IMG/VR virus record: IMGVR_UViG_3300010345_000473
Source of the DNA: an uncultured virus (IMG/VR IMGVR_UViG_3300010345_000473)
Lineage: Duplodnaviria > Heunggongvirae > Uroviricota > Caudoviricetes
Direction: 5' to 3' (one strand)
Length of the DNA stretch: 58,845 bases
Position 1 is the stretch's first letter, and the number at the start of each line of letters is the position of its first letter. Both the position numbers and the translations under genes were made by a program. Positions 1-58,845 of this stretch are shown here, piece by piece. The notes under the pieces are model-generated. The model did not search any database and was not told where the DNA came from. It saw nothing but the letters and a program-made list of their open reading frames with translations.

Positions 1-1095
1 TCCAAGGTGTTTACGAACCCATACGCGTACTATAACGACAGTGAACAGACCATGTCAAATGAACGACTTGCTTCGCTTGGTTGTCCCGTGGATAACGAAC
101 GATTCTTTGCTACACATATTTCGTTGTCGCTTGAGAAGTTCTTTGCTGCGCTTTTTAAGTTTGGTGCCATCAAAGAACAGTTCAAGACCACCGATGTTCC
201 CATGATTGTGACGGGTGATAGTTTGGATTCCATGCCTTCGGAGAAGGAGATCGAAGTCGATACTCCAGACAGGGCTGTGGGTCTCCGTGCGAAGATCCTG
301 AAGTTCTATTTCAGGAAATCGCTTCGGATGATTCGGCAGTACAATATTCTACTCATGTTTGTGGCGCACATCACAAAAACCCTTCGGATGGATCCATATG
401 AATCATACACACCACAGTTGCCCACGTTGGGTGATCTCAATATCAGTGGTGGACAAGCTGTACAGTTCTTCCCGCACACGACTCTGTTTATGCGGCCACG
501 AATGACAAAGGCGAACGAAAAAGACTTGCTGGAAATTGGATGCTCGTCGAGTTCATATAAGGTTGATGTCACCACCCTCAAATGCAAGAATGTGCCGCTC
601 AAAATCACAGGAACCGTGGTATTCGAACCAAACATCGGATTCCTGGAAACCGAGACCAGAATCGTCAACATGTTTGATGACGATTGGTTGCCTGGTGCCA
701 ACAAGAAGTATCTGCCCAACTGTCCGGATCAGAAGTTTTACATGAAGGAGCTTCGTGATTTGTTACGAGACCCATCATTCAACGCACAATTCGATGTGGC
801 ATGGCAAATGTATCTTGATTGGAAATATGGGTCTACTATCTCAAAAATGAATGCATTGTCTGTGGATGTGGGTGATGCGGCGGGCGCACTCGAGATGCTC
901 AACGACGACGCGCAGGTTCGTGTTATCGATGCCATGGCAGATGCTGGGACATCCACATCAACGGCAACATTCCCCACACCACAGCCCATGGCAGCACCAG
1001 TCATGCCACAAATCACAAACACCGGGATCCCACAAACAAGTCTCGATGATATGTTTGGTCCAAAAACCATGCCTGTATATAGAGAGGAGAGCTGA
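1..1095 (+). CDS. RecA/UvsX-like recombinase (5' truncated by window edge)
   Basis: Walker-B-like IVTGDSLDS and RecA signature-like 'NISGGQAVQFFPHTTLFM'. Frame is open from base 1. Confidence 0.75.
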   Translation, partial: SKVFTNPYAYYNDSEQTMSNERLASLGCPVDNERFFATHISLSLEKFFAALFKFGAIKEQFKTTDVPMIVTGDSLDSMPSEKEIEVDTPDRAVGLRAKILKFYFRKSLRMIRQYNILLMFVAHITKTLRMDPYESYTPQLPTLGDLNISGGQAVQFFPHTTLFMRPRMTKANEKDLLEIGCSSSSYKVDVTTLKCKNVPLKITGTVVFEPNIGFLETETRIVNMFDDDWLPGANKKYLPNCPDQKFYMKELRDLLRDPSFNAQFDVAWQMYLDWKYGSTISKMNALSVDVGDAAGALEMLNDDAQVRVIDAMADAGTSTSTATFPTPQPMAAPVMPQITNTGIPQTSLDDMFGPKTMPVYREES

Positions 1096-1101
1096 TTCGG
1101 T

Positions 1102-1701
1102 ATGGCTAGCAATCAACTATTTTCCATCGATATCAAAATTGAACCAAACTGTGGCAAATATCTGCTTTCTCTACACAACAACAAACGGCAGGGTGCACTT
1201 CCGCAGGATGTTGTCACCCAAATGATCCAATCGTTTTCGCATGATGCGGAACAGAAGTGGCGAAACAGCATCATGGAACTTATCAGTTCATATAATGACC
1301 GATGCAAAGAATTCGTTTTGTCCGAGCTGTTTGAACCACACGAGTCTATGAGTATGGTGCGATACTCAGACAAAGAGGAACCTGGACATGCGATTCATGC
1401 GGTGGAGGATCCATCGTTTCGTCGCACTGTGGTTTCTGTTCGGCAGAAACGAGATCGATTGATGCTCACAGAAAGTCAGGGCATCGAACTGATTCGTGTG
1501 ATGAAAGAGATGTCGACGAAGAGCAATGAGTTGTTTTTCACCATCGTTGCGATGTTCGACATCTACCCATCATGCCAGTTTTATTTCAATTCGGGAAGGA
1601 TGTATTTCGCCAATCGGTCTTTTGTTGGTGTCAATCTGGACACCGCTCGCGCCGCACGGGCGATCCAGTTTGTGAATCACATCAACGCAAATCTACAATA
1701 G
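1102..1701 (+). CDS. hypothetical protein
   Basis: 199-aa ORF tightly packed between recombinase and helicase; GAGGAG upstream. Confidence 0.6.
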   Translation: MASNQLFSIDIKIEPNCGKYLLSLHNNKRQGALPQDVVTQMIQSFSHDAEQKWRNSIMELISSYNDRCKEFVLSELFEPHESMSMVRYSDKEEPGHAIHAVEDPSFRRTVVSVRQKRDRLMLTESQGIELIRVMKEMSTKSNELFFTIVAMFDIYPSCQFYFNSGRMYFANRSFVGVNLDTARAARAIQFVNHINANLQ

Positions 1702-3096
1702 ATGACACCATTTCTCTCGGATTGGTGGTACGTCGATGTGGCCGACGTACCACCTAACACATATAACGACCTCACGCTTCTTGTAAACAATCCCAACGAC
1801 ATGGCTGCGGAACAGGTGTACGTTCCGATCTGGGCCTATGCGAATCCAGAACAAACCGTAGTGGCCATCCCACGATACTGTTCTCTGGGATTGAAGTTGA
1901 TACAGCATCCCGCCGCCACAGATACTCGATCAGAGGGGGAACCCATTGATATTGAATTGCGTCCCGAATTCCCGCCTCGGAATCGATATCAGGAACAGGC
2001 CATTCTTACATTGATGATGAACGATCATGGCATCGTTCAAGCGAAGACGGGGTTTGGTAAAACATATGTGGCCATCAATGCCATCACACAGATCAAACGA
2101 AAGACACTGATTCTTGTACACAAATCCGCACTCATTGATCAGTGGATCAATGAGTTTGCTCGATACACCACTCTTACAAAGGATGACATCTGTGTGATTG
2201 GTGAACGGCATCAGGATCTCTCGAAACCGATTCTCATCACCACGGTTCAGAACCTCATTGCAAAGATGCGCCTCGGGAGTTGGGATCTTCGGAATGCACT
2301 CGTTGAAGCACAGATTGGTCTCACATTCTTCGATGAGTGTCATGTCACCGCGGCAGCTGAAAAGTTTGCCATGGCATCTCGGTGGGTGTTCTCTAAACGC
2401 ATTTTCGGATTGTCGGCCACACCACAGCGTGGTGACACATATGACCTTCTGAAGCAATGGGTGCTTGGATCGGTGATCTATGTGGATACACGAGAAGCCA
2501 TGCCCGTGTTCGTTCATTTCGTTCCATATCAAGCACCCATCACCGATTCGAAATATCTATGGTGGCTCAAATCCGATCCGATGAAATATGCACTTCGATA
2601 TCAACAGCACATCAAATCGAGACCCGAATTCATAAATTGTGCATCGGATCTTCTACTCAAGCTCATTCGTGAGGAACGACACACCCTCGCTGTAGCGGGA
2701 TACAAGCTCCTACTCAATGAAGTCTTTTCTGGATTGAAGAGAACTTTGCTAGAACAAAATATCAGTGTACACTCGGCCGTCATGTGCCATGGTACCACGG
2801 AGCTGGAGCATACTGCCATTGATCCCAACACAGCGCGCTGTGTGATCTCGACCTTAAAATACTTCGATGCGGGGCTCAGCCTTGATTGGCTCGACACGTT
2901 GGTTTACATGTCATCCCCATCAGTTAGGTCGGAATCCGCAATCCCGCAAATGGTTGGGCGTATAATGCGCGAGTACCCCGGCAAATCCGAGGTCCACATC
3001 TACGATCTTGTGAATGTGGCATTCTCACACGAGAAGGACCGCATGGCACATCGTAGCATGAAATATCAATCATTGGGATATCTGATAACGAGGTGA
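1702..3096 (+). CDS. SF2 DExH helicase, UvsW-like
   Basis: AKTGFGKT (motif I), FFDECH (II), GLSAT (III), QMVGRIMR (VI). Confidence 0.9.
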   Translation: MTPFLSDWWYVDVADVPPNTYNDLTLLVNNPNDMAAEQVYVPIWAYANPEQTVVAIPRYCSLGLKLIQHPAATDTRSEGEPIDIELRPEFPPRNRYQEQAILTLMMNDHGIVQAKTGFGKTYVAINAITQIKRKTLILVHKSALIDQWINEFARYTTLTKDDICVIGERHQDLSKPILITTVQNLIAKMRLGSWDLRNALVEAQIGLTFFDECHVTAAAEKFAMASRWVFSKRIFGLSATPQRGDTYDLLKQWVLGSVIYVDTREAMPVFVHFVPYQAPITDSKYLWWLKSDPMKYALRYQQHIKSRPEFINCASDLLLKLIREERHTLAVAGYKLLLNEVFSGLKRTLLEQNISVHSAVMCHGTTELEHTAIDPNTARCVISTLKYFDAGLSLDWLDTLVYMSSPSVRSESAIPQMVGRIMREYPGKSEVHIYDLVNVAFSHEKDRMAHRSMKYQSLGYLITR

Positions 3097-3102
3097 TAGA
3101 TA

Positions 3103-3594
3103 GTGGCTGCAACTCATCGAGTAAAGCGGATTGTTGTTCAGGGGGATCGTGATGCCAACGCTCCCTTCTTGACGAGTGGATTCCAGCCTCCCCAGAATTG
3201 CAACATGCTTGATGCGTGGACCATTTCCGCGGGTTTCCAGGCATTCGCATCAGGCGGCTCAATCCTGCACAACTTCATCGGCGGCAACGTTCCTGTGGAA
3301 AGCAAGATTCGTATGATCAAGGTGGGATGTAACGAATTCCCGATTTCTCAGTTCACTCTGAGTCCTGTGGCCACACAATGTTGTGATTGTGGCACACGAA
3401 TGATTGGTGAGTATCACGAATGCGAAAAATGCAAAAGCACATCGGTGATGGTGATGGGTCGAATTGTGGGATATATGCGACCCATCTATAAGGGAGCGCC
3501 CAAAGTTGACTCAGACAACTTGTCGGTCTGCGCAGACCGCACATTTTGGCAAAAGGCACGAATCGCTGACTGGGGACGTCGGACGCTCATGTAG
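3103..3594 (+). CDS. nrdD: class III (anaerobic) ribonucleotide reductase, C-terminal glycyl-radical/Zn-ribbon fragment
   Basis: FLTSG, Q..ASGGSILH, CxxCG...CxxC Zn ribbon and glycyl-radical loop RIVGY. Confidence 0.88.
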   Translation: MAATHRVKRIVVQGDRDANAPFLTSGFQPPQNCNMLDAWTISAGFQAFASGGSILHNFIGGNVPVESKIRMIKVGCNEFPISQFTLSPVATQCCDCGTRMIGEYHECEKCKSTSVMVMGRIVGYMRPIYKGAPKVDSDNLSVCADRTFWQKARIADWGRRTLM

Positions 3595-3652
3595 CACACA
3601 TCTTGGGATAACAAAATCATCCCAAATCCAGATGACCAAGTGAGGGATTCAA

Positions 3653-4576
3653 ATGAACGCGTCCGAATTGCGATCTGTGTTTCATGATATAATTTCATCT
3701 CAGTATCGATTTCCCATCAGTGCGCATGTTGCACTGTCCACAGCAACATATGCATTCCGAACAATCGATCCAACATATGCCGATCTCTTTGATCTTGTGT
3801 ATGCGGATGATTGTGCGTTTGCTGGGGCACAACACTACGATATGATCATGCATGTCGGCCCACTGGTGGATTGTTTTGTGAAAACTGTTTACAATCGATA
3901 CACCGAGGCCTTTGTGAGCCACACAAAGGATGAGATTGCTCGATATGCTCATCTCATCAGCATGCATGTTCGCACATATGCATACTATCATTTTGTGGCC
4001 GCCCTCACTGCCTCGGTGCTTGAAGAACAATTCGGACGCGAATCATTATTCACATCGTGTTTCAAGAAGCCCGAGCTCAAAGAGATGATGCACAATGCAT
4101 ATGACGATCTCATCGATTTGTTTGATGCTCGGTTGCGCCGTGTTATATTCTACAACATCGCCGAAGACATCAGTTCGGTCAATCCATGGAGCATCCGGCC
4201 CTATACAGATGTGTCCGATCTGACGAACCGATGGAATCTCAAGATCACACAGCTTCCCGTGTTACCAAAATCAAAGGTTGTGGTGTTCATCAACAACAAT
4301 CTGTACAACATGTCGGGTGATGCTGTGGGAACATATACAACCACCACACAACTTCCCACATCTACCGCCTTCATCACATGTTTATCCGAGGACAATACTA
4401 TGACAGTTCTTGCTACAGTAAAACAATGGTCTTCCTCATCAAAACAAAACACAGATGATGTGGCACATGTCAATATCGAAACATTTGATGATAGAAATCT
4501 CGAACCATTCTATGGGTCATTGTACATCTATGATCCAGAATGTTATTTTAATAAACTTACATTATTCACAGCATGA
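3653..4576 (+). CDS. hypothetical protein
   Basis: 307-aa ORF; ATGA overlap with nrdG; no motif recognised. Confidence 0.6.
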   Translation: MNASELRSVFHDIISSQYRFPISAHVALSTATYAFRTIDPTYADLFDLVYADDCAFAGAQHYDMIMHVGPLVDCFVKTVYNRYTEAFVSHTKDEIARYAHLISMHVRTYAYYHFVAALTASVLEEQFGRESLFTSCFKKPELKEMMHNAYDDLIDLFDARLRRVIFYNIAEDISSVNPWSIRPYTDVSDLTNRWNLKITQLPVLPKSKVVVFINNNLYNMSGDAVGTYTTTTQLPTSTAFITCLSEDNTMTVLATVKQWSSSSKQNTDDVAHVNIETFDDRNLEPFYGSLYIYDPECYFNKLTLFTA

Positions 4577-5271
4577 TCTCTGGGAGGCGGCATATTTCGA
4601 TGGCCGATGAACTGACGTCGTTTGTGTGCCCTGTATACTCGCTTTTGGATCGACCTGGGAAATCATCGTTGGTGGTTTATACCTCGTCGTGTAACTGGTC
4701 CTGTTATGGCTGTCACAACATGGCCATTCTGCGATCAAAACCACAACCTCATATTACAAGACAGAAGTTTGTCACATATCTGAGCAACCCACTCGTTCAA
4801 TGTGTGGTTATCTCGGGTGGTGAACCAACATTGCTCGGAGAAGCGCTCATGAGTGAACTTCGATGGATTAGAAGTACATTCCCAAAGCTCCATATCAGCC
4901 TCGACACAAATGGATCAAACCCACAGATGTTGCGGAAGCTTGTGGCACAACAGCTCATCGATTCTGTGGCCATGGACGTGAAGCTCAATTGGTTCGTCGA
5001 ACAGACGTGGATGACCTGGGCCAAGAAACTGCTTGGTTGCCAAACCGTGGATCGAGCTGACATCCTGGAGTCCATGGACATTGTGGCGTCCATCAAGGAC
5101 TCATTGTTCCGTACGGTAAAGTATCCGTTGTTCGAAGAGGACACAACATATCTCTCCGATCTCAAGAATGATGTGGAACACAAATATCCAGAGATTCCAT
5201 ACTATCAGAACCGATATGTGAATACGAGTGTAGGAACGTTGCACAACCCCGCACTCATCGCGGTGGTGTAA
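4573..5271 (+). CDS. nrdG: anaerobic RNR activase (radical SAM)
   Basis: CNWSCYGCHN (CxxxCxxC), ISGGEPTL, LDTNGS, AMDVK; adjacent to nrdD parts. Confidence 0.9.
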   Translation: MISGRRHISMADELTSFVCPVYSLLDRPGKSSLVVYTSSCNWSCYGCHNMAILRSKPQPHITRQKFVTYLSNPLVQCVVISGGEPTLLGEALMSELRWIRSTFPKLHISLDTNGSNPQMLRKLVAQQLIDSVAMDVKLNWFVEQTWMTWAKKLLGCQTVDRADILESMDIVASIKDSLFRTVKYPLFEEDTTYLSDLKNDVEHKYPEIPYYQNRYVNTSVGTLHNPALIAVV

Positions 5272-5304
5272 GAATTCAAATTCATGAAGAGTGGATGTGA
5301 CACC

Positions 5305-6852
5305 ATGGCGACAACTCCTACTGAAAACAAGTATCTGAAAATCATTGATGATTATATTGGACGCGAAGATATCGCTCGACACAACAGCAACCTCATTTAT
5401 TCCCATGCCGCCATGGTGGGCATCATCTCGGGTGAGGTCATCAAAGACTACTGGTTCTCTCGAGTCTATGGAGACTATGCTCGGGCGTTGCATGATGAGG
5501 GATGGATCTACATCCACAACACTTCGGTGCTTGGTGCATATTGCAGTGGGTGGTCCACTCGGGATCTGTGTATCCGGGGACTCGAGTGCACCGAACCAAA
5601 CGCCCCAGCGTATTCTCCTCCAAAACATATCGAGTCGCTCCTTGGGGAAGCAGCAAACTTCATCGCTACGATTTCTCAAGAGATTCATGGTGCGTGTGCG
5701 ATGAACGACATCATTTCGTGTGTGGCATCCTATCTGTACATCGAGGAAACCATCAACAACGTACCAGTCACAGCAAAACGGCTCGAAAACATTTGGCAGA
5801 CGTTCTTCTGCGAGATCAACCTCGCATGGAGATGTGGCAACAGTCCGTTTACCAACATCACCATGACGATTCAGGGGAACGATCCCAACCTGCGGGATGA
5901 GAAGGTGGCCTATGGCGGCAAGTACCTTGACTTCACCTATGGCCAGATTCCACAGGAGTACTATGATCGCACCAACACCGCCTACATCAATGCGTTTGCG
6001 GCGGGCGATCGATATGGCAAACCTTACACCTTCCCGCTCATCACAGTTCAGATTTTCGATTCCACCGATTATGATCATCCTATTTTCAAAATGCTGCTCG
6101 AGAAGATGGATCCGTGGGGCGGAGTCTACATCGACAACTACTGCACGAAACCATTTAACAGCACCGAGCAATCTGCCTTCAAGGAGATCAACAGATTCAT
6201 CACCCCACGGGATGCCACAGCAACACGATCGTTCTGTTGCCGTCTACAGATCTCCATCGACGACATGAAGAAGGTGGGTCGTGGCATTTTCGGCTCCGCG
6301 CCGAAGGTGGGTGGAGTTGGTGTTTTCAATATCAACCTCAACCGAGTCTGTTATGTGGCGCAGGGGAATATGAAGCTCATCAAAGACATGCTTGATGATC
6401 TGCTGGAGATTTCACAATCCCTTGCACAGAAGAAGCGGAAGTTTATTCTCGATCACATGGACCTGTACCCATACTTCAGCAACTATCTGGACAACCTCGA
6501 CACATACTTCAATATCATCTCATGTGCGGGTGCGCACGAAGGGCTGATGTCCATGGGGTATCCAGATGGCTTATCCGATCCCGAGGGTGCCAAGATCGGC
6601 GCGGAGATCGCTGATCACATCAGAACCCGCATCGATATGATGATGACTCGGGATCGGGTTCCTGTTTCCTTTGAGTACGCTCCAGGAGAAACAGCCAACG
6701 TCAAGATGGCTCGGGCGGATCTTCGGTTCCAGGATTGGATCACACGGGGTTGTCCAGACACCGATGAGTTCACATGTTTTCGTTCGGTGATTAAACAGCA
6801 GTATGATGATGGAGTTTTCTTCGACGACATCACGGAACAAGCATCCGTGTAG
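5305..6852 (+). CDS. nrdD: class III ribonucleotide reductase, N-terminal/catalytic barrel fragment (no ATP cone)
   Basis: GWIYIHN, YCSGW, PFTNIT, PYTFPL, RSFCCRL finger loop, APGETA. Lacks the Zn-ribbon/Gly-radical C-terminus. Start at ATG 5305 chosen (ORF track 5284). Confidence 0.9.
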   Translation: MATTPTENKYLKIIDDYIGREDIARHNSNLIYSHAAMVGIISGEVIKDYWFSRVYGDYARALHDEGWIYIHNTSVLGAYCSGWSTRDLCIRGLECTEPNAPAYSPPKHIESLLGEAANFIATISQEIHGACAMNDIISCVASYLYIEETINNVPVTAKRLENIWQTFFCEINLAWRCGNSPFTNITMTIQGNDPNLRDEKVAYGGKYLDFTYGQIPQEYYDRTNTAYINAFAAGDRYGKPYTFPLITVQIFDSTDYDHPIFKMLLEKMDPWGGVYIDNYCTKPFNSTEQSAFKEINRFITPRDATATRSFCCRLQISIDDMKKVGRGIFGSAPKVGGVGVFNINLNRVCYVAQGNMKLIKDMLDDLLEISQSLAQKKRKFILDHMDLYPYFSNYLDNLDTYFNIISCAGAHEGLMSMGYPDGLSDPEGAKIGAEIADHIRTRIDMMMTRDRVPVSFEYAPGETANVKMARADLRFQDWITRGCPDTDEFTCFRSVIKQQYDDGVFFDDITEQASV

Positions 6853-6892
6853 TCTAGACACATATGACACACGAGAAGGGTGGTGAATATGT

Positions 6893-7855
6893 ATGGCTCT
6901 TGATGATGATGTTCTCTCATCGGCAAAAGCAGGTACCGCGGCATCAACCCCGCCACCGAAGTATAGTGGATTCTTTCGGGCACGTGTTGTTGATGTCAAG
7001 GATCCAAAGAAGGCGGGTCGCATTAAGGTCTGGGTGCCGACCCTCATGGAAGGAAAGGTCGATCCCGCTGAAGGTCGATGGGCACGACCGCATTCCATCT
7101 ATGGTGGTGCTACACTGGAACAGGGTGACAAGAAACAGGCCAACACGGCTTGAAAATCTGGTGTGTCCGCCGGTGGCGGCAGTAGCAGTGATGCAGGATC
7201 ATTAACCAGTACTGCAAAGGAACCAGGCGCCGACGACTTCGGGTCCGTACTTATTCCACCACTCGGATCATATGTCTTGGTGTTTTTCGAAGATGAGGAT
7301 CCAGACAAACCGGTCTATGTGGGTGGACTTATCCTCGATGATCCATCCCATATGCCCGTGGAGCAGACTCATGGGAAAGAGTATTGGAAACGACATACTC
7401 TGATCAAGACTCCCACAGCACGAACCATTTTCTTGTCCGATGATGTCGATCTTCCCTGTACAGTGATCACAGGCTGGGATCTGACGCACAAGAAACGTAA
7501 AAACAATGATGATCCCCGTCGTGATCGGAAACGTCGGTTCGATATCTGGGAAAAGAAAAAAGAAGAGTATATGATGCTTCTTGATGAGCTCGAAGATTAC
7601 ATTCTATTCGATGAAGTCAAGAAGCGCATCCGCTTGCAACATCACAAAGGTGCATATGTCGAATATGATCAGCAGGGCAATATTCACATCGAAGCCAGGG
7701 CTGGTGTATTCATCAACTGCAAAGCGGGTGTACACGAAAAGCCACCCATGCCTGGACCACCCCCGCAAGATCCCGCGGGTGGTGGGTGAGGCTGGAGTCC
7801 TCCAAAATCACCAACACCGTCACCATCTCCTGGCGGTGGGTGAGGTTGGAAATAA
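6893..7855 (+). CDS. baseplate central spike gp5/VgrG-like OB-fold protein with three in-frame UGA codons (putative selenoprotein, 320 aa)
   Basis: ORF-track ORFs 6893-7153 and 7163-7789 are in one frame. The OB-fold motifs RARVVDVKDP..GRIKV.VP..WARP and IPPLGSYVLVFFEDEDPDKPVYVG lie on either side of TGA 7151. Further TGAs at 7787 and 7841, then TAA 7853-7855. Confidence 0.8.
7164..7181 (+). promoter_or_regulatory. putative bacterial SECIS for UGA 7151
   Basis: TG(T)CCGCC-GGT-GGCGG-CA hairpin. Loop GGU at +22..+24 from the U of UGA, bulged U at +16. Confidence 0.7.
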
Positions 7856-7874
7856 CGAGCATCGGTGATGCTCG
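7856..7874 (+). promoter_or_regulatory. putative bacterial SECIS for UGA 7841
   Basis: Perfect 8-bp stem CGAGCATC-GGT-GATGCTCG; loop GGU at +24..+26. Confidence 0.65.
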
Positions 7875-7944
7875 ACCAAACATCAATGGGTGAGAGGTCT
7901 CCAAATCTCTCACCCATTTCACATCGAGGTAGGTGTTTCATGTC

Positions 7945-8271
7945 ATGCCACTTCCCATCGCACGCATTGGTGACCTGGCGGCGGGATCCAACTGTTATGT
8001 GGACCCATTGTGCTGTCCACACGATTGGTGTGGACCTATCATCACAGGTGCCACGCGTACTACATGCGAAAATAAAAAGGTAGCACGAGTTGGTGATCTT
8101 GGTGCCTGTTGTTGCCCACATGGTGGGATCTATATCATCGTTAAAGGTGCCACTCGATCGTTTTGTGAGAACCGACCCATTGCCCGTGTTACTGATATGG
8201 TGGTCTGCACAAGATGTGGATCGGTGGGGTTCATCATTTCTGGTGCCACGAGATCGTTCTGTGAAAACTGA
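7945..8271 (+). CDS. PAAR-repeat spike-tip protein, very Cys-rich
   Basis: Three repeats PIARIGD / KVARVGD / PIARVTD, each with I..GATR..CEN; 12 Cys in 108 aa; directly after the gp5-like gene. Confidence 0.85.
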   Translation: MPLPIARIGDLAAGSNCYVDPLCCPHDWCGPIITGATRTTCENKKVARVGDLGACCCPHGGIYIIVKGATRSFCENRPIARVTDMVVCTRCGSVGFIISGATRSFCEN

Positions 8272-8298
8272 CATGCAGAAAGGAGATGACGGATCGAT

Positions 8299-9111
8299 AT
8301 GGCCGATGAAGATATTGTTGCCGCGGTAAATGCGGTTTCTGGCGCAGTTAGTGCAATGCAAAGCGCGCTGTCTGCGTTGCTCGCGTCTATCGATATTCGG
8401 AACGAACACACACACCAACAACATGGTCATGGGTGATCCACAGCTAAACGCTCTTGAAGTGGCGGAGCGCGTGGGTGATCACGCTCATCATCGCCGGCGG
8501 CGGTGATTCCGAAAGCAGATCTTGGTAAAAAGCAACCAGAACATGCGCAGAGTATGTTACCGAATCCAGATCAGGCCAATCTTAACATTCCTGTGGCGCC
8601 TTTCCTGATAAACGAATTCTTTGGTGGGCAGGATGTGAACGATGATGGTCGAATCTATGGACGACATTTTATGTTCATGGAAAATGGCAAGATCCCACAG
8701 ATGCTACTCGATCTTCAAACAACAAATCCATCATGGCCCAACCCAGCACCATCATTTGAAGTGGACTGGGACGACTTTGTCTACTGGACTACAAAGGTGG
8801 CACGTATCCCCGGAGTCATCGGATATCTTGGCTCCACTCGCATCAGTCCAGCGAATCCTTGCATCGAGGAGGCCATTCAACTCGACATCGGTGAAGAGAC
8901 ACCCATATATGAGACGGATAGTTATGGAGTCAAAATCGCATACAGGGCAAAACGAATATCTGAAACGAAGGTTCGATACTTTGAATTCTTTGATGTGGAC
9001 AATGCTGATGGTTCCATTTCCCGGAAGGATTTGTACACTGTGGACTATGTGTGTCAGTATAAGGTGAAGAAACGACGACGCATGCCATGGGAACCCGATA
9101 GCACAACGTGA
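8299..9111 (+). CDS. virion/baseplate-associated protein with three in-frame UGA codons (putative selenoprotein, 270 aa)
   Basis: AAAGGAG RBS then ATG 8299. Reads MADEDIVAAV...HTHQQHGHG-UGA(8434)-STAKRS-UGA(8455)-SGGARG-UGA(8476)-SRSSSPAA and continues in frame into ORF 8503-9111. Confidence 0.7.
8449..8507 (+). promoter_or_regulatory. overlapping putative SECIS hairpins for UGA 8434, 8455, 8476
   Basis: CGCTCT-TGAAGTGGC-GGAGCG (G at +23); GCGTGG-GTGA-TCACGC (GGU at +20..+22); ATCATCGCC-GGC-GGCGGTGAT (GGC loop at +21..+23). Confidence 0.6.
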
Positions 9112-9120
9112 CACAACTTC

Positions 9121-9168
9121 TGCCGGAGGTGATGTGATGAACTTCTCAAATCACACATCACCTCCGGC
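9121..9168. terminator. intergenic 16-bp inverted repeat (terminator or processing hairpin)
   Basis: TGCCGGAGGTGATGTG ... CACATCACCTCCGGCA; no U-tract. Confidence 0.5.
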
Positions 9169-9200
9169 ACACTCTCGATGAAGCAGGTGACATCGAACTC

Positions 9201-9962
9201 ATGCCTATCAATTGGCCCACTGAAGAGCATGTAACATCAATACTTCGACGACATACGGTGGCGGCACTTCAGAAGAAGACACCCAGAGATGGTGCTACTA
9301 TCAACCTACGAGGACTTCTCGATGGATGCATTCGCGCCATCTATTATGAGATGAATAACTATCCAACAAAGATTGTCAACACAGAAAACGTTCTTGTCGA
9401 ACTCACCTGGCTGGGTGCGGTGGGCGATCTCCTGCACAAGAAGATGCAAGATGTGCTGGGACTCACAGAACAACCATACACAGAAAAGCTCTACAAGTTC
9501 AAGTCCTTTGCACCACTTGTCATCTCCTGTAAGTGTGATGGATATGATACAAACACAAATATCCTTTATGAATTCAAAACCAAAGATAAAGATGTTATGA
9601 AATTGAAAGCGCCTATTGAAGTGGAATTGTGGCAGGGTTTGTTATTGTCATTCTTCTTCCGGAAAGAGTTGAATCTTCCTGTTGCTGGATATTGTATGGT
9701 CTATATCGATCGTGGATCCTGCAAACGCCGATTCTTCTACTATAATCTGATGGATATAACTGATCCCATGTATATCGATGTGGGCAACGCGATTGCGCCA
9801 CTCTGTGACAAAATCCAAACTATCAGAGACTTCATCTCTTCAAAAGAAGTTCCACCCATGACACACCCGTTCATTAAAACTCATGCTTACGGAAAGGTCA
9901 TGTGTCTCGAGTGTCCGTATATGATAAGTTGTCGTGGCCACGGCAACACAATTGTCGGTTAA
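9201..9962 (+). CDS. Cas4/RecB-like PD-(D/E)xK exonuclease
   Basis: N-terminal C (GCIRAIYY), CDG...YEFKT, WQ, and C-terminal CLECPYMISC Fe-S ligands. Confidence 0.8.
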   Translation: MPINWPTEEHVTSILRRHTVAALQKKTPRDGATINLRGLLDGCIRAIYYEMNNYPTKIVNTENVLVELTWLGAVGDLLHKKMQDVLGLTEQPYTEKLYKFKSFAPLVISCKCDGYDTNTNILYEFKTKDKDVMKLKAPIEVELWQGLLLSFFFRKELNLPVAGYCMVYIDRGSCKRRFFYYNLMDITDPMYIDVGNAIAPLCDKIQTIRDFISSKEVPPMTHPFIKTHAYGKVMCLECPYMISCRGHGNTIVG

Positions 9963-9963
9963 A

Positions 9964-10212
9964 ATGGGGAGAGTCGATCACGTCATGTTCTCAAGTCCTC
10001 GGAGTATCCGTCTCGCTTTGCTCGTGTGGATCATTCTCATGGCAACACTGTTCATGCATTTCGATTTGGTTTCAGACACCGTGGGTGCATGGTTCATCGC
10101 AGTGGTGACACTCGGGTTCCTCGACTTCCAGCTCATTGTCGGAGCGTTGCAAAACTTCTGTTCCTCCTGGAAAGAACCGCGTAAACCACATCAGAATCGA
10201 CTTGGCAAATAA
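9964..10212 (+). CDS. small membrane protein (two hydrophobic segments, basic tail)
   Basis: LALLVWIILMATLF and GAWFIAVVTLGFL segments. Confidence 0.5.
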   Translation: MGRVDHVMFSSPRSIRLALLVWIILMATLFMHFDLVSDTVGAWFIAVVTLGFLDFQLIVGALQNFCSSWKEPRKPHQNRLGK

Positions 10213-10257
10213 TGATACTCTCATATTGTTTAGTGTGTTCTGAAGGGATGTGAGACT

Positions 10258-13200
10258 TTGTGTGCTAAACGAAGACGCACATCTGATGATGCACCAAAGC
10301 TTCAGATTGTTGGCGCGCCTCCAGTTACACCAGATCCATCCACCGCTCCGCCTGTACGGAAAACATCTCCATGGGTCGATCTCCGGAACTGGATGAATCA
10401 TCCTGATGCATCGGTTGTTGTCAATGTCCCTATCCCAGCAAAAGAAGTCCTACACCATTCCGATGCGGATCTTAATGCATGCGTCCTCTGTGAGATCCTA
10501 TTCAACGACATTCTGATGGGACATGCCCTCAAAGCCACATATTCGGGGTATGCGGCAAAGAGCTTCGCTCTCAACAAATACATGCCGCAATCCAATCGAA
10601 CACAGGACTTCTACAATGCAAACAACGATGGTCCTACACTGAAACCAAAAGAGTGGCAGGAGATCCGATCTCGACATCCCGAATTGAAGACCACCGACAA
10701 AGCTTCTATGCTCCGATTGTATACACAAGCTGAACTCGATGCGCTTCGTGGAGTCGTCCAATCATGCACATCCAAAGAAGCACATGAACTCTATCGTTCT
10801 ACTTTTGGTGAGGAGGCACAATCCGTGGACGTCAATACACGAGGTGATCTCTATCAGTCCATCATGGCAAGTCTTCAGTTCGGATGCAAAGGGTGTTCCA
10901 GTTGTAAGCTTGATGCATCCATGTCTCAATATGTTGTGGCGGATATCACTCAACAGAACGCTGATGCAAGCTTGAAGGATATCCGCGTCCTATTCCTCGG
11001 AGAAGCACCCGCCACCGAAGAAATCAAACACCGCATTCCATTCATCGGGCGATCGGGTGACATCCTTCGAGGAGCACTTTCCGTGTTGGGGATCCCCATC
11101 GAAAATACACTCATCACAAACACATGCTTCTGTTTCCACGCCCCCGGTAACAAGCCCACACCCACCGAGATATATCGATGCTTCGTTCAAGTCGAGGCAG
11201 TGATCAAAGCACTTCCAAATCTCAAGGTCATCGTTCCCATTGGTGGAACGGCGATGTCTCGTCTGGGTATCACCACGTCGGTGCTCGATAATGTGGGGAA
11301 GGTTGCTCGGTACAACAAGATCCTGGTTTACCCAGTTCCACATCCCTCGTGGTTGTTGCGCACCGGGAAAGGTGTTCCTGAGCTTGTGGATGCCATGCGC
11401 GGATTGCTTCCCATCCTCAACGAAGACAAATCTGTCAAGGTACCCAAGGACCGTCAGTTTTCAGGGGATGCGGTACTCTCTCATTTGTCCAGGAACCAGA
11501 CTGGGATGCCCATACCCACGCAGGATGAAGGTCCCACCGAGGCTTCCGCTATAACACCTCTATACTCCGCCCCAGTGGTCTATCAATCCCCACAACGTAT
11601 TTATGACATACAGGGGGTCCGACAGACCGTAGGGACAGGTATGGCGGTGGTAGGGGTGGGAAAAACAACCAATTCCACGGCGCCTGGGTACATCGTGTTT
11701 CGGAAGGGGAATGTCAAGGAACTCTTCTACATCAACCCCATGGTGGAGTACTACACAAGCAAACCTGGCGACTGGGCATCTCAACTCAATGCCATCGAAC
11801 CCATCAGCAATTTGGTACCACAATGTGTGGCCTTCGATAAACTTCGGAACATGCAGCGGCAACATGTATCGAATGCGATGGCTTGTTATAACAGCGACTA
11901 CAACCTTTCCACATATGCGTTGACACAACTCAAAACGAAGTACGAATATGTGGAGGACGAGTCCATTCAGCCACGCATCTGGTATCTCGATATTGAAACT
12001 GAGAAGGATGCTATTCGGGTGACCAGCGAATCGACCAACGTTCAAGCGAAGCTTCGACTTGCATCATTCTTTGACACATATGACAAAGCGTTCTATGTTG
12101 TTGTGGTGAACTCCAACGAGAATCGTGGACAGAATATATCCATCGAACCCATCACTACAACAATCAACAAAAACACGATGGAGTTCCCCGTACACATCGA
12201 ACGAGTCGAAACTGATTATGAGGCGATTCAGTGGCTTCAAAAGAAACTCATCGATTTGGATCCCGACCTCATTACAGGGTGGAATGTGGAATCGTTTGAT
12301 ATGACGTTCCTTGTCAAACGGGCCGAGACACTGGGCATCATCCTTGGGAACAAGTATGGTAAGTTCTCGTTCATCAACTCGAAACGCGACAAGCGGTTGC
12401 TGACCTTTGTGGTGTGCGACGGGATTGCCATCCTTGACTATCTGGTGCTCTATAAATATCAGATTCTCAAGAAGAAGGAAACATATCGACTGGATTATAT
12501 TACAGAGATCGAACTCGGTGCGGATAAGAAGAAGGACGTTCTCGAATATGATCATGATATCATGTACCATCAGCATCTGAATGCCTATGTGCATTATAAC
12601 ATCGTGGACGTTCTCCGAGTCTATGAACTGGAGTGCAAACTCAACTACATCACCTTCAATGTGGAACTCTGTCGCATTTGCAATATCGGATGGTCGGACA
12701 TCTTTTCAAAGATTCGACTCATCGATGGCATCGTCTATCAGTTCACATTGAGCCGGGGATTGGCGGCAATACAAAAGATTCGACCCGTGGAAGCCGCTGC
12801 TCGTGGATTGGAAGATGATATTCCACATGCCTCCGAATCTGATAGTTATGAAGGTGCGTCGGTGCTCGAACCACAGCCGGGCCTCTATGAAGGTGCCGTG
12901 GATCTTGACGCCACATCGCTGTATCCCACCATCATGATTCGGTACAACATGCTGTGTGACACATATGTGGGATCCATCTCTCCCGAGCATGCCACGGCAT
13001 ATCTGTACAATCCGTCGGCTCTTCCAGAAACATTCACATTCAAGAATCCCATCGGACAGACGGTGGAAACCAATGCGTTGGCATTGAAGGAGTATCTGAC
13101 GGACAAGATCCTCATTGCCGAGGGCATGATCTATATGAAGCCCGAGAAACGATCTTCGATCATCTCGGAGATCCTGATGTACCTCATCGGACAGCGTGCT

Positions 13201-15033
13201 CATTATCGGAAACTGTTGCGGGATGCCAAGCAAGCACAGAACTCCTATTTGTCCGATCGATATGAAGTGCTCCAATATGCCTACAAACAGCTGGCCAACA
13301 GCATCTATGGTGTCATGGGGACCTCGGTGTATCGATTGTCGGATAAAACTACCGCAGCAGCGATTACTGGAGCTGGGCGAGAACTCATTCGACTCAGTGC
13401 ACATTTTGCTTCAAGATATATTCAGAAGATCATTGACGAGAAACGACTTGACATCCCATATGATGTGTTTGAATTGAGTGTACCATCTATTGAAGCGCTT
13501 GCAGACATTGCCCAAAGAAAATATGTAATATACGGCGACAGTGTTGTGGGTGATACAACGATTGTAATCAAACGTGCAGACAATACAGTTCATCGTATTC
13601 CAATCAACAGTTTGTTTACACATGTTGATCAAATGTCGACCGACGGCAAAGAGTATTGCTTCCTAGAGGATGTGTACGCTCTTACGAAAGTTGATGACGA
13701 CAATCTCGATTTCCGTAAAGTTCCATATGTTATGAGGCATGCGAGAGGGTCTAAACGATTGTTTGATGTCAATATCACATCTAATTGGAAGGTTGTTGTC
13801 ACAGAAGATCACTCGTTGATCTGGAGGGACACAAAGACAAATGCGGATGTGTGTGGAGCGCCATTAGATACAACATCCGATCGTAAGTTGATCACATACA
13901 CCGACGATCAACATATGTTGTACAGGCTGCCATCAAGTATCACCGAAAGCACAAGAACAGATGAGTATGTGTATGATATCGAAGTTGAAGGCACACATAC
14001 ATTTTTCGCCAATGGCATTCTTGTTCACAACACCGACTCATTGTTTATTAATATAATGCCCGCGGTAGAAGCAGTGTATCCAAACGTTGTGGACAAATCC
14101 GAGAAGTTTCAGAAGGCTTGGGAAATCATCGGATGCATCGGTGATTACATCAACAAGTATATTGTCATCGAGCTTTTGAAACGCAAGGGCATCGATCCTG
14201 AAGATTCGATGAAGGATCATAATTTTAACTTCAAACAAGAAATCGTTATGGCCACGTCGATATTCTTCAATGTAAAGAAACAATATGCGTATCGAGCGAT
14301 TATGGATAAAGGCGTTGCGGTGAACGAACGTGTTATCAAGGGACACGAAGCCCAGAAGTCCGATACACCTCGGGCGATTCGGGGAGCACTCTCGGACCTG
14401 ATCAATTATCTGCTCGACTCCTATGATCCCACACAGATCGCCAGTTCTCAAGCGGGACTTGCGGCCATCTACAACAAGTACTATACTGAGTATGATCGGT
14501 TGCTTGCGGAGGGTAGTGTTTTGGCTGCACGACCGGTTTCTGTGTCTCAGGAGTTCGAAGAGTTCACCACCGCACAGGCCACACTCAAGGGGATGTTGTT
14601 GTATTCGTTGTTGTATGGGTACGAGTTCCGAGCAGGATCGAAGGGGTATCTTTTCTACATCAAACATATCAACTTTGATGCGTTTGGGACCAATGTCATG
14701 ATTCTGTTGGATCAGGCCAAAGCGAAGTACCCCAACTATCCATGGCTCCAACGGATGACTGAACTCGATGGATCTGTGGTGGTCATTCCCCAAGAAACCG
14801 AGCACCTTGATACAAACATCTTTACTGTGGATCGAGCCTATATGTTAGCCAACTTCCTTCAGAAACGGGCGGAAAAAATATTCAATGTTGTTCACATGTC
14901 GGTACCCGGTAGTACACAGTCCACAATGAACTCGTTGCTCTCGTGGGATCAAACTAATGGGTCCACACCGAGAACATCTTCAAAGAAGACGTCCGCGAAA
15001 AAGGTCAGTACTTCGATTCGTATTTGTATGTGA
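10258..15033 (+). CDS. polB: family B DNA polymerase with N-terminal family-4 uracil-DNA-glycosylase-like domain and an intein
   Basis: UDG4: CxxC, GEAP..EE...PFIGRSG, TNTC, HPS. Exonuclease: DIET, GWNVESFD, YNIVDV. Polymerase: DLDATSLYP, KQLANSIYG, YGD/TDS. Confidence 0.93.
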   Translation: MCAKRRRTSDDAPKLQIVGAPPVTPDPSTAPPVRKTSPWVDLRNWMNHPDASVVVNVPIPAKEVLHHSDADLNACVLCEILFNDILMGHALKATYSGYAAKSFALNKYMPQSNRTQDFYNANNDGPTLKPKEWQEIRSRHPELKTTDKASMLRLYTQAELDALRGVVQSCTSKEAHELYRSTFGEEAQSVDVNTRGDLYQSIMASLQFGCKGCSSCKLDASMSQYVVADITQQNADASLKDIRVLFLGEAPATEEIKHRIPFIGRSGDILRGALSVLGIPIENTLITNTCFCFHAPGNKPTPTEIYRCFVQVEAVIKALPNLKVIVPIGGTAMSRLGITTSVLDNVGKVARYNKILVYPVPHPSWLLRTGKGVPELVDAMRGLLPILNEDKSVKVPKDRQFSGDAVLSHLSRNQTGMPIPTQDEGPTEASAITPLYSAPVVYQSPQRIYDIQGVRQTVGTGMAVVGVGKTTNSTAPGYIVFRKGNVKELFYINPMVEYYTSKPGDWASQLNAIEPISNLVPQCVAFDKLRNMQRQHVSNAMACYNSDYNLSTYALTQLKTKYEYVEDESIQPRIWYLDIETEKDAIRVTSESTNVQAKLRLASFFDTYDKAFYVVVVNSNENRGQNISIEPITTTINKNTMEFPVHIERVETDYEAIQWLQKKLIDLDPDLITGWNVESFDMTFLVKRAETLGIILGNKYGKFSFINSKRDKRLLTFVVCDGIAILDYLVLYKYQILKKKETYRLDYITEIELGADKKKDVLEYDHDIMYHQHLNAYVHYNIVDVLRVYELECKLNYITFNVELCRICNIGWSDIFSKIRLIDGIVYQFTLSRGLAAIQKIRPVEAAARGLEDDIPHASESDSYEGASVLEPQPGLYEGAVDLDATSLYPTIMIRYNMLCDTYVGSISPEHATAYLYNPSALPETFTFKNPIGQTVETNALALKEYLTDKILIAEGMIYMKPEKRSSIISEILMYLIGQRAHYRKLLRDAKQAQNSYLSDRYEVLQYAYKQLANSIYGVMGTSVYRLSDKTTAAAITGAGRELIRLSAHFASRYIQKIIDEKRLDIPYDVFELSVPSIEALADIAQRKYVIYGDSVVGDTTIVIKRADNTVHRIPINSLFTHVDQMSTDGKEYCFLEDVYALTKVDDDNLDFRKVPYVMRHARGSKRLFDVNITSNWKVVVTEDHSLIWRDTKTNADVCGAPLDTTSDRKLITYTDDQHMLYRLPSSITESTRTDEYVYDIEVEGTHTFFANGILVHNTDSLFINIMPAVEAVYPNVVDKSEKFQKAWEIIGCIGDYINKYIVIELLKRKGIDPEDSMKDHNFNFKQEIVMATSIFFNVKKQYAYRAIMDKGVAVNERVIKGHEAQKSDTPRAIRGALSDLINYLLDSYDPTQIASSQAGLAAIYNKYYTEYDRLLAEGSVLAARPVSVSQEFEEFTTAQATLKGMLLYSLLYGYEFRAGSKGYLFYIKHINFDAFGTNVMILLDQAKAKYPNYPWLQRMTELDGSVVVIPQETEHLDTNIFTVDRAYMLANFLQKRAEKIFNVVHMSVPGSTQSTMNSLLSWDQTNGSTPRTSSKKTSAKKVSTSIRICM
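13540..14031 (+). mobile_element. mini-intein (164 aa, no homing endonuclease) in PolB motif C
   Basis: Inserted at YGD|TDS. Starts SVVGDT, has block B VTEDHSL and ends YVYDIEVEGTHTFFANGILVHN, followed by Thr. Confidence 0.93.
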
Positions 15034-15050
15034 GAGGGAGGAGCATAATA

Positions 15051-15809
15051 ATGTCTATCACACAGATTGCCTTGGATGTGCTTGAAACTGGATACACCGT
15101 TCAGGGGGAAGGTATCCACATGGGTGTTCCCATGACACTCATCAGAGTGCGGAATTGTAATCTGCATTGCGATTTCTGTGACACAAAAGAAAAGATGGAC
15201 AAGAAGGGTGTACCGTTTCGGTTCTCGGACTATATTGAGTTCATCGACAACCAGCCAAAGAACAGCATCATTCCCACAACGAACGTTATGCTTACAGGTG
15301 GGGAGCCGATGATGTACCCCACTGAGCTCATGGCATTCATCACGCAGTGGTCCATGTACTCTCGGCGTGACTCGATTTGCAATGTTGAAACGAATGGACT
15401 GAATCTGTTTCAGCTCTATATGTTTCTGGAATCGAATCTCCGACGATATCCGAGCCATGTGTACACCATTTCGTGTAGCCCGAAAACCTTTGCGCAACAG
15501 GAGTATAAGAATCTCGCCAACGCGATGCAGCTCATCAAGTACAATGCGGATCCCGAGTATGTCCATAGGATCCTGACATTCAAGCATGTGGTGTCGAGTG
15601 AGATGGCGGAAACGGTGACGCGGACGGTGTGTATGATTCAGAGTGCGCTTCCCGAGCTTCCCACCATTAACAACATTGTTATGCCCATGGGAACCACCGT
15701 CAATGAGATCAATGATGCGATGCCGCATTGTATGGCTCTTGTCCGCACCCATGGATGTCGTATGTCGAGTCGACTGCATATCGTTCACAACGACACCATC
15801 GCTCTGTGA
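15051..15809 (+). CDS. queE: 7-carboxy-7-deazaguanine synthase (radical SAM)
   Basis: TVQGEG.HMG.P..LIR..CNLHCDFCDT, LTGGEP, VETNG, SPK, RLH; GGAGGAG RBS before ATG 15051. Confidence 0.85.
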   Translation: MSITQIALDVLETGYTVQGEGIHMGVPMTLIRVRNCNLHCDFCDTKEKMDKKGVPFRFSDYIEFIDNQPKNSIIPTTNVMLTGGEPMMYPTELMAFITQWSMYSRRDSICNVETNGLNLFQLYMFLESNLRRYPSHVYTISCSPKTFAQQEYKNLANAMQLIKYNADPEYVHRILTFKHVVSSEMAETVTRTVCMIQSALPELPTINNIVMPMGTTVNEINDAMPHCMALVRTHGCRMSSRLHIVHNDTIAL

Positions 15810-15821
15810 TCCAACATCATA

Positions 15822-15856
15822 TCCCCATGGGAGGGATGCGGCTCCTCCCATGGGGA
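15822..15856. terminator. intergenic 13-bp inverted repeat
   Basis: TCCCCATGGGAGG ... CCTCCCATGGGGA. Confidence 0.45.
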
Positions 15857-15884
15857 ATGTGCCGTTCTCGAAGGAGGGACATCT

Positions 15885-17318
15885 GTGGCTACAACGTATC
15901 CAAGCACACCGAGTTCGGGTATTGTCTCCGCGGGTATCGTCACATACCTGAATCGTATGGACTCACTCAGTGGCTGGAATAATCTTCCGAAGCATGATCG
16001 ATTTGAGGATCCTATCAGTCAGCGCATTCACAACATCCTGGAGTGTTATGGGTCCTTTGTCATCAAACCGAGTTTGATCAAAAAGAAGGATTCGTTGCAC
16101 ACCAAGGCCGTGGAGCTTCTTACAGATATCCGATCTCGGATGCCCGCGGAGAAGCATATGTTCATAGACAGCGGTGGGTTCCAGATTGTAGGTGGACGAC
16201 TGCGGGATTCCATCAATGTGGCGCTTCCCAACCTCATCGACATCTACACACGGTTCATTGCCGAGTCCGATCAAACGTTTCCAAACACATCATATTTCTA
16301 TCTGGACATTCCGCCGGTGTTTGGCATCACGCCTTCGGAGTCTCGGACATACATGGACATGTTTCACACCAAGCTCATGGAACGCACTGTGTCAAATGGT
16401 CGACATCGACAACTCTTCTTTATCTACCAAGCAAACTCCCCTATCTCGTTTCGAGTCTTCCGATCCTTCCTCAAGGACAACAATATCGCTTCCCAGCTCG
16501 ATTCGCACAAATGGGCCATGGGTGGTTTAGTGCCTATCAATATGAACGACTTCTCATTGTGGATCCGACCGTATATGATCCCACTGTTTGAAATCATTCC
16601 CCATGAGTATCAATATCTTCGGTCGGGTGGAGAAGTGTGCTATCATGTGCTGGGTGTGAGCAGCATGTTTGACTTCCTGCTGTTCTGCTGGATGATTGTG
16701 TTCAACGAGTATCACAACTTCAATCTGAAGCTGACATTCGATTCTACCACATCAATCTATCTGGCCACGAAGAGTGGGATTGTGCATCACATCGATCCCG
16801 ATACCCAGGCCGTGGTACCTGTTTCCTTTGGATATTCTGAAATTATGAAGTACAACACGAATCGATACAATCGGGATTATATTGCCGACATCCTTAACAC
16901 GGTTCGGACTTCCGTGGGGACAGATGAATCCTATCTGGCGGATCCATCCACGTGGTTCGATGAGAACAATCGATGGACCGCGGGCTTCCTGTGCTCCATG
17001 TGTGCATATGAGTTCTCAGCATACGCTCATGTGTTCCATGTGATGCTTGATCACTTCCGACGGAACAAACTTTGTGTACTCCAGGATGATATGAGGGATC
17101 TGGTGGACATGAGCATCAGCATCCTCAAACAACTGGGTGCCATGCCCAAGGACTTTGCAAGATTCCAGAAAATGACACTCAACTCTTTGATGCGTTCTTT
17201 TGTCGAGTATAAAACCCTCATGACCACTGGGCAACCATCGAAACCCACGGAGCATGTTGTGGATACCACCATGGCAAAGTTTACGTCGCTGAATACCGAT
17301 ATGATGTCCGCCATGTGA
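15885..17318 (+). CDS. TGT-fold guanine transglycosylase, DpdA-like (DNA 7-deazaguanine insertion)
   Basis: FIDSGGFQ, LDIPP, AMGGLVP, HVLGVS, FDST motifs; follows queE. Confidence 0.75.
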   Translation: MATTYPSTPSSGIVSAGIVTYLNRMDSLSGWNNLPKHDRFEDPISQRIHNILECYGSFVIKPSLIKKKDSLHTKAVELLTDIRSRMPAEKHMFIDSGGFQIVGGRLRDSINVALPNLIDIYTRFIAESDQTFPNTSYFYLDIPPVFGITPSESRTYMDMFHTKLMERTVSNGRHRQLFFIYQANSPISFRVFRSFLKDNNIASQLDSHKWAMGGLVPINMNDFSLWIRPYMIPLFEIIPHEYQYLRSGGEVCYHVLGVSSMFDFLLFCWMIVFNEYHNFNLKLTFDSTTSIYLATKSGIVHHIDPDTQAVVPVSFGYSEIMKYNTNRYNRDYIADILNTVRTSVGTDESYLADPSTWFDENNRWTAGFLCSMCAYEFSAYAHVFHVMLDHFRRNKLCVLQDDMRDLVDMSISILKQLGAMPKDFARFQKMTLNSLMRSFVEYKTLMTTGQPSKPTEHVVDTTMAKFTSLNTDMMSAM

Positions 17319-17347
17319 TCACCACCTAGGCATCACATCGTGAGGAG

Positions 17348-19660
17348 TTGTTGGAGACGATGGGAGAGACATATCTAGATTCGATTACCTCGGAACAGAT
17401 CAGGCGATTTATATCGGGAGATCGATCATTCTTCGACTCGAAACTCATCGAGTCGGTATCGCGAATTGTTTTTGGGAAGTGTGTTGATCCCGAGGCGTCG
17501 GGTCGCATTACTGACGTAGTGTTAACATTTGCGAGTCTGTGTAAGAAATATGCACAGTATGAGAATCGGTTTGGTGAGATCGTTTCCCTAGATGCTGTGG
17601 ATCGTGCACTGATCCAAACGATTCACACCATCTCCGCGGGGTATATGGCTACACAGCGTTCGATCACACCCAACGAAGTTTATGCGGAATTTCGGAAGAC
17701 GTTGGCATCATCGCAGTTCAAGATGTTTGTGGAAGCGGATCCCAGTATGGCTACAAAGATTCAATCGTTCATTGAATCCACAACCATTGATTCGAAACAG
17801 ATTGAGGACACACAAGTCTTCATCGAAAACAAAATCGCTGTGGTTGATGTGCTTGAACAGATTGAATCGTATACATCGTTTCTTGAAACAGGAGCCATGA
17901 CATGTACCACACTCGATGATTTTGTGACAAAGTTCTCTCGAGTGGTGAATGATGCCTCAGCAAGTCTTTCGAATATTGTTGATGTGCGGGATGATGAGGG
18001 GTCGCTCAGTGATGCACTTCACGGATCGTTCTTCAAGGAGATCATTGCTGATGACAAGGACCGACTCAAATGTGGGATCAATATCATTGATGCGGTACTT
18101 GGTGGTGGGTTTGACAAAGCTCGTGTCACCATGTTTGCAGGGAAAACGGGTAGTGGCAAATCCACCATGCTTATCAATGTGGCGTATGGCATGCTCAAGA
18201 CGTTGAATGGCATGTACTTCTCGGAGATCGATATCCTGCAGAACGATGCGGCCTTTGATATGATTCTTTCAACATTAAAGAAGTATGTTCAACAAACTCG
18301 GGATGCCGCACCCAAACGAAAGAAACTCATTCTCTATGTGACACTTGAAAATATGAAGACCGAAACCATCAAACGTATCCTCTGCCGGATGGGTTTGATG
18401 CCCAACATCATCTGGACATTGCTTGGCCGAGATCATCGGTTGGCGGAGATCCTTACTACAAAGGGGTTCAAACTGACACGAACGGATCTGCCACCACATA
18501 TGGAAGAGAAGCTCGCTACTCGAATCATCAACATGTGCTCCCTCATCCAGTTTATGTTGCACGATGGCGCCAATGCGGAACTGAAAGTGGTTTGGCAGCC
18601 ACCGATGACAATCACATCATATAACTTGTTTCTGCTTTCAAAGAAATATGAACGCATGGGCTATGATGTGATGGCGACGTTTGTGGATTACCCAGACAAG
18701 ATGCGTGCCATCGATACGGGATCAAAAGCGCACACTGATCAGAATTGGCTCGAACTTGGAACAATCATTGATAACCTGAAAACTCTTTCAAAACAAATCG
18801 AGCAGAATCGAGTCATTTGTGTCACACAGGTGAATCGAGAAGCCAACAAAGGGGATCAGAAGGTTCTGAAGGGCGGAGCGACTTCTGGATCCATCCACAA
18901 AGAGTACAATACTGACACCTATATTTCCCTGGCGTTCAAGAGTGATGATGATTTGGATCTCGAAACCCAGTACAAAGAATTCAAGATGCATCAACATGTG
19001 CTTTATTCGCAGCGTCGATCGATCTTTAACCAGCTCATCTCTTCGGGGGATGATGCGTCGTTCAAATCCACCGAGCGACAATTCAATGCGGTGATGCAGA
19101 ATATGTTACGGTCCTCGGATATCATCACCATGCGACTTGGGGTACCAAAGATTGCACAGGTTGCATCATATGTCACAAAGAACCGCGACGGTGTGAGCGA
19201 TTTGACCTTTGAGCTCCACATTGTCTATGGTATGTATATGATCACGGACTCGTTTGAGGAAGCGCTTGAGTCGGCGAAATATGCCACAGAGACGTATGCC
19301 ATGCTGGTGGAGTATATGTACGCCGAACATCTGATTGGTGGAGAAGCCTATCAGATGTGTCGATATATGGTGTCTCAATTTATGGCAAAGTATAATGAGC
19401 AGAAGATGAGATGTACAAGTCAACTTGATCAGTCCGTTTCGACATATCGGTTGACCACAAACAATGCCATGAGGAGTATGCCCACAACGAATCAGTGGGC
19501 CGCGCCCATTTCACCAATTAAACAATCACATGATGGAACGATCATACCAAGTACAAAATTGGTACCACCCGCCGCAGCTTATGCGGAACACGAGGAACAA
19601 ACTTCGGTTTCGCCTCCCGTGATACCAACATTCCAGCAATCCACGGACGAGCTCATCTAA
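17348..19660 (+). CDS. dnaB: replicative SF4 (DnaB/gp41-like) helicase
   Basis: GGGF...AGKTGSGKST, YVTLEN, FVDYPD, TQVNRE, KNRDG. Confidence 0.85.
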   Translation: MLETMGETYLDSITSEQIRRFISGDRSFFDSKLIESVSRIVFGKCVDPEASGRITDVVLTFASLCKKYAQYENRFGEIVSLDAVDRALIQTIHTISAGYMATQRSITPNEVYAEFRKTLASSQFKMFVEADPSMATKIQSFIESTTIDSKQIEDTQVFIENKIAVVDVLEQIESYTSFLETGAMTCTTLDDFVTKFSRVVNDASASLSNIVDVRDDEGSLSDALHGSFFKEIIADDKDRLKCGINIIDAVLGGGFDKARVTMFAGKTGSGKSTMLINVAYGMLKTLNGMYFSEIDILQNDAAFDMILSTLKKYVQQTRDAAPKRKKLILYVTLENMKTETIKRILCRMGLMPNIIWTLLGRDHRLAEILTTKGFKLTRTDLPPHMEEKLATRIINMCSLIQFMLHDGANAELKVVWQPPMTITSYNLFLLSKKYERMGYDVMATFVDYPDKMRAIDTGSKAHTDQNWLELGTIIDNLKTLSKQIEQNRVICVTQVNREANKGDQKVLKGGATSGSIHKEYNTDTYISLAFKSDDDLDLETQYKEFKMHQHVLYSQRRSIFNQLISSGDDASFKSTERQFNAVMQNMLRSSDIITMRLGVPKIAQVASYVTKNRDGVSDLTFELHIVYGMYMITDSFEEALESAKYATETYAMLVEYMYAEHLIGGEAYQMCRYMVSQFMAKYNEQKMRCTSQLDQSVSTYRLTTNNAMRSMPTTNQWAAPISPIKQSHDGTIIPSTKLVPPAAAYAEHEEQTSVSPPVIPTFQQSTDELI

Positions 19661-19679
19661 TGAAAGGGGAGACATACTG

Positions 19680-20180
19680 GTGTCCTTGCCACTTTGTGTA
19701 CACGCCACCACATATGTAGTGCCACAAACCTTGGACATAACCGCCACCATCGAGATGTCCTATGAGTTTGATTTTGTACCCACAAATGAGCGACCATATT
19801 CAAACCGGTGCATGTTGGATGGGTCATTCATCAACACAACTAAAGTGATCACTTCAGAAGCGGAGATGCAGTCCTATATCAGTTCGCTTCCCACGGATAA
19901 TTCTCGGACGTATGTGCTCATGGTGTGGCCCACATCACTCAATGAGGATGCTCGTTTATCTGTCGCGGGCAAGTTTGTGTATATGGATCTGAACAGTGTA
20001 ACCACCCCGAAACATGTGGGGTGGTGTATCACACGCGGATGTATCAATCAGTCGGGAGTACAGATTATTGCATTTCGTTCCGACTGGACGGATATGGTAT
20101 TTGCCGACACCAATCTCATTTTGCCTGATTGGAGTGTGAATGACTATGATGAAGTGCAGTCTGCTGAGCCACACTGCTGA
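19680..20180 (+). CDS. hypothetical protein
   Basis: ORF with GGGGAG RBS between dnaB and thyX. Confidence 0.5.
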   Translation: MSLPLCVHATTYVVPQTLDITATIEMSYEFDFVPTNERPYSNRCMLDGSFINTTKVITSEAEMQSYISSLPTDNSRTYVLMVWPTSLNEDARLSVAGKFVYMDLNSVTTPKHVGWCITRGCINQSGVQIIAFRSDWTDMVFADTNLILPDWSVNDYDEVQSAEPHC

Positions 20181-20778
20181 TCCCGATCGTGTTGTTGCCA
20201 CCGCACACAAGCTCTGTTACAGCAACGAGGATCCCGAATCTATCAGTGTCAATCTCACCACCGAAGAAATCGAACGACGGCTTGGATCCATCGTGGCTTC
20301 GGGGCATATGTCTGTGTTGGAGCATGCACATTTTACTTTTGCCATTTGGGGCATCAGTCGGGTGTGTAGTCATCAGCTTGTGAGACATCGCACTTTCAAC
20401 TTCACGCAGCGGAGTCAGAGGTATTGTTATGTGCAAGATCCATGCATTATGCCGCAAAGTGTTTCTGAAGATCAGGACGCGACAAAGATCTTCGAAGATG
20501 TGAATCAGTATGTTCATGATGCTTATATGAAACTGATTGATGAGTATCATGTCCCAAAAGAAGATGCACGGTTTATCCTTCCCCATGGTCAACAAACTGC
20601 TCTTGTTGTAACAGCAGATGCTCGGAATCTGTTCAACTTTTTCAACATGCGACTTGGCGTAATGAAGGGTAACAAACCACAATGGGAAATCAAAACCCTC
20701 GCATGCAAGATGTTGAAATTAGTAAAGCAAGCGGCGCCAACAATTTTTGCAGCATATACCGTTCCACTAGATTGCTGA
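20140..20778 (+). CDS. thyX: FAD-dependent thymidylate synthase
   Basis: GHMSVLEH, SRVCSHQLVRHR...SQRY, EDARFILP, QWEI. Confidence 0.95.
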   Translation: MTMMKCSLLSHTADPDRVVATAHKLCYSNEDPESISVNLTTEEIERRLGSIVASGHMSVLEHAHFTFAIWGISRVCSHQLVRHRTFNFTQRSQRYCYVQDPCIMPQSVSEDQDATKIFEDVNQYVHDAYMKLIDEYHVPKEDARFILPHGQQTALVVTADARNLFNFFNMRLGVMKGNKPQWEIKTLACKMLKLVKQAAPTIFAAYTVPLDC

Positions 20779-20800
20779 GTTGAAGGAGGAGGATGGGCTC

Positions 20801-20960
20801 ATGCGAGTATATCTTGTGCCAACTTGCGTCGCACCAACCTATCCGGCGCTGACCTATCGGGCGCTGACCTATCAGGCGCCTTTCTTCCATTAGCACTTCT
20901 TTCCAAGACAAATCTATCAACTGTGGAGTTGGAAAATGCGGATCTGTACCATTTATAAGT
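20801..20960 (+). pseudogene. pentapeptide-repeat gene remnant
   Basis: GCCAACTTGCGTCGCACCAACCTATCCGGCGCTGACCTATC-type sequence matching the downstream genes; frame broken. Confidence 0.55.
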
Positions 20961-21052
20961 TTGGCGTGGAAAGGCGGCAAACAAACTGATTCGTTCAAAA
21001 GAGACTTGTGTGGTGCAGGTTTAGAAGGTTTATCTTATAAGGGGGATAAAAA

Positions 21053-21808
21053 TTGAAAATGGAAAAAAAATCTACGAAAAAAATATCTATAAAACAATTA
21101 GAAAAGATATTATCGGAACACATGTTGTGGCGGAAAGGAATAGGCGGATCAAAAGCAAACTTGTCTGGAACAAACTTGTCTAGAACAGACTTGTCTGGAA
21201 TAGACTTATCGGGTGCAGATTTATACGGTGCAAATCTATCAGGTACTGACCTATCATACGCAAATCTATCAGGCGCAGATCTATCAGGCGCCAACCTTTT
21301 CAAAGCCGATTTCTACGGTGCCAACCTATCAGGCGCAAACCTATCAGGTGCACTTTTAGGAAATGCAAAACTGTTCAATGCAAACCTATCAGGTGCGAAT
21401 TTGAAAAATGCGGGTCTGTACAATGCTGATCTATCAGGTGCTGACCTATCAGGCGCTGACCTATCGGGTGCACTTTTAGGAAATGCAAATCTGCACAAAG
21501 CTGACCTATCAGGTGCGAATTTGAAAAATGCGGATCTGTCCCATGCCGACCTATCAGATGTGGATTTGAAAAATGCTAATATGTCTGATGCGAATATGTT
21601 CTATGCCGACCTATCAGGTGCTGACCTACCAGGCGCCAATCTTACACATGCTGATATGCGCAATTCCGATCTTACCAATGCTGTTCTTTCGGGAGCAACT
21701 TTAGATGGGCTGATGCTTTCAGGTGCCAATCTGTCAGGTACTGACATTTTCTTAGCCAATGCCTGCACCACCGATACAATTTCCAGTGCTTCAATAAACT
21801 TTTTTTAA
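21053..21808 (+). CDS. pentapeptide-repeat protein 1
   Basis: Tandem A(D/N)LSG repeats after an 'LEKILSEH.LW' leader. Confidence 0.92.
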   Translation: MKMEKKSTKKISIKQLEKILSEHMLWRKGIGGSKANLSGTNLSRTDLSGIDLSGADLYGANLSGTDLSYANLSGADLSGANLFKADFYGANLSGANLSGALLGNAKLFNANLSGANLKNAGLYNADLSGADLSGADLSGALLGNANLHKADLSGANLKNADLSHADLSDVDLKNANMSDANMFYADLSGADLPGANLTHADMRNSDLTNAVLSGATLDGLMLSGANLSGTDIFLANACTTDTISSASINFF

Positions 21809-21957
21809 ATTTGATTTTCTTAACTTTTGAATCGTTTTTTGGCGGGGCGTGGGCATGGACGTGGTGCTAGGGAGCCGACCACCAGAAATAAAAACAGCAT
21901 AGAAACCGTATGGCCCGAATTGAACAATAACAAAAAACCACAGAGGAGTGTTACATC

Positions 21958-22932
21958 GTGAAGACAATAAGCCCGCAACAGCTAGAAGAAATATTGGCAG
22001 AACACGGAAAATGGCTGGCAGGGGCAGGTGGCAAAAGGGCCGACTTGTCTGAAACAGACCTGTACGGTTCAAATCTATCAGGTGCTGATTTGTCATGTGC
22101 AATTTTGAAGGCGACACACCTGTGTAATGTCAACCTATCAAACGCAAATTTGAAAAATGCGGGTCTGTTCCATGCCGACCTATCAGGCGCTGACCTATCA
22201 GGCGCTGACCTATCGGGTGCCCTTCTACCATTCGCACTTCTTTCCAAGGCAAATCTACCAGGTGCGAATTTGAAAAATGCAAATCTGTACAATGCTAAAC
22301 TATCAGGTGCTGACCTATCAGGTGCCAACCTATCGCGTGCGGATTTGAAAGATGCGGATCTGTCCTATGCGAACCTATCAGGTGCAAATCTGTACAAAGC
22401 TGACCTATCAGGTGCAAATCTATCGGGTGCCAATCTATCAGGCGCTGACCTATTCGGTGCCAACCTATCAGGTGCGAATTTGAAAAATGCGGATCTGTCC
22501 CATGCCAACCTATCACATACGGATCTGTTCCATGCCAACCTATCAGGTGTCAATCTATCAGGTGCGTATTTGGAAAATGCGGATCTGTACCATGCAAACC
22601 TATCAGATGCAAATCTATCAGGTGCAAATTTAAAAAATGCGGTCCTATCAAACGCACGTCTTTCCAAAGCAAATTTATCTGATGCAAACCTTTCAGGGGC
22701 GAATTGTTATCAAACAATTTTTTCCCCTGCCAACTTGCGTTGCACCAACCTATCGGGTGCCAATCTTACACATGCTGATATGCGCAAATCCGATCTTACC
22801 GATGCTGTTCTTTTAGGGGCAACTTTAGATGGGCTGATGCTTTCAGGTGCTAATCTTTCAGGCACTGAAATTTCCTTGGCCAATGCCTGCACCACCGATA
22901 CAATTGCCACCGATACAATTTTCAGTAGATGA
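21958..22932 (+). CDS. pentapeptide-repeat protein 2
   Basis: A(D/N)LSG repeats; C-terminus nearly identical to protein 1. Confidence 0.92.
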   Translation: MKTISPQQLEEILAEHGKWLAGAGGKRADLSETDLYGSNLSGADLSCAILKATHLCNVNLSNANLKNAGLFHADLSGADLSGADLSGALLPFALLSKANLPGANLKNANLYNAKLSGADLSGANLSRADLKDADLSYANLSGANLYKADLSGANLSGANLSGADLFGANLSGANLKNADLSHANLSHTDLFHANLSGVNLSGAYLENADLYHANLSDANLSGANLKNAVLSNARLSKANLSDANLSGANCYQTIFSPANLRCTNLSGANLTHADMRKSDLTDAVLLGATLDGLMLSGANLSGTEISLANACTTDTIATDTIFSR

Positions 22933-22992
22933 CAAAATAAATGTCACATCAACAGTTGGAAAGAAAAGCGGATGCGTAAAAATTAGGGGGCG

Positions 22993-24159
22993 ATGAAAAT
23001 GGGGAAAAAATCTATGAAAAAAATATCCACAAAACAACAATTAGAAGAAATGTTGGCAGAACACAGGTTATGGCAGAAGGGGATAGGCGGATCAAAAGCA
23101 AACTTGTCTGGAACAGACTTGTCTGGAATGGATTTATCTGGAATAGATTTATCGGGGGTGGATTTATTCTGTTCAAATCTATCGGGTGCTGGTTTGGAAA
23201 ATGCAAAACTGTACAAAGCTGGCCTATCAGGTGCAAACCTATCAGGCGCAAATCTATCGGGCGCTGATTTGGAATATGCGGATCTGTCCTATGCAATCCT
23301 GTCCGGTGCTAACCTATCAGATGCACTTTTAGGAAATGCAAATCTGTACAGTGCAAACCTATCAGGCGCAAATCTATCGGGCGCTGATTTGGAATATGCG
23401 GATCTGTCCTATGCAATCCTGTCCGGTGCTAACCTATCAGATGCACTTTTAGGAAATGCAAATCTGTACAATGCAAACCTATCCGGTGCCAATCTATCAG
23501 GTGCTGTTCTTTTAGGGACATGCCTGGTAGGGGCCAAATTTTCAGATTTGAAAAATGCGGCCCGGTCCCATGCCGACCTATCAGGCGCTGACCTATCATG
23601 CGCTGACCTATCAGGTGCCTTTCTATCATACGCATCCCTTTCCAAGGCAAATCTATCAGGTGCCAATCTATCAGGTGCGGACCTATCAAACGCAAATTTG
23701 GAAAATGCGGCCCTGTCCCGAGCCAACCTATCAGGTGCTGACCTTTCGGGTGCACTTTTAGTAAATGCAAAACTGTCCCATGCTAACCTATCAGGCGCGA
23801 ACCTATCGGGTGCCGTTCTCCCATTAGCACTTCTTTCCAAGACAAATCTATCAGGTGCGAATTTGAAACATGCGGATCTATCCCAGGCCGACCTATCAGA
23901 TGCGGATTTGGAAAATGCTGATCTGTCTGATGCACGTATGTTCTATGCCAACTTGCGTCGCGCCAACCTATCAGGCGCGAACCTATCTGGTGCACTTTTG
24001 GAAAATGCGGATCTGTACCATGCAAACCTAGTAGATGTGAATCTATCGGGCGCAAATTTGGAAAATGCGGATCTGTCCTACGCCTACCTATCAGGTGCAA
24101 ATCTATCAGGGGCGAATTTAGAAAATACGGATCTGTCCCATGCGGTTATGGCATCATGA
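22993..24159 (+). CDS. pentapeptide-repeat protein 3
   Basis: A(D/N)LSG repeats; N-terminus like protein 1. Confidence 0.92.
   Translation: MKMGKKSMKKISTKQQLEEMLAEHRLWQKGIGGSKANLSGTDLSGMDLSGIDLSGVDLFCSNLSGAGLENAKLYKAGLSGANLSGANLSGADLEYADLSYAILSGANLSDALLGNANLYSANLSGANLSGADLEYADLSYAILSGANLSDALLGNANLYNANLSGANLSGAVLLGTCLVGAKFSDLKNAARSHADLSGADLSCADLSGAFLSYASLSKANLSGANLSGADLSNANLENAALSRANLSGADLSGALLVNAKLSHANLSGANLSGAVLPLALLSKTNLSGANLKHADLSQADLSDADLENADLSDARMFYANLRRANLSGANLSGALLENADLYHANLVDVNLSGANLENADLSYAYLSGANLSGANLENTDLSHAVMAS
23231..23470 (+). repeat. exact 120-bp tandem duplication (40 aa)
   Basis: 23231-23350 is identical to 23351-23470. Confidence 0.9.
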
Positions 24160-24538
24160 GTTGCTTCCGTTTTTGTTGAGTCAGCGGATTCTTGAGCAGC
24201 ATCTAGAATGCTGTGCTCTTCGTGGAAATTGTTGGGGAAAGAAACACGCCACTGTTGATTATGTTTTTGACCACAACCCGATGCGACTCTTTTCTTATCA
24301 TAAGCGGGTGATGTATGAATTTGATCGACGTGGATTTCATATAACCGAAGAATGGAGGCACCCCACATATCGGGGTCAACATTGTTCTCCGTGGTATATG
24401 GATGATCTTGATTTCGAATCAACACAACCGTACACCGAACACGATGATGATTATTTGCGGAAATGTTTGAACATCCTCAATCGGTGTGGGGTATCATTGA
24501 CGTTCGATGAAGTAACACGTCGACGAACCATGATATAA
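24140..24538 (+). CDS. TIGR02328-like / pyrimidine-dimer glycosylase (DenV)-like protein
   Basis: MRLWH..L...L....QH.ECCALRG..WGKKH.TVDYVF...RG pattern. Confidence 0.65.
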   Translation: MRLWHHELLPFLLSQRILEQHLECCALRGNCWGKKHATVDYVFDHNPMRLFSYHKRVMYEFDRRGFHITEEWRHPTYRGQHCSPWYMDDLDFESTQPYTEHDDDYLRKCLNILNRCGVSLTFDEVTRRRTMI

Positions 24539-24632
24539 CACAAATAATCTGTTTGTCTATACTCCCTCTCTCGGTGGGCAAACGGTGACGCGCATAAATC
24601 AATCCAAAAACGAGGGAGTGTGAACTCCACCC

Positions 24633-25343
24633 ATGAGTATCAGCACACGACAAAAGCATCATGTGCTTGTTGGTGTCCTTGTTGTTTTTGCGTTCGCCAT
24701 ATGCGATGCGGTTTCTGTTTATGTTGCGAAACAATCGGTGAACGCACTTGCTGCGACGTCCGTGGACATCTTACCGTCAGATGCGCGGAAACAACAACGT
24801 ATCCGTCACACCAACATGAGACCAACCACATCGATGCCCACACTGTTGAGGTTAGATCGACAGTATGTGATGATCGAGTTTATTCGGTCACAGAATCCAT
24901 CGATCTCATACATCGATGCGTCCAAGTTCGCTCAGTACTTCGAAGATGCGGGTAGGCTGTTTACAATCGATCCATTGTTGCTGTGCGCAATAGCTCGTGT
25001 CGAGAGCACGTTTCGTGTCAGTAGTGACAATGGAGTACATCGAGGTTTGATGCAGATCAACTGGGGTCTGCACAACAGGCATAAAGGCATTACAAATGCA
25101 TTTGGACACATTAAGACACTAAAGGACCTATTCGAACCAAAAAATAATATTTATGTTGGTGCATATCTCTTATGGTGCAAGAAACAATGTTCTCGTGACA
25201 AAAGTATCGACACAGCAATCGCGATGTATGGCAGTGGTGCTTCTTATCGAAAGCGGGTGTTGAAGTTTCATAATATCCTAACAAAAAAATACAAGCAACA
25301 AACCGCGCAACGATCCTATGTTGTAGCAACTACCACACCATAG
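24633..25343 (+). CDS. lytic transglycosylase (SLT) with N-terminal hydrophobic anchor
   Basis: AIARVESTF (catalytic E), GLMQIN, NIYVGAYLL, AIAMY. Confidence 0.85.
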   Translation: MSISTRQKHHVLVGVLVVFAFAICDAVSVYVAKQSVNALAATSVDILPSDARKQQRIRHTNMRPTTSMPTLLRLDRQYVMIEFIRSQNPSISYIDASKFAQYFEDAGRLFTIDPLLLCAIARVESTFRVSSDNGVHRGLMQINWGLHNRHKGITNAFGHIKTLKDLFEPKNNIYVGAYLLWCKKQCSRDKSIDTAIAMYGSGASYRKRVLKFHNILTKKYKQQTAQRSYVVATTTP

Positions 25344-25357
25344 AAAAAGTGGTGAGA

Positions 25358-25411
25358 GGGTCTGGAATCGATGGATGTCACAAGAGGGAGTGACTCATCG
25401 ATTCCAGACCC
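25358..25411. terminator. long hairpin between convergent transcription units
   Basis: GGGTCTGGAATCGATG ... CATCGATTCCAGACCC plus inner GTCAC/GTGAC. Confidence 0.6.
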
Positions 25412-25434
25412 ATGTTTCTCGCGCAGTGAATCGG

Positions 25435-26109
25435 TCACGACCGTTTTTTGATCAACAGACATGATCTGGTGAGCGTATCCTTTAGCGGCTGTGCTTCCTG
25501 TGGATGTCCAAGCCGTGTGGGTGTCGGTAATTGTTGTGGAGTGGGTAGTTGTCCAGAGCGCTGATATGTGAACTTGTTCCTACCTGGAAACAAACGTCCC
25601 GTGAGTGCGCGTCCCCATCCAGTTGATGGATCGTTATCGTTCATCACTGGAACTTGTTGTGGCATATCACCACTGAGCAATCCATTTAACGTTTCGACTG
25701 CGGCGGCTCGATATGCTGCGGGCATATTCCCATCATTGCGATGAAGGATATCGATTCGTTCTTTGATATCACGGCTTGTGAGCGCTCCATTCTTGAACGC
25801 AGCGACGGTTTGTGCCAACCAATTCTCATTCAGGATGCGTCGAGCCTGATGTTGCAAGGGTCGCCATTCATCATATGATTCGGACACACATTCCGCAAGC
25901 TGACATACTTCCTGATGAATATGATCTGTGACTTCCCGAGCCGATTGTTCATCCATGGAGCGGATTGCACATGTTGCTTCCGTCAGGAACCGATCCACAT
26001 GCTGATCGTTTGGATGACATCGTTTGTACATATAGAGGAATGTCATCTCTCGTTTAAGAAGATTATCATCGGTCATCGACATTCGTTCCTTTCTGATGAG
26101 CAACAACAA
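25435..26109 (-). CDS. hypothetical protein
   Basis: ORF of about 215-224 aa overlapping the resolvase gene end. Confidence 0.55.
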   Translation of the reverse strand: MLLLIRKERMSMTDDNLLKREMTFLYMYKRCHPNDQHVDRFLTEATCAIRSMDEQSAREVTDHIHQEVCQLAECVSESYDEWRPLQHQARRILNENWLAQTVAAFKNGALTSRDIKERIDILHRNDGNMPAAYRAAAVETLNGLLSGDMPQQVPVMNDNDPSTGWGRALTGRLFPGRNKFTYQRSGQLPTPQQLPTPTRLGHPQEAQPLKDTLTRSCLLIKKRS

Positions 26110-26602
26110 ACGCTTTCACGAACGGCAGAATATCCCACCAAGACACCACAACATGTTCTACTCCATGCAAAGGGATGATCATCTTCGCGATCTTCTGAAA
26201 TCCAGATTCAGGAAATGTCGGAAATCGATATGGCTCAAAGATCAATGTGTAGGGCGATCGAAGGTACGTTCGAGTCATACACAACACCACAAGTGGATCC
26301 ATATCTGGGAACTCGGTGAGATATTTCTGTCGCGCGTGATCCACTTGATCTATCCAGCCAAGCACTTCCTTTGTGGGAAAGGGCCATATGTTGTCAAGAG
26401 AGAGTGATGCTCGTTTCTTGCATTCTACGAGGATGGGATACTTGATCCAGTCGCTGAATGTGATGTCTGCGAACTCGATGGCACGAATGCCGCTGCTTCC
26501 CGCACGGTAACATTCAAACTTTGAAAGACCAAGCACAGATCGGAGATCCATGGCGATTTTGTTTTCGAATGTGACACCGATCTGCTTACTTTTGCTAGAC
26601 AT
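26066..26602 (-). CDS. Holliday junction resolvase-like PD-(D/E)xK nuclease
   Basis: SKQIG..FE..IA, ADI, ILVECKK. Confidence 0.75.
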   Translation of the reverse strand: MSSKSKQIGVTFENKIAMDLRSVLGLSKFECYRAGSSGIRAIEFADITFSDWIKYPILVECKKRASLSLDNIWPFPTKEVLGWIDQVDHARQKYLTEFPDMDPLVVLCMTRTYLRSPYTLIFEPYRFPTFPESGFQKIAKMIIPLHGVEHVVVSWWDILPFVKAFVVAHQKGTNVDDR

Positions 26603-26627
26603 TATTTATTCATATCCTTTCTAAAAG

Positions 26628-27221
26628 TCAAAATGTGAAGGGCTGAAATGTTGCAAACGTTGCGTCATCATCATCATCGTCGGGAGGAAACAGCTGACTG
26701 ATCAATGTCGGTGTGGGGTCTGCGATCATATCGCGCAACATCAGAATGGTGTTTTTGATGTGCGGATAGTTGTCCATATCAGGCATATACTGCAGATGGT
26801 TGATCATGCGAAGCACCATATCGCGACTGACGGGTATGTTGTAGACGGGTGCGTCGTCGATCGAAATCGAAACAGATGAAGCGATTTCATTTAGCTTTGT
26901 GAATTTTTGAATCACAAGATCGAGTGCATGGTCGTCGGTTTCATGAAATATTTTGGGAAGAAATCCACCCTGTTCTTTGATATGTTGATAGATTTTGTAC
27001 AACCCGAAGATACCCACGGTGGCGAGAGCAATATTTTGCAGTCCACTAATTGATGAGAGTATGTTATTTTTATTAATTGCCGAAAAAGCCGCAGCAACCT
27101 TTTCACCAAAAAACTTATCAGCTGCGCTGATTGTCTTCACAATCGACGCTAAGATTGATGAACTATCTTCATTTAACGCTCGGTGCGAGTTGTTCCAGGA
27201 ACGTTTGCGCGCGATAGACAT
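26628..27221 (-). CDS. putative virion protein, paralogue subfamily B
   Basis: ILSSISGLQNIALATVGIFGLYKIY shared with 29281-29595; LNE near N-terminus. Confidence 0.6.
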   Translation of the reverse strand: MSIARKRSWNNSHRALNEDSSSILASIVKTISAADKFFGEKVAAAFSAINKNNILSSISGLQNIALATVGIFGLYKIYQHIKEQGGFLPKIFHETDDHALDLVIQKFTKLNEIASSVSISIDDAPVYNIPVSRDMVLRMINHLQYMPDMDNYPHIKNTILMLRDMIADPTPTLISQLFPPDDDDDDATFATFQPFTF

Positions 27222-27247
27222 AAATCATCACGGCTCCAATAATGATA

Positions 27248-27853
27248 TCAACTCTGCGATACAAGTGGTTGTGTTGGGTCAGCGTTTTTTGCTCGCTCTA
27301 GAATGGCAACCATTGCGGTAAGTTGTGCTCGGATATCTGCGGGAAGATCTTTTTGGTTGAGCATATTTTTAGCAAGAACCAGGCTGCTGTTTGCTTTTGA
27401 TTGGATCTGTCGAGTTATTTGTGCCGCTCGCTGTTGATCTGCGGGATTGATTCCAGCAGCTTCCGCCTCGACCAATGCGTACAACACACGATGCATCGCT
27501 TGACAGTAGATGTTGGCTTCGTTGATGATGTTGTTTGTGTAATCGGGAACATAAGACGCGTTAACCTGCTGTTGTTGATCCGAGGACCGAGACTTACTTT
27601 TCCACGCCTTATACGCTGCGGCTAAACCCGCGACACCGAGAGCCGCAGCGCCAACTCGACCCCAGCTTCCGAGACCCACAGAATTTAAAAGTGGGTTTTC
27701 TAGCTTTCCGAGATTTTTAAGCCAAGTGTTCGCACTGCCGATATATGTGCCAATTGTTGTTGCGAGAGATTGGAGACTTGCCAAAAATCCTCCAGGTTTT
27801 TGATCACCGGTATCTTCTGCTTCGTATAGATAACGCATGAATATCATCACCAT
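27248..27853 (-). CDS. putative virion protein, paralogue family A
   Basis: YLYEA leader; GLGSWGRVGAAALGVAGLAAAYKAWK; NASYVPDY. Confidence 0.7.
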   Translation of the reverse strand: MVMIFMRYLYEAEDTGDQKPGGFLASLQSLATTIGTYIGSANTWLKNLGKLENPLLNSVGLGSWGRVGAAALGVAGLAAAYKAWKSKSRSSDQQQQVNASYVPDYTNNIINEANIYCQAMHRVLYALVEAEAAGINPADQQRAAQITRQIQSKANSSLVLAKNMLNQKDLPADIRAQLTAMVAILERAKNADPTQPLVSQS

Positions 27854-27875
27854 CCCATTATGCTGCTATGCTTTG

Positions 27876-27913
27876 AAAAAAGGACGATCAGAGCAATCTG
27901 ATCGTCCTTTTTT
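27876..27913. terminator. bidirectional rho-independent terminator
   Basis: AAAAAAGGACGATCAG-AGCAAT-CTGATCGTCCTTTTTT. Confidence 0.8.
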
Positions 27914-27923
27914 GTGCGAATTT

Positions 27924-28769
27924 TTACATCGACCCTGGCGTTTCTAAGACCGACGCGAGTTGTTGAATCTGCATCCGCATCTCTGGGGGAGCTTCTTGAT
28001 AAGCAGGATCCGCAGAAATCTTCTGAAGCATCTGGATGGCGCGAGATGCATCGGTTTGAATATTTTTCACCATGCGGTTGATCCTGGATGAAATGCCAGG
28101 AGTTGCAAGAAGATCCTCCGCGCTCTGCCCGGCTTCTGCCAGAAGCATCGATACTGCGTTCATGGCTCGTTCCATTCGGTAGCTTTCCTGAATTATATGC
28201 GCAGAGAAATCTGGAATATACGCCGGCATATCATCAGATTCGGCGACCCCCTGTTGCTTGTTCATCTTATCCCGATGCTTTTTCCATGCGTAAAATGCCG
28301 CAGCGAGTCCGCCCGCGGCGACGGCAGCAACGCCAACACGAGCCCAACTTCCAAGACCGACATAATGCAAAATATTACTTTTGTCAAATGCTTTATCGAG
28401 GTTGGAAAACCATACTCCTACGTTAGACACCCATTGCTGAAGCGTCATCTTGATCTTATCGAAAAGAGGTGTGGATATATCGTAACCATACCTATTGGCA
28501 TCATTCTCCAGCCGGCGCCTCTCTAACGCATCAGACCGACGAAGGCTCCTATATCGATCGGCTTGCATCGTACCATAGGCGGCTCGGATACCCTCTAACC
28601 CATCAGACTGCGCAGGGCTCTTATAATCGACTGGCATCGTACCATAGGCGGCTCGGATACCCTCTAACACACCAGACGGCGCAGGGCTCTTATCGGCTTG
28701 CATCTTATCCAAGACGGCTCGGATACTCTCTGACCCATTTCGACCGGTTCTAATGTTGAGGAAACCCAT
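27924..28769 (-). CDS. putative virion protein, family A, with N-terminal repeats
   Basis: Family A TM motif plus AYIPDF; imperfect EGIRAAYGTM repeats. Confidence 0.7.
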   Translation of the reverse strand: MGFLNIRTGRNGSESIRAVLDKMQADKSPAPSGVLEGIRAAYGTMPVDYKSPAQSDGLEGIRAAYGTMQADRYRSLRRSDALERRRLENDANRYGYDISTPLFDKIKMTLQQWVSNVGVWFSNLDKAFDKSNILHYVGLGSWARVGVAAVAAGGLAAAFYAWKKHRDKMNKQQGVAESDDMPAYIPDFSAHIIQESYRMERAMNAVSMLLAEAGQSAEDLLATPGISSRINRMVKNIQTDASRAIQMLQKISADPAYQEAPPEMRMQIQQLASVLETPGSM

Positions 28770-28792
28770 TTTTAAAATCCTCCTTAGTATTG

Positions 28793-29284
28793 TTAAGCTT
28801 CTTGATCTAACATCTGTGATGCTTGCTGCATTTGCATAACAAGCTCTCTGGGCGCGTTTTTGATATCGGGATCATTGAGTGCTCTCTTGATGTCCCGTTT
28901 TCCCAATCCAACCTTTGCTTTAATAGACGCAACGATTGACTCGATTTTGTTAACAAATCCCGGAGATGTGTTGTCCGGGACATCTCCCGCTTCGCTTAAC
29001 ATACGAAGCATGGCATCAATTTGTTCCATCTCCACCAAAATATGCCCAGAAAAATCAGGAATATATGAAGCGTTGCTTAATTCAACAGAGCGTTGTTCAT
29101 CGGACTTGTTTGCATTGTGTTTTTTCCAAGCATAATACGCTGCCGCAAGAGCACTCGCCCCAACCGCCGCGATACCCAACCGTCCCCAGTTTCCCAACCC
29201 GATTTTGTGAAGAATGTTACTTTCGTCGAACTGCTTAGTGAGTGCGTTTTGGGCGCTCGTTTTCCAGGAATTTAATGTGTTCAT
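28793..29284 (-). CDS. putative virion protein, family A
   Basis: GLGNWGRLGIAAVGASALAAAYYAWKK; NASYIPDF. Confidence 0.7.
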   Translation of the reverse strand: MNTLNSWKTSAQNALTKQFDESNILHKIGLGNWGRLGIAAVGASALAAAYYAWKKHNANKSDEQRSVELSNASYIPDFSGHILVEMEQIDAMLRMLSEAGDVPDNTSPGFVNKIESIVASIKAKVGLGKRDIKRALNDPDIKNAPRELVMQMQQASQMLDQEA

Positions 29285-29595
29285 AACTGACTGCCAAAAT
29301 GACTGATTTGCTGCCTTAGCACCACGAGATCGTTGTCTGAAAAGAATCGCGGCGTGAGTGCTTCCTGGTCCTTGAGATAGGCGAATATCTTGTGGAGCCC
29401 AAACAACCCAACCGTTGCCAGTGCTACGGTTTGAAGTCCACCCATCGATGCAAGGATAGGATTTGTGTTGATGGATGCCACCGCTTCTGCGATTTCGGTT
29501 CCGATAGGTGCACTCACCGAAGTGATGGTGTCCACCACGGATGTGACTATCGACGGAGACGTCGTTGGTCCAGATTCATGGATTCGATATATCAC
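29281..29595 (-). CDS. putative virion protein, subfamily B
   Basis: IHES leader; ILASMGGLQTVALATVGLFGLHKIF; ATGA-coupled to the next gene. Confidence 0.6.
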   Translation of the reverse strand: MIYRIHESGPTTSPSIVTSVVDTITSVSAPIGTEIAEAVASINTNPILASMGGLQTVALATVGLFGLHKIFAYLKDQEALTPRFFSDNDLVVLRQQISHFGSQL

Positions 29596-29622
29596 ATTGG
29601 ATCGCCTGCGATGTAGAATCCA

Positions 29623-30405
29623 TCATGCTTGTGTTGGAACTGGCTTTGTGGGATCTGCTCCCTTAGCTCGGGCAAGAACCGCTGCAAGCTGGCGTACTTG
29701 TTGTTGAATCTCTGGAGGCGCTTTCGCAAACATCGGATCTCTCATCATCTGATCAGCCATGCTTGCCGCCGAGTTCGCCTTGCTGGCAATCTGACGTGTC
29801 ATCATCTCGCCCTTCTGTTGGAGCATTTTTTGTTTTGCTTCGTCCACTTCGCCCATTTCTTCGACTTCAGTCAGAAGCATACAGAATCGATCAAACGCAG
29901 CAGCATAGCGATCGGCTTCGATGAGGATTTCGTTTGTATAGTCGGGAACGAATGACGCGTTTTGTGCCTGTTGTTTTTGTTGCTGCTCCTCTTTTGCCGC
30001 CTTGTTCTTCCACATTTTATATGCGAGAGCGAGTCCAGCGAGACCAGCCGCGGCAGCTCCAACACGACCCCAACTGGTGAGCCCAAGAGATTTTAAGATT
30101 GGGCTTTCAAATGATAGAAGATTCTTGCCCAACCACGACTTCTTACCTGTCCAATCGGAAACTGTCTGATTAAGTCTTTCTACCCATGGATATTTTGCAA
30201 TGTTAGACATTGTTCTTGATGCTTGACCAAACAACGAGAGATCGTCGGCGTCTTCTTCGTTCAATTGTCTTATATCTCTATATCGCAAAATGTCACCGCC
30301 TATCATATACGATTCATATTTTTCATATTGTGATGGGGTGTGGAACATAGTCCACACCCCATTGTGATTCGTCGTTCTCTCACTAAGCAGCGTTCCGTTC
30401 CTCAA
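29623..30405 (-). CDS. putative virion protein, family A
   Basis: GLTSWGRVGAAAAGLAGLALAYKMWK; NASFVPDY; start uncertain. Confidence 0.7.
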   Translation of the reverse strand: MRNGTLLSERTTNHNGVWTMFHTPSQYEKYESYMIGGDILRYRDIRQLNEEDADDLSLFGQASRTMSNIAKYPWVERLNQTVSDWTGKKSWLGKNLLSFESPILKSLGLTSWGRVGAAAAGLAGLALAYKMWKNKAAKEEQQQKQQAQNASFVPDYTNEILIEADRYAAAFDRFCMLLTEVEEMGEVDEAKQKMLQQKGEMMTRQIASKANSAASMADQMMRDPMFAKAPPEIQQQVRQLAAVLARAKGADPTKPVPTQA

Positions 30406-31138
30406 GCATACTCGCCACCGCCGCCATCTGCTCCATCAGCTCCGGCGGAGCCTTTGACGCATCTTGGTCTTGGGCGATGCTAGCCAGCACACGAGCCGCT
30501 TTGTCTGCATCTCTCTTGATCGATGCGATCATTTGATTGACACGAGCCGTGATCTGACCATCGGCAACACCATCGGCCACCGCTTCCGTAAGCAATGTCA
30601 TTGCCGTACACATTGCCACATCAAACCGTTCAGCTTCGTTGGCGATGTAGTCGGAGAACTCGGGCATAAACGACGCGTTGGCAGGAACCATTGGCGTATT
30701 TTCACCTTCACGCTTCTTGTTCCATTTCTTCCACGCATAGTACGCCGCAGCAAGGGCACCAGCAGCGGCGGCCGCCGTACCAAGACGCCCCCATCTTCCA
30801 AGACCGATTTTGGTCAGCACGTTGTCTTGCTCAAATTGCCTAGCGCTGAGCCATTTTGAGACATTGACGCCCCACTGGTTCACGGTGTTCATAATCGTTC
30901 CCCAAATAGAGGAATCATACCTGTCTTTTACGGCTCTAATACCGGCAGCGATACCCCGGCCGGTTACATCAGAAACCGTTCTGGAAACATGAGTTCGGAA
31001 AACATTTGGTGATGTGAAGGGCGGACGCATATCCTGTCGCGAATCGAACGATCCATATCGATGACGTTGTGGCGCATCCGCCTGGAAAGTTTGTGGCCGC
31101 ATATTGGTATATGCATTTTGCAGTTGATCCGTTGCCAT
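30383..31138 (-). CDS. putative virion protein, family A
   Basis: GLGRWGRLGTAAAAAGALAAAYYAWKK; NASFMPEF; GGAGGA RBS. Confidence 0.7.
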   Translation of the reverse strand: MATDQLQNAYTNMRPQTFQADAPQRHRYGSFDSRQDMRPPFTSPNVFRTHVSRTVSDVTGRGIAAGIRAVKDRYDSSIWGTIMNTVNQWGVNVSKWLSARQFEQDNVLTKIGLGRWGRLGTAAAAAGALAAAYYAWKKWNKKREGENTPMVPANASFMPEFSDYIANEAERFDVAMCTAMTLLTEAVADGVADGQITARVNQMIASIKRDADKAARVLASIAQDQDASKAPPELMEQMAAVASMLEERNAA

Positions 31139-31162
31139 GATTTTATATCCTCCTCTATTTTA

Positions 31163-32128
31163 CTATGCGGGTTGAGTAGCAAGCATTTGTGCAACAGCTT
31201 GCATCTGTTGTTTCAGATCGTCGGGTGCTTCGTCAAACCTTTTGTCTGCGAATGCTTTTTGCAGAAGCTTGATTGCGCGACTGCTGTCTTTCTGGATGCT
31301 CACAACCATCTTGTTTGCAGCTTGTTCCAATCCGCCTTTTTCCTTGATATCGGACTCATCATCGGCTTCATCAAGCATCTGCGTAATCATTTCACTGCGC
31401 TCCATCTCCATGAGCATCTCTGACGAGAACTCGGGGATATATGACGCATTGCTTGGCTGCAATCCACCTGCGCGCTTCTCTTCCTTTTCCTGCTGTTTCT
31501 TCCACGCATAGTATGCCGCTGTGAGGGCACCCGCAGCTACAGCAGCTGTACCCACACGAGCCCAGTTTCCGAGACCAACCTTGGTCAGCACGTTGTTCTG
31601 ATCGAATTGTTCCGCATTAAACCATTTCGAAACATTGCCACCCCAACGATTTACTGTGCCCATAACAGACTGCCAGAATGTTGGTGCGGCACCACGATAT
31701 TCTTGGCCTTGAAGCCGCCGTTCTTGTGCAGCATTGGCTGCGGCACCACGCGCATTCATTTCCTCGCGCCGCATTACTTCGTTGATATGCGCTTGTTTCG
31801 CACGATGTTCTTGGCCTTGAAGCCACCGTTCTTGTGCAGCATTGGCTGCGGCACCGCGGCCAGCCATGGCATCTTTCGCAGCCTTCTCCTTCGCGATTTG
31901 TTCCTTAACAAGATTTTGTATTGGTGTCGCAGGACTGGGCGATACGTCTCCAGCCATAAACTTGGCACTACCATTGGCCGCATCCATGTCTGTTTGTGCG
32001 GCGCGGACCTCTGGAGTCAAGTTACGAAGTGGACCGTACTCGCGAACACTAGGACTTCTCACCATGTTATTCAGAATGGGCTTCACATTGTTCAATGGGA
32101 GTGGATGATGACGATCTGTTGCGGGCAT
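31163..32128 (-). CDS. putative virion protein, family A (may originally start at 32299)
   Basis: GLGNWARVGTAAVAAGALTAAYYAWKK; NASYIPEF; duplicated RGAAANAAQER.LQGQE. Confidence 0.7.
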   Translation of the reverse strand: MPATDRHHPLPLNNVKPILNNMVRSPSVREYGPLRNLTPEVRAAQTDMDAANGSAKFMAGDVSPSPATPIQNLVKEQIAKEKAAKDAMAGRGAAANAAQERWLQGQEHRAKQAHINEVMRREEMNARGAAANAAQERRLQGQEYRGAAPTFWQSVMGTVNRWGGNVSKWFNAEQFDQNNVLTKVGLGNWARVGTAAVAAGALTAAYYAWKKQQEKEEKRAGGLQPSNASYIPEFSSEMLMEMERSEMITQMLDEADDESDIKEKGGLEQAANKMVVSIQKDSSRAIKLLQKAFADKRFDEAPDDLKQQMQAVAQMLATQPA

Positions 32129-32313
32129 ATTCTGCCAATCTGGTCGAAACTGACCAGATGGCGTATCCGGCTGCAGAAAGCCGGCATATTGAGGATGGAT
32201 ATCATGTTTGTCACTTCGAAGACGTTCGGTGGCTGGTTATGCTTGTTCCTTCGGTCCTTTTCGCCGACGTTCTGGCGCGTCATCATATGGCAGTACCATC
32301 GGGCTCGTCCCTC

Positions 32314-33162
32314 CTACATCCCGGGCATTTCCTGAATGAGGCGAATCTTGTACACATTATCGAGATTCGTTTCGAGCATTTTCTTGCCCTTAAAGTTTGG
32401 GTCAGCAAGCATCTTTTCTGCAAGTTTAATGCTGGTTGTGAGGTACTCATCCAACGCCGCCTTGGTCAATTTCTTGGGCATACCATCCTTATCAGCCACA
32501 CGCAACAGAGACTCTTCTTCCTCGGCGCTCTCGCTGAGTCGATCAAGGAACATGCATGTGGCATCCATGGCTTCGGCAACGGCTTCGGCGGGAACCCCAC
32601 CAACTTCGTCTCTCTTTTCTTTGGCCTTTTGATAGAGTTTGTATGCCGCATAGATGCCCGCAGCACCAACCACAGCGATAACGCCGTATTTCACGGCGGC
32701 AGCATTTCCACCAAATTGTTCGTCGAAGTATTTTGACATTTTAACTGGAAGATCGCCAATACTTTTGATGAGCTTCCCGGTTTGCTCAGCGATCCACTGA
32801 CCCGCACCAGTAAACGCACCAGCGATCTGTTGCCACCAACCAGGATTCGCCGCCGCATCAACCGCGGCTTTCAATCCGGATGAGGCATCAGCGGGCACCT
32901 CATGTGGTTTGCGCATCAATGTACTTCCATACTTTGCATCAGCGGGCACCTCATGTGGTTTGCGCATCAATGTACTTCCATACTTTGCATCAGCGGGCAC
33001 CTCATGTGGTTTGCGCATCAATGTACTTCCATAATTTGCATCAGAAGGCATCTTGCGACTTTCTTTTATCTTATCCTTTCGAATAAAATCCGCAAGTTGA
33101 TCTACATAGGAACTTGGATTTTTTTTATCCGGCTGTTCTGCCTCATTCAGGTACCGCATCAT
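32314..33162 (-). CDS. putative virion protein, divergent family A
   Basis: YLNEA leader; GVIAVVGAAGIYAAYKLY; internal 17-aa repeats. Confidence 0.65.
   Translation of the reverse strand: MMRYLNEAEQPDKKNPSSYVDQLADFIRKDKIKESRKMPSDANYGSTLMRKPHEVPADAKYGSTLMRKPHEVPADAKYGSTLMRKPHEVPADASSGLKAAVDAAANPGWWQQIAGAFTGAGQWIAEQTGKLIKSIGDLPVKMSKYFDEQFGGNAAAVKYGVIAVVGAAGIYAAYKLYQKAKEKRDEVGGVPAEAVAEAMDATCMFLDRLSESAEEEESLLRVADKDGMPKKLTKAALDEYLTTSIKLAEKMLADPNFKGKKMLETNLDNVYKIRLIQEMPGM
32885..33044. repeat. 51-bp tandem repeat, about 3 copies (YGSTLMRKPHEVPADAK)
   Basis: GCATCAGCGGGCACCTCATGTGGTTTGCGCATCAATGTACTTCCATA units. Confidence 0.9.
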
Positions 33163-33181
33163 ATGTTATTCACTCCTCTTG

Positions 33182-33553
33182 TTATTGATCGGATGTTGGT
33201 TCGTTTTGTGAACTCTGATTCGCCACATTATGTCGCTGCATTTCAAGAACACGATCATACTGTGCTTGAGTCAACACAACCTGATTCCCAAACGTGATAC
33301 GTGATTGAATCTCTGGAGCGGACGACACCTGCATGGGAGTATATCCTCCACCAAATCCAGATTGTGAGAACTCCTGGAACTGATATCCATTCGAATTCAG
33401 CCAACGGCATTGTTCTTCCGTGAGTTCAAGCACCGCCGGGAGTTTGATGTTCGAATATCCGAACATGTTAAACACGCCATGGTTTTGGATGTAGATTCGT
33501 TTCTTTCCTGTCGTTGATCCCATAAGAGTATTCACCTTCTTCCGACACATCAA
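33182..33553 (-). CDS. hypothetical protein
   Basis: ORF within the minus-strand operon. Confidence 0.5.
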   Translation of the reverse strand: MMCRKKVNTLMGSTTGKKRIYIQNHGVFNMFGYSNIKLPAVLELTEEQCRWLNSNGYQFQEFSQSGFGGGYTPMQVSSAPEIQSRITFGNQVVLTQAQYDRVLEMQRHNVANQSSQNEPTSDQ

Positions 33554-33556
33554 AAA

Positions 33557-35119
33557 CTACTGCGGCATCCGCCAAGGAGGCGTGATGTCAAGATCCACAA
33601 GGTAGGTCTCCAAGTTCTCACGAAGCATGTTCCGCTGATCCACTGGGATCTTGTAGATGTCCAGGTTGTTGTCGTTCGCAAGAATATTCATGGCTGTACG
33701 AAGAAGCGATGGCACCGCCACAAGTTCGTTGTTTTCGTTCACCATGGCGATGGGAATCGCAAAATCCTGAATACCCATGGGGTTCGGTGACTTCTGATAG
33801 AGGTACGCCCGGGAGGCTCCCACAACATCAAATCCATCATCGGTGATCAGGTGTTCGTGAAGTGAGCTGATGGCAGAGTTCGTAGAAATCTTGCTCTCAT
33901 CGATATGGCGATCGATCGGGAGTGGGAAGAAGGTCACACCGGTCCCCGAGAACCCGGCACCCGAATCAAAAAAACTTGACTTTGTGATGCTGGGTGTCTT
34001 AAAAGTGCTGTTGATATACTCGGGAGCGTTCTCATATGCCTTGGGCGTCATATCGCTGTTGCTACCCACCATGGGTTCGGTGAGTTCCGCTTCCATGAGG
34101 GCATTCATCACACCCACCGCAACTTCTGGCGCCATCATCCGTGATTCCACAAGCTCTTCAAGTTCATAAGCTCGAGATGTCAGGCTTGCATAACTCACAC
34201 CGCGGCTCACTGATTCGGCGAGTGCATCAAGGCTTCGAATCAGCAGAGCCTGCTCAAGCAGTGCGGCTTCTTGCAACGCATGAGCCCGGGCATCCATCAC
34301 AATCTTTACACCGGTGGCGGTTTCTTCCGCCACCGTTTGCATCTCGATGATGGAACACATGTTGCTCAGCGCATTATCAGCTTCATCAAGCGCATTCATA
34401 AGTTCGTTATATGTGTTTTCTTGATGAGCATCGTAGGATCCTGAACTCTCGTTCAAGTTTCCATACTGGGCGCCATGCAGTTGTTCCTCAAGTTCCTGAA
34501 CCTTGGTCACCAACGATTCAAGAATGGCCATGGTGGCGGGATCCATATTGCTGAGATCTGTTGATTTATTCATTGGAGGATCAATTTTGTATCCGCGTTT
34601 CCGCAGTTCGTTGACCGCGGCTGTCTCTCGATTAGTCACAGGAACATCACCTCGTGTTTTTTGATCACCCAGACACGAGATCATCGTCTGGCCCGCCGAC
34701 TCACTGATATCAACGCTGAGATTCACTTTCTTGCCCGCCTTGATGGCATCTTCGATGACCTTGAAGGCATCTTTCACATCAACACCCGTAGCATCGGCGG
34801 GAGCTGCTGCATCTTTTTCCATATCAGCTTTTGCAAACAGATCATCAAAATCAGTATTGCGTGGTTGTTTCTTTGGCGCATTCTTTTTTGGTTTTGGTTC
34901 TGATTTCTCATCCCCGAAATCAAGTGCGTCATCATCAATGTCTGGTGCCTTTACTGACTTTTTGTCCGCACCTTCTTCATCGTCAAGAGACAAATCGAGA
35001 TCGTCGTCCTCGGTTTTCTCTTTCTTCTTGGTGCCCCCATCATCGTCCGCCTCTTGCAACGCGTACTCAAGACCCTGCAGTGTTCGGAGCATATCTTCTA
35101 AGTTTTGAGTTCGAGACAT
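33557..35119 (-). CDS. acidic coiled-coil protein, putative prohead core/scaffold-like
   Basis: Highly D/E-rich with many (L/I)xE(A/S) sites (LQEA, ISES, LNES, LDEA, LAES, LVES, LMEA). Confidence 0.5.
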   Translation of the reverse strand: MSRTQNLEDMLRTLQGLEYALQEADDDGGTKKKEKTEDDDLDLSLDDEEGADKKSVKAPDIDDDALDFGDEKSEPKPKKNAPKKQPRNTDFDDLFAKADMEKDAAAPADATGVDVKDAFKVIEDAIKAGKKVNLSVDISESAGQTMISCLGDQKTRGDVPVTNRETAAVNELRKRGYKIDPPMNKSTDLSNMDPATMAILESLVTKVQELEEQLHGAQYGNLNESSGSYDAHQENTYNELMNALDEADNALSNMCSIIEMQTVAEETATGVKIVMDARAHALQEAALLEQALLIRSLDALAESVSRGVSYASLTSRAYELEELVESRMMAPEVAVGVMNALMEAELTEPMVGSNSDMTPKAYENAPEYINSTFKTPSITKSSFFDSGAGFSGTGVTFFPLPIDRHIDESKISTNSAISSLHEHLITDDGFDVVGASRAYLYQKSPNPMGIQDFAIPIAMVNENNELVAVPSLLRTAMNILANDNNLDIYKIPVDQRNMLRENLETYLVDLDITPPWRMPQ

Positions 35120-35156
35120 GGAATTGCGTCACCTCACAATGTGATGGAACTTCGTG

Positions 35157-35924
35157 TTAAAACGTCATACCCGACTCGTTGACAATGGTACCAATAGTCA
35201 CCATGATGACCACGAGCGGATTCAACAACATACTCATAGCGCCAGGAAGCGCCGCATCCAACGTTTTCTTCTTCCGCTTGTAATCAATGCCAAACGAATA
35301 TGCGATGGCGATTTTGAGAAACAATGCGCCAACCAACGCCAATGTGGCGGTGGACACATCAATCACCTCATCCAACGGGAGGAGGTTTGTTTGGCCCATA
35401 AAATGCGGCTCTGTATTCAATAGTTGTTCTAAATCGCCCTCTGTGATTGGAACAAGTCGAAACGGTACAAATAAACTCGATGCTGTGCTCAATGTTTTTA
35501 GATATGCTGTGTATGTCCCCATCACAAGCGCGGCAATGAGACCCGATACCACTGTTGTAGGGATAATCACAGCTCCCGAGATCTTGTCCACGAGATAGGA
35601 CACAACGTTCGATGCCATACCCACCAAGCCATCTAACCCGCGGCTGATGATGATGTGTTGTTTTGTGAGTACATCTTGTTGTTCGATGTTTGCGGATCGA
35701 AGCAGCGAAACATCCGCATCTAGAATGTCTCGAATGTGACGCACAGTATCGGATGGGCGTTTAAGATTGTACACCGCGAGTGCGGTGGAATACACCGAGG
35801 GTGCCGCGGTTTTGATCTTCGCAAAATCTGATCGACTAAAAGTACTCCGACCTGATTTCAATGTGGTGATGAGCTTCATATTGAGCGCATACAGATCATC
35901 ATATGTCACAGAAGTTGATGCCAT
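35157..35924 (-). CDS. multi-pass membrane protein
   Basis: About three long hydrophobic segments. Confidence 0.55.
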   Translation of the reverse strand: MASTSVTYDDLYALNMKLITTLKSGRSTFSRSDFAKIKTAAPSVYSTALAVYNLKRPSDTVRHIRDILDADVSLLRSANIEQQDVLTKQHIIISRGLDGLVGMASNVVSYLVDKISGAVIIPTTVVSGLIAALVMGTYTAYLKTLSTASSLFVPFRLVPITEGDLEQLLNTEPHFMGQTNLLPLDEVIDVSTATLALVGALFLKIAIAYSFGIDYKRKKKTLDAALPGAMSMLLNPLVVIMVTIGTIVNESGMTF

Positions 35925-35950
35925 CGTAATTGTCGCCTCACTTCACTAAA

Positions 35951-36934
35951 TCATGCCGCAGATTGTTGGGATCTACGTTGGTTCTTGATCTTGAGTCCTT
36001 CGTTGGCGGCACGAACAAGTTTCGGTGTTGCTTTAGCGAGTGTGGTGAGTTGTCTTTCGCTTGCTTGGTTGTGAATCTTTCCTTGCTTCATTGCCACAAT
36101 GATGCGATCTGTGGTGCCAGTGTTTGCAGCAAAGCTTTTGTTGATTACGCCCACCATTTTGTCTACAGCTTTGTCAGTGTTGCCACCCTTGACCCATTGA
36201 ACGATGTCTCCAAAGAAACCTTCCTGCAAAGGAACATACATTTCATCAAGCGCATACAATTCAAATGACCGACGATTGATGTAGGACATATCACACAGCG
36301 TTGATTCTGTAACATTCTGAAATGCGGCAGTTTGTTGCTTTGATGACTGTCGTTTCTCCCACCACTCACGGAACCATTCATAGAGTTTCATACACGCATA
36401 TGCCACCACTGTACCAATGGCAAGCCATGCCATGGATGTTGTTACCACACCACCCCGACTGCTGTCAATCATTTCACCCGTGATATTCTGCCCAACCTGA
36501 GCTGAGGCATCGGCAGCATACGCCGCATTTGCGGCGTCAATCCCTCCAAAACCACCCGTTAGAATGTCCCAGACTTTGCCCGCTGCTTTTCCAATATAAT
36601 CAGCAGCAGCACCAGTGACCAGCATCATGGTGGCGCCTTGCATAACACTCGCTGTGGTGCCTGTGACAAAGCTTGCGACTTGTTCTATGCCACCCTCTGG
36701 GTTTTCCTGACTTCCAAATCGCGCCACCGCCGAGGGATTTGTTTGTGCTTGTTCGTTGATGCGCCGAAGCATTTCCGCCTTCCGCAGTAATTCTCGTCGG
36801 TACTGGACATAGTCTGCGGGACTCATCTTCAGCGATTTTGCTTCATCGGCCTCGTCTGGACTCAGCTGTGGGTCCGAAGATGTGTTGGTGATAACTTCGT
36901 CTTCTTCGCATAGAAGTCGAAACGTTCTTTGCAT
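35951..36934 (-). CDS. putative virion protein, related to family A architecture
   Basis: LLCEED leader; TM AWLAIGTVVAYACMKLYEW; VTES and LQEG sites. Confidence 0.6.
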   Translation of the reverse strand: MQRTFRLLCEEDEVITNTSSDPQLSPDEADEAKSLKMSPADYVQYRRELLRKAEMLRRINEQAQTNPSAVARFGSQENPEGGIEQVASFVTGTTASVMQGATMMLVTGAAADYIGKAAGKVWDILTGGFGGIDAANAAYAADASAQVGQNITGEMIDSSRGGVVTTSMAWLAIGTVVAYACMKLYEWFREWWEKRQSSKQQTAAFQNVTESTLCDMSYINRRSFELYALDEMYVPLQEGFFGDIVQWVKGGNTDKAVDKMVGVINKSFAANTGTTDRIIVAMKQGKIHNQASERQLTTLAKATPKLVRAANEGLKIKNQRRSQQSAA

Positions 36935-36952
36935 TAGCGGATCACCTCTAAT

Positions 36953-37251
36953 CTATGTCGTGTGATACTTTTTCATAATAGCATAATGATGCTCTCTGTT
37001 TGGCATCGCGAAAATCTCTAACGATTTGGTGTCTGGTCATTAGATTCCACAGTTGTTCCAAATAGAATCTGTTCGATACCTGTTGTTGCTCTCCAGCGAT
37101 GGACGGGATCGCTCAACAGTATATCTACTTTGTCGGGATAATATTTCTTGAGTTCTTCGATGTTGTATGGTCGTTGATATTTGCCATGAGTACTGGTTTC
37201 GATATCAACAACTTCGTCGTCTTCACAAAGAAGTTGGAACAACATGCGCAT
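36953..37251 (-). pseudogene. probable degraded gene sharing its 5' end with 35951-36934
   Basis: Same RBS region and leader (MRMLFQLLCEDDEVV vs MQRTFRLLCEEDEVI). Short ORF; protein-like text continues in other frames. Confidence 0.4.
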
Positions 37252-37460
37252 TAACGGATCACCTCTAATCTATGTGTTCAATGAGATGCACATGTTTCCG
37301 TTTTTCACCTTTTGTTCTAATGTGATTCATCCCAAATGTACATCCTTTATTCCCACAAGTTCTGATATGAGCCATTCAGAACTGGCCCATTCGACGGAGC
37401 AACGTCGCCGATTTTGCGATATATATTATATTATGATTAAATCCATGGGTTGTTTGGCAT

Positions 37461-38276
37461 GTGTATCCTGCCAAACTTCATGGAAATCTAACCGAAAGCG
37501 AGGTTATTGTTTTGCAAACACAAGGCGAATGCCGTATCATTCAGATCGGGTGTGGTGGCACGGGTGGCTATCTCGTCCCACTCATATCGAAGTTTCTGCG
37601 GGCAATAGGTACTGAAGAGAAGCATGCTCGGGAGATTTATTTTTTGATCGACGGTGACAAAGTCGAGCAAAAAAATATTCTCCGGCAGAACTTCTCATAC
37701 AACGATGTCAACAAAAACAAAGCTGATGTTCTGGCACATCGATACGGAGCCACAGCAATGGCCCAGTACTTTGACGAATCCATGGAGTTCACCCTTCAAT
37801 CATTGTTCTTCATGGGTGGGCTGAATGTTATCCTCGGGTGTGTTGATCGGGTGGAAACACGTCGGTTCATCTGGGCCACCATCAACAAGTTCAAGACGTT
37901 CCCCATCTGGTACATCGATGCGGGAAACGAACGGACCCATGGTCAAGTTTTAGTCTCGCGAAATTATTTATCGTGCGAGACGAATCCATACGAACAGTAC
38001 GGGAATGTGGAGGTTCTGGAGCCGCGGCGTCTTGACATTGGTGAGTTCTTTAGTGGGGTTGATGGGGAGGTGACCGATCAGGAGAAGATGAGTGTGTCAT
38101 GCGCCGAGATGGGTGGCCAGAGTATTCTAATGAATAACATGGCCGCAGTCAACATGTTTGGCGTCCTCACCGAGCTTCTCACCGTGGGCGTGGCATCCGT
38201 ATCGGAGATTCAGTTTGGCCGATATCGGATGACAAACGACGTGGGCCCACTCGCATTACTTCTTCAGAGTATGTGA
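37461..38276 (+). CDS. ThiF/E1-like ubiquitin-like activating enzyme
   Basis: IGCGGTGG, DGDKVE.KNILRQNF, NKADVLA.RY, GCVD...R, IDAGN, SC candidate catalytic Cys. Confidence 0.88.
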   Translation: MYPAKLHGNLTESEVIVLQTQGECRIIQIGCGGTGGYLVPLISKFLRAIGTEEKHAREIYFLIDGDKVEQKNILRQNFSYNDVNKNKADVLAHRYGATAMAQYFDESMEFTLQSLFFMGGLNVILGCVDRVETRRFIWATINKFKTFPIWYIDAGNERTHGQVLVSRNYLSCETNPYEQYGNVEVLEPRRLDIGEFFSGVDGEVTDQEKMSVSCAEMGGQSILMNNMAAVNMFGVLTELLTVGVASVSEIQFGRYRMTNDVGPLALLLQSM

Positions 38277-38410
38277 GTTTTGGAACTCCGAATCGCCGGA
38301 GCCCAGCGAACATATTAGTGATTCGGAGAACACTGATTTTTGGGATTGTGCGCGGGAGAGTTTTGGCAATGGGCGAGCCATATTCACTAATTCTAAAGGA
38401 GGAGTATAAG

Positions 38411-38845
38411 ATGTCTAATTTTAAGAGCAACAAACTGTCCGCCGATATCGTTGTCTCCAGCAATGCGATTGTGTGCTGCGTACATTGCGGGTCTACGGCT
38501 TGGACCAAGAAGGGTTACAACAAGGCGGGTACTGAACGAGTGCTGCTATGCAAGGATTGTGGCCGCCGGTTCGCTGGGCCGCTCGATCTTTCGGGAGATC
38601 CCACCAAGACGGCCCCCACGCCGAACACCGCCGCTAGTCCGTCTAAAACGGTCCAGGGTGGACAGGATGCTGCTGCGACGGAAAGTTCTTCCAGGATTCT
38701 GATCGAGGTGAATGGGCGGACTATGGAGTGTCCCTGCTCCATCGAGCAGTATAAGGAAATCGCCCGGCAGATGGGCAACACTGTGACGGAAGTGACTCCG
38801 ACGTTGTATCGGGTGTCGTTCCCGACTCAGGCCACCAAGGGCTAG
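38411..38845 (+). CDS. Zn-ribbon plus prokaryotic ubiquitin-like protein (C-terminus ...ATKG)
   Basis: AAGGAGGAG RBS before ATG 38411; CVHC...CKDC ribbon, P/T/A/S linker, beta-rich end YRVSFPTQATKG-stop. Confidence 0.7.
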   Translation: MSNFKSNKLSADIVVSSNAIVCCVHCGSTAWTKKGYNKAGTERVLLCKDCGRRFAGPLDLSGDPTKTAPTPNTAASPSKTVQGGQDAAATESSSRILIEVNGRTMECPCSIEQYKEIARQMGNTVTEVTPTLYRVSFPTQATKG

Positions 38846-38859
38846 AAGCTTCCCAGGTC

Positions 38860-38901
38860 TGGGACGGAGTTAGCCTAACTCCGTCCCATTTGTTTTTTTT
38901 T
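38860..38901 (+). terminator. rho-independent terminator after the Ubl gene
   Basis: TGGGACGGAGTTA-GCC-TAACTCCGTCCCA followed by a T-run. Confidence 0.85.
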
Positions 38902-38920
38902 GTGAAAGGTGGGATTTTAC

Positions 38921-39724
38921 ATGCCAACGATTTGTCGGGATGGTGAAGTTTGTCTGGCAGTGAAAACCGATGTCATGGAAGTTATCATCCACAGTGGTAT
39001 CTATGAATACACCCAAGTCCAGAATCCTCGGCATCGGCCTACCACAGCGGAAATCATTTGGTCCATCGAGAAGCCTCCCTTCGATCTGCTGATGGACTTC
39101 CTTCTCACATCGGCCGAGGTATACAAACGATATCGGTCCGAAGTGACGAGCTGGGTTGTCCATAATACTACAACGGGTGATACATACACCAAATATCCGA
39201 AGCAAGAAGTTGCGTCAGCGATCTCCACGGGGATGATGTATGGGGAGAATCTTGCCGCCGATGAGATATTGCTCATTGTGATGCACAGTCATCACACGAT
39301 GAATATATCTTTCTCAGCCACTGATACTGCTGATGAGATGAAGACCGCAATGTTCCCGACCATCAACGTGGTGGTCAAAAATATCGACAACTTCTCGCTC
39401 CTCGATCCAGCAAAGAATGTGGACTGTCGATGTGCTTATATGGGCGGCTTCTATCCGCTGATGTGGACTGAGCTTTTTGCCGAACCAATCATTCCCGAAT
39501 GTGTGTGGACAAATATACAGAAGTTGAAGCCCAAACTTCCGTCAGTTCAGCCACATGCTATTGGTGTTAATCGATCTGTCACATTCACTCCAGATGACTC
39601 GTTCTTTGTGGGTGCGGAAACCGGAGCATATGATATGGATATGCCCACATTTCAGACATACGCCGACGATTTTGATGAGGACAATCGTCGACGTCCACCG
39701 AGACGTATGACCCATGAGAGGTGA
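38921..39724 (+). CDS. JAB/MPN+ metallo-isopeptidase (prokaryotic DUB-like)
   Basis: E..., P.QEV, MHSHHTMN..FS.TD..DE (HxH..S..D). Confidence 0.82.
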   Translation: MPTICRDGEVCLAVKTDVMEVIIHSGIYEYTQVQNPRHRPTTAEIIWSIEKPPFDLLMDFLLTSAEVYKRYRSEVTSWVVHNTTTGDTYTKYPKQEVASAISTGMMYGENLAADEILLIVMHSHHTMNISFSATDTADEMKTAMFPTINVVVKNIDNFSLLDPAKNVDCRCAYMGGFYPLMWTELFAEPIIPECVWTNIQKLKPKLPSVQPHAIGVNRSVTFTPDDSFFVGAETGAYDMDMPTFQTYADDFDEDNRRRPPRRMTHER

Positions 39725-39727
39725 GGA

Positions 39728-40408
39728 TTGCCCATGGGAATCAAACAGTATGCTCTTCTTACTGTACTTGATCGATACAACACCGCCGCCTCGTTATGGC
39801 GGAAACGTCACAATCCAAGCAACATTTGTGTGGTAAATATTGCATCATGTTTTGGGTGGAGCACAGATCCAACATATGCATATATTTCAGATGTTGTGAG
39901 CACAGATCCAACATATGCATATATTTCAGATGTTGTGAGCACAGATCCAACATATGCATATATTTCAGATGTTGTGAGTACTGTCACCGAGAGTCCATGT
40001 ACGTTTTGTGTATCTCGTAGTATCAAGGATGCTGTCGATGAGTTCAATGATGCAATTTTGTGGATGCTGGATGGTACAGATCTCACACCCGAAGAAAAAC
40101 AACAACTGATACACGACTCATCGCATCTCGATACATCGATGGTGGTGCTGGATGAAACCAGCGAAGTTCAAGTCGCTCTACATGACGCAATCGATACCAA
40201 TCAGGATATGAGTATTATCTCATCGAAGATTGGGAAACTTGCATCAAAAAAAGATGTTGGATCATTGTTCACAACCGGCAGAAAACAATTGTGTGTTGAC
40301 GAAACGGAGTCCTTTCAAAACGAACGACTTGCCTTGTTACAGGAAGCGTTTGAATCCACAAGTCCTCTTCCAATGGAGGCGATTCGTGTATGTTTGTCAA
40401 CTGTTTGA
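39728..40408 (+). CDS. hypothetical protein in Ubl cassette
   Basis: ORF between JAB and E2 with a 13-aa repeat. Confidence 0.55.
   Translation: MPMGIKQYALLTVLDRYNTAASLWRKRHNPSNICVVNIASCFGWSTDPTYAYISDVVSTDPTYAYISDVVSTDPTYAYISDVVSTVTESPCTFCVSRSIKDAVDEFNDAILWMLDGTDLTPEEKQQLIHDSSHLDTSMVVLDETSEVQVALHDAIDTNQDMSIISSKIGKLASKKDVGSLFTTGRKQLCVDETESFQNERLALLQEAFESTSPLPMEAIRVCLSTV
39860..39976. repeat. 39-bp exact tandem repeat x3 (STDPTYAYISDVV)
   Basis: AGCACAGATCCAACATATGCATATATTTCAGATGTTGTG x3. Confidence 0.92.
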
Positions 40409-41013
40409 AGCTGCTATACGACGATCCATCAGATGCGGCATCGACATCTTCTCCACTATGGACAAGAAAAATCTATCAGTCCATCAAACATGATGTGGCA
40501 TCAGATGTTGCATTAGAAGACACACTTTTACCAGTTGCTACACAATACATGCACATATTGGTAGACAGTGTTCGACAACAAGACCCATATTATGTTTTCA
40601 ACTGGCATGTTACGAACACGCTTCGCCGTCTCATGACAAACATCATCCTGTACTATGGTGTGTTTCTTGTGAAACCAGCCATGTCGGTGGATGACATGGC
40701 AAAGCTGATGTGCGCCGCAAGTACGAATAAAATTGTATCCTTTTTCATTAACACCCGGCAGGTGTACATCATTCCACCGATTATTCGGTCAACAAAAATA
40801 AGAGTGTGTGCCACTGTGTTCAAATATCTCATCAATGATATAAGATATCATAACACATATTCAAAGTTTGATAAAGACGCGTGTTTATTCGCATACGATA
40901 TGCTGATGTTGTGGCATCATATGCCAGATCAATTCTGTCATATGATGCTTGGTTTTGTCACGGCATGTGATTCAGCGGTAGCTGTGATGGAGGAGGCGCA
41001 ACAAAATGCGTGA
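40390..41013 (+). CDS. hypothetical protein in Ubl cassette
   Basis: Overlaps both neighbours; GGAGG RBS. Confidence 0.55.
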   Translation: MFVNCLKLLYDDPSDAASTSSPLWTRKIYQSIKHDVASDVALEDTLLPVATQYMHILVDSVRQQDPYYVFNWHVTNTLRRLMTNIILYYGVFLVKPAMSVDDMAKLMCAASTNKIVSFFINTRQVYIIPPIIRSTKIRVCATVFKYLINDIRYHNTYSKFDKDACLFAYDMLMLWHHMPDQFCHMMLGFVTACDSAVAVMEEAQQNA

Positions 41014-41845
41014 CCTCAGCGAAAAGACTCGAATTCCGTTAGTGACGATGGGGGAACATGATAATATCATCCCTATCGGGATTGCTGCTACCAACAGTTA
41101 TGCGCCCCATACCACCATGTCCATTCCGAAAGATGAATCGTGTTGTCGGGGGATTGTTGCACAATACAATGTCAACGCGTTCAACAAAGATGCGTCGGTA
41201 ATCATCCTGGATATATCCCCCGATCGGCTTGCGTGGTTTGTTCCCAAGCATCGTCGATGGATATACCACACATGCTATCCATTTCGGCCCACTCCACAGA
41301 AGGCTATTCTGTTGGTGGATATACCGCATTGTATCTTTGTAATGCCGTTGCGCGCGAGATTAATATCATCAAATTTTAAGTTGTACTCAATCTCCCAAAC
41401 GGGCAACAAAGTCATTCCATTTCCCTATGGGAATGTGTATGCGTCAGGACGTGTTTGTTGGGGTGAGCAGAGCAATTCCTTGTGGACTGTGTTTGAACGG
41501 TGTATGACTGCATCTCAGGTACCTAATATGTATGATTTGCAATACAATCTCGACACAGTGGCCACATATATGACGGAGTTTTTCTTCAGCTCTCCATTCA
41601 ACCGAGATCTTTCTCTGGAACCATGGAAGAATATTTTGGCAACACCAACACCTCCGAGAAAATGGGTACTGTACGCGTTGTATGGTTCGGCGGAAGACCT
41701 ATATGTTGGCGCGTTTCGGCGAGGTGAATTCAACGTCAATGACCTTGATGCATACATTGCAGAAACGGCGGGAAGGTATCGATATGTTATACCATACACC
41801 CGAACAGAAGTTCGACGACTTTACTACGCCAAGGATGGTGTGTGA
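41006..41845 (+). CDS. prokaryotic E2-like (Prok-E2 / PRTRC protein B-like) conjugating enzyme
   Basis: PFPYGNVYASGRVCWG and FFSSPFN.DL motifs. Confidence 0.75.
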   Translation: MRDLSEKTRIPLVTMGEHDNIIPIGIAATNSYAPHTTMSIPKDESCCRGIVAQYNVNAFNKDASVIILDISPDRLAWFVPKHRRWIYHTCYPFRPTPQKAILLVDIPHCIFVMPLRARLISSNFKLYSISQTGNKVIPFPYGNVYASGRVCWGEQSNSLWTVFERCMTASQVPNMYDLQYNLDTVATYMTEFFFSSPFNRDLSLEPWKNILATPTPPRKWVLYALYGSAEDLYVGAFRRGEFNVNDLDAYIAETAGRYRYVIPYTRTEVRRLYYAKDGV

Positions 41846-42822
41846 GAATGTCTGTTGCGCGTACGTGGTATGATTATAATGGAGCACTGATTCTTACGAG
41901 ATACCAACACGATCTCATCTCCAGGATGTATGCACAAGATGAGACCGAACCCCAGGTATGTGTCTGTTTCGATGGAGTACGAACACTTCGGTATCAACCA
42001 CCTCCTATCTGGGTGGACATCATTGATCCCAACACATGTGTGCCATATATTCGATTCGTTGATGACGAAGATGAACACCTTGGCGCATATCCAGTCACCA
42101 CCGAGCAGCTTGCGCTTATTCGGAAAAAGATTCCAGATCACAACATCGATGATATGATTGTGTATGTGACACCATACATCGATCAACTCATTCGAAATCG
42201 ATCCAAAATCGGTGTGGTGAATATGTCACATGATCTCTATCGAGATGTGGAGATGTCGTGTCGTCTTCGAGATCGTTCAGATGATCACCCCCACACACAA
42301 TTCATACCGTGGCAATATTCCTGGTACGGCAGATGGATAATGTTGGCCATTGATGCCTATAAACGGGATCAGCGTCGATATTGTGTTGTGGCAGAAAACA
42401 TCGCCCGACATATTCTGCGATACCTCAACATCATCGGGTCGAATTGTCGGTATTCAGTCTTTATCTTTATCGTGAATATGGATGCTGCCCGACCTAGATA
42501 TGTTACCGAAGTCATGGGATTCAGACGTGATGTCCCAACAAGCCAACAAGATAATATTAATCTATGGAAGGCGATCGGTCAGCGGGTTGAAGCTCTTGGC
42601 GAACCCATGGAGAAAATACCCATCATTCTTGATACACGAAAGATGCGGACGTTGTGGAACATCGTTCAACCAGAACGTTGCGAATCAAGTACACAAAGCA
42701 TCATTCGTACGCTTAATAAAGACCGTCGAGAGTTCTTTGGCCGAACTGTGCGCAATGTATTATGTTTGTTGCTTCACACACTGCTTGTCAAACATCACAG
42801 AGAAGGGGAGTTGTGCAAATGA
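41842..42822 (+). CDS. hypothetical protein
   Basis: 326-aa ORF coupled to E2 (GTGA overlap). Confidence 0.55.
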   Translation: MRMSVARTWYDYNGALILTRYQHDLISRMYAQDETEPQVCVCFDGVRTLRYQPPPIWVDIIDPNTCVPYIRFVDDEDEHLGAYPVTTEQLALIRKKIPDHNIDDMIVYVTPYIDQLIRNRSKIGVVNMSHDLYRDVEMSCRLRDRSDDHPHTQFIPWQYSWYGRWIMLAIDAYKRDQRRYCVVAENIARHILRYLNIIGSNCRYSVFIFIVNMDAARPRYVTEVMGFRRDVPTSQQDNINLWKAIGQRVEALGEPMEKIPIILDTRKMRTLWNIVQPERCESSTQSIIRTLNKDRREFFGRTVRNVLCLLLHTLLVKHHREGELCK

Positions 42823-43169
42823 ACAACGAAACGAATTGGACCAATCTTATGAATGAACTTCGCACCACTGTCGATGCGTTTTTGCAGACGGAAGTTATTC
42901 CGCAAATGGAGCAGATCCATTTCAAGAAGCTCAAGATCACTTATGTCCCCACCGAAGATGATGAGTTCGTCACGTATACTGCCACTGTGGCAGCGCATCA
43001 CGAAATGGTTTGGTGGTTGGCATCAACGCTCTGTGCGAAGCTTTGTAACAGTTTGAAACATGTGTCTGTTGTGGACCCAAATGTGAAACGTATTTCTCTC
43101 GCAACGAGTTGGAATGCGCGAGAGAACTGTCTCAACGATACGCAGATCAATGTGTATCGGACGGAGTGA
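42819..43169 (+). CDS. hypothetical protein
   Basis: ATGA overlap; GGGGAG RBS. Confidence 0.5.
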   Translation: MNNETNWTNLMNELRTTVDAFLQTEVIPQMEQIHFKKLKITYVPTEDDEFVTYTATVAAHHEMVWWLASTLCAKLCNSLKHVSVVDPNVKRISLATSWNARENCLNDTQINVYRTE

Positions 43170-43182
43170 GGAGGAAACTATC

Positions 43183-43776
43183 ATGACAACACTCACATCG
43201 CAGCAGATTCTTAACGCCATTTGCCCAGAGTCGATTGCGTGTGTTTGTCGGAGTGAGAATGTCCTCACTCCTGTGGGACATCAACTACATCTGAAAGCCA
43301 CTCTTCCCAGCAGACAGGGACATGATCCCGACACCCATGTGAATGCGCAGTGTTGGGATCTCAGCGCATACATTTCGCCCGATGATGATCCCATGGTGAA
43401 ATGGGTAGCACATGGCACAAACGAATACACAATCCTCAACATCCCACCGAAACAACGAGTCGTTGTGCATACTGGGTTGATGATTCAGTTCCCGCCGCAT
43501 ATGGGCGCAGTGATTCGACCTCGGTCGGGACTCGCGGCTCGACATGGTATCATGGTTCTGGGTGGAGAGATCGATCCCGCCTACCGCGGCGAGATCATGG
43601 TGGTACTCTACAACTCGGATGACAAGGAGTTCACCATCAGCCATGGGATGCGTGTTGCTCAGATGCGATTGGTTCTGTGCTGGGATGCACTCCGATCCAA
43701 TTCGTTGTTTACTGAAACGACGATGATGGATGTTACCGAACGAGGGGAACATGGGTTCGGAAGCAGTGGCCTCTGA
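43183..43776 (+). CDS. dut: trimeric dUTPase
   Basis: RPRSGLAARHG, GEIDPAYRGEI, RVAQM, RGEHGFGSSG. Confidence 0.93.
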   Translation: MTTLTSQQILNAICPESIACVCRSENVLTPVGHQLHLKATLPSRQGHDPDTHVNAQCWDLSAYISPDDDPMVKWVAHGTNEYTILNIPPKQRVVVHTGLMIQFPPHMGAVIRPRSGLAARHGIMVLGGEIDPAYRGEIMVVLYNSDDKEFTISHGMRVAQMRLVLCWDALRSNSLFTETTMMDVTERGEHGFGSSGL

Positions 43777-43802
43777 CCTTCTGGAAGGGGTTGAGGGTGT
43801 AG

Positions 43803-46097
43803 ATGAAATATAAAATCCTATATGAGCACCCCGTCACCAATGTACCAACACTCGATACAATCAGGTTAAAACGTAGAATTCGATTTGATGATCATGCGTA
43901 CAACACGATGGACACCGAATGGATGCATGCTGTGTCGCAAATGCATAACACTGTAATCCAGGAAGAATGTACACGAGAATTGTACTATATCTATCGGGAG
44001 TCTGATGGTATGCTTGGTGGCCTGGTTGAGGGTCCACACAATCTCAGCCAGGATGGATCGTGTTGGATTGCACCGAACGCCGCGGTATTTGGTTCCGCAC
44101 GTGTGACTGATGATGCAGTTGTGGGCAACATGGAATTTAACTGGTACCACATCGATGATGTGATGTTGCCCACCGTGGAGGCTGATCGACTTGCGTGGAT
44201 ACGTGGCCAGCTTCTTGTGGGCGACGGTGTTCATATTTCGGATACGGCAAAGGTCTATGTCATCCCAGAAGTCGCTCAGGTGAATGGACCTCCCATCGAA
44301 TGTGAGTGTGGTGCCACGTTTTGTGGGTACATTGGCACCACAGCAGAATCCATGGTTTGGTCTGATCGTTTAGCACAAAAAGCGATCATCAAAATCAAAG
44401 ACAATGCAGTTGTTGGTATCGATAACCGCATCAATATGGATGCTGTAAAACAACCGGTGTGCGATATGACATCGACATCATTACCACGGACTTTGGAGTT
44501 TGGGGAATATCTACACCCAACCCTCATTATGGTGGGAAGTCTGTCGGAATTCAGCAAAAACACATTTGACAGTTTTCGGGTGATGGTGTTTCCGCATCTT
44601 ACCATTGGAAAAGATGCACGATTGGTAGGAACCTCTATCCTTCATATGATGAGTCCCGTCATACATACACTCGGTCGATGTACGACGATGATCGACTCGT
44701 GTGTTGATTCTGAATTAACGTTTCATCATATGTCGGCGGTGGAGTCAACGTTTACCCATCGGTGGCATGTGTCTGCACAAAATCAAGTTGATACACAACG
44801 GAATATGGATGTGGACATCTTGGATGATGCGGTGGAGTACACCGCATCATACATATACAAAAACGTGCAGATTGTCAACTCATCGATGGGTATTCTATAT
44901 CCGGTGATACGTTATATGTATCCACATGATGGCGATGTGTCTACAACCATATCAAGTGGAATCAAAGGGTCGGATCCAGATCACAAGCTTGAGATTGCGA
45001 ACTCAGTTTTTCTCGGGTCGGTACACCAACCATTTTGCGGAACTGGGTATCTGGATGGATGTCTAGTCATAAACTCATCCACATCCATCCAGTCACATGT
45101 TGAACTGATGGACACGAAGTTGCTTGGTGTGGATTTCATGGGGACGATGCGTGCACACACATCAACACTCACATGTTGTACAACCGACGTCCTTCCGCGG
45201 TTTGTTATTCGTGGTGCTCTGAGATTGACCGACACGACATTGTCAGCAGAACGGTCCAACACAAAGCTTTTAGGCAGGTTCAGTATGCGCAATGTGAAGA
45301 CTCGGCTTGTAGACGATGTCCGATCGAAAAATGGTGTTCTCGAAAACATGCATTGGCCCGAGATTGGTCCTATAGTAATGAATAAAGTCACACGATTGGG
45401 ATATCGAGGAAGATCCACCAATAACGGTACAGTTGTACCCGATGGATGTACGGGATGTCTGATGGATGCGGATCCATCATTGATAGATCATCCGAATCGT
45501 GCACCAATTTCGTGTGTAGTAAAAACCCGATGTGTTTTTGGTACACGAGAAGATCGCGCCCTACGTAAACTCAGACTACAAATCCCAGCAGATGTGTATC
45601 CATACTTTCATATTAATTTTATTTGGGAACTATGGTCGTTTTTCCGAATCACAGGAACAATGCGGACCACATTACATGCCATAGTTCCCATTCGGCGGAA
45701 AGCTGATGGATCAATAGTCACGGCGGACATTCATGAGATTCCAGTACATGTGGGCAAACCAATAACATTTTACAAGACAAAACTTCCCACCGTCGATCAG
45801 ACACTTTTATCGTTTTCCAGAGCGATACATGCTATATTTATTACCGAGGAGGATGATACCCCCATTCCGATGCCCAACGATCATGGTTTGGCATATGTTC
45901 GGTGGAACCGATTGGATGTTATGTATATTCCTGAGTGCTACACTGTGCAGCTATCAGCAATGTGGGGTAAAGATTTGTGCGCGAATCCAAACCCACGGAT
46001 TCGGATTGATCTGTATGGATGCGTTCCCTACAAGATTATGTTTCCTGACGAAACGGGCAATTGCCTTCCGCCCACGCATCTGAAAGGAGCGAAGTAA
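43803..46097 (+). CDS. large protein with beta-solenoid (YdcK/hexapeptide-like) N-terminus
   Basis: GGLVE..NLSQDGSCWI...A.VFG.ARV..DA.V pattern. Confidence 0.55.
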   Translation: MKYKILYEHPVTNVPTLDTIRLKRRIRFDDHAYNTMDTEWMHAVSQMHNTVIQEECTRELYYIYRESDGMLGGLVEGPHNLSQDGSCWIAPNAAVFGSARVTDDAVVGNMEFNWYHIDDVMLPTVEADRLAWIRGQLLVGDGVHISDTAKVYVIPEVAQVNGPPIECECGATFCGYIGTTAESMVWSDRLAQKAIIKIKDNAVVGIDNRINMDAVKQPVCDMTSTSLPRTLEFGEYLHPTLIMVGSLSEFSKNTFDSFRVMVFPHLTIGKDARLVGTSILHMMSPVIHTLGRCTTMIDSCVDSELTFHHMSAVESTFTHRWHVSAQNQVDTQRNMDVDILDDAVEYTASYIYKNVQIVNSSMGILYPVIRYMYPHDGDVSTTISSGIKGSDPDHKLEIANSVFLGSVHQPFCGTGYLDGCLVINSSTSIQSHVELMDTKLLGVDFMGTMRAHTSTLTCCTTDVLPRFVIRGALRLTDTTLSAERSNTKLLGRFSMRNVKTRLVDDVRSKNGVLENMHWPEIGPIVMNKVTRLGYRGRSTNNGTVVPDGCTGCLMDADPSLIDHPNRAPISCVVKTRCVFGTREDRALRKLRLQIPADVYPYFHINFIWELWSFFRITGTMRTTLHAIVPIRRKADGSIVTADIHEIPVHVGKPITFYKTKLPTVDQTLLSFSRAIHAIFITEEDDTPIPMPNDHGLAYVRWNRLDVMYIPECYTVQLSAMWGKDLCANPNPRIRIDLYGCVPYKIMFPDETGNCLPPTHLKGAK

Positions 46098-46098
46098 G

Positions 46099-46389
46099 AT
46101 GACCGACGAAGAACTGTACAACACAATGACCGAGGAAGAGGAACGTGAATGCAAGCAGACTCTTGACGATATGGGCTTTTGTCTTGGATGCCCTTTGTTG
46201 TTGGTGTCACATGGCGCACGAGATACGTTTGGGGTACCACTCGATCCAACGACCATGGATTGCCCCGTGGACTTTGATATGGCGGATGCAGGGTGTGCAC
46301 AGTATGATGATTGGTGGCAGCATGCGGTGGATTTCATTCGCTTCAATAGAAGCAAGAACGAGGAGGATAAAACGAATGAAATATGTTAA
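46099..46389 (+). CDS. small Cys-rich protein (paralogue of next)
   Basis: MTDEEL..CLGCP...CPVDF..ADAGC.QY. Confidence 0.55.
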   Translation: MTDEELYNTMTEEEERECKQTLDDMGFCLGCPLLLVSHGARDTFGVPLDPTTMDCPVDFDMADAGCAQYDDWWQHAVDFIRFNRSKNEEDKTNEIC

Positions 46390-46554
46390 CGTACAGATTT
46401 CTGGGTGTTCGAAACCTAGTAAGTCGCACTTTCCGATGAGGAAATACTCAGACGGCTGCTTGCTCAACTACCGGCAGATATACCCGAGGGAGTCGAGCTG
46501 CTCTCTTATGAGGAGATGTTGGCCAACATACCAGAGCAGCGGCGTGTGGGTAGG

Positions 46555-46893
46555 ATGACTGATGCGGAACTTGTGTCCACAATCACCGACGAAGAAACTC
46601 GATTATATGCGTTGCGATATGACTTCATTGAGAAGTGTGGTGCGTGCCCGAAGTTGTCCATTTTGCATGATACACCGAGTCCATTTCATGCACCATTTAA
46701 TTTTGATAACATCGATGAGGAGCGGGCATTCCTATTGAGTCAACTGTTTGGGCCCGATGTTACAGTGACATGTCCAGTGAGCTTCAATACCGCGGATGCA
46801 CACTGTATACAGTATAATATGGCCGATGTCGTTGCATTCCTTCGATTCATGAGGGGTTCGATTTCGCCGGAAGAGTGTGGTGAGACTATATGA
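46555..46893 (+). CDS. small Cys-rich protein
   Basis: MTDAEL..CGACP...CPVSF..ADAHC.QY. Confidence 0.55.
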   Translation: MTDAELVSTITDEETRLYALRYDFIEKCGACPKLSILHDTPSPFHAPFNFDNIDEERAFLLSQLFGPDVTVTCPVSFNTADAHCIQYNMADVVAFLRFMRGSISPEECGETI

Positions 46894-47741
46894 GATCGAG
46901 GCACAAGAACAGAATGTTTAATCAGTTTATGGCAACAATTGCGAATATGGAGAAAGGTGTCAGCAACGCAAGCCCTAACAAAGGAGTGTGTCATTCTATG
47001 GAGAATAACAATAACGATCTTCTTATGAAGGCGATTCATCGGGTGGAGCAGCGACTTGATGCTATGGAGCAGCGAATGAATGTGAGTCTTGGGAAGCCGA
47101 AGGATGTTGTTATTCCTGACGTGCCCACCGTATCCATCAAGTATGTGGACCACCCTGGACATACATGTTGTAAACATGTTCATGGTTCCACCGAACGATG
47201 CAAGAATGAGTTTGGTCGGATGGTGGTACCCTCAAATGGACAGGAACGATGGATTAAGCTACCTCGGGGACTTGTCTGTAAAGCTATGGTGCGTCAACAT
47301 CCTGGTGCTAGTGTTGATGTGACGTACATCTGCATCAACAACCATGATCAAATTATTGCGATTCGTGGATCTACTGGAGAGGAGGTCAAAGTCGATGTGA
47401 ATCCGAAGCCTGTTGATCTGAATCAAAGTGAGCAAGAGACCACCGAACTAGTCACACCTGGTGTGTATACGGTTGTGCATAAGAACGATGGCATCCAAGC
47501 GCATGCACTTCAGTGGACGGATGGGAACATCAAAAGCGTTGTTCGTTTTCTTCGGCGAGATAGGACCAATATGCCGTTTCGCGCATACACCATGGATTCA
47601 GCGCTTGGACTTCTGAATACACTCACCAACGTCATGACGTTATTTGAGGTGGGTGATTGGATTCTTGTGGATGTGCTGCATATGAGTATCATGAAGCAGA
47701 CAAACGCGCAGCTTCAAAACGACTGGCGTTGTATTGACTGA
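46890..47741 (+). CDS. hypothetical phage protein
   Basis: C-terminal ALQWTDGN...GDWILV domain is duplicated in the next gene. Confidence 0.55.
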   Translation: MRSRHKNRMFNQFMATIANMEKGVSNASPNKGVCHSMENNNNDLLMKAIHRVEQRLDAMEQRMNVSLGKPKDVVIPDVPTVSIKYVDHPGHTCCKHVHGSTERCKNEFGRMVVPSNGQERWIKLPRGLVCKAMVRQHPGASVDVTYICINNHDQIIAIRGSTGEEVKVDVNPKPVDLNQSEQETTELVTPGVYTVVHKNDGIQAHALQWTDGNIKSVVRFLRRDRTNMPFRAYTMDSALGLLNTLTNVMTLFEVGDWILVDVLHMSIMKQTNAQLQNDWRCID

Positions 47742-47761
47742 TATGGAAAGGATCCCATCAA

Positions 47762-48049
47762 ATGGCTCGTCAACTCGAAGTCGGTCATAACTACCTTGGA
47801 ATCCGCGCATCTGCACTCCAGTGGACTGGTGACAACATTAATGCCGTGGAACGCTTTCTTAAACGGCATGAATTGGACATATCGTTTCGTATCGACAAAA
47901 CATCAACAACGCTTGGTCTTCTAGATATGCGTGCGGTTACTATGATGTTGTTTGATACCAGTGATTGGATTCTTGTGGAGGTGAATCACAAGAATGTTAT
48001 GAAGCAGACAAACGCGCAGCTTCAAAACGACTGGCGCGTCATCAACTAG
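47762..48049 (+). CDS. hypothetical phage protein (stand-alone copy of preceding domain)
   Basis: ALQWTGDN...DWILV...MKQTNAQLQNDWR. Confidence 0.6.
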   Translation: MARQLEVGHNYLGIRASALQWTGDNINAVERFLKRHELDISFRIDKTSTTLGLLDMRAVTMMLFDTSDWILVEVNHKNVMKQTNAQLQNDWRVIN

Positions 48050-48069
48050 ACACGAAAGGATGGATAACA

Positions 48070-49167
48070 ATGACGTCGCAGTTTAACGAAAAAGAGCTGC
48101 TTGATCGCATTGATCGTCTTCGTGTTATGATGGATGACACATCGTTGAGGAGCTCGAAGATGTATATCGAGATTGGCAAAACGATACGAAAACTTCGTTG
48201 TGATCTTGGGTTGTCGACGTACAAGTTTGCCTGTATGTGCGAACGATCGATCTCGTGTGTATCGAGGTGGGAGACAGGGTTCAACATTCCAGGTTCGCGG
48301 AGTCGTCGTTATATCATTGATTGTATGAAGAACCGTGTACTGGAATTGACAAAATCAATCGATACGAATAAAGTTTCATCGGCTTCGCAGACTGTAACAA
48401 CTGATGAACCTATGCAAATCACCGCATCTTCGTTGGTTCTTAATTCTGTACAGAAGGCGCATCAGTTGCTTGTTGATGGCATGGTCGATGGCTATGGTGT
48501 TGGACAGATCATTGTACAACGAGCAATCGAATTGCTTCATCAGGCCAACATTGTCGAAGAGACTGAAACTCCTCAAACCAGTTCTCCGAGGACTCATATG
48601 CCGGTCACAAATAAATCATATGTCCCGTCGTCCAAGAACACAACGCTTGTCCACGATCGATATCGGAATCAATATGTGGCAGTGCTACCCCGCCAGAATA
48701 TGACAGATGATGATTTTTGCCCCACAGATCGATTTGAAGCATATGCTGTGGTCCCTCGTGGCGAGGAAATCACCACGGCAAAATACACCGTACAACTCGA
48801 TCCTGAATCATATCAGCCAAAAATGTCCGAGATCATTGTGATCGATGTGGAGGACATGGCATATTTTTCTGGGGAACGATGGATGCATGAGGAACTGGTG
48901 TTTAGTACCATCGCATATGAATGGCTCAAAATATCGTCGTTGAATCAGTTTTGTGATCAGCTACGGCGAGCCAATCCCGCAGTGCTTGTCAATCCGTTCC
49001 CTAAGTTTGAGACGGATGCGGAACGAGATTCTGCACTGATCGGGGCGTGGAATCGGTTGTCTGACTACCGGGAGAAGAGAACCATGTTGGCGATGCGGAA
49101 ACTCGCCGTAACGAAAGATCGATCCGGATGTATGTATGATGCCGATTTGGCGGTGTGTGAGGAGTGA
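48070..49167 (+). CDS. XRE-family HTH domain protein
   Basis: IGKTIRKLRCDLGLSTYKFA.......VSRWETG..IP. Confidence 0.7.
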   Translation: MTSQFNEKELLDRIDRLRVMMDDTSLRSSKMYIEIGKTIRKLRCDLGLSTYKFACMCERSISCVSRWETGFNIPGSRSRRYIIDCMKNRVLELTKSIDTNKVSSASQTVTTDEPMQITASSLVLNSVQKAHQLLVDGMVDGYGVGQIIVQRAIELLHQANIVEETETPQTSSPRTHMPVTNKSYVPSSKNTTLVHDRYRNQYVAVLPRQNMTDDDFCPTDRFEAYAVVPRGEEITTAKYTVQLDPESYQPKMSEIIVIDVEDMAYFSGERWMHEELVFSTIAYEWLKISSLNQFCDQLRRANPAVLVNPFPKFETDAERDSALIGAWNRLSDYREKRTMLAMRKLAVTKDRSGCMYDADLAVCEE

Positions 49168-50218
49168 TGCTAAGATGCCAATGATCGCGCAGAAACAGAT
49201 TGTGCCCACCGATTTGAGCATCGATCAGCGGGTACAATGTTTTGGACGGAGTGGACCAAACATTGTAGCGGGTCTCTGCGCACCTGGTCATGTATGTGTC
49301 TCTTCAGATGATGGTGTAACATGGGAACGACGTCTACGCGAGTCGTTTGCAGACTATTCGGTGACAGCCATTTGCATCCTGAAAAATGGAACGATACTCA
49401 TGGGATCGAACGGTCCATTGCCTAAACTGTGGCGGTCGACGACATGGTCGACGACATATGGAGAGGCGTGGGAATGCGTCTATGATTTTGATGCCATAAA
49501 GACGGATCGTCGATGGACACATAATGTCACCAGCATCATCGAACTTGATGATGGTTCTGTGATCTGTCATATCAAGACACCGCACGCACGGGAAGTCTAC
49601 AACTCCACCGATGAGGGACAAACGTGGGAACACATTTCGTCGATTCCTCTACCCGTGGACAATATGGTGTATCTTGGGGGCAAGACTCTTATGACCATGG
49701 TGTTGCGGGCGGGGGACTATTACCAATCCGACGATGGCGGACACACATGGAAGCATAAACATATGTACGCTGTTGAACCACATATTGAGCCAGAAACCAG
49801 GTCCACGGGTACAACACAGGACATCTACACCGCATTCCGAATTCCAAAAACTGATATCGTTGTGGCGGCGAATGCCGCCACCGGTATCATTCACAGGACT
49901 ACAAATCGTGGTGAGAGTTGGCATCAATGCGCGAAAGAAGTGTCACATGCTCTGTATGGGAAGTGCTCTTTTGCCTGGATAAATGGTATGACGTTCCTGA
50001 CAATCTCTGCTACAGGTGAGATCTTGTATTCTTTTAATAATGGCGAGGATTGGGAACACATGTTGGCACTACCACATGGGATGACAGCACATTCGCTTTC
50101 TGATACTGCGTCGGGACAACATCTTCTTGTAGGTACTAGCCCACATGCCACAATGCTGCGGATCGATGTGATTCGTCTAATCGAAAGGAGAGCCCAACAG
50201 AATGAGTTCGACAAATGA
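49136..50218 (+). CDS. Asp-box (BNR) beta-propeller, sialidase/glycosidase-like fold
   Basis: SSDDGVTWE, STDEGQTWE, SDDGGHTWK, TNRGESW, SFNNGEDWE. Confidence 0.8.
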   Translation: MMPIWRCVRSDAKMPMIAQKQIVPTDLSIDQRVQCFGRSGPNIVAGLCAPGHVCVSSDDGVTWERRLRESFADYSVTAICILKNGTILMGSNGPLPKLWRSTTWSTTYGEAWECVYDFDAIKTDRRWTHNVTSIIELDDGSVICHIKTPHAREVYNSTDEGQTWEHISSIPLPVDNMVYLGGKTLMTMVLRAGDYYQSDDGGHTWKHKHMYAVEPHIEPETRSTGTTQDIYTAFRIPKTDIVVAANAATGIIHRTTNRGESWHQCAKEVSHALYGKCSFAWINGMTFLTISATGEILYSFNNGEDWEHMLALPHGMTAHSLSDTASGQHLLVGTSPHATMLRIDVIRLIERRAQQNEFDK

Positions 50219-50885
50219 AGCTCGTATCACTCCCATGTTTCTGGTGCTCTGTATTGTCTATACAACGACGTTGATATTGAGCAATATCATTGCATGCAAG
50301 CTCATCCAGGTGGCTGGATATATCTTGCCCGCGGCGGTCATTGTGTATCCCATCGTCTATATTATTTCGGACATCATGACCGAGGTGTATGGGATGCGAT
50401 TGTCCATGCTTGCCATCAAGATGAACACCGCGATGAACTTCCTGATGGTTGTGGTGTTTGCTGTGGCATCGGTGCTTCCGTTCCCTGCATTCTGGGCAAA
50501 CCAGCCCGCATTCGATGCCATCTTTGGCACAACGTTTCGGATCGTGTGCGCCTCCCTCATCGGGTATTATGTGGGCGATTGGGCGAACAGCATGACGATC
50601 TCTGTGATGAAGCAGTGGACTAAAGGGAAGTGGTTTCCGTTCCGGGCCATTGCATCGACGCTCGTTGGTCAAGTCTTTGACACAGGACTGTTCATCACCA
50701 TCGCGTTTGCCTGGATCGTGCCGTGGGATGTCTTGACCGGGATGATCGTGGCACAGTATGTGGTGAAGGTAGGGTATGAGGCTGTATGTGTACCGCTCAC
50801 AACTGTTGTGGTCCGCTGGTGGAAAGCGCACGAGTCCTTTGAAGTGTGGGACGAGATGGATCTCGAAACGTATAAACCGTTCTAG
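50202..50885 (+). CDS. yhhQ: queuosine-precursor (preQ0/preQ1) transporter
   Basis: SNIIACK, YPIVYIISDIMTEVYG, RIVCASLIGY, R.IAST.VGQ..DT.LFITIAF, K..YE. Confidence 0.9.
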   Translation: MSSTNEARITPMFLVLCIVYTTTLILSNIIACKLIQVAGYILPAAVIVYPIVYIISDIMTEVYGMRLSMLAIKMNTAMNFLMVVVFAVASVLPFPAFWANQPAFDAIFGTTFRIVCASLIGYYVGDWANSMTISVMKQWTKGKWFPFRAIASTLVGQVFDTGLFITIAFAWIVPWDVLTGMIVAQYVVKVGYEAVCVPLTTVVVRWWKAHESFEVWDEMDLETYKPF

Positions 50886-50896
50886 AGCAACTTAAT

Positions 50897-50929
50897 CTGG
50901 GGGTGGGGAGATTCTCACTCCACCCCCAG
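50897..50929. terminator. GC-rich intergenic hairpin
   Basis: CTGGGGGTGGGG ... CTCCACCCCCAG. Confidence 0.5.
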
Positions 50930-50946
50930 CAACATATTAGACTGAT

Positions 50947-51201
50947 ATGAAGGGAGATACCATGCATAATGGGCGCAACAGAAACGATCCTGATGGTATC
51001 ATGTTTGCCGAGGACGTACTCCGAAAGTCCAAGGAACTCCTCGAAGAACTTTTGCAGCAACGAAGTATCCTGATCAGTACACTCTCCGAAGCATATGAGC
51101 ATCTCGATAAACAATCACCCAACATCCGTGAAGCACTTGCGCTCATTAACAGTGCATTGATCATGCTTGATGAACTACCGTTGGGAGGGAGCAATATATG
51201 A
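50947..51201 (+). CDS. small coiled-coil hypothetical protein
   Basis: Leu-rich helical ORF, ATGA-coupled to the next gene. Confidence 0.5.
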   Translation: MKGDTMHNGRNRNDPDGIMFAEDVLRKSKELLEELLQQRSILISTLSEAYEHLDKQSPNIREALALINSALIMLDELPLGGSNI

Positions 51202-51914
51202 GTACACCGAGCGGGTATGTGACACCACAGCCAACCTTCACCATCGCTTCAGATCGAGAATGTGATGAGACCCATACGTGGGCACACACCACAGGCATCT
51301 ATGTCCGTGCTCGTGACTCTCGTGGAAAGATTCGGAATGCGGATATCGCACAACTCGATCGAGAATCGTTATGGAAGTTCCTCACGTTCTATGGCGGCAG
51401 TAACCAGGTAGCGGAGAACATTGTGGGTATCTTGCTGGGACATGGACCATTTCACGAACAACAACCGGTTGTTGCACCGCCACCGTCCATCACTTCACAG
51501 GCAATTGATCGATACGTGGGGTACTTTTGTGGCTCGGTCAATTGTCGTGGTCATGCAGCATGTGGCTGTGTGATCTTCAATATGCGCGGGGTTGTGGTAG
51601 CACATCGTGGACTCCTCTTGCTCAACAAAACAAAGATTGAAGCCGAATATTGTGGGCTCATCACATTATTCGAACTCGCAAAAGAATGTAATATCACCGA
51701 CATATATGTGCGTGGTGATTCGTCCGATGTGGTCAAACAGGTGTCGGGTATGCGGGAAGTCCCTGAAGAATTGATGCCACTGTACATATCCGTTCTCAAG
51801 AATCAACCATCTGTTTTCAAAATTGCATATGTCCGGCCGCCATGTAGTTCAGATGCATACAATGTCATGAACTCAGTATTTTCGTCGTCGGAGAAAAGAG
51901 ATGATGTGTTGTGA
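51198..51914 (+). CDS. RNase HI-like domain protein (probably degenerate)
   Basis: YFCGS (usually YFDG), EAEY.GLI, VRGDS..VVKQVSG. Confidence 0.6.
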   Translation: MSTPSGYVTPQPTFTIASDRECDETHTWAHTTGIYVRARDSRGKIRNADIAQLDRESLWKFLTFYGGSNQVAENIVGILLGHGPFHEQQPVVAPPPSITSQAIDRYVGYFCGSVNCRGHAACGCVIFNMRGVVVAHRGLLLLNKTKIEAEYCGLITLFELAKECNITDIYVRGDSSDVVKQVSGMREVPEELMPLYISVLKNQPSVFKIAYVRPPCSSDAYNVMNSVFSSSEKRDDVL

Positions 51915-52351
51915 TCAAATATGCGACGATGTATCTATATGTGATGGTCTGGATGGATCGGCATTCCATCGAGGCGGCTCGTCGAATCTACCACATCACA
52001 AACCGGATGCATCTCTGGAAGTTTGGGCATGATGTGTCCGAGGCGTTGGCAGCCAGAACACATGACATCATTCTTTGTGTCATGCACCACTCACATCCAC
52101 TTGTATATGAGCAACTTCGATTGCCCAACGAAGAACAGACATTGACGCCATATATGACGTGGATGTGTACTTTTGTTAGATATCCAAAAGAAACTACATG
52201 TCGAACATGTGGTCAAGAAATCGAAGTATGTCGAAGAGCCATTCCACAGCGAGTACAGACTCGGGCTATGGCATGCATGGGACAAACAGACCCCGCAGGA
52301 ACAGTGGAACTCGCTGATCTGCTCACAGAAAGGGTACATTCTCATGGCTAA
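51911..52351 (+). CDS. hypothetical protein
   Basis: Coupled ORF with CxxC. Confidence 0.45.
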   Translation: MIKYATMYLYVMVWMDRHSIEAARRIYHITNRMHLWKFGHDVSEALAARTHDIILCVMHHSHPLVYEQLRLPNEEQTLTPYMTWMCTFVRYPKETTCRTCGQEIEVCRRAIPQRVQTRAMACMGQTDPAGTVELADLLTERVHSHG

Positions 52352-52911
52352 CATCAAACGGGCGCGAGAATGCGATGCAGTCCTTCGGGCAAATAACAAA
52401 CACACGATTTGTGAGATCATTGCCATGGTGATGAACATCGGTGTCTGCCCATTAACACGTCTCACGTTAACAACTCCCATATCTGACGAATATATTCTTG
52501 CAGCGCTTCGTTCGCGAAACACAACTCATCCCACGAAGGAGGATTGATTCTGTGAGTATGACCGCACTTCATCAATGGTTCTTGAAGCTCTGTGCATCGT
52601 TTGCAGAAGAGATGTCCTATGAGTCGCCCTCTCGATATTTCACCATCGAGATGTGGCTGTATCGGCGGATTCCTATTGGATGGATTCGTCAGTTCGTTTT
52701 TGTGATATGTCGCATCATCACTATTGTAGTGGTATCAACCGTTGTGATTCTTGGGTCGTTGTTTGATATGTTGTTGTCCATGTTCGAAACTCTGCAAACC
52801 GTGATGTGTATGGTGTGGGATATCATCTCGGATCGAGAACTGTATCAATCGTTCGTCCAGCGGTTCCACGAAGTGGGCGACAACACATGGCTGAAAGGAA
52901 GGTTGTAGTCC

Positions 52912-53319
52912 ATGGCAAACAGTTTGTTTCTCTGTTACAAAGTTCCGCGAATGGCAACCGTGAGCGATCCTATTATCCCGAATCTCAATAATGATCTTGC
53001 GTATCTTATTGCGCCATTCGTCAGTGAGCTATCTGCTGGAATCATTGATGTGGATGGGCTTGTGACATTTCAGAATGATGCAATCTATCATCTGTTTCGG
53101 CGACTTGTACAACGAGAAGAATTCGATAAGAACTTGCGGGTGTGGTTGCGTGACAATACTGAGTCATTCTTTTACACGAAGATTGATTTTACTGATATCG
53201 AATCTCGTGTGCAACTCGATGAGGAAATCGATAAAGCGTATGAACGGATGCATATGATCTTTAAGTCTGAGGCGGAATTGACTTTGTCGTGGGTGGATTG
53301 GCCTTGGACGGATCTATGA
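52912..53319 (+). CDS. hypothetical protein
   Basis: 135-aa ORF with RBS. Confidence 0.5.
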   Translation: MANSLFLCYKVPRMATVSDPIIPNLNNDLAYLIAPFVSELSAGIIDVDGLVTFQNDAIYHLFRRLVQREEFDKNLRVWLRDNTESFFYTKIDFTDIESRVQLDEEIDKAYERMHMIFKSEAELTLSWVDWPWTDL

Positions 53320-53404
53320 TGTGAGCACGATCGTGGCATGTGGTGCGAGGATGATACAACCGCATCATATGCCACTTTTCTCCACCAGGAAGTGGGCGAT
53401 GTGA

Positions 53405-53761
53405 ATGATTCTTAAACCGATCACGCGAATGTGCGATCCAGAGTTCGCATTCGTCGATTCGTGTTGGAAGTGTGATAGTACGATATGTGATTGTTGTGGC
53501 GAAGAATATGCACTTGAAGTGTGGGCTGATGAGTTTCCATCTTTTGGTGGGTGGGAAGCGGACACATGCCATCCCCATCTTCAGCATGTGTTTCGACATT
53601 TGCTCGGTGTATCGGAAGATGTGAAAATCGTGATTCTGGAAATCTGTCCACTGCATCAACACAGTCATGATCCCACCATTGTCTTCGGGCACGATCGATC
53701 CATCGAAAGTGACAAGGTCAAATCTGTTCGTGATGCATGGAATGCAGCGAGTGCATTTTAG
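53405..53761 (+). CDS. hypothetical protein, paralogue of 55443-55829
   Basis: MILKPI..CDP.F...VW...W.A...KIVILEI.P...TIVFG.D..IE. Confidence 0.6.
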   Translation: MILKPITRMCDPEFAFVDSCWKCDSTICDCCGEEYALEVWADEFPSFGGWEADTCHPHLQHVFRHLLGVSEDVKIVILEICPLHQHSHDPTIVFGHDRSIESDKVKSVRDAWNAASAF

Positions 53762-54138
53762 TTGTGTTCCGAGAGGAGGGTTGCAAAAAATATCGAATGT
53801 GCAGAACGGCGATGATCGGTTGGGCCACACAGGAAGATATTGATGCATTCACATCCATGTTCGGTCGGCTATCTCCAATGCCGAAAATCTATCCCTCCCC
53901 TGAGGACACGTTTTTGTGGAATGGCGAACCGATTTTCTGGGGATGCCAATAGAGGTTGATCCGAAGACCAAGATTGGATATCTGCGCATCTATCGAAAAA
54001 CTGATGGAACATCCACGGCGCGAACTGTTGATCTGTCTACTGATGTTGGTGCATGTGTGTGATGTTGTTGTATCTGTGTTGAATGAGTTTTAGTGATGTT
54101 CTCTATCCTATGGAGTGATTGTGAATGCGGACTCTCAG

Positions 54139-54739
54139 TATGAAGACATCCACCGAGATTGATTTTCTGGAAGGATACTCGTATCGAAAACGATAACAAA
54201 CTTGTCTGTGACTTCGGTGATATGAAATATCGTAGTGTTGTGTGGGACGATCGGTTCACTTGCGGGATCTGGGCTGATATGCAGCGGACATGCGCCAGAA
54301 GGACGGAGCGTACCAAAAACAGTATTGCGGTCGTCGAGTTGCATCCGATGATGATGAAAACAATGTGATTGTTGCGTACCCCGTTGAGATCGAATCTGAT
54401 AGAATTAAGACGCTTCGTAAAAAATATACAACGATGCTGGCACGACAATGTACAACGCATCCAAATTACAGGTTTTCACATTGAGGACACCCGCGGTCCT
54501 TGATTTTCTGAAGGATGTTTGTCTTAATGATATCAAAAAGAAAGCCACGTGTGAGTTCGGTGGCATACCGTACAGGTTGGGATGCTTGGGATGCGGCAGT
54601 AATCATTGAATTGCGTCCTTTTGGTGGGGATCCCGATGCCGATGAAAACAACGTGATGATTGTATACTCTCATAGAGATGCGTCTGCAGAGATCAACGAG
54701 CTTCGCGAGAAAATGTTTAACTGGGTGTCTTCGATATGA
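54139..54739 (+). pseudogene. two degenerate copies of the 53405/55443 family
   Basis: IAVVELHP joins DDENNVIVAYPVEIESDRIK only via a frameshift near 54350; second copy reads VIIELRP..DENNVMIVY. Confidence 0.5.
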
Positions 54740-54833
54740 GTAGTTCACATCTCGGTGGGTGGGTGGGGCAACACGAACACATTCCGCATCAGCTAGACTT
54801 TCCACACGATCATTAAAGGGAGGATAGATCCAC

Positions 54834-55439
54834 ATGACATCGTCTATAACGATCATCGAAGTGATGCGGGAATTCGAACTCTATGGCATTCATCCTGGCA
54901 CAGAAACACAACTTCCATGTGTCGTTGAACTCGATCTTCGATCTGGAAAGGTCTGTATTTCCACACGGGATGATACACCGAATTCGATACCGATGCGCGA
55001 ATGGGAAGGACACATGATGTCGTGGAAAATGCCATGCCTTGTGGCAGATGCAGCGAATGTACTCTTGCAACAAGTTGCGGGAGAAGCACAATGCATTCGT
55101 CAGGCATATCTCAAACATCATGAAGAAAATGACGAATCAACGCGATTTCGTCCAGAAGGAGAGACACTAGCCGCCGCGGTGGAAATCGAACGAATATGTC
55201 GAGATGCTGAGGGCGTTCAGATCATAGGAGTGCCCGCATCGGATGTTGTTGCCGAAGTCATCAGTGATCTTGGTATCACGGCAGAAACAACGAATGACGA
55301 AATTGATGACATCGCGCGGTGGATTGAGGAGGAAGGTCGATTGAATGATCCAATCTATGTCTACATTGGACTCCATCAGCATCTTCGCACATATCGGGAT
55401 ACGTTGCAGCAAGCAACTCAGCATGTCATCACCGAGTGA
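54834..55439 (+). CDS. hypothetical protein
   Basis: GGAGG RBS; 201 aa. Confidence 0.55.
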   Translation: MTSSITIIEVMREFELYGIHPGTETQLPCVVELDLRSGKVCISTRDDTPNSIPMREWEGHMMSWKMPCLVADAANVLLQQVAGEAQCIRQAYLKHHEENDESTRFRPEGETLAAAVEIERICRDAEGVQIIGVPASDVVAEVISDLGITAETTNDEIDDIARWIEEEGRLNDPIYVYIGLHQHLRTYRDTLQQATQHVITE

Positions 55440-55442
55440 CAT

Positions 55443-55829
55443 GTGATACTAACGGAGGCGATGCGAATGATTATTAAACCGATTAGGCAGATATGCGACC
55501 CGGACTTTGAGGTGGTCAAATCGATTCGTGTTAATGGAAACAACATTGTGTGTGACTATAATGGAAAGCAGTATATGGTGAGTGTGTGGGGCAACATATT
55601 CGATGTCAATACCCCTTGGGAAGCTTATTTGTACCATATGCAGCAGATGATCGACAAGGTGTACTTCGATGACGTGGACAAAGATACAAAGATTGTTGTT
55701 TTGGAAATCCATCCTATGGGGAAAGCGGAGGCCGAGCAAACCATCGTGTTCGGATATGATCATGCCATCGAGACCGAAGACATCAGGATGTTCCGCGACG
55801 AACTGCATGCTACGGGTGACTGGTTTTGA
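55443..55829 (+). CDS. hypothetical protein, paralogue of 53405-53761
   Basis: IIKPIRQICDPDF...KIVVLEIHP...TIVFGYDHAIE. Confidence 0.6.
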   Translation: MILTEAMRMIIKPIRQICDPDFEVVKSIRVNGNNIVCDYNGKQYMVSVWGNIFDVNTPWEAYLYHMQQMIDKVYFDDVDKDTKIVVLEIHPMGKAEAEQTIVFGYDHAIETEDIRMFRDELHATGDWF

Positions 55830-56221
55830 GTCCGAGGACGCGACGTTATGATGACATCGTACGAATATCGGGAAGTTAACATTCCTGGTGGTGTTGCATA
55901 TGTCACAGACGAGTACTTTGCCACAATATCGTGTTTTCCAAAATCGATGGGCGATCGTCGTCGTCGATGTGTGACCACATACTGGTACAATGAACGATGT
56001 CCTGTTTGGTATACTATTGATTCTCAAAAGACGATCGGGGATGGACGAATCGAATGAGTTCTAGTCATACACATCAATGAGGATCACAATTCACTACATC
56101 GCCATAACACACGCTATACCTCGCCCCACTGGACTGTCTTGATGGATCCATGTACTTACGTGGCGGACATCAACGACACACCCCAGCGGTCGGTATAGAT
56201 GGGTTTAACCACCAAAGCAAA

Positions 56222-56737
56222 CTAGATCACAATTGTTGCCCACCGAACAGCAGGTCGTTGTTGACGGATGGCTTTCTGGAGGAGTTCCACGGAGTCGTAG
56301 TACTCATATGCGTCACGTCCTGTACGAACGCGGTTGTTCAACCAATAGAGATGTGACCGAGTTGTATCCATATCAACGTGGATGAATCCAATGCCTGGTG
56401 CGGTCTGATATATACCGACACGATGGAAGATGGGTACACACATCTGAAACACATTGAGAATCAGTTTTATGCGACCCAGATTGAAATCGGCAGCAAGGCC
56501 TCGGGAGTGTACAGATTGTGATGTGTTGGCCACAACACGTTCATGCTCTGGGCATCGATATGATGAAGCGATGTATATGGGTGCCTGCAACACATCTCGA
56601 AGCTGTTGGAGTCCAGATACAAGGCGTCCATCGATAAAAACGTTTCCACAGTGTGGGCACATGAACTCCGAAGCTGTGAAGTTTGGAGCAAGTTTGATAC
56701 TGTGCAGATCATACTGAGATCGTTTGTATTCGTACAT
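56222..56737 (-). CDS. peptidase M15A (Zn peptidase), endolysin candidate
   Basis: NF..SEF.C..CG, LQ.LRD, SSYRC..H, S.H..G.AAD, FIHVD. Confidence 0.88.
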   Translation of the reverse strand: MYEYKRSQYDLHSIKLAPNFTASEFMCPHCGNVFIDGRLVSGLQQLRDVLQAPIYIASSYRCPEHERVVANTSQSVHSRGLAADFNLGRIKLILNVFQMCVPIFHRVGIYQTAPGIGFIHVDMDTTRSHLYWLNNRVRTGRDAYEYYDSVELLQKAIRQQRPAVRWATIVI

Positions 56738-56762
56738 TCGATCCGTCCGCCTCCTTTGTGTG

Positions 56763-56814
56763 AAAAAAGCAAGAGTGATGGGGAGGGTCTGCCCACACTG
56801 AACAGACCCTCCCC
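56763..56814 (-). terminator. hairpin/terminator after tail gene
   Basis: GGGGAGGGTCTG ... CAGACCCTCCCC with a nearby T-run on the minus strand. Confidence 0.55.
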
Positions 56815-56843
56815 GGTTATGTTGCTATTATTGTGGTAGAGAA

Positions 56844-57890
56844 CTAGGCAGCATACCAGACGTTCATGACGTCGCCGGCTTCGAGGACTCCATCGAGCCA
56901 CAGGCCGTTCCAGCTCAACCGACGCAGTTGCTCGGAACCATTGTTAATCAGTTCAAAGTCCACACCAATGGTCTGCACAGGGCCGCCTGCAGGAACCACT
57001 TGCACCGAGGAAGCTTCGGCCGCATGAACTGTTTCCGACAGATCAACATACTTGTCGGTGATGTTCTGAGCGCTCAACGTGATAGTCACGTGCTTCTGGA
57101 TGGGGAAATCGATGGCGGCGGGATCAACAGACAGACCATCCGCATCAACAAGCAGTCCACCCGCCGTCTTCACCTTGACGCCAAGCTCGCCCTCAGTGAC
57201 CTGCAGTGTGGGGTTAGTAGCCTCAAGATTAATCGCGATGCCACTAGCGGTCAGCTCAAGCCCCGTAGTGGTATCAACCTTCGCCGCAAGTTTCTGGTCT
57301 GGGGATGTCCCCGTAAGTTCAAGACCGCTGTTTTCCGCCACGTCAAGCGAAATGATGCCACTCGCCACAGCGATACCATCGCCCACCTGGACCTTACCCT
57401 TGGAGGACTTTGTCGCGTCCGCAAGAATGCTCGCAGAGATCGCGATCCAGGTACTCGTGTCGCTGTCGAATGTGTATGCGCGATCTTCTGACTTCAGGAA
57501 CATTGTCCAGTTCGCAGCGGGAGTGTCTCCCGTGTTCCATGTGCCCGCTTCCACACACTCGTACACCTTGTTGTCCGTGGTATTGATGAAACGCTGACCC
57601 ACCGTGGGAGTTTCAGGGTTCGTGGCACCCATGCCATCAACGGGCGCACGCCATGTAAGGCCATGCACCTTGTTCTCGAGCTGTGTTAACACCCAAGCCC
57701 GATTAGTCAGATGGGAATCAATTGTTGGGTCCGCCGCAGCAACAGGAAGGTCGCTGAATGTTTTGACGCCACTGATTGTTTGCTCCGCGTTTGTTAGAGC
57801 CATACGGGTGGTGCCGTCGGGAACAACATCAATGTTGACTTCGTTCGTGCCGGTTCCGAACTTAATAAACCTCTTGTCAATGCGACTCAT
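56844..57890 (-). CDS. tail fibre / virion structural protein
   Basis: AAGGAGG RBS; QTISGVKTFS, DATKSSKGKVQVGDGI, G/T-rich fibre repeats. Confidence 0.65.
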   Translation of the reverse strand: MSRIDKRFIKFGTGTNEVNIDVVPDGTTRMALTNAEQTISGVKTFSDLPVAAADPTIDSHLTNRAWVLTQLENKVHGLTWRAPVDGMGATNPETPTVGQRFINTTDNKVYECVEAGTWNTGDTPAANWTMFLKSEDRAYTFDSDTSTWIAISASILADATKSSKGKVQVGDGIAVASGIISLDVAENSGLELTGTSPDQKLAAKVDTTTGLELTASGIAINLEATNPTLQVTEGELGVKVKTAGGLLVDADGLSVDPAAIDFPIQKHVTITLSAQNITDKYVDLSETVHAAEASSVQVVPAGGPVQTIGVDFELINNGSEQLRRLSWNGLWLDGVLEAGDVMNVWYAA

Positions 57891-57949
57891 GTGTTGTAAC
57901 CTCCTTGTGTATGTGTTATGTCTATTATGATTGGGCGATGATGCCCATA

Positions 57950-58546
57950 TCACCAAGTGATGGTTCTGAGTTCTTCAATTGTTGTTGCTGCGGCTATTGT
58001 GATGTTTAGAGAACGCTCTTTATCAAAACAACCCTGAACGTGTTGTCTCACAACATCGGCGATGCCAAGAATTTCTTGAGCCGACAGTTCTATAAATCCG
58101 TCATCAGTTTTCCACGCGCACGTATATGAGGGATCTTGCATCGATTTCAGAGCTGCGCCAGTTAACATGGCTTGACTTTCTCGATCAGTGTGGATAACCA
58201 TTCCCTGAAGAGTGCATCCACCCGTTTCTGCTTGCCACCTGCTTTGCGCAATGCGAACTTTTGTTGCGTGTTTCAGTGCTTCCAAAATAACTGGTGTTTG
58301 GCTTAACGGTTCCCCTTCATTAATCTGTTCTGTGTCCGGAACGATAAACGCAAGCGTATCTGGGGTGAATCCGCGCAATTCTCCACCAACAAAAACCATA
58401 TGATCGGAGTCGATGTAGAGCGCATCGGGAACTATTTGACGAACAATACCCAGCGAATCAACAAGAATACCAATCATCATGTTATTGCTCACATCTCCCA
58501 AGGTACGCAAAGACGATATCTGAAAGACGAAATCGTGTGGGTTCAT
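57950..58546 (-). CDS. DUF4376-like tail-fibre-associated protein
   Basis: TDRESQ..L.GA...WK...GF..L.A..I..IA..V..HVQ.CF..E...I.AA.T.EEL..I.W. Confidence 0.7.
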   Translation of the reverse strand: MNPHDFVFQISSLRTLGDVSNNMMIGILVDSLGIVRQIVPDALYIDSDHMVFVGGELRGFTPDTLAFIVPDTEQINEGEPLSQTPVILEALKHATKVRIAQSRWQAETGGCTLQGMVIHTDRESQAMLTGAALKSMQDPSYTCAWKTDDGFIELSAQEILGIADVVRQHVQGCFDKERSLNITIAAATTIEELRTITW

Positions 58547-58606
58547 GTTGTGTTGTTGGCTGTTGTTCTTGCGTAGGAGTTGGTTGGGTATCGATTTGCG
58601 TGCACA

Positions 58607-58783
58607 TCACCATACAACAGCCTCCAATTCTTCAACCAAGCGAGGCGGGGGCGTCTCTGCCCCCTCGTACCAGTAACAGCCGCGCTCTAGGCTCACCCCC
58701 GGGTCGCTGTCGATCCCCAGGAAGCACTTCATCACCGTGGCACGGTCCGTGCGTCTGGAGCAGGTTTTGCACGTCCTCACCAT
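58607..58783 (-). CDS. small Cys-containing protein
   Basis: MVRTCKTC...C...C...LVEELEAVVW; GGAGG RBS. Confidence 0.4.
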   Translation of the reverse strand: MVRTCKTCSRRTDRATVMKCFLGIDSDPGVSLERGCYWYEGAETPPPRLVEELEAVVW

Positions 58784-58845
58784 GTGACGGCCTCCAGGTC
58801 CTCCAGAGTTCCCGCCGCGTCGATCAGCGCGACGAGATCCGCCTC
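58777..58845 (-). CDS. 3' end of another DUF4376-like protein (partial)
   Basis: ...ADLVALIDAAGTLEDLEAVTW-stop. Confidence 0.5.
   Translation of the reverse strand, partial: EADLVALIDAAGTLEDLEAVTW

Follow-up and report, generated by a model that had tools for sequence, protein, structure and literature searches.

An in-frame UGA conserved within the OB domain of a putative central tail spike gene in an uncultured sludge phage

How a phage could produce a structural protein whose conserved domain is interrupted by a stop codon is the question raised by the locus described here. The window, meaning the whole stretch of 58,845 nucleotides analysed from the uncultured virus IMGVR_UViG_3300010345_000473, carries a reading frame (6893-7855) with the features of a spike gene, and this frame contains TGA at codon 87 (7151-7153), codon 299 (7787-7789) and codon 317 (7841-7843) before TAA (7853-7855) closes it. 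The source of the phage is activated sludge or sewage sludge, and its genome measures at least about 92 kb. The window and a left flank of 32.8 kb were scanned, 91.6 kb together, and since the genome is probably roughly 121 kb, about 29 kb would lie beyond the scanned part. Activated sludge commonly contains this phage.

The first TGA divides the Pfam OB domain PF04717 (Phage_base_V) in two, as the earlier note had perceived from the letters. The N piece (6893-7150) matches profile positions 2-43 of 75 (E 3.7e-7), the C piece (7163-7786) matches positions 41-74 (E 2.7e-4), and the whole protein with X at the TGA matches the domain with an E-value of 2.7e-12. Likewise, the AF2 model of the protein with X at the TGA (mean pLDDT 82.7) forms a single five-stranded OB from both sides of the stop, with N-part strands at 28-34, 44-47 and 62-66 (pLDDT 90-97) and C-part strands that span 127 to 267. 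Two residues that are nearly invariant in the family, G117 and P122, fall between TGA 7151 and position 7277. For an intact OB fold, sequence on either side of TGA 7151 is required. The gene has a strong ribosome-binding region, its anti-SD duplex exceeding those of 89% of 63 genes in strength (Table 1).

The predicted fold, an OB followed by a beta-helical needle, resembles that of solved spikes. Foldseek retrieves 28 PDB chains at E <= 0.001 with the AF2 model, and the matches listed, spikes or baseplate hubs, come from contractile injection systems and phages, the best being 7aef_q (E 1.6e-11), followed by VgrG, the phiKZ spike, T4 gp5 and others. The succession of a PF04717 OB and a beta-helix is shared with the known central spikes (T4 gp5, P2 gpV, phi92 gp138, the phiKZ spike and the C-terminal part of T6SS VgrG), and a gene for a PAAR tip protein is the next gene directly downstream here. 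By gene adjacency, the PAAR protein is a candidate tip partner of the spike. Unlike those spikes, however, the protein has neither a lysozyme domain nor a gp27-like domain, and its OB loop carries an insertion and an in-frame UGA that occur in none of 60 aligned relatives.

Table 1. Positions of the features at the spike locus, counted from the first nucleotide of the window
Feature	Coordinates	Strand	Basis or remark
Shine-Dalgarno region of spike gene (GAGAAGGGTGGTGAATA)	6873..6889	+	anti-SD duplex -12.9 kcal/mol
Spike gene, N part, 86 codons: N-terminal tail and OB strands 1-3	6893..7150	+	PF04717, AF2
Lineage-specific loop insertion, about residues 71-111, containing the TGA	7103..7225	+	alignment, AF2
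In-frame TGA, codon 87, context GCT TGA A	7151..7153	+	sequence
Spike gene, C part: remaining loop, OB strands 4-5, beta-helix	7154..7786	+	PF04717, AF2, Foldseek
GTG, candidate restart codon	7163..7165	+	sole canonical in-frame start between TGA 7151 and TTG 7277
Hairpin CCGCC (7167-7171) - GGT (7172-7174) - GGCGG (7175-7179)	7167..7179	+	spells Ala-Gly-Gly-Gly codons
19-nt direct repeat, two copies (7778-7796 and 7832-7850)	7778..7850	+	each with in-frame GGG TGA GG
TGA, probable true end of spike gene	7787..7789	+	end of the relative lineage
Two tandem terminator-like hairpins (7856-7874 and 7885-7918), after TAA 7853	7856..7918	+	fold statistics
PAAR spike-tip protein, ends in TGA	7945..8271 (ORF listed from GTG 7933)	+	PF05488, E 7e-13
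Possible second interrupted gene	8299..9111	+	45-codon ORF, TGAs 8434/8455/8476, then 202-codon ORF in the same frame

TGA 7151 is real and conserved. All TGAs of the spike gene are the same in five other assemblies (L001, L002, L011, L012 and L013, of which L012 is incomplete), and the region of the TGA is invariant in 12 contig pieces from four runs, two of them RNA libraries; such contigs omit rare variants, and those of the RNA libraries may derive from DNA. The runs with the unchanged sequence date from 2016 to 2025. As the TGA is identical in the five assemblies and in the contigs of the four runs, it is not an assembly error, a possibility that the earlier note had considered fatal to its proposal, and the lack of any differences or joints in the 12 pieces speaks equally against editing and splicing.

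The stop also extends to a diverged lineage, on record in 5 contigs (the longest of 3,993 bp), in which the protein P0141 terminates at the same codon according to its alignment position, the comparison being one of protein sequence; DNA of this lineage was looked for in viral and genome contigs and among the metagenome contigs scanned, and was not found. P0141 shares 62 of 85 residues with the N piece (73% identity, 78 positives), and the 24 residues that precede the last two are fully identical. Between the C part and P0162 of this lineage, identity reaches 91% (154/170, with 166 positives), a figure that covers 7277 onward, the preceding 38 codons being unseen in the relative. Purifying selection acts on both halves of the gene. 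Among the relatives, 60 of 60 that were aligned and all seven related loci have one uninterrupted spike gene, which removes the concern that homologues might be encoded as two separate genes. NrdG and NrdD genes lie upstream of the spike gene here and in L003 and L017-L019.

A gene kept in this manner would be difficult to reconcile with the reading that it is broken and dispensable, or that its C part alone is relevant, with another spike gene elsewhere in the genome doing the work. Some room for such a gene would be left by the 29 kb of the genome that is unseen, and the left flank and the window together hold few recognisable structural genes. However, both halves differ between the lineages mostly by conservative changes, the sequence has stayed the same in runs separated by years, and the adjacent gene for the PAAR partner is intact; a broken gene is therefore quite improbable.

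Simple repairs at the level of the reading frame or the DNA were also rejected. A frameshift around TGA 7151 does not help, since the C part is in frame 0 and a single shift cannot restore the gene; the +1 frame ends at TAA 7203-7205 (ORF 6864..7205) and the -1 frame, as read by eye, soon ends at TAG. An in-frame deletion between the short GGTGG repeats at 7103 and 7172, which would remove the TGA, left no joint in the contigs; these repeats were read by eye, and the insertion lacks flanking repeats of at least 11 nt.

The insertion in which the TGA is located deserves attention. The segment between fixed anchors measures 73 aa here versus 32-59 aa in the 60 relatives. The insertion amounts to about 31 residues, and its AF2 pLDDT of 48-58 marks a part of the OB loop that is predicted to be disordered. 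All 60 aligned relatives have a gap in the column of the TGA, with neither Cys nor any other residue opposite the stop. Insertion and stop co-occur and are confined to this lineage.

This alignment bears directly on selenocysteine, which the earlier note had favoured for codon 87. In such a case, SelB and tRNA-Sec would decode the UGA under the guidance of the hairpin CCGCC-GGT-GGCGG. The hairpin with its bulged U does exist: if the U of UGA is taken as position 1, its loop occupies positions 22-24, and the local fold places the bulged U at position 16. The offsets of the fdhF SECIS, to which the earlier note matched the hairpin, would be G23, U24 and a bulged U17. As in bacterial selenoprotein genes of the fdhF type, an in-frame UGA is thus followed at a similar distance by a small-loop hairpin containing G, which here begins 16 nt after the UGA. 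Unlike in those genes, however, the hairpin is not above chance. Its 45-nt local fold (-13.6 kcal/mol) is equalled by 45 of 200 shuffles (z -0.73), the minimum-energy fold of the 91-nt context (z 0.08) does not contain it, and a search of Rfam gave no family match; the hairpin may simply be the outcome of the codons it spells.

Searches for selenoprotein genes demand Cys homologues (PMC1088965), and no Cys/Sec pair exists in this case because the TGA column is a gap in all aligned relatives. The protein is structural and not redox-active, and the site would be a disordered, lineage-specific loop. Moreover, the tRNA scan found none in the window and five in the left flank (Met, Gln, Pro, Thr and Ser), with neither tRNA-Sec nor a UGA suppressor tRNA (UCA anticodon) in the 91.6 kb scanned. 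The hairpin described by the earlier note is hence present, while selenocysteine at UGA 7151 is hardly credible.

The best reading, to which we would give slightly less than an even chance, is that a single gene, 6893-7789, encodes the central membrane-piercing tail spike (OB fold and beta-helix, capped by PAAR), and that UGA 7151 is read through in this gene specifically, with the insertion of an ordinary amino acid. Most ribosomes would halt at UGA 7151 and release a fragment of 86 residues, and a fraction of them would decode it via a near-cognate or suppressor tRNA, without recourse to selenocysteine, and continue to UGA 7787 to yield a spike of 298 residues. The virion should need just three copies of the spike, and this low stoichiometry would be the rationale; we infer both the mechanism and its rationale. 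Read-through is favoured because the OB domain and the AF2 fold need both sides of the stop and because the relatives are single genes. The position of the stop at the same codon in P0141, despite 73% identity, would fit what is expected of programmed read-through, as would the constraint on the protein after the stop, which appears in the sequences from 7277 onward.

Several observations stand against read-through. There is no stimulatory RNA structure after TGA 7151 in either of the two contexts folded, the window and the left flank carry no suppressor tRNA, and a canonical GTG lies 9 nt past the stop. The base that follows the stop (+4) is A, as in 5 of 36 genuine TGA stops, and the context is not distinctive. 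In addition, TGA is the main stop of this phage: of the 72 ORFs in the window 40 end in it, as do 23 of the 31 in the left flank (63/103 together), an arrangement that would make efficient suppression costly.

For the same reason, a global code change (code 4 or 25) is excluded. Read-through of TGA elsewhere would run up to 522 codons and enter confirmed downstream genes, and translating 12 other constructs through TGA added no domain that spans a TGA. For example, when the PAAR gene is read through, the match extends 2 residues past X113 and the E-value worsens.

The GTG after the stop opens an alternative that is possible, if less than probable, namely that the spike is split. Translation would stop at UGA 7151 and the same ribosome would restart at GTG 7163 (termination-reinitiation), so that chains of 86 and 208 residues would co-fold non-covalently into one OB, with the insertion supplying two floppy tails. 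GTG 7163 is the sole canonical in-frame start from the stop as far as TTG 7277, and a 208-aa protein beginning there has been called at several sources; for the lineage of the window, all gene callers chose this start. The break falls in a surface loop that is predicted to be disordered, and the insertion and the stop coincide, in this lineage alone. Stop/start pairs that overlap by 4 bases are common in the genome, which implies that translational coupling is in use, and TGA is otherwise a genuine stop here. Fragments of 86, 170 and 208 aa have been recorded as separate proteins.

Other observations speak against a restart. In the diverged lineage, the C fragments of three out of three variants (P0161, P0162 and P0165) have been given a start at the position equivalent to TTG 7277, which lies inside OB strand 4. 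This suggests, as far as the behaviour of gene callers reflects the DNA, that GTG 7163 has not been kept as a start; a C fragment from TTG 7277 would miss the conserved ...DDFGSVLIPPLGSY strand. The anti-SD duplex of GTG 7163 is computed at -2.1 kcal/mol, the medians being -8.3 for genes and -3.2 for the background, that is, no Shine-Dalgarno is found by this computation, though reinitiation does not strictly depend on one. All 60 relatives are single chains. To our knowledge, no spike is split within its OB domain, and an OB fold built of two chains has no known precedent.

Another alternative arises from the neighbourhood. The interval 8299-9111 has the same layout as the spike gene, its TGAs falling in a Gly/Ser-rich stretch between a 45-codon ORF with a strong Shine-Dalgarno and a 202-codon ORF without one (anti-SD duplex -10.6 for ATG 8299, versus -1.7 for GTG 8503 and -0.3 for ATG 8554). 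It could be that a late suppressor tRNA, from the host or the rest of the phage genome, decodes UGA efficiently in trans and serves the spike (one to three UGAs) and 8299-9111 (three linker UGAs), with UGA still being the main terminator. Three UGAs within 22 codons would be passable only under efficient suppression, the 29 kb outside the scanned part could hold such a tRNA, and phages that switch code late in infection have been described (Borges et al., bioRxiv 10.1101/2021.08.26.457843).

Recoding in trans is nevertheless decidedly unlikely. The recoded phages deplete the recoded stop, whereas TGA remains the commonest stop here; the read-through constructs gained no domain; the scanned sequence holds no suppressor tRNA; and 8299-9111 has no homologues in PHROGs, Pfam, phage records or the ESM Atlas that would confirm it as one gene. 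Between the two units lies the PAAR gene, whose ATG 7945 carries a Shine-Dalgarno (anti-SD duplex -13.1) and whose TGA looks genuine, the protein having a complete domain and three internal repeats.

A further reading, doubtful as well, confines the decoding of UGA as an amino acid to the baseplate module, once in the OB loop of the spike and three times in the linker of 8299-9111, in a phage whose principal terminator is otherwise UGA. If true, it would represent a gene- or phase-specific recoding that proceeds without the codon depletion of known recoded phages, and through it a cell-puncturing device would have its production gated or its copy number set.

Bypassing of the stop by a ribosome hop resembling that of T4 gene 60 was also weighed. 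Peptidyl-tRNA-Ala would leave GCU 7148 and land on an Ala codon further along, so that some of the insertion would go untranslated. The stop directly follows the take-off codon, the perfectly conserved 24 residues before the last two of the N piece would suit a nascent-peptide signal, and GCC or GCA codons occur in frame at 7169, 7193, 7214 and 7229. The bypass of T4 gene 60, however, uses matched take-off and landing codons, and here the GCT has no match, as there is no GCT within 7154-7290; the take-off site also lacks significant structure. A hop is very improbable.

Read-through, should it be the correct explanation, has a parallel in the A1 protein of Q-beta, a minor but essential virion protein that is formed by a leaky UGA ending the coat gene. 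In both, the rare decoding of UGA would give a low-copy structural protein. Q-beta, however, is an RNA phage and its A1 is the C-terminal extension of a complete protein, while the stop described here, known from sequence, lies inside a folded domain in a large dsDNA phage, and the shorter product would comprise just part of the OB fold.

The resemblance to phages with recoded stop codons is partial. Such phages have many recoded late genes and suppressor tRNAs, with the recoded codon depleted as a terminator (Borges et al., bioRxiv 10.1101/2021.08.26.457843). The present phage shares with them an in-frame TGA in a late structural gene, and possibly more than one in the module, but one gene is affected, perhaps with a second, and neither suppressor tRNA nor depletion of TGA is seen in the scanned sequence.

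Since the stop is conserved between lineages inside an essential structural domain, the rule that an ORF equals a protein fails at this locus. Either a dsDNA phage needs UGA read-through for its spike, which would recall A1 yet within a folded domain and in a genome with UGA as its main stop, or two chains build an OB fold. Both outcomes matter for the ways in which phages regulate when baseplate parts are made or in how many copies, and for gene callers, which fragment the structural genes of phages.

The end of the gene is a separate matter. The earlier note had extended read-through to UGA 7787 and UGA 7841, with short and long isoforms, and this part of its proposal gained no support. The spike gene most likely ends at TGA 7787: the diverged lineage also terminates at ...PAGGG, more distant relatives terminate about 20 residues earlier, at TAA, and terminator-like hairpins adjoin. 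The 21 open codons that follow TGA 7787 are no more than expected by chance, because both TAA (0.6% of positions) and TAG (0.4%) are scarce here whichever frame is read, TGA reaching 2.1%; the run free of TAA and TAG after the TGA stops of other genes reaches 522 codons. A shift of +1 at GGG-TGA (7784-7789), which would lead to a His-rich frame (..NHQHRHH..), was considered and found no support; that frame is open to 7868, and such openness is again expected here by chance.

The hairpin with eight base pairs and a GGU loop that had been assigned to the last UGA exists at 7856-7874, but it lies after the TAA and belongs to the tandem terminator-like pair. The pair as a whole is far more stable than chance (z -6.52, 0/200 shuffles as good), and the terminator scan reports its first hairpin solely on the minus strand. 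The repeated GGG-TGA-GW motif was confirmed as a real direct repeat, whose two copies are identical at 17 of 19 positions and are set 54 nt apart, and GGGTGA occurs six times in 7123-8473 out of 21 occurrences on the plus strand of the window.

TGA 7151 divides PF04717, the Pfam OB domain found in phage and T6SS spikes, and this observation of a TGA-split spike gene is real and of interest. The earlier note had placed in-frame TGAs at codons 87, 299 and 317 of the frame from ATG 6893, with the halves of a gp5 OB fold on either side of the first; the positions are as claimed, and the halves are borne out by both profile and model. Of the 75 profile positions, the N piece (86 codons) covers 2-43 at E 3.7e-7 and the stretch from GTG 7163 covers 41-74 at E 2.7e-4; the whole protein, with X at the TGA, reaches E 2.7e-12. 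The PHROGs annotation spanning TGA 7151 is "baseplate hub subunit and tail lysozyme", and the next gene encodes a PAAR tip protein (PF05488, E 7e-13). An AlphaFold2 model (mean pLDDT 82.7; 61 sequences in the alignment, X in place of the TGA) predicts a single OB barrel, to which the part before the TGA gives strands 28-34, 44-47 and 62-66 and the part behind it strands 127-132 and 140-145, and then a beta-helix; the TGA-bearing residues 71-110 have a block pLDDT of 48-58. The Foldseek matches of this model in the PDB are central spikes, led by the Algoriphagus injection-system spike 7aef_q (E 1.6e-11) and followed by VgrG, the PVC and AFP spikes, P1, the R2 pyocin spike, phi92 gp138, T4 gp5 and the phiKZ spike.

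Coordinates of the features discussed (window positions unless stated)
Feature	Coordinates	Strand	Details
Spike frame	ATG 6893 to TAA 7853	+	in-frame TGA 7151, 7787, 7841
45-codon ORF	8299-8436	+	after PAAR gene; Shine-Dalgarno duplex -10.6
Split NrdD (anaerobic ribonucleotide reductase)	3103-3594, 4573-5271, 5284-6852		pieces in swapped order
Pentapeptide-repeat proteins	21053-24159		three adjoining, 251, 324 and 388 aa; Pfam Pentapeptide E down to 2.6e-101
Three adjacent paralogues	27924-30405	-	common motif such as NILHxxGLGxWxRxGxAAV...AAxYxWKKH
Ubiquitin-like conjugation set	37461-41845		ThiF/E1-like 37461-38276; JAB-like (weak match) 38909-39724; Prok-E2_D 41006-41845
Translated ORF with repeat	39728-40408		13-residue unit STDPTYAYISDVV, perfect triple tandem repeat
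7-deazaguanine (queuosine/archaeosine-type) genes	15024-17318, 50202-50885; left-flank locus L021 5004-6209

The in-frame TGA is real. Across 6860-7900, all three TGAs included, the IMG/VR contigs L001 and L002 do not differ from the window, and the same translation comes from three more metagenome contigs, L011 and L013 in full and L012 partially. The spike stretch is present in 20 runs among the matches listed (six of them RNA libraries), mostly from activated sludge, with some from wastewater, digester or biogas and one from soil, dated 2016-2025; nine of the 20 are flagged as possible sources of the window DNA, and several may share one campaign. Four runs (two RNA and two DNA libraries) yielded 12 contig pieces with no other letters, gaps or joints, in a comparison of contigs, where rare variants are dropped and DNA may be present in RNA libraries; a single RNA-library contig spans the entire spike stretch. 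The five contigs of identical translation and the 12 unchanged pieces speak against the assembly error that had been considered.

Nor are the homologues encoded as two separate genes, since all seven related loci (L003, L014-L019) carry one unbroken ORF of ~250-260 residues that ends in TAA, or, for L016, reaches its contig end. NrdG- and NrdD-like genes lie upstream of the spike in L003 and L017-L019, as in the window. The loop that separates two conserved motifs, W-A-x-P and G-S-x-x-I-P, has 73 residues here against 32-59 in 60 aligned relatives, all of which have a gap at the TGA column, and hence the TGA falls within a lineage-specific insertion of ~31 residues. No close cultured phage was found; the best matches, at 25-34% identity, are spikes from Bacillus and Listeria phages.

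In a full HMMER scan, a spike-family profile picked up the N piece of a diverged lineage, known here from protein records (P0141; 85 residues, on 5 contigs), with 62/85 residues identical to the window. In the alignment its last residue falls where that of the window's N piece does (...EQGDKKQANST here, ...EQGDKKQANTA in the window), and the 24 residues preceding the last two are 100% identical, while the remainder of the piece has diverged. For the C part of this lineage there are three recorded variants of 170 residues (P0161, P0162, P0165), of which P0162 is identical at 154/170 positions and has the same ...PAGGG end; the longest contig is 3,993 bp for both P0141 and P0162. Judged from these alignments, the stop has kept its position in two lineages, and as both halves are conserved in the two, both are under purifying selection. 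That the spike gene is broken or dispensable is very unlikely.

Two readings are serious, read-through of the UGA and an OB fold split between chains, and data to decide between them probably exist already. Read-through of UGA 7151 with an ordinary amino acid is tentatively preferred. GTG 7163 is practically devoid of a Shine-Dalgarno sequence (-2.1 kcal/mol; the median of 63 genes is -8.3, and ATG 6893 has -12.9). All three called C fragments of the P0141 lineage start at the equivalent of TTG 7277, within OB strand 4, which suggests that there is no earlier start there, and G117 and P122, which hardly vary in the family, are encoded before this point. As the spike trimer takes three chains per virion, a low read-through yield could suffice. 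A spike of two chains, with restart at GTG 7163, is doubtful but credible: this GTG is the sole canonical in-frame start after the stop (9 nt away), the break between the halves would fall in a loop modelled as disordered, stop/start coupling is common in the window genome, and TGA is otherwise a genuine stop in this phage. Moreover, neither a signal for read-through nor a suppressor tRNA is seen, tRNAs being covered over the window and its 32.8-kb left flank. Decoding of the UGA by a trans-acting late suppressor is unlikely, and a ribosome hop extremely so.

Selenocysteine at UGA 7151, which the earlier note had proposed from a SECIS geometry like that of E. coli fdhF, is not supported and is hardly credible. 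In a 45-nt local fold, 7167-7179 do pair as the hairpin CCGCC-GGU-GGCGG, and the U at position 16 is bulged, but this fold is no more stable than shuffles (z -0.73; equalled by 45 of 200), and in the 91-nt context (z 0.08) the minimum-energy structure has other pairings for the hairpin bases. Rather, the motif is a mere spelling of Ala-Gly-Gly-Gly codons. Rfam gave no match near the hairpin at E up to 10 and none window-wide at the gathering score. Selenoprotein gene searches, at least as outlined in PMC1088965, demand Cys homologues at the UGA, and UGA 7151 has none. The window has no tRNAs, and those of the left flank are tRNA-Met, Gln, Pro, Thr and Ser.

A global code change is ruled out by TGA as the main stop, by long run-ons and by the lack of domains across other TGAs. 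A greedy code-11 gene call gave 72 ORFs over 94.7% of the window, 40 of which stop at TGA, as do 23 of 31 in the left flank (record behind L002). The other TGA stops, if passed, would give extensions of up to 522 codons across downstream genes; for example, 3653-4576 would enter the radical-SAM gene 4573-5271 for 180 codons. In none of 12 other TGA-read-through constructs did a Pfam domain emerge that spans a TGA. ThyX, the pentapeptide proteins, DUF4376 and the QueE-like protein each terminate at their TGA, and the PAAR match extends two residues beyond X113 with a worse E-value. The Borges et al. preprint (bioRxiv 10.1101/2021.08.26.457843) describes recoded phages in which many late genes are recoded, suppressor tRNAs are present and the recoded stop is scarce as a terminator; none of these traits is seen here. 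TAA and TAG are strongly depleted (0.6% and 0.4% of positions, against 2.1% for TGA, in all frames of the window); therefore, long stretches free of them occur throughout and do not indicate coding.

Owing to this rarity, the 21 further open codons after TGA 7787 carry little weight. TGA 7787 is favoured as the true end of the spike gene, because the P0141 lineage likewise ends in ...PAGGG, distant relatives stop ~20 residues sooner, and two strong hairpins (7856-7874, 7885-7918; z -6.5) come after the TAA. The perfect 8-bp GGU hairpin once ascribed to the last UGA exists, but it is the first of this tandem pair and lies after the TAA. The repeated GGGUGW motif is likewise present, and is accounted for by a 19-nt direct repeat (17/19 identical, 54 nt apart), the source of the repeated GGG-TGA-GW. 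GGGTGA is locally enriched (6 of the 21 plus-strand sites in the window are within 7123-8473) and is similar to GAGGTGA, the Shine-Dalgarno core preceding many genes here. GGGTGAG has three copies, at 7784, 7838 and 7888; in a 161-nt fold (z -4.56) CUCUCACCC of the second hairpin is bound by the upstream copies, a hint that pairing may alternate.

The unit 8299-9111 is possibly a second interrupted gene. The 45-codon ORF, whose Shine-Dalgarno is strong, is followed in its frame, which the upstream PAAR gene shares, by TGA 8434, 8455 and 8476 within 22 codons of a Gly/Ser-rich stretch (...GHG-x-STAKRS-x-SGGARG-x-SRSSS...), and then by a 202-codon ORF whose possible starts have no Shine-Dalgarno (-1.7, -0.3). 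Another route of coupling to GTG 8503 is offered by an overlapping ORF, 8330-8506, whose end shares a GTGA with that start. No homologues of 8299-9111 were found to test the single-gene reading.

The phage encodes pieces of a multisubunit RNA polymerase, topoisomerase II, DNA ligase, a 1,591-residue DNA polymerase, a UvsX-like recombinase, ThyX and QueC-, QueD- and QueE-like proteins of the 7-deazaguanine pathway. CheckV completeness of two related IMG/VR records is 29% and 46%, and a phage genome of ~121 kb is suggested. NrdD has its C-terminal piece (Pfam NRDD 437-546 of 562) upstream of its N-terminal one (2-430 of 562), and between the two lie an unknown ORF of 307 aa and an NrdG-like radical-SAM gene; the relatives L017-L019 have the NrdG and NrdD-N arrangement in common. 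The motif of the three minus-strand paralogues looks like a membrane segment, and no family was found for them in PHROGs or Pfam. The 7-deazaguanine set includes a Vut_1 (YhhQ-like) transporter, QueC- and QueD-like genes in the left flank, and the QueE-like gene, after which an unknown ORF of 477 aa continues in frame. The left flank (L020 and L021, record G003) also has a cluster of five tRNAs and RNA polymerase beta/beta'-like genes in several pieces, similar to jumbo phages. Two such pieces, in the same frame with a TGA and 33 nt between them, match successive parts of phrog_24349.
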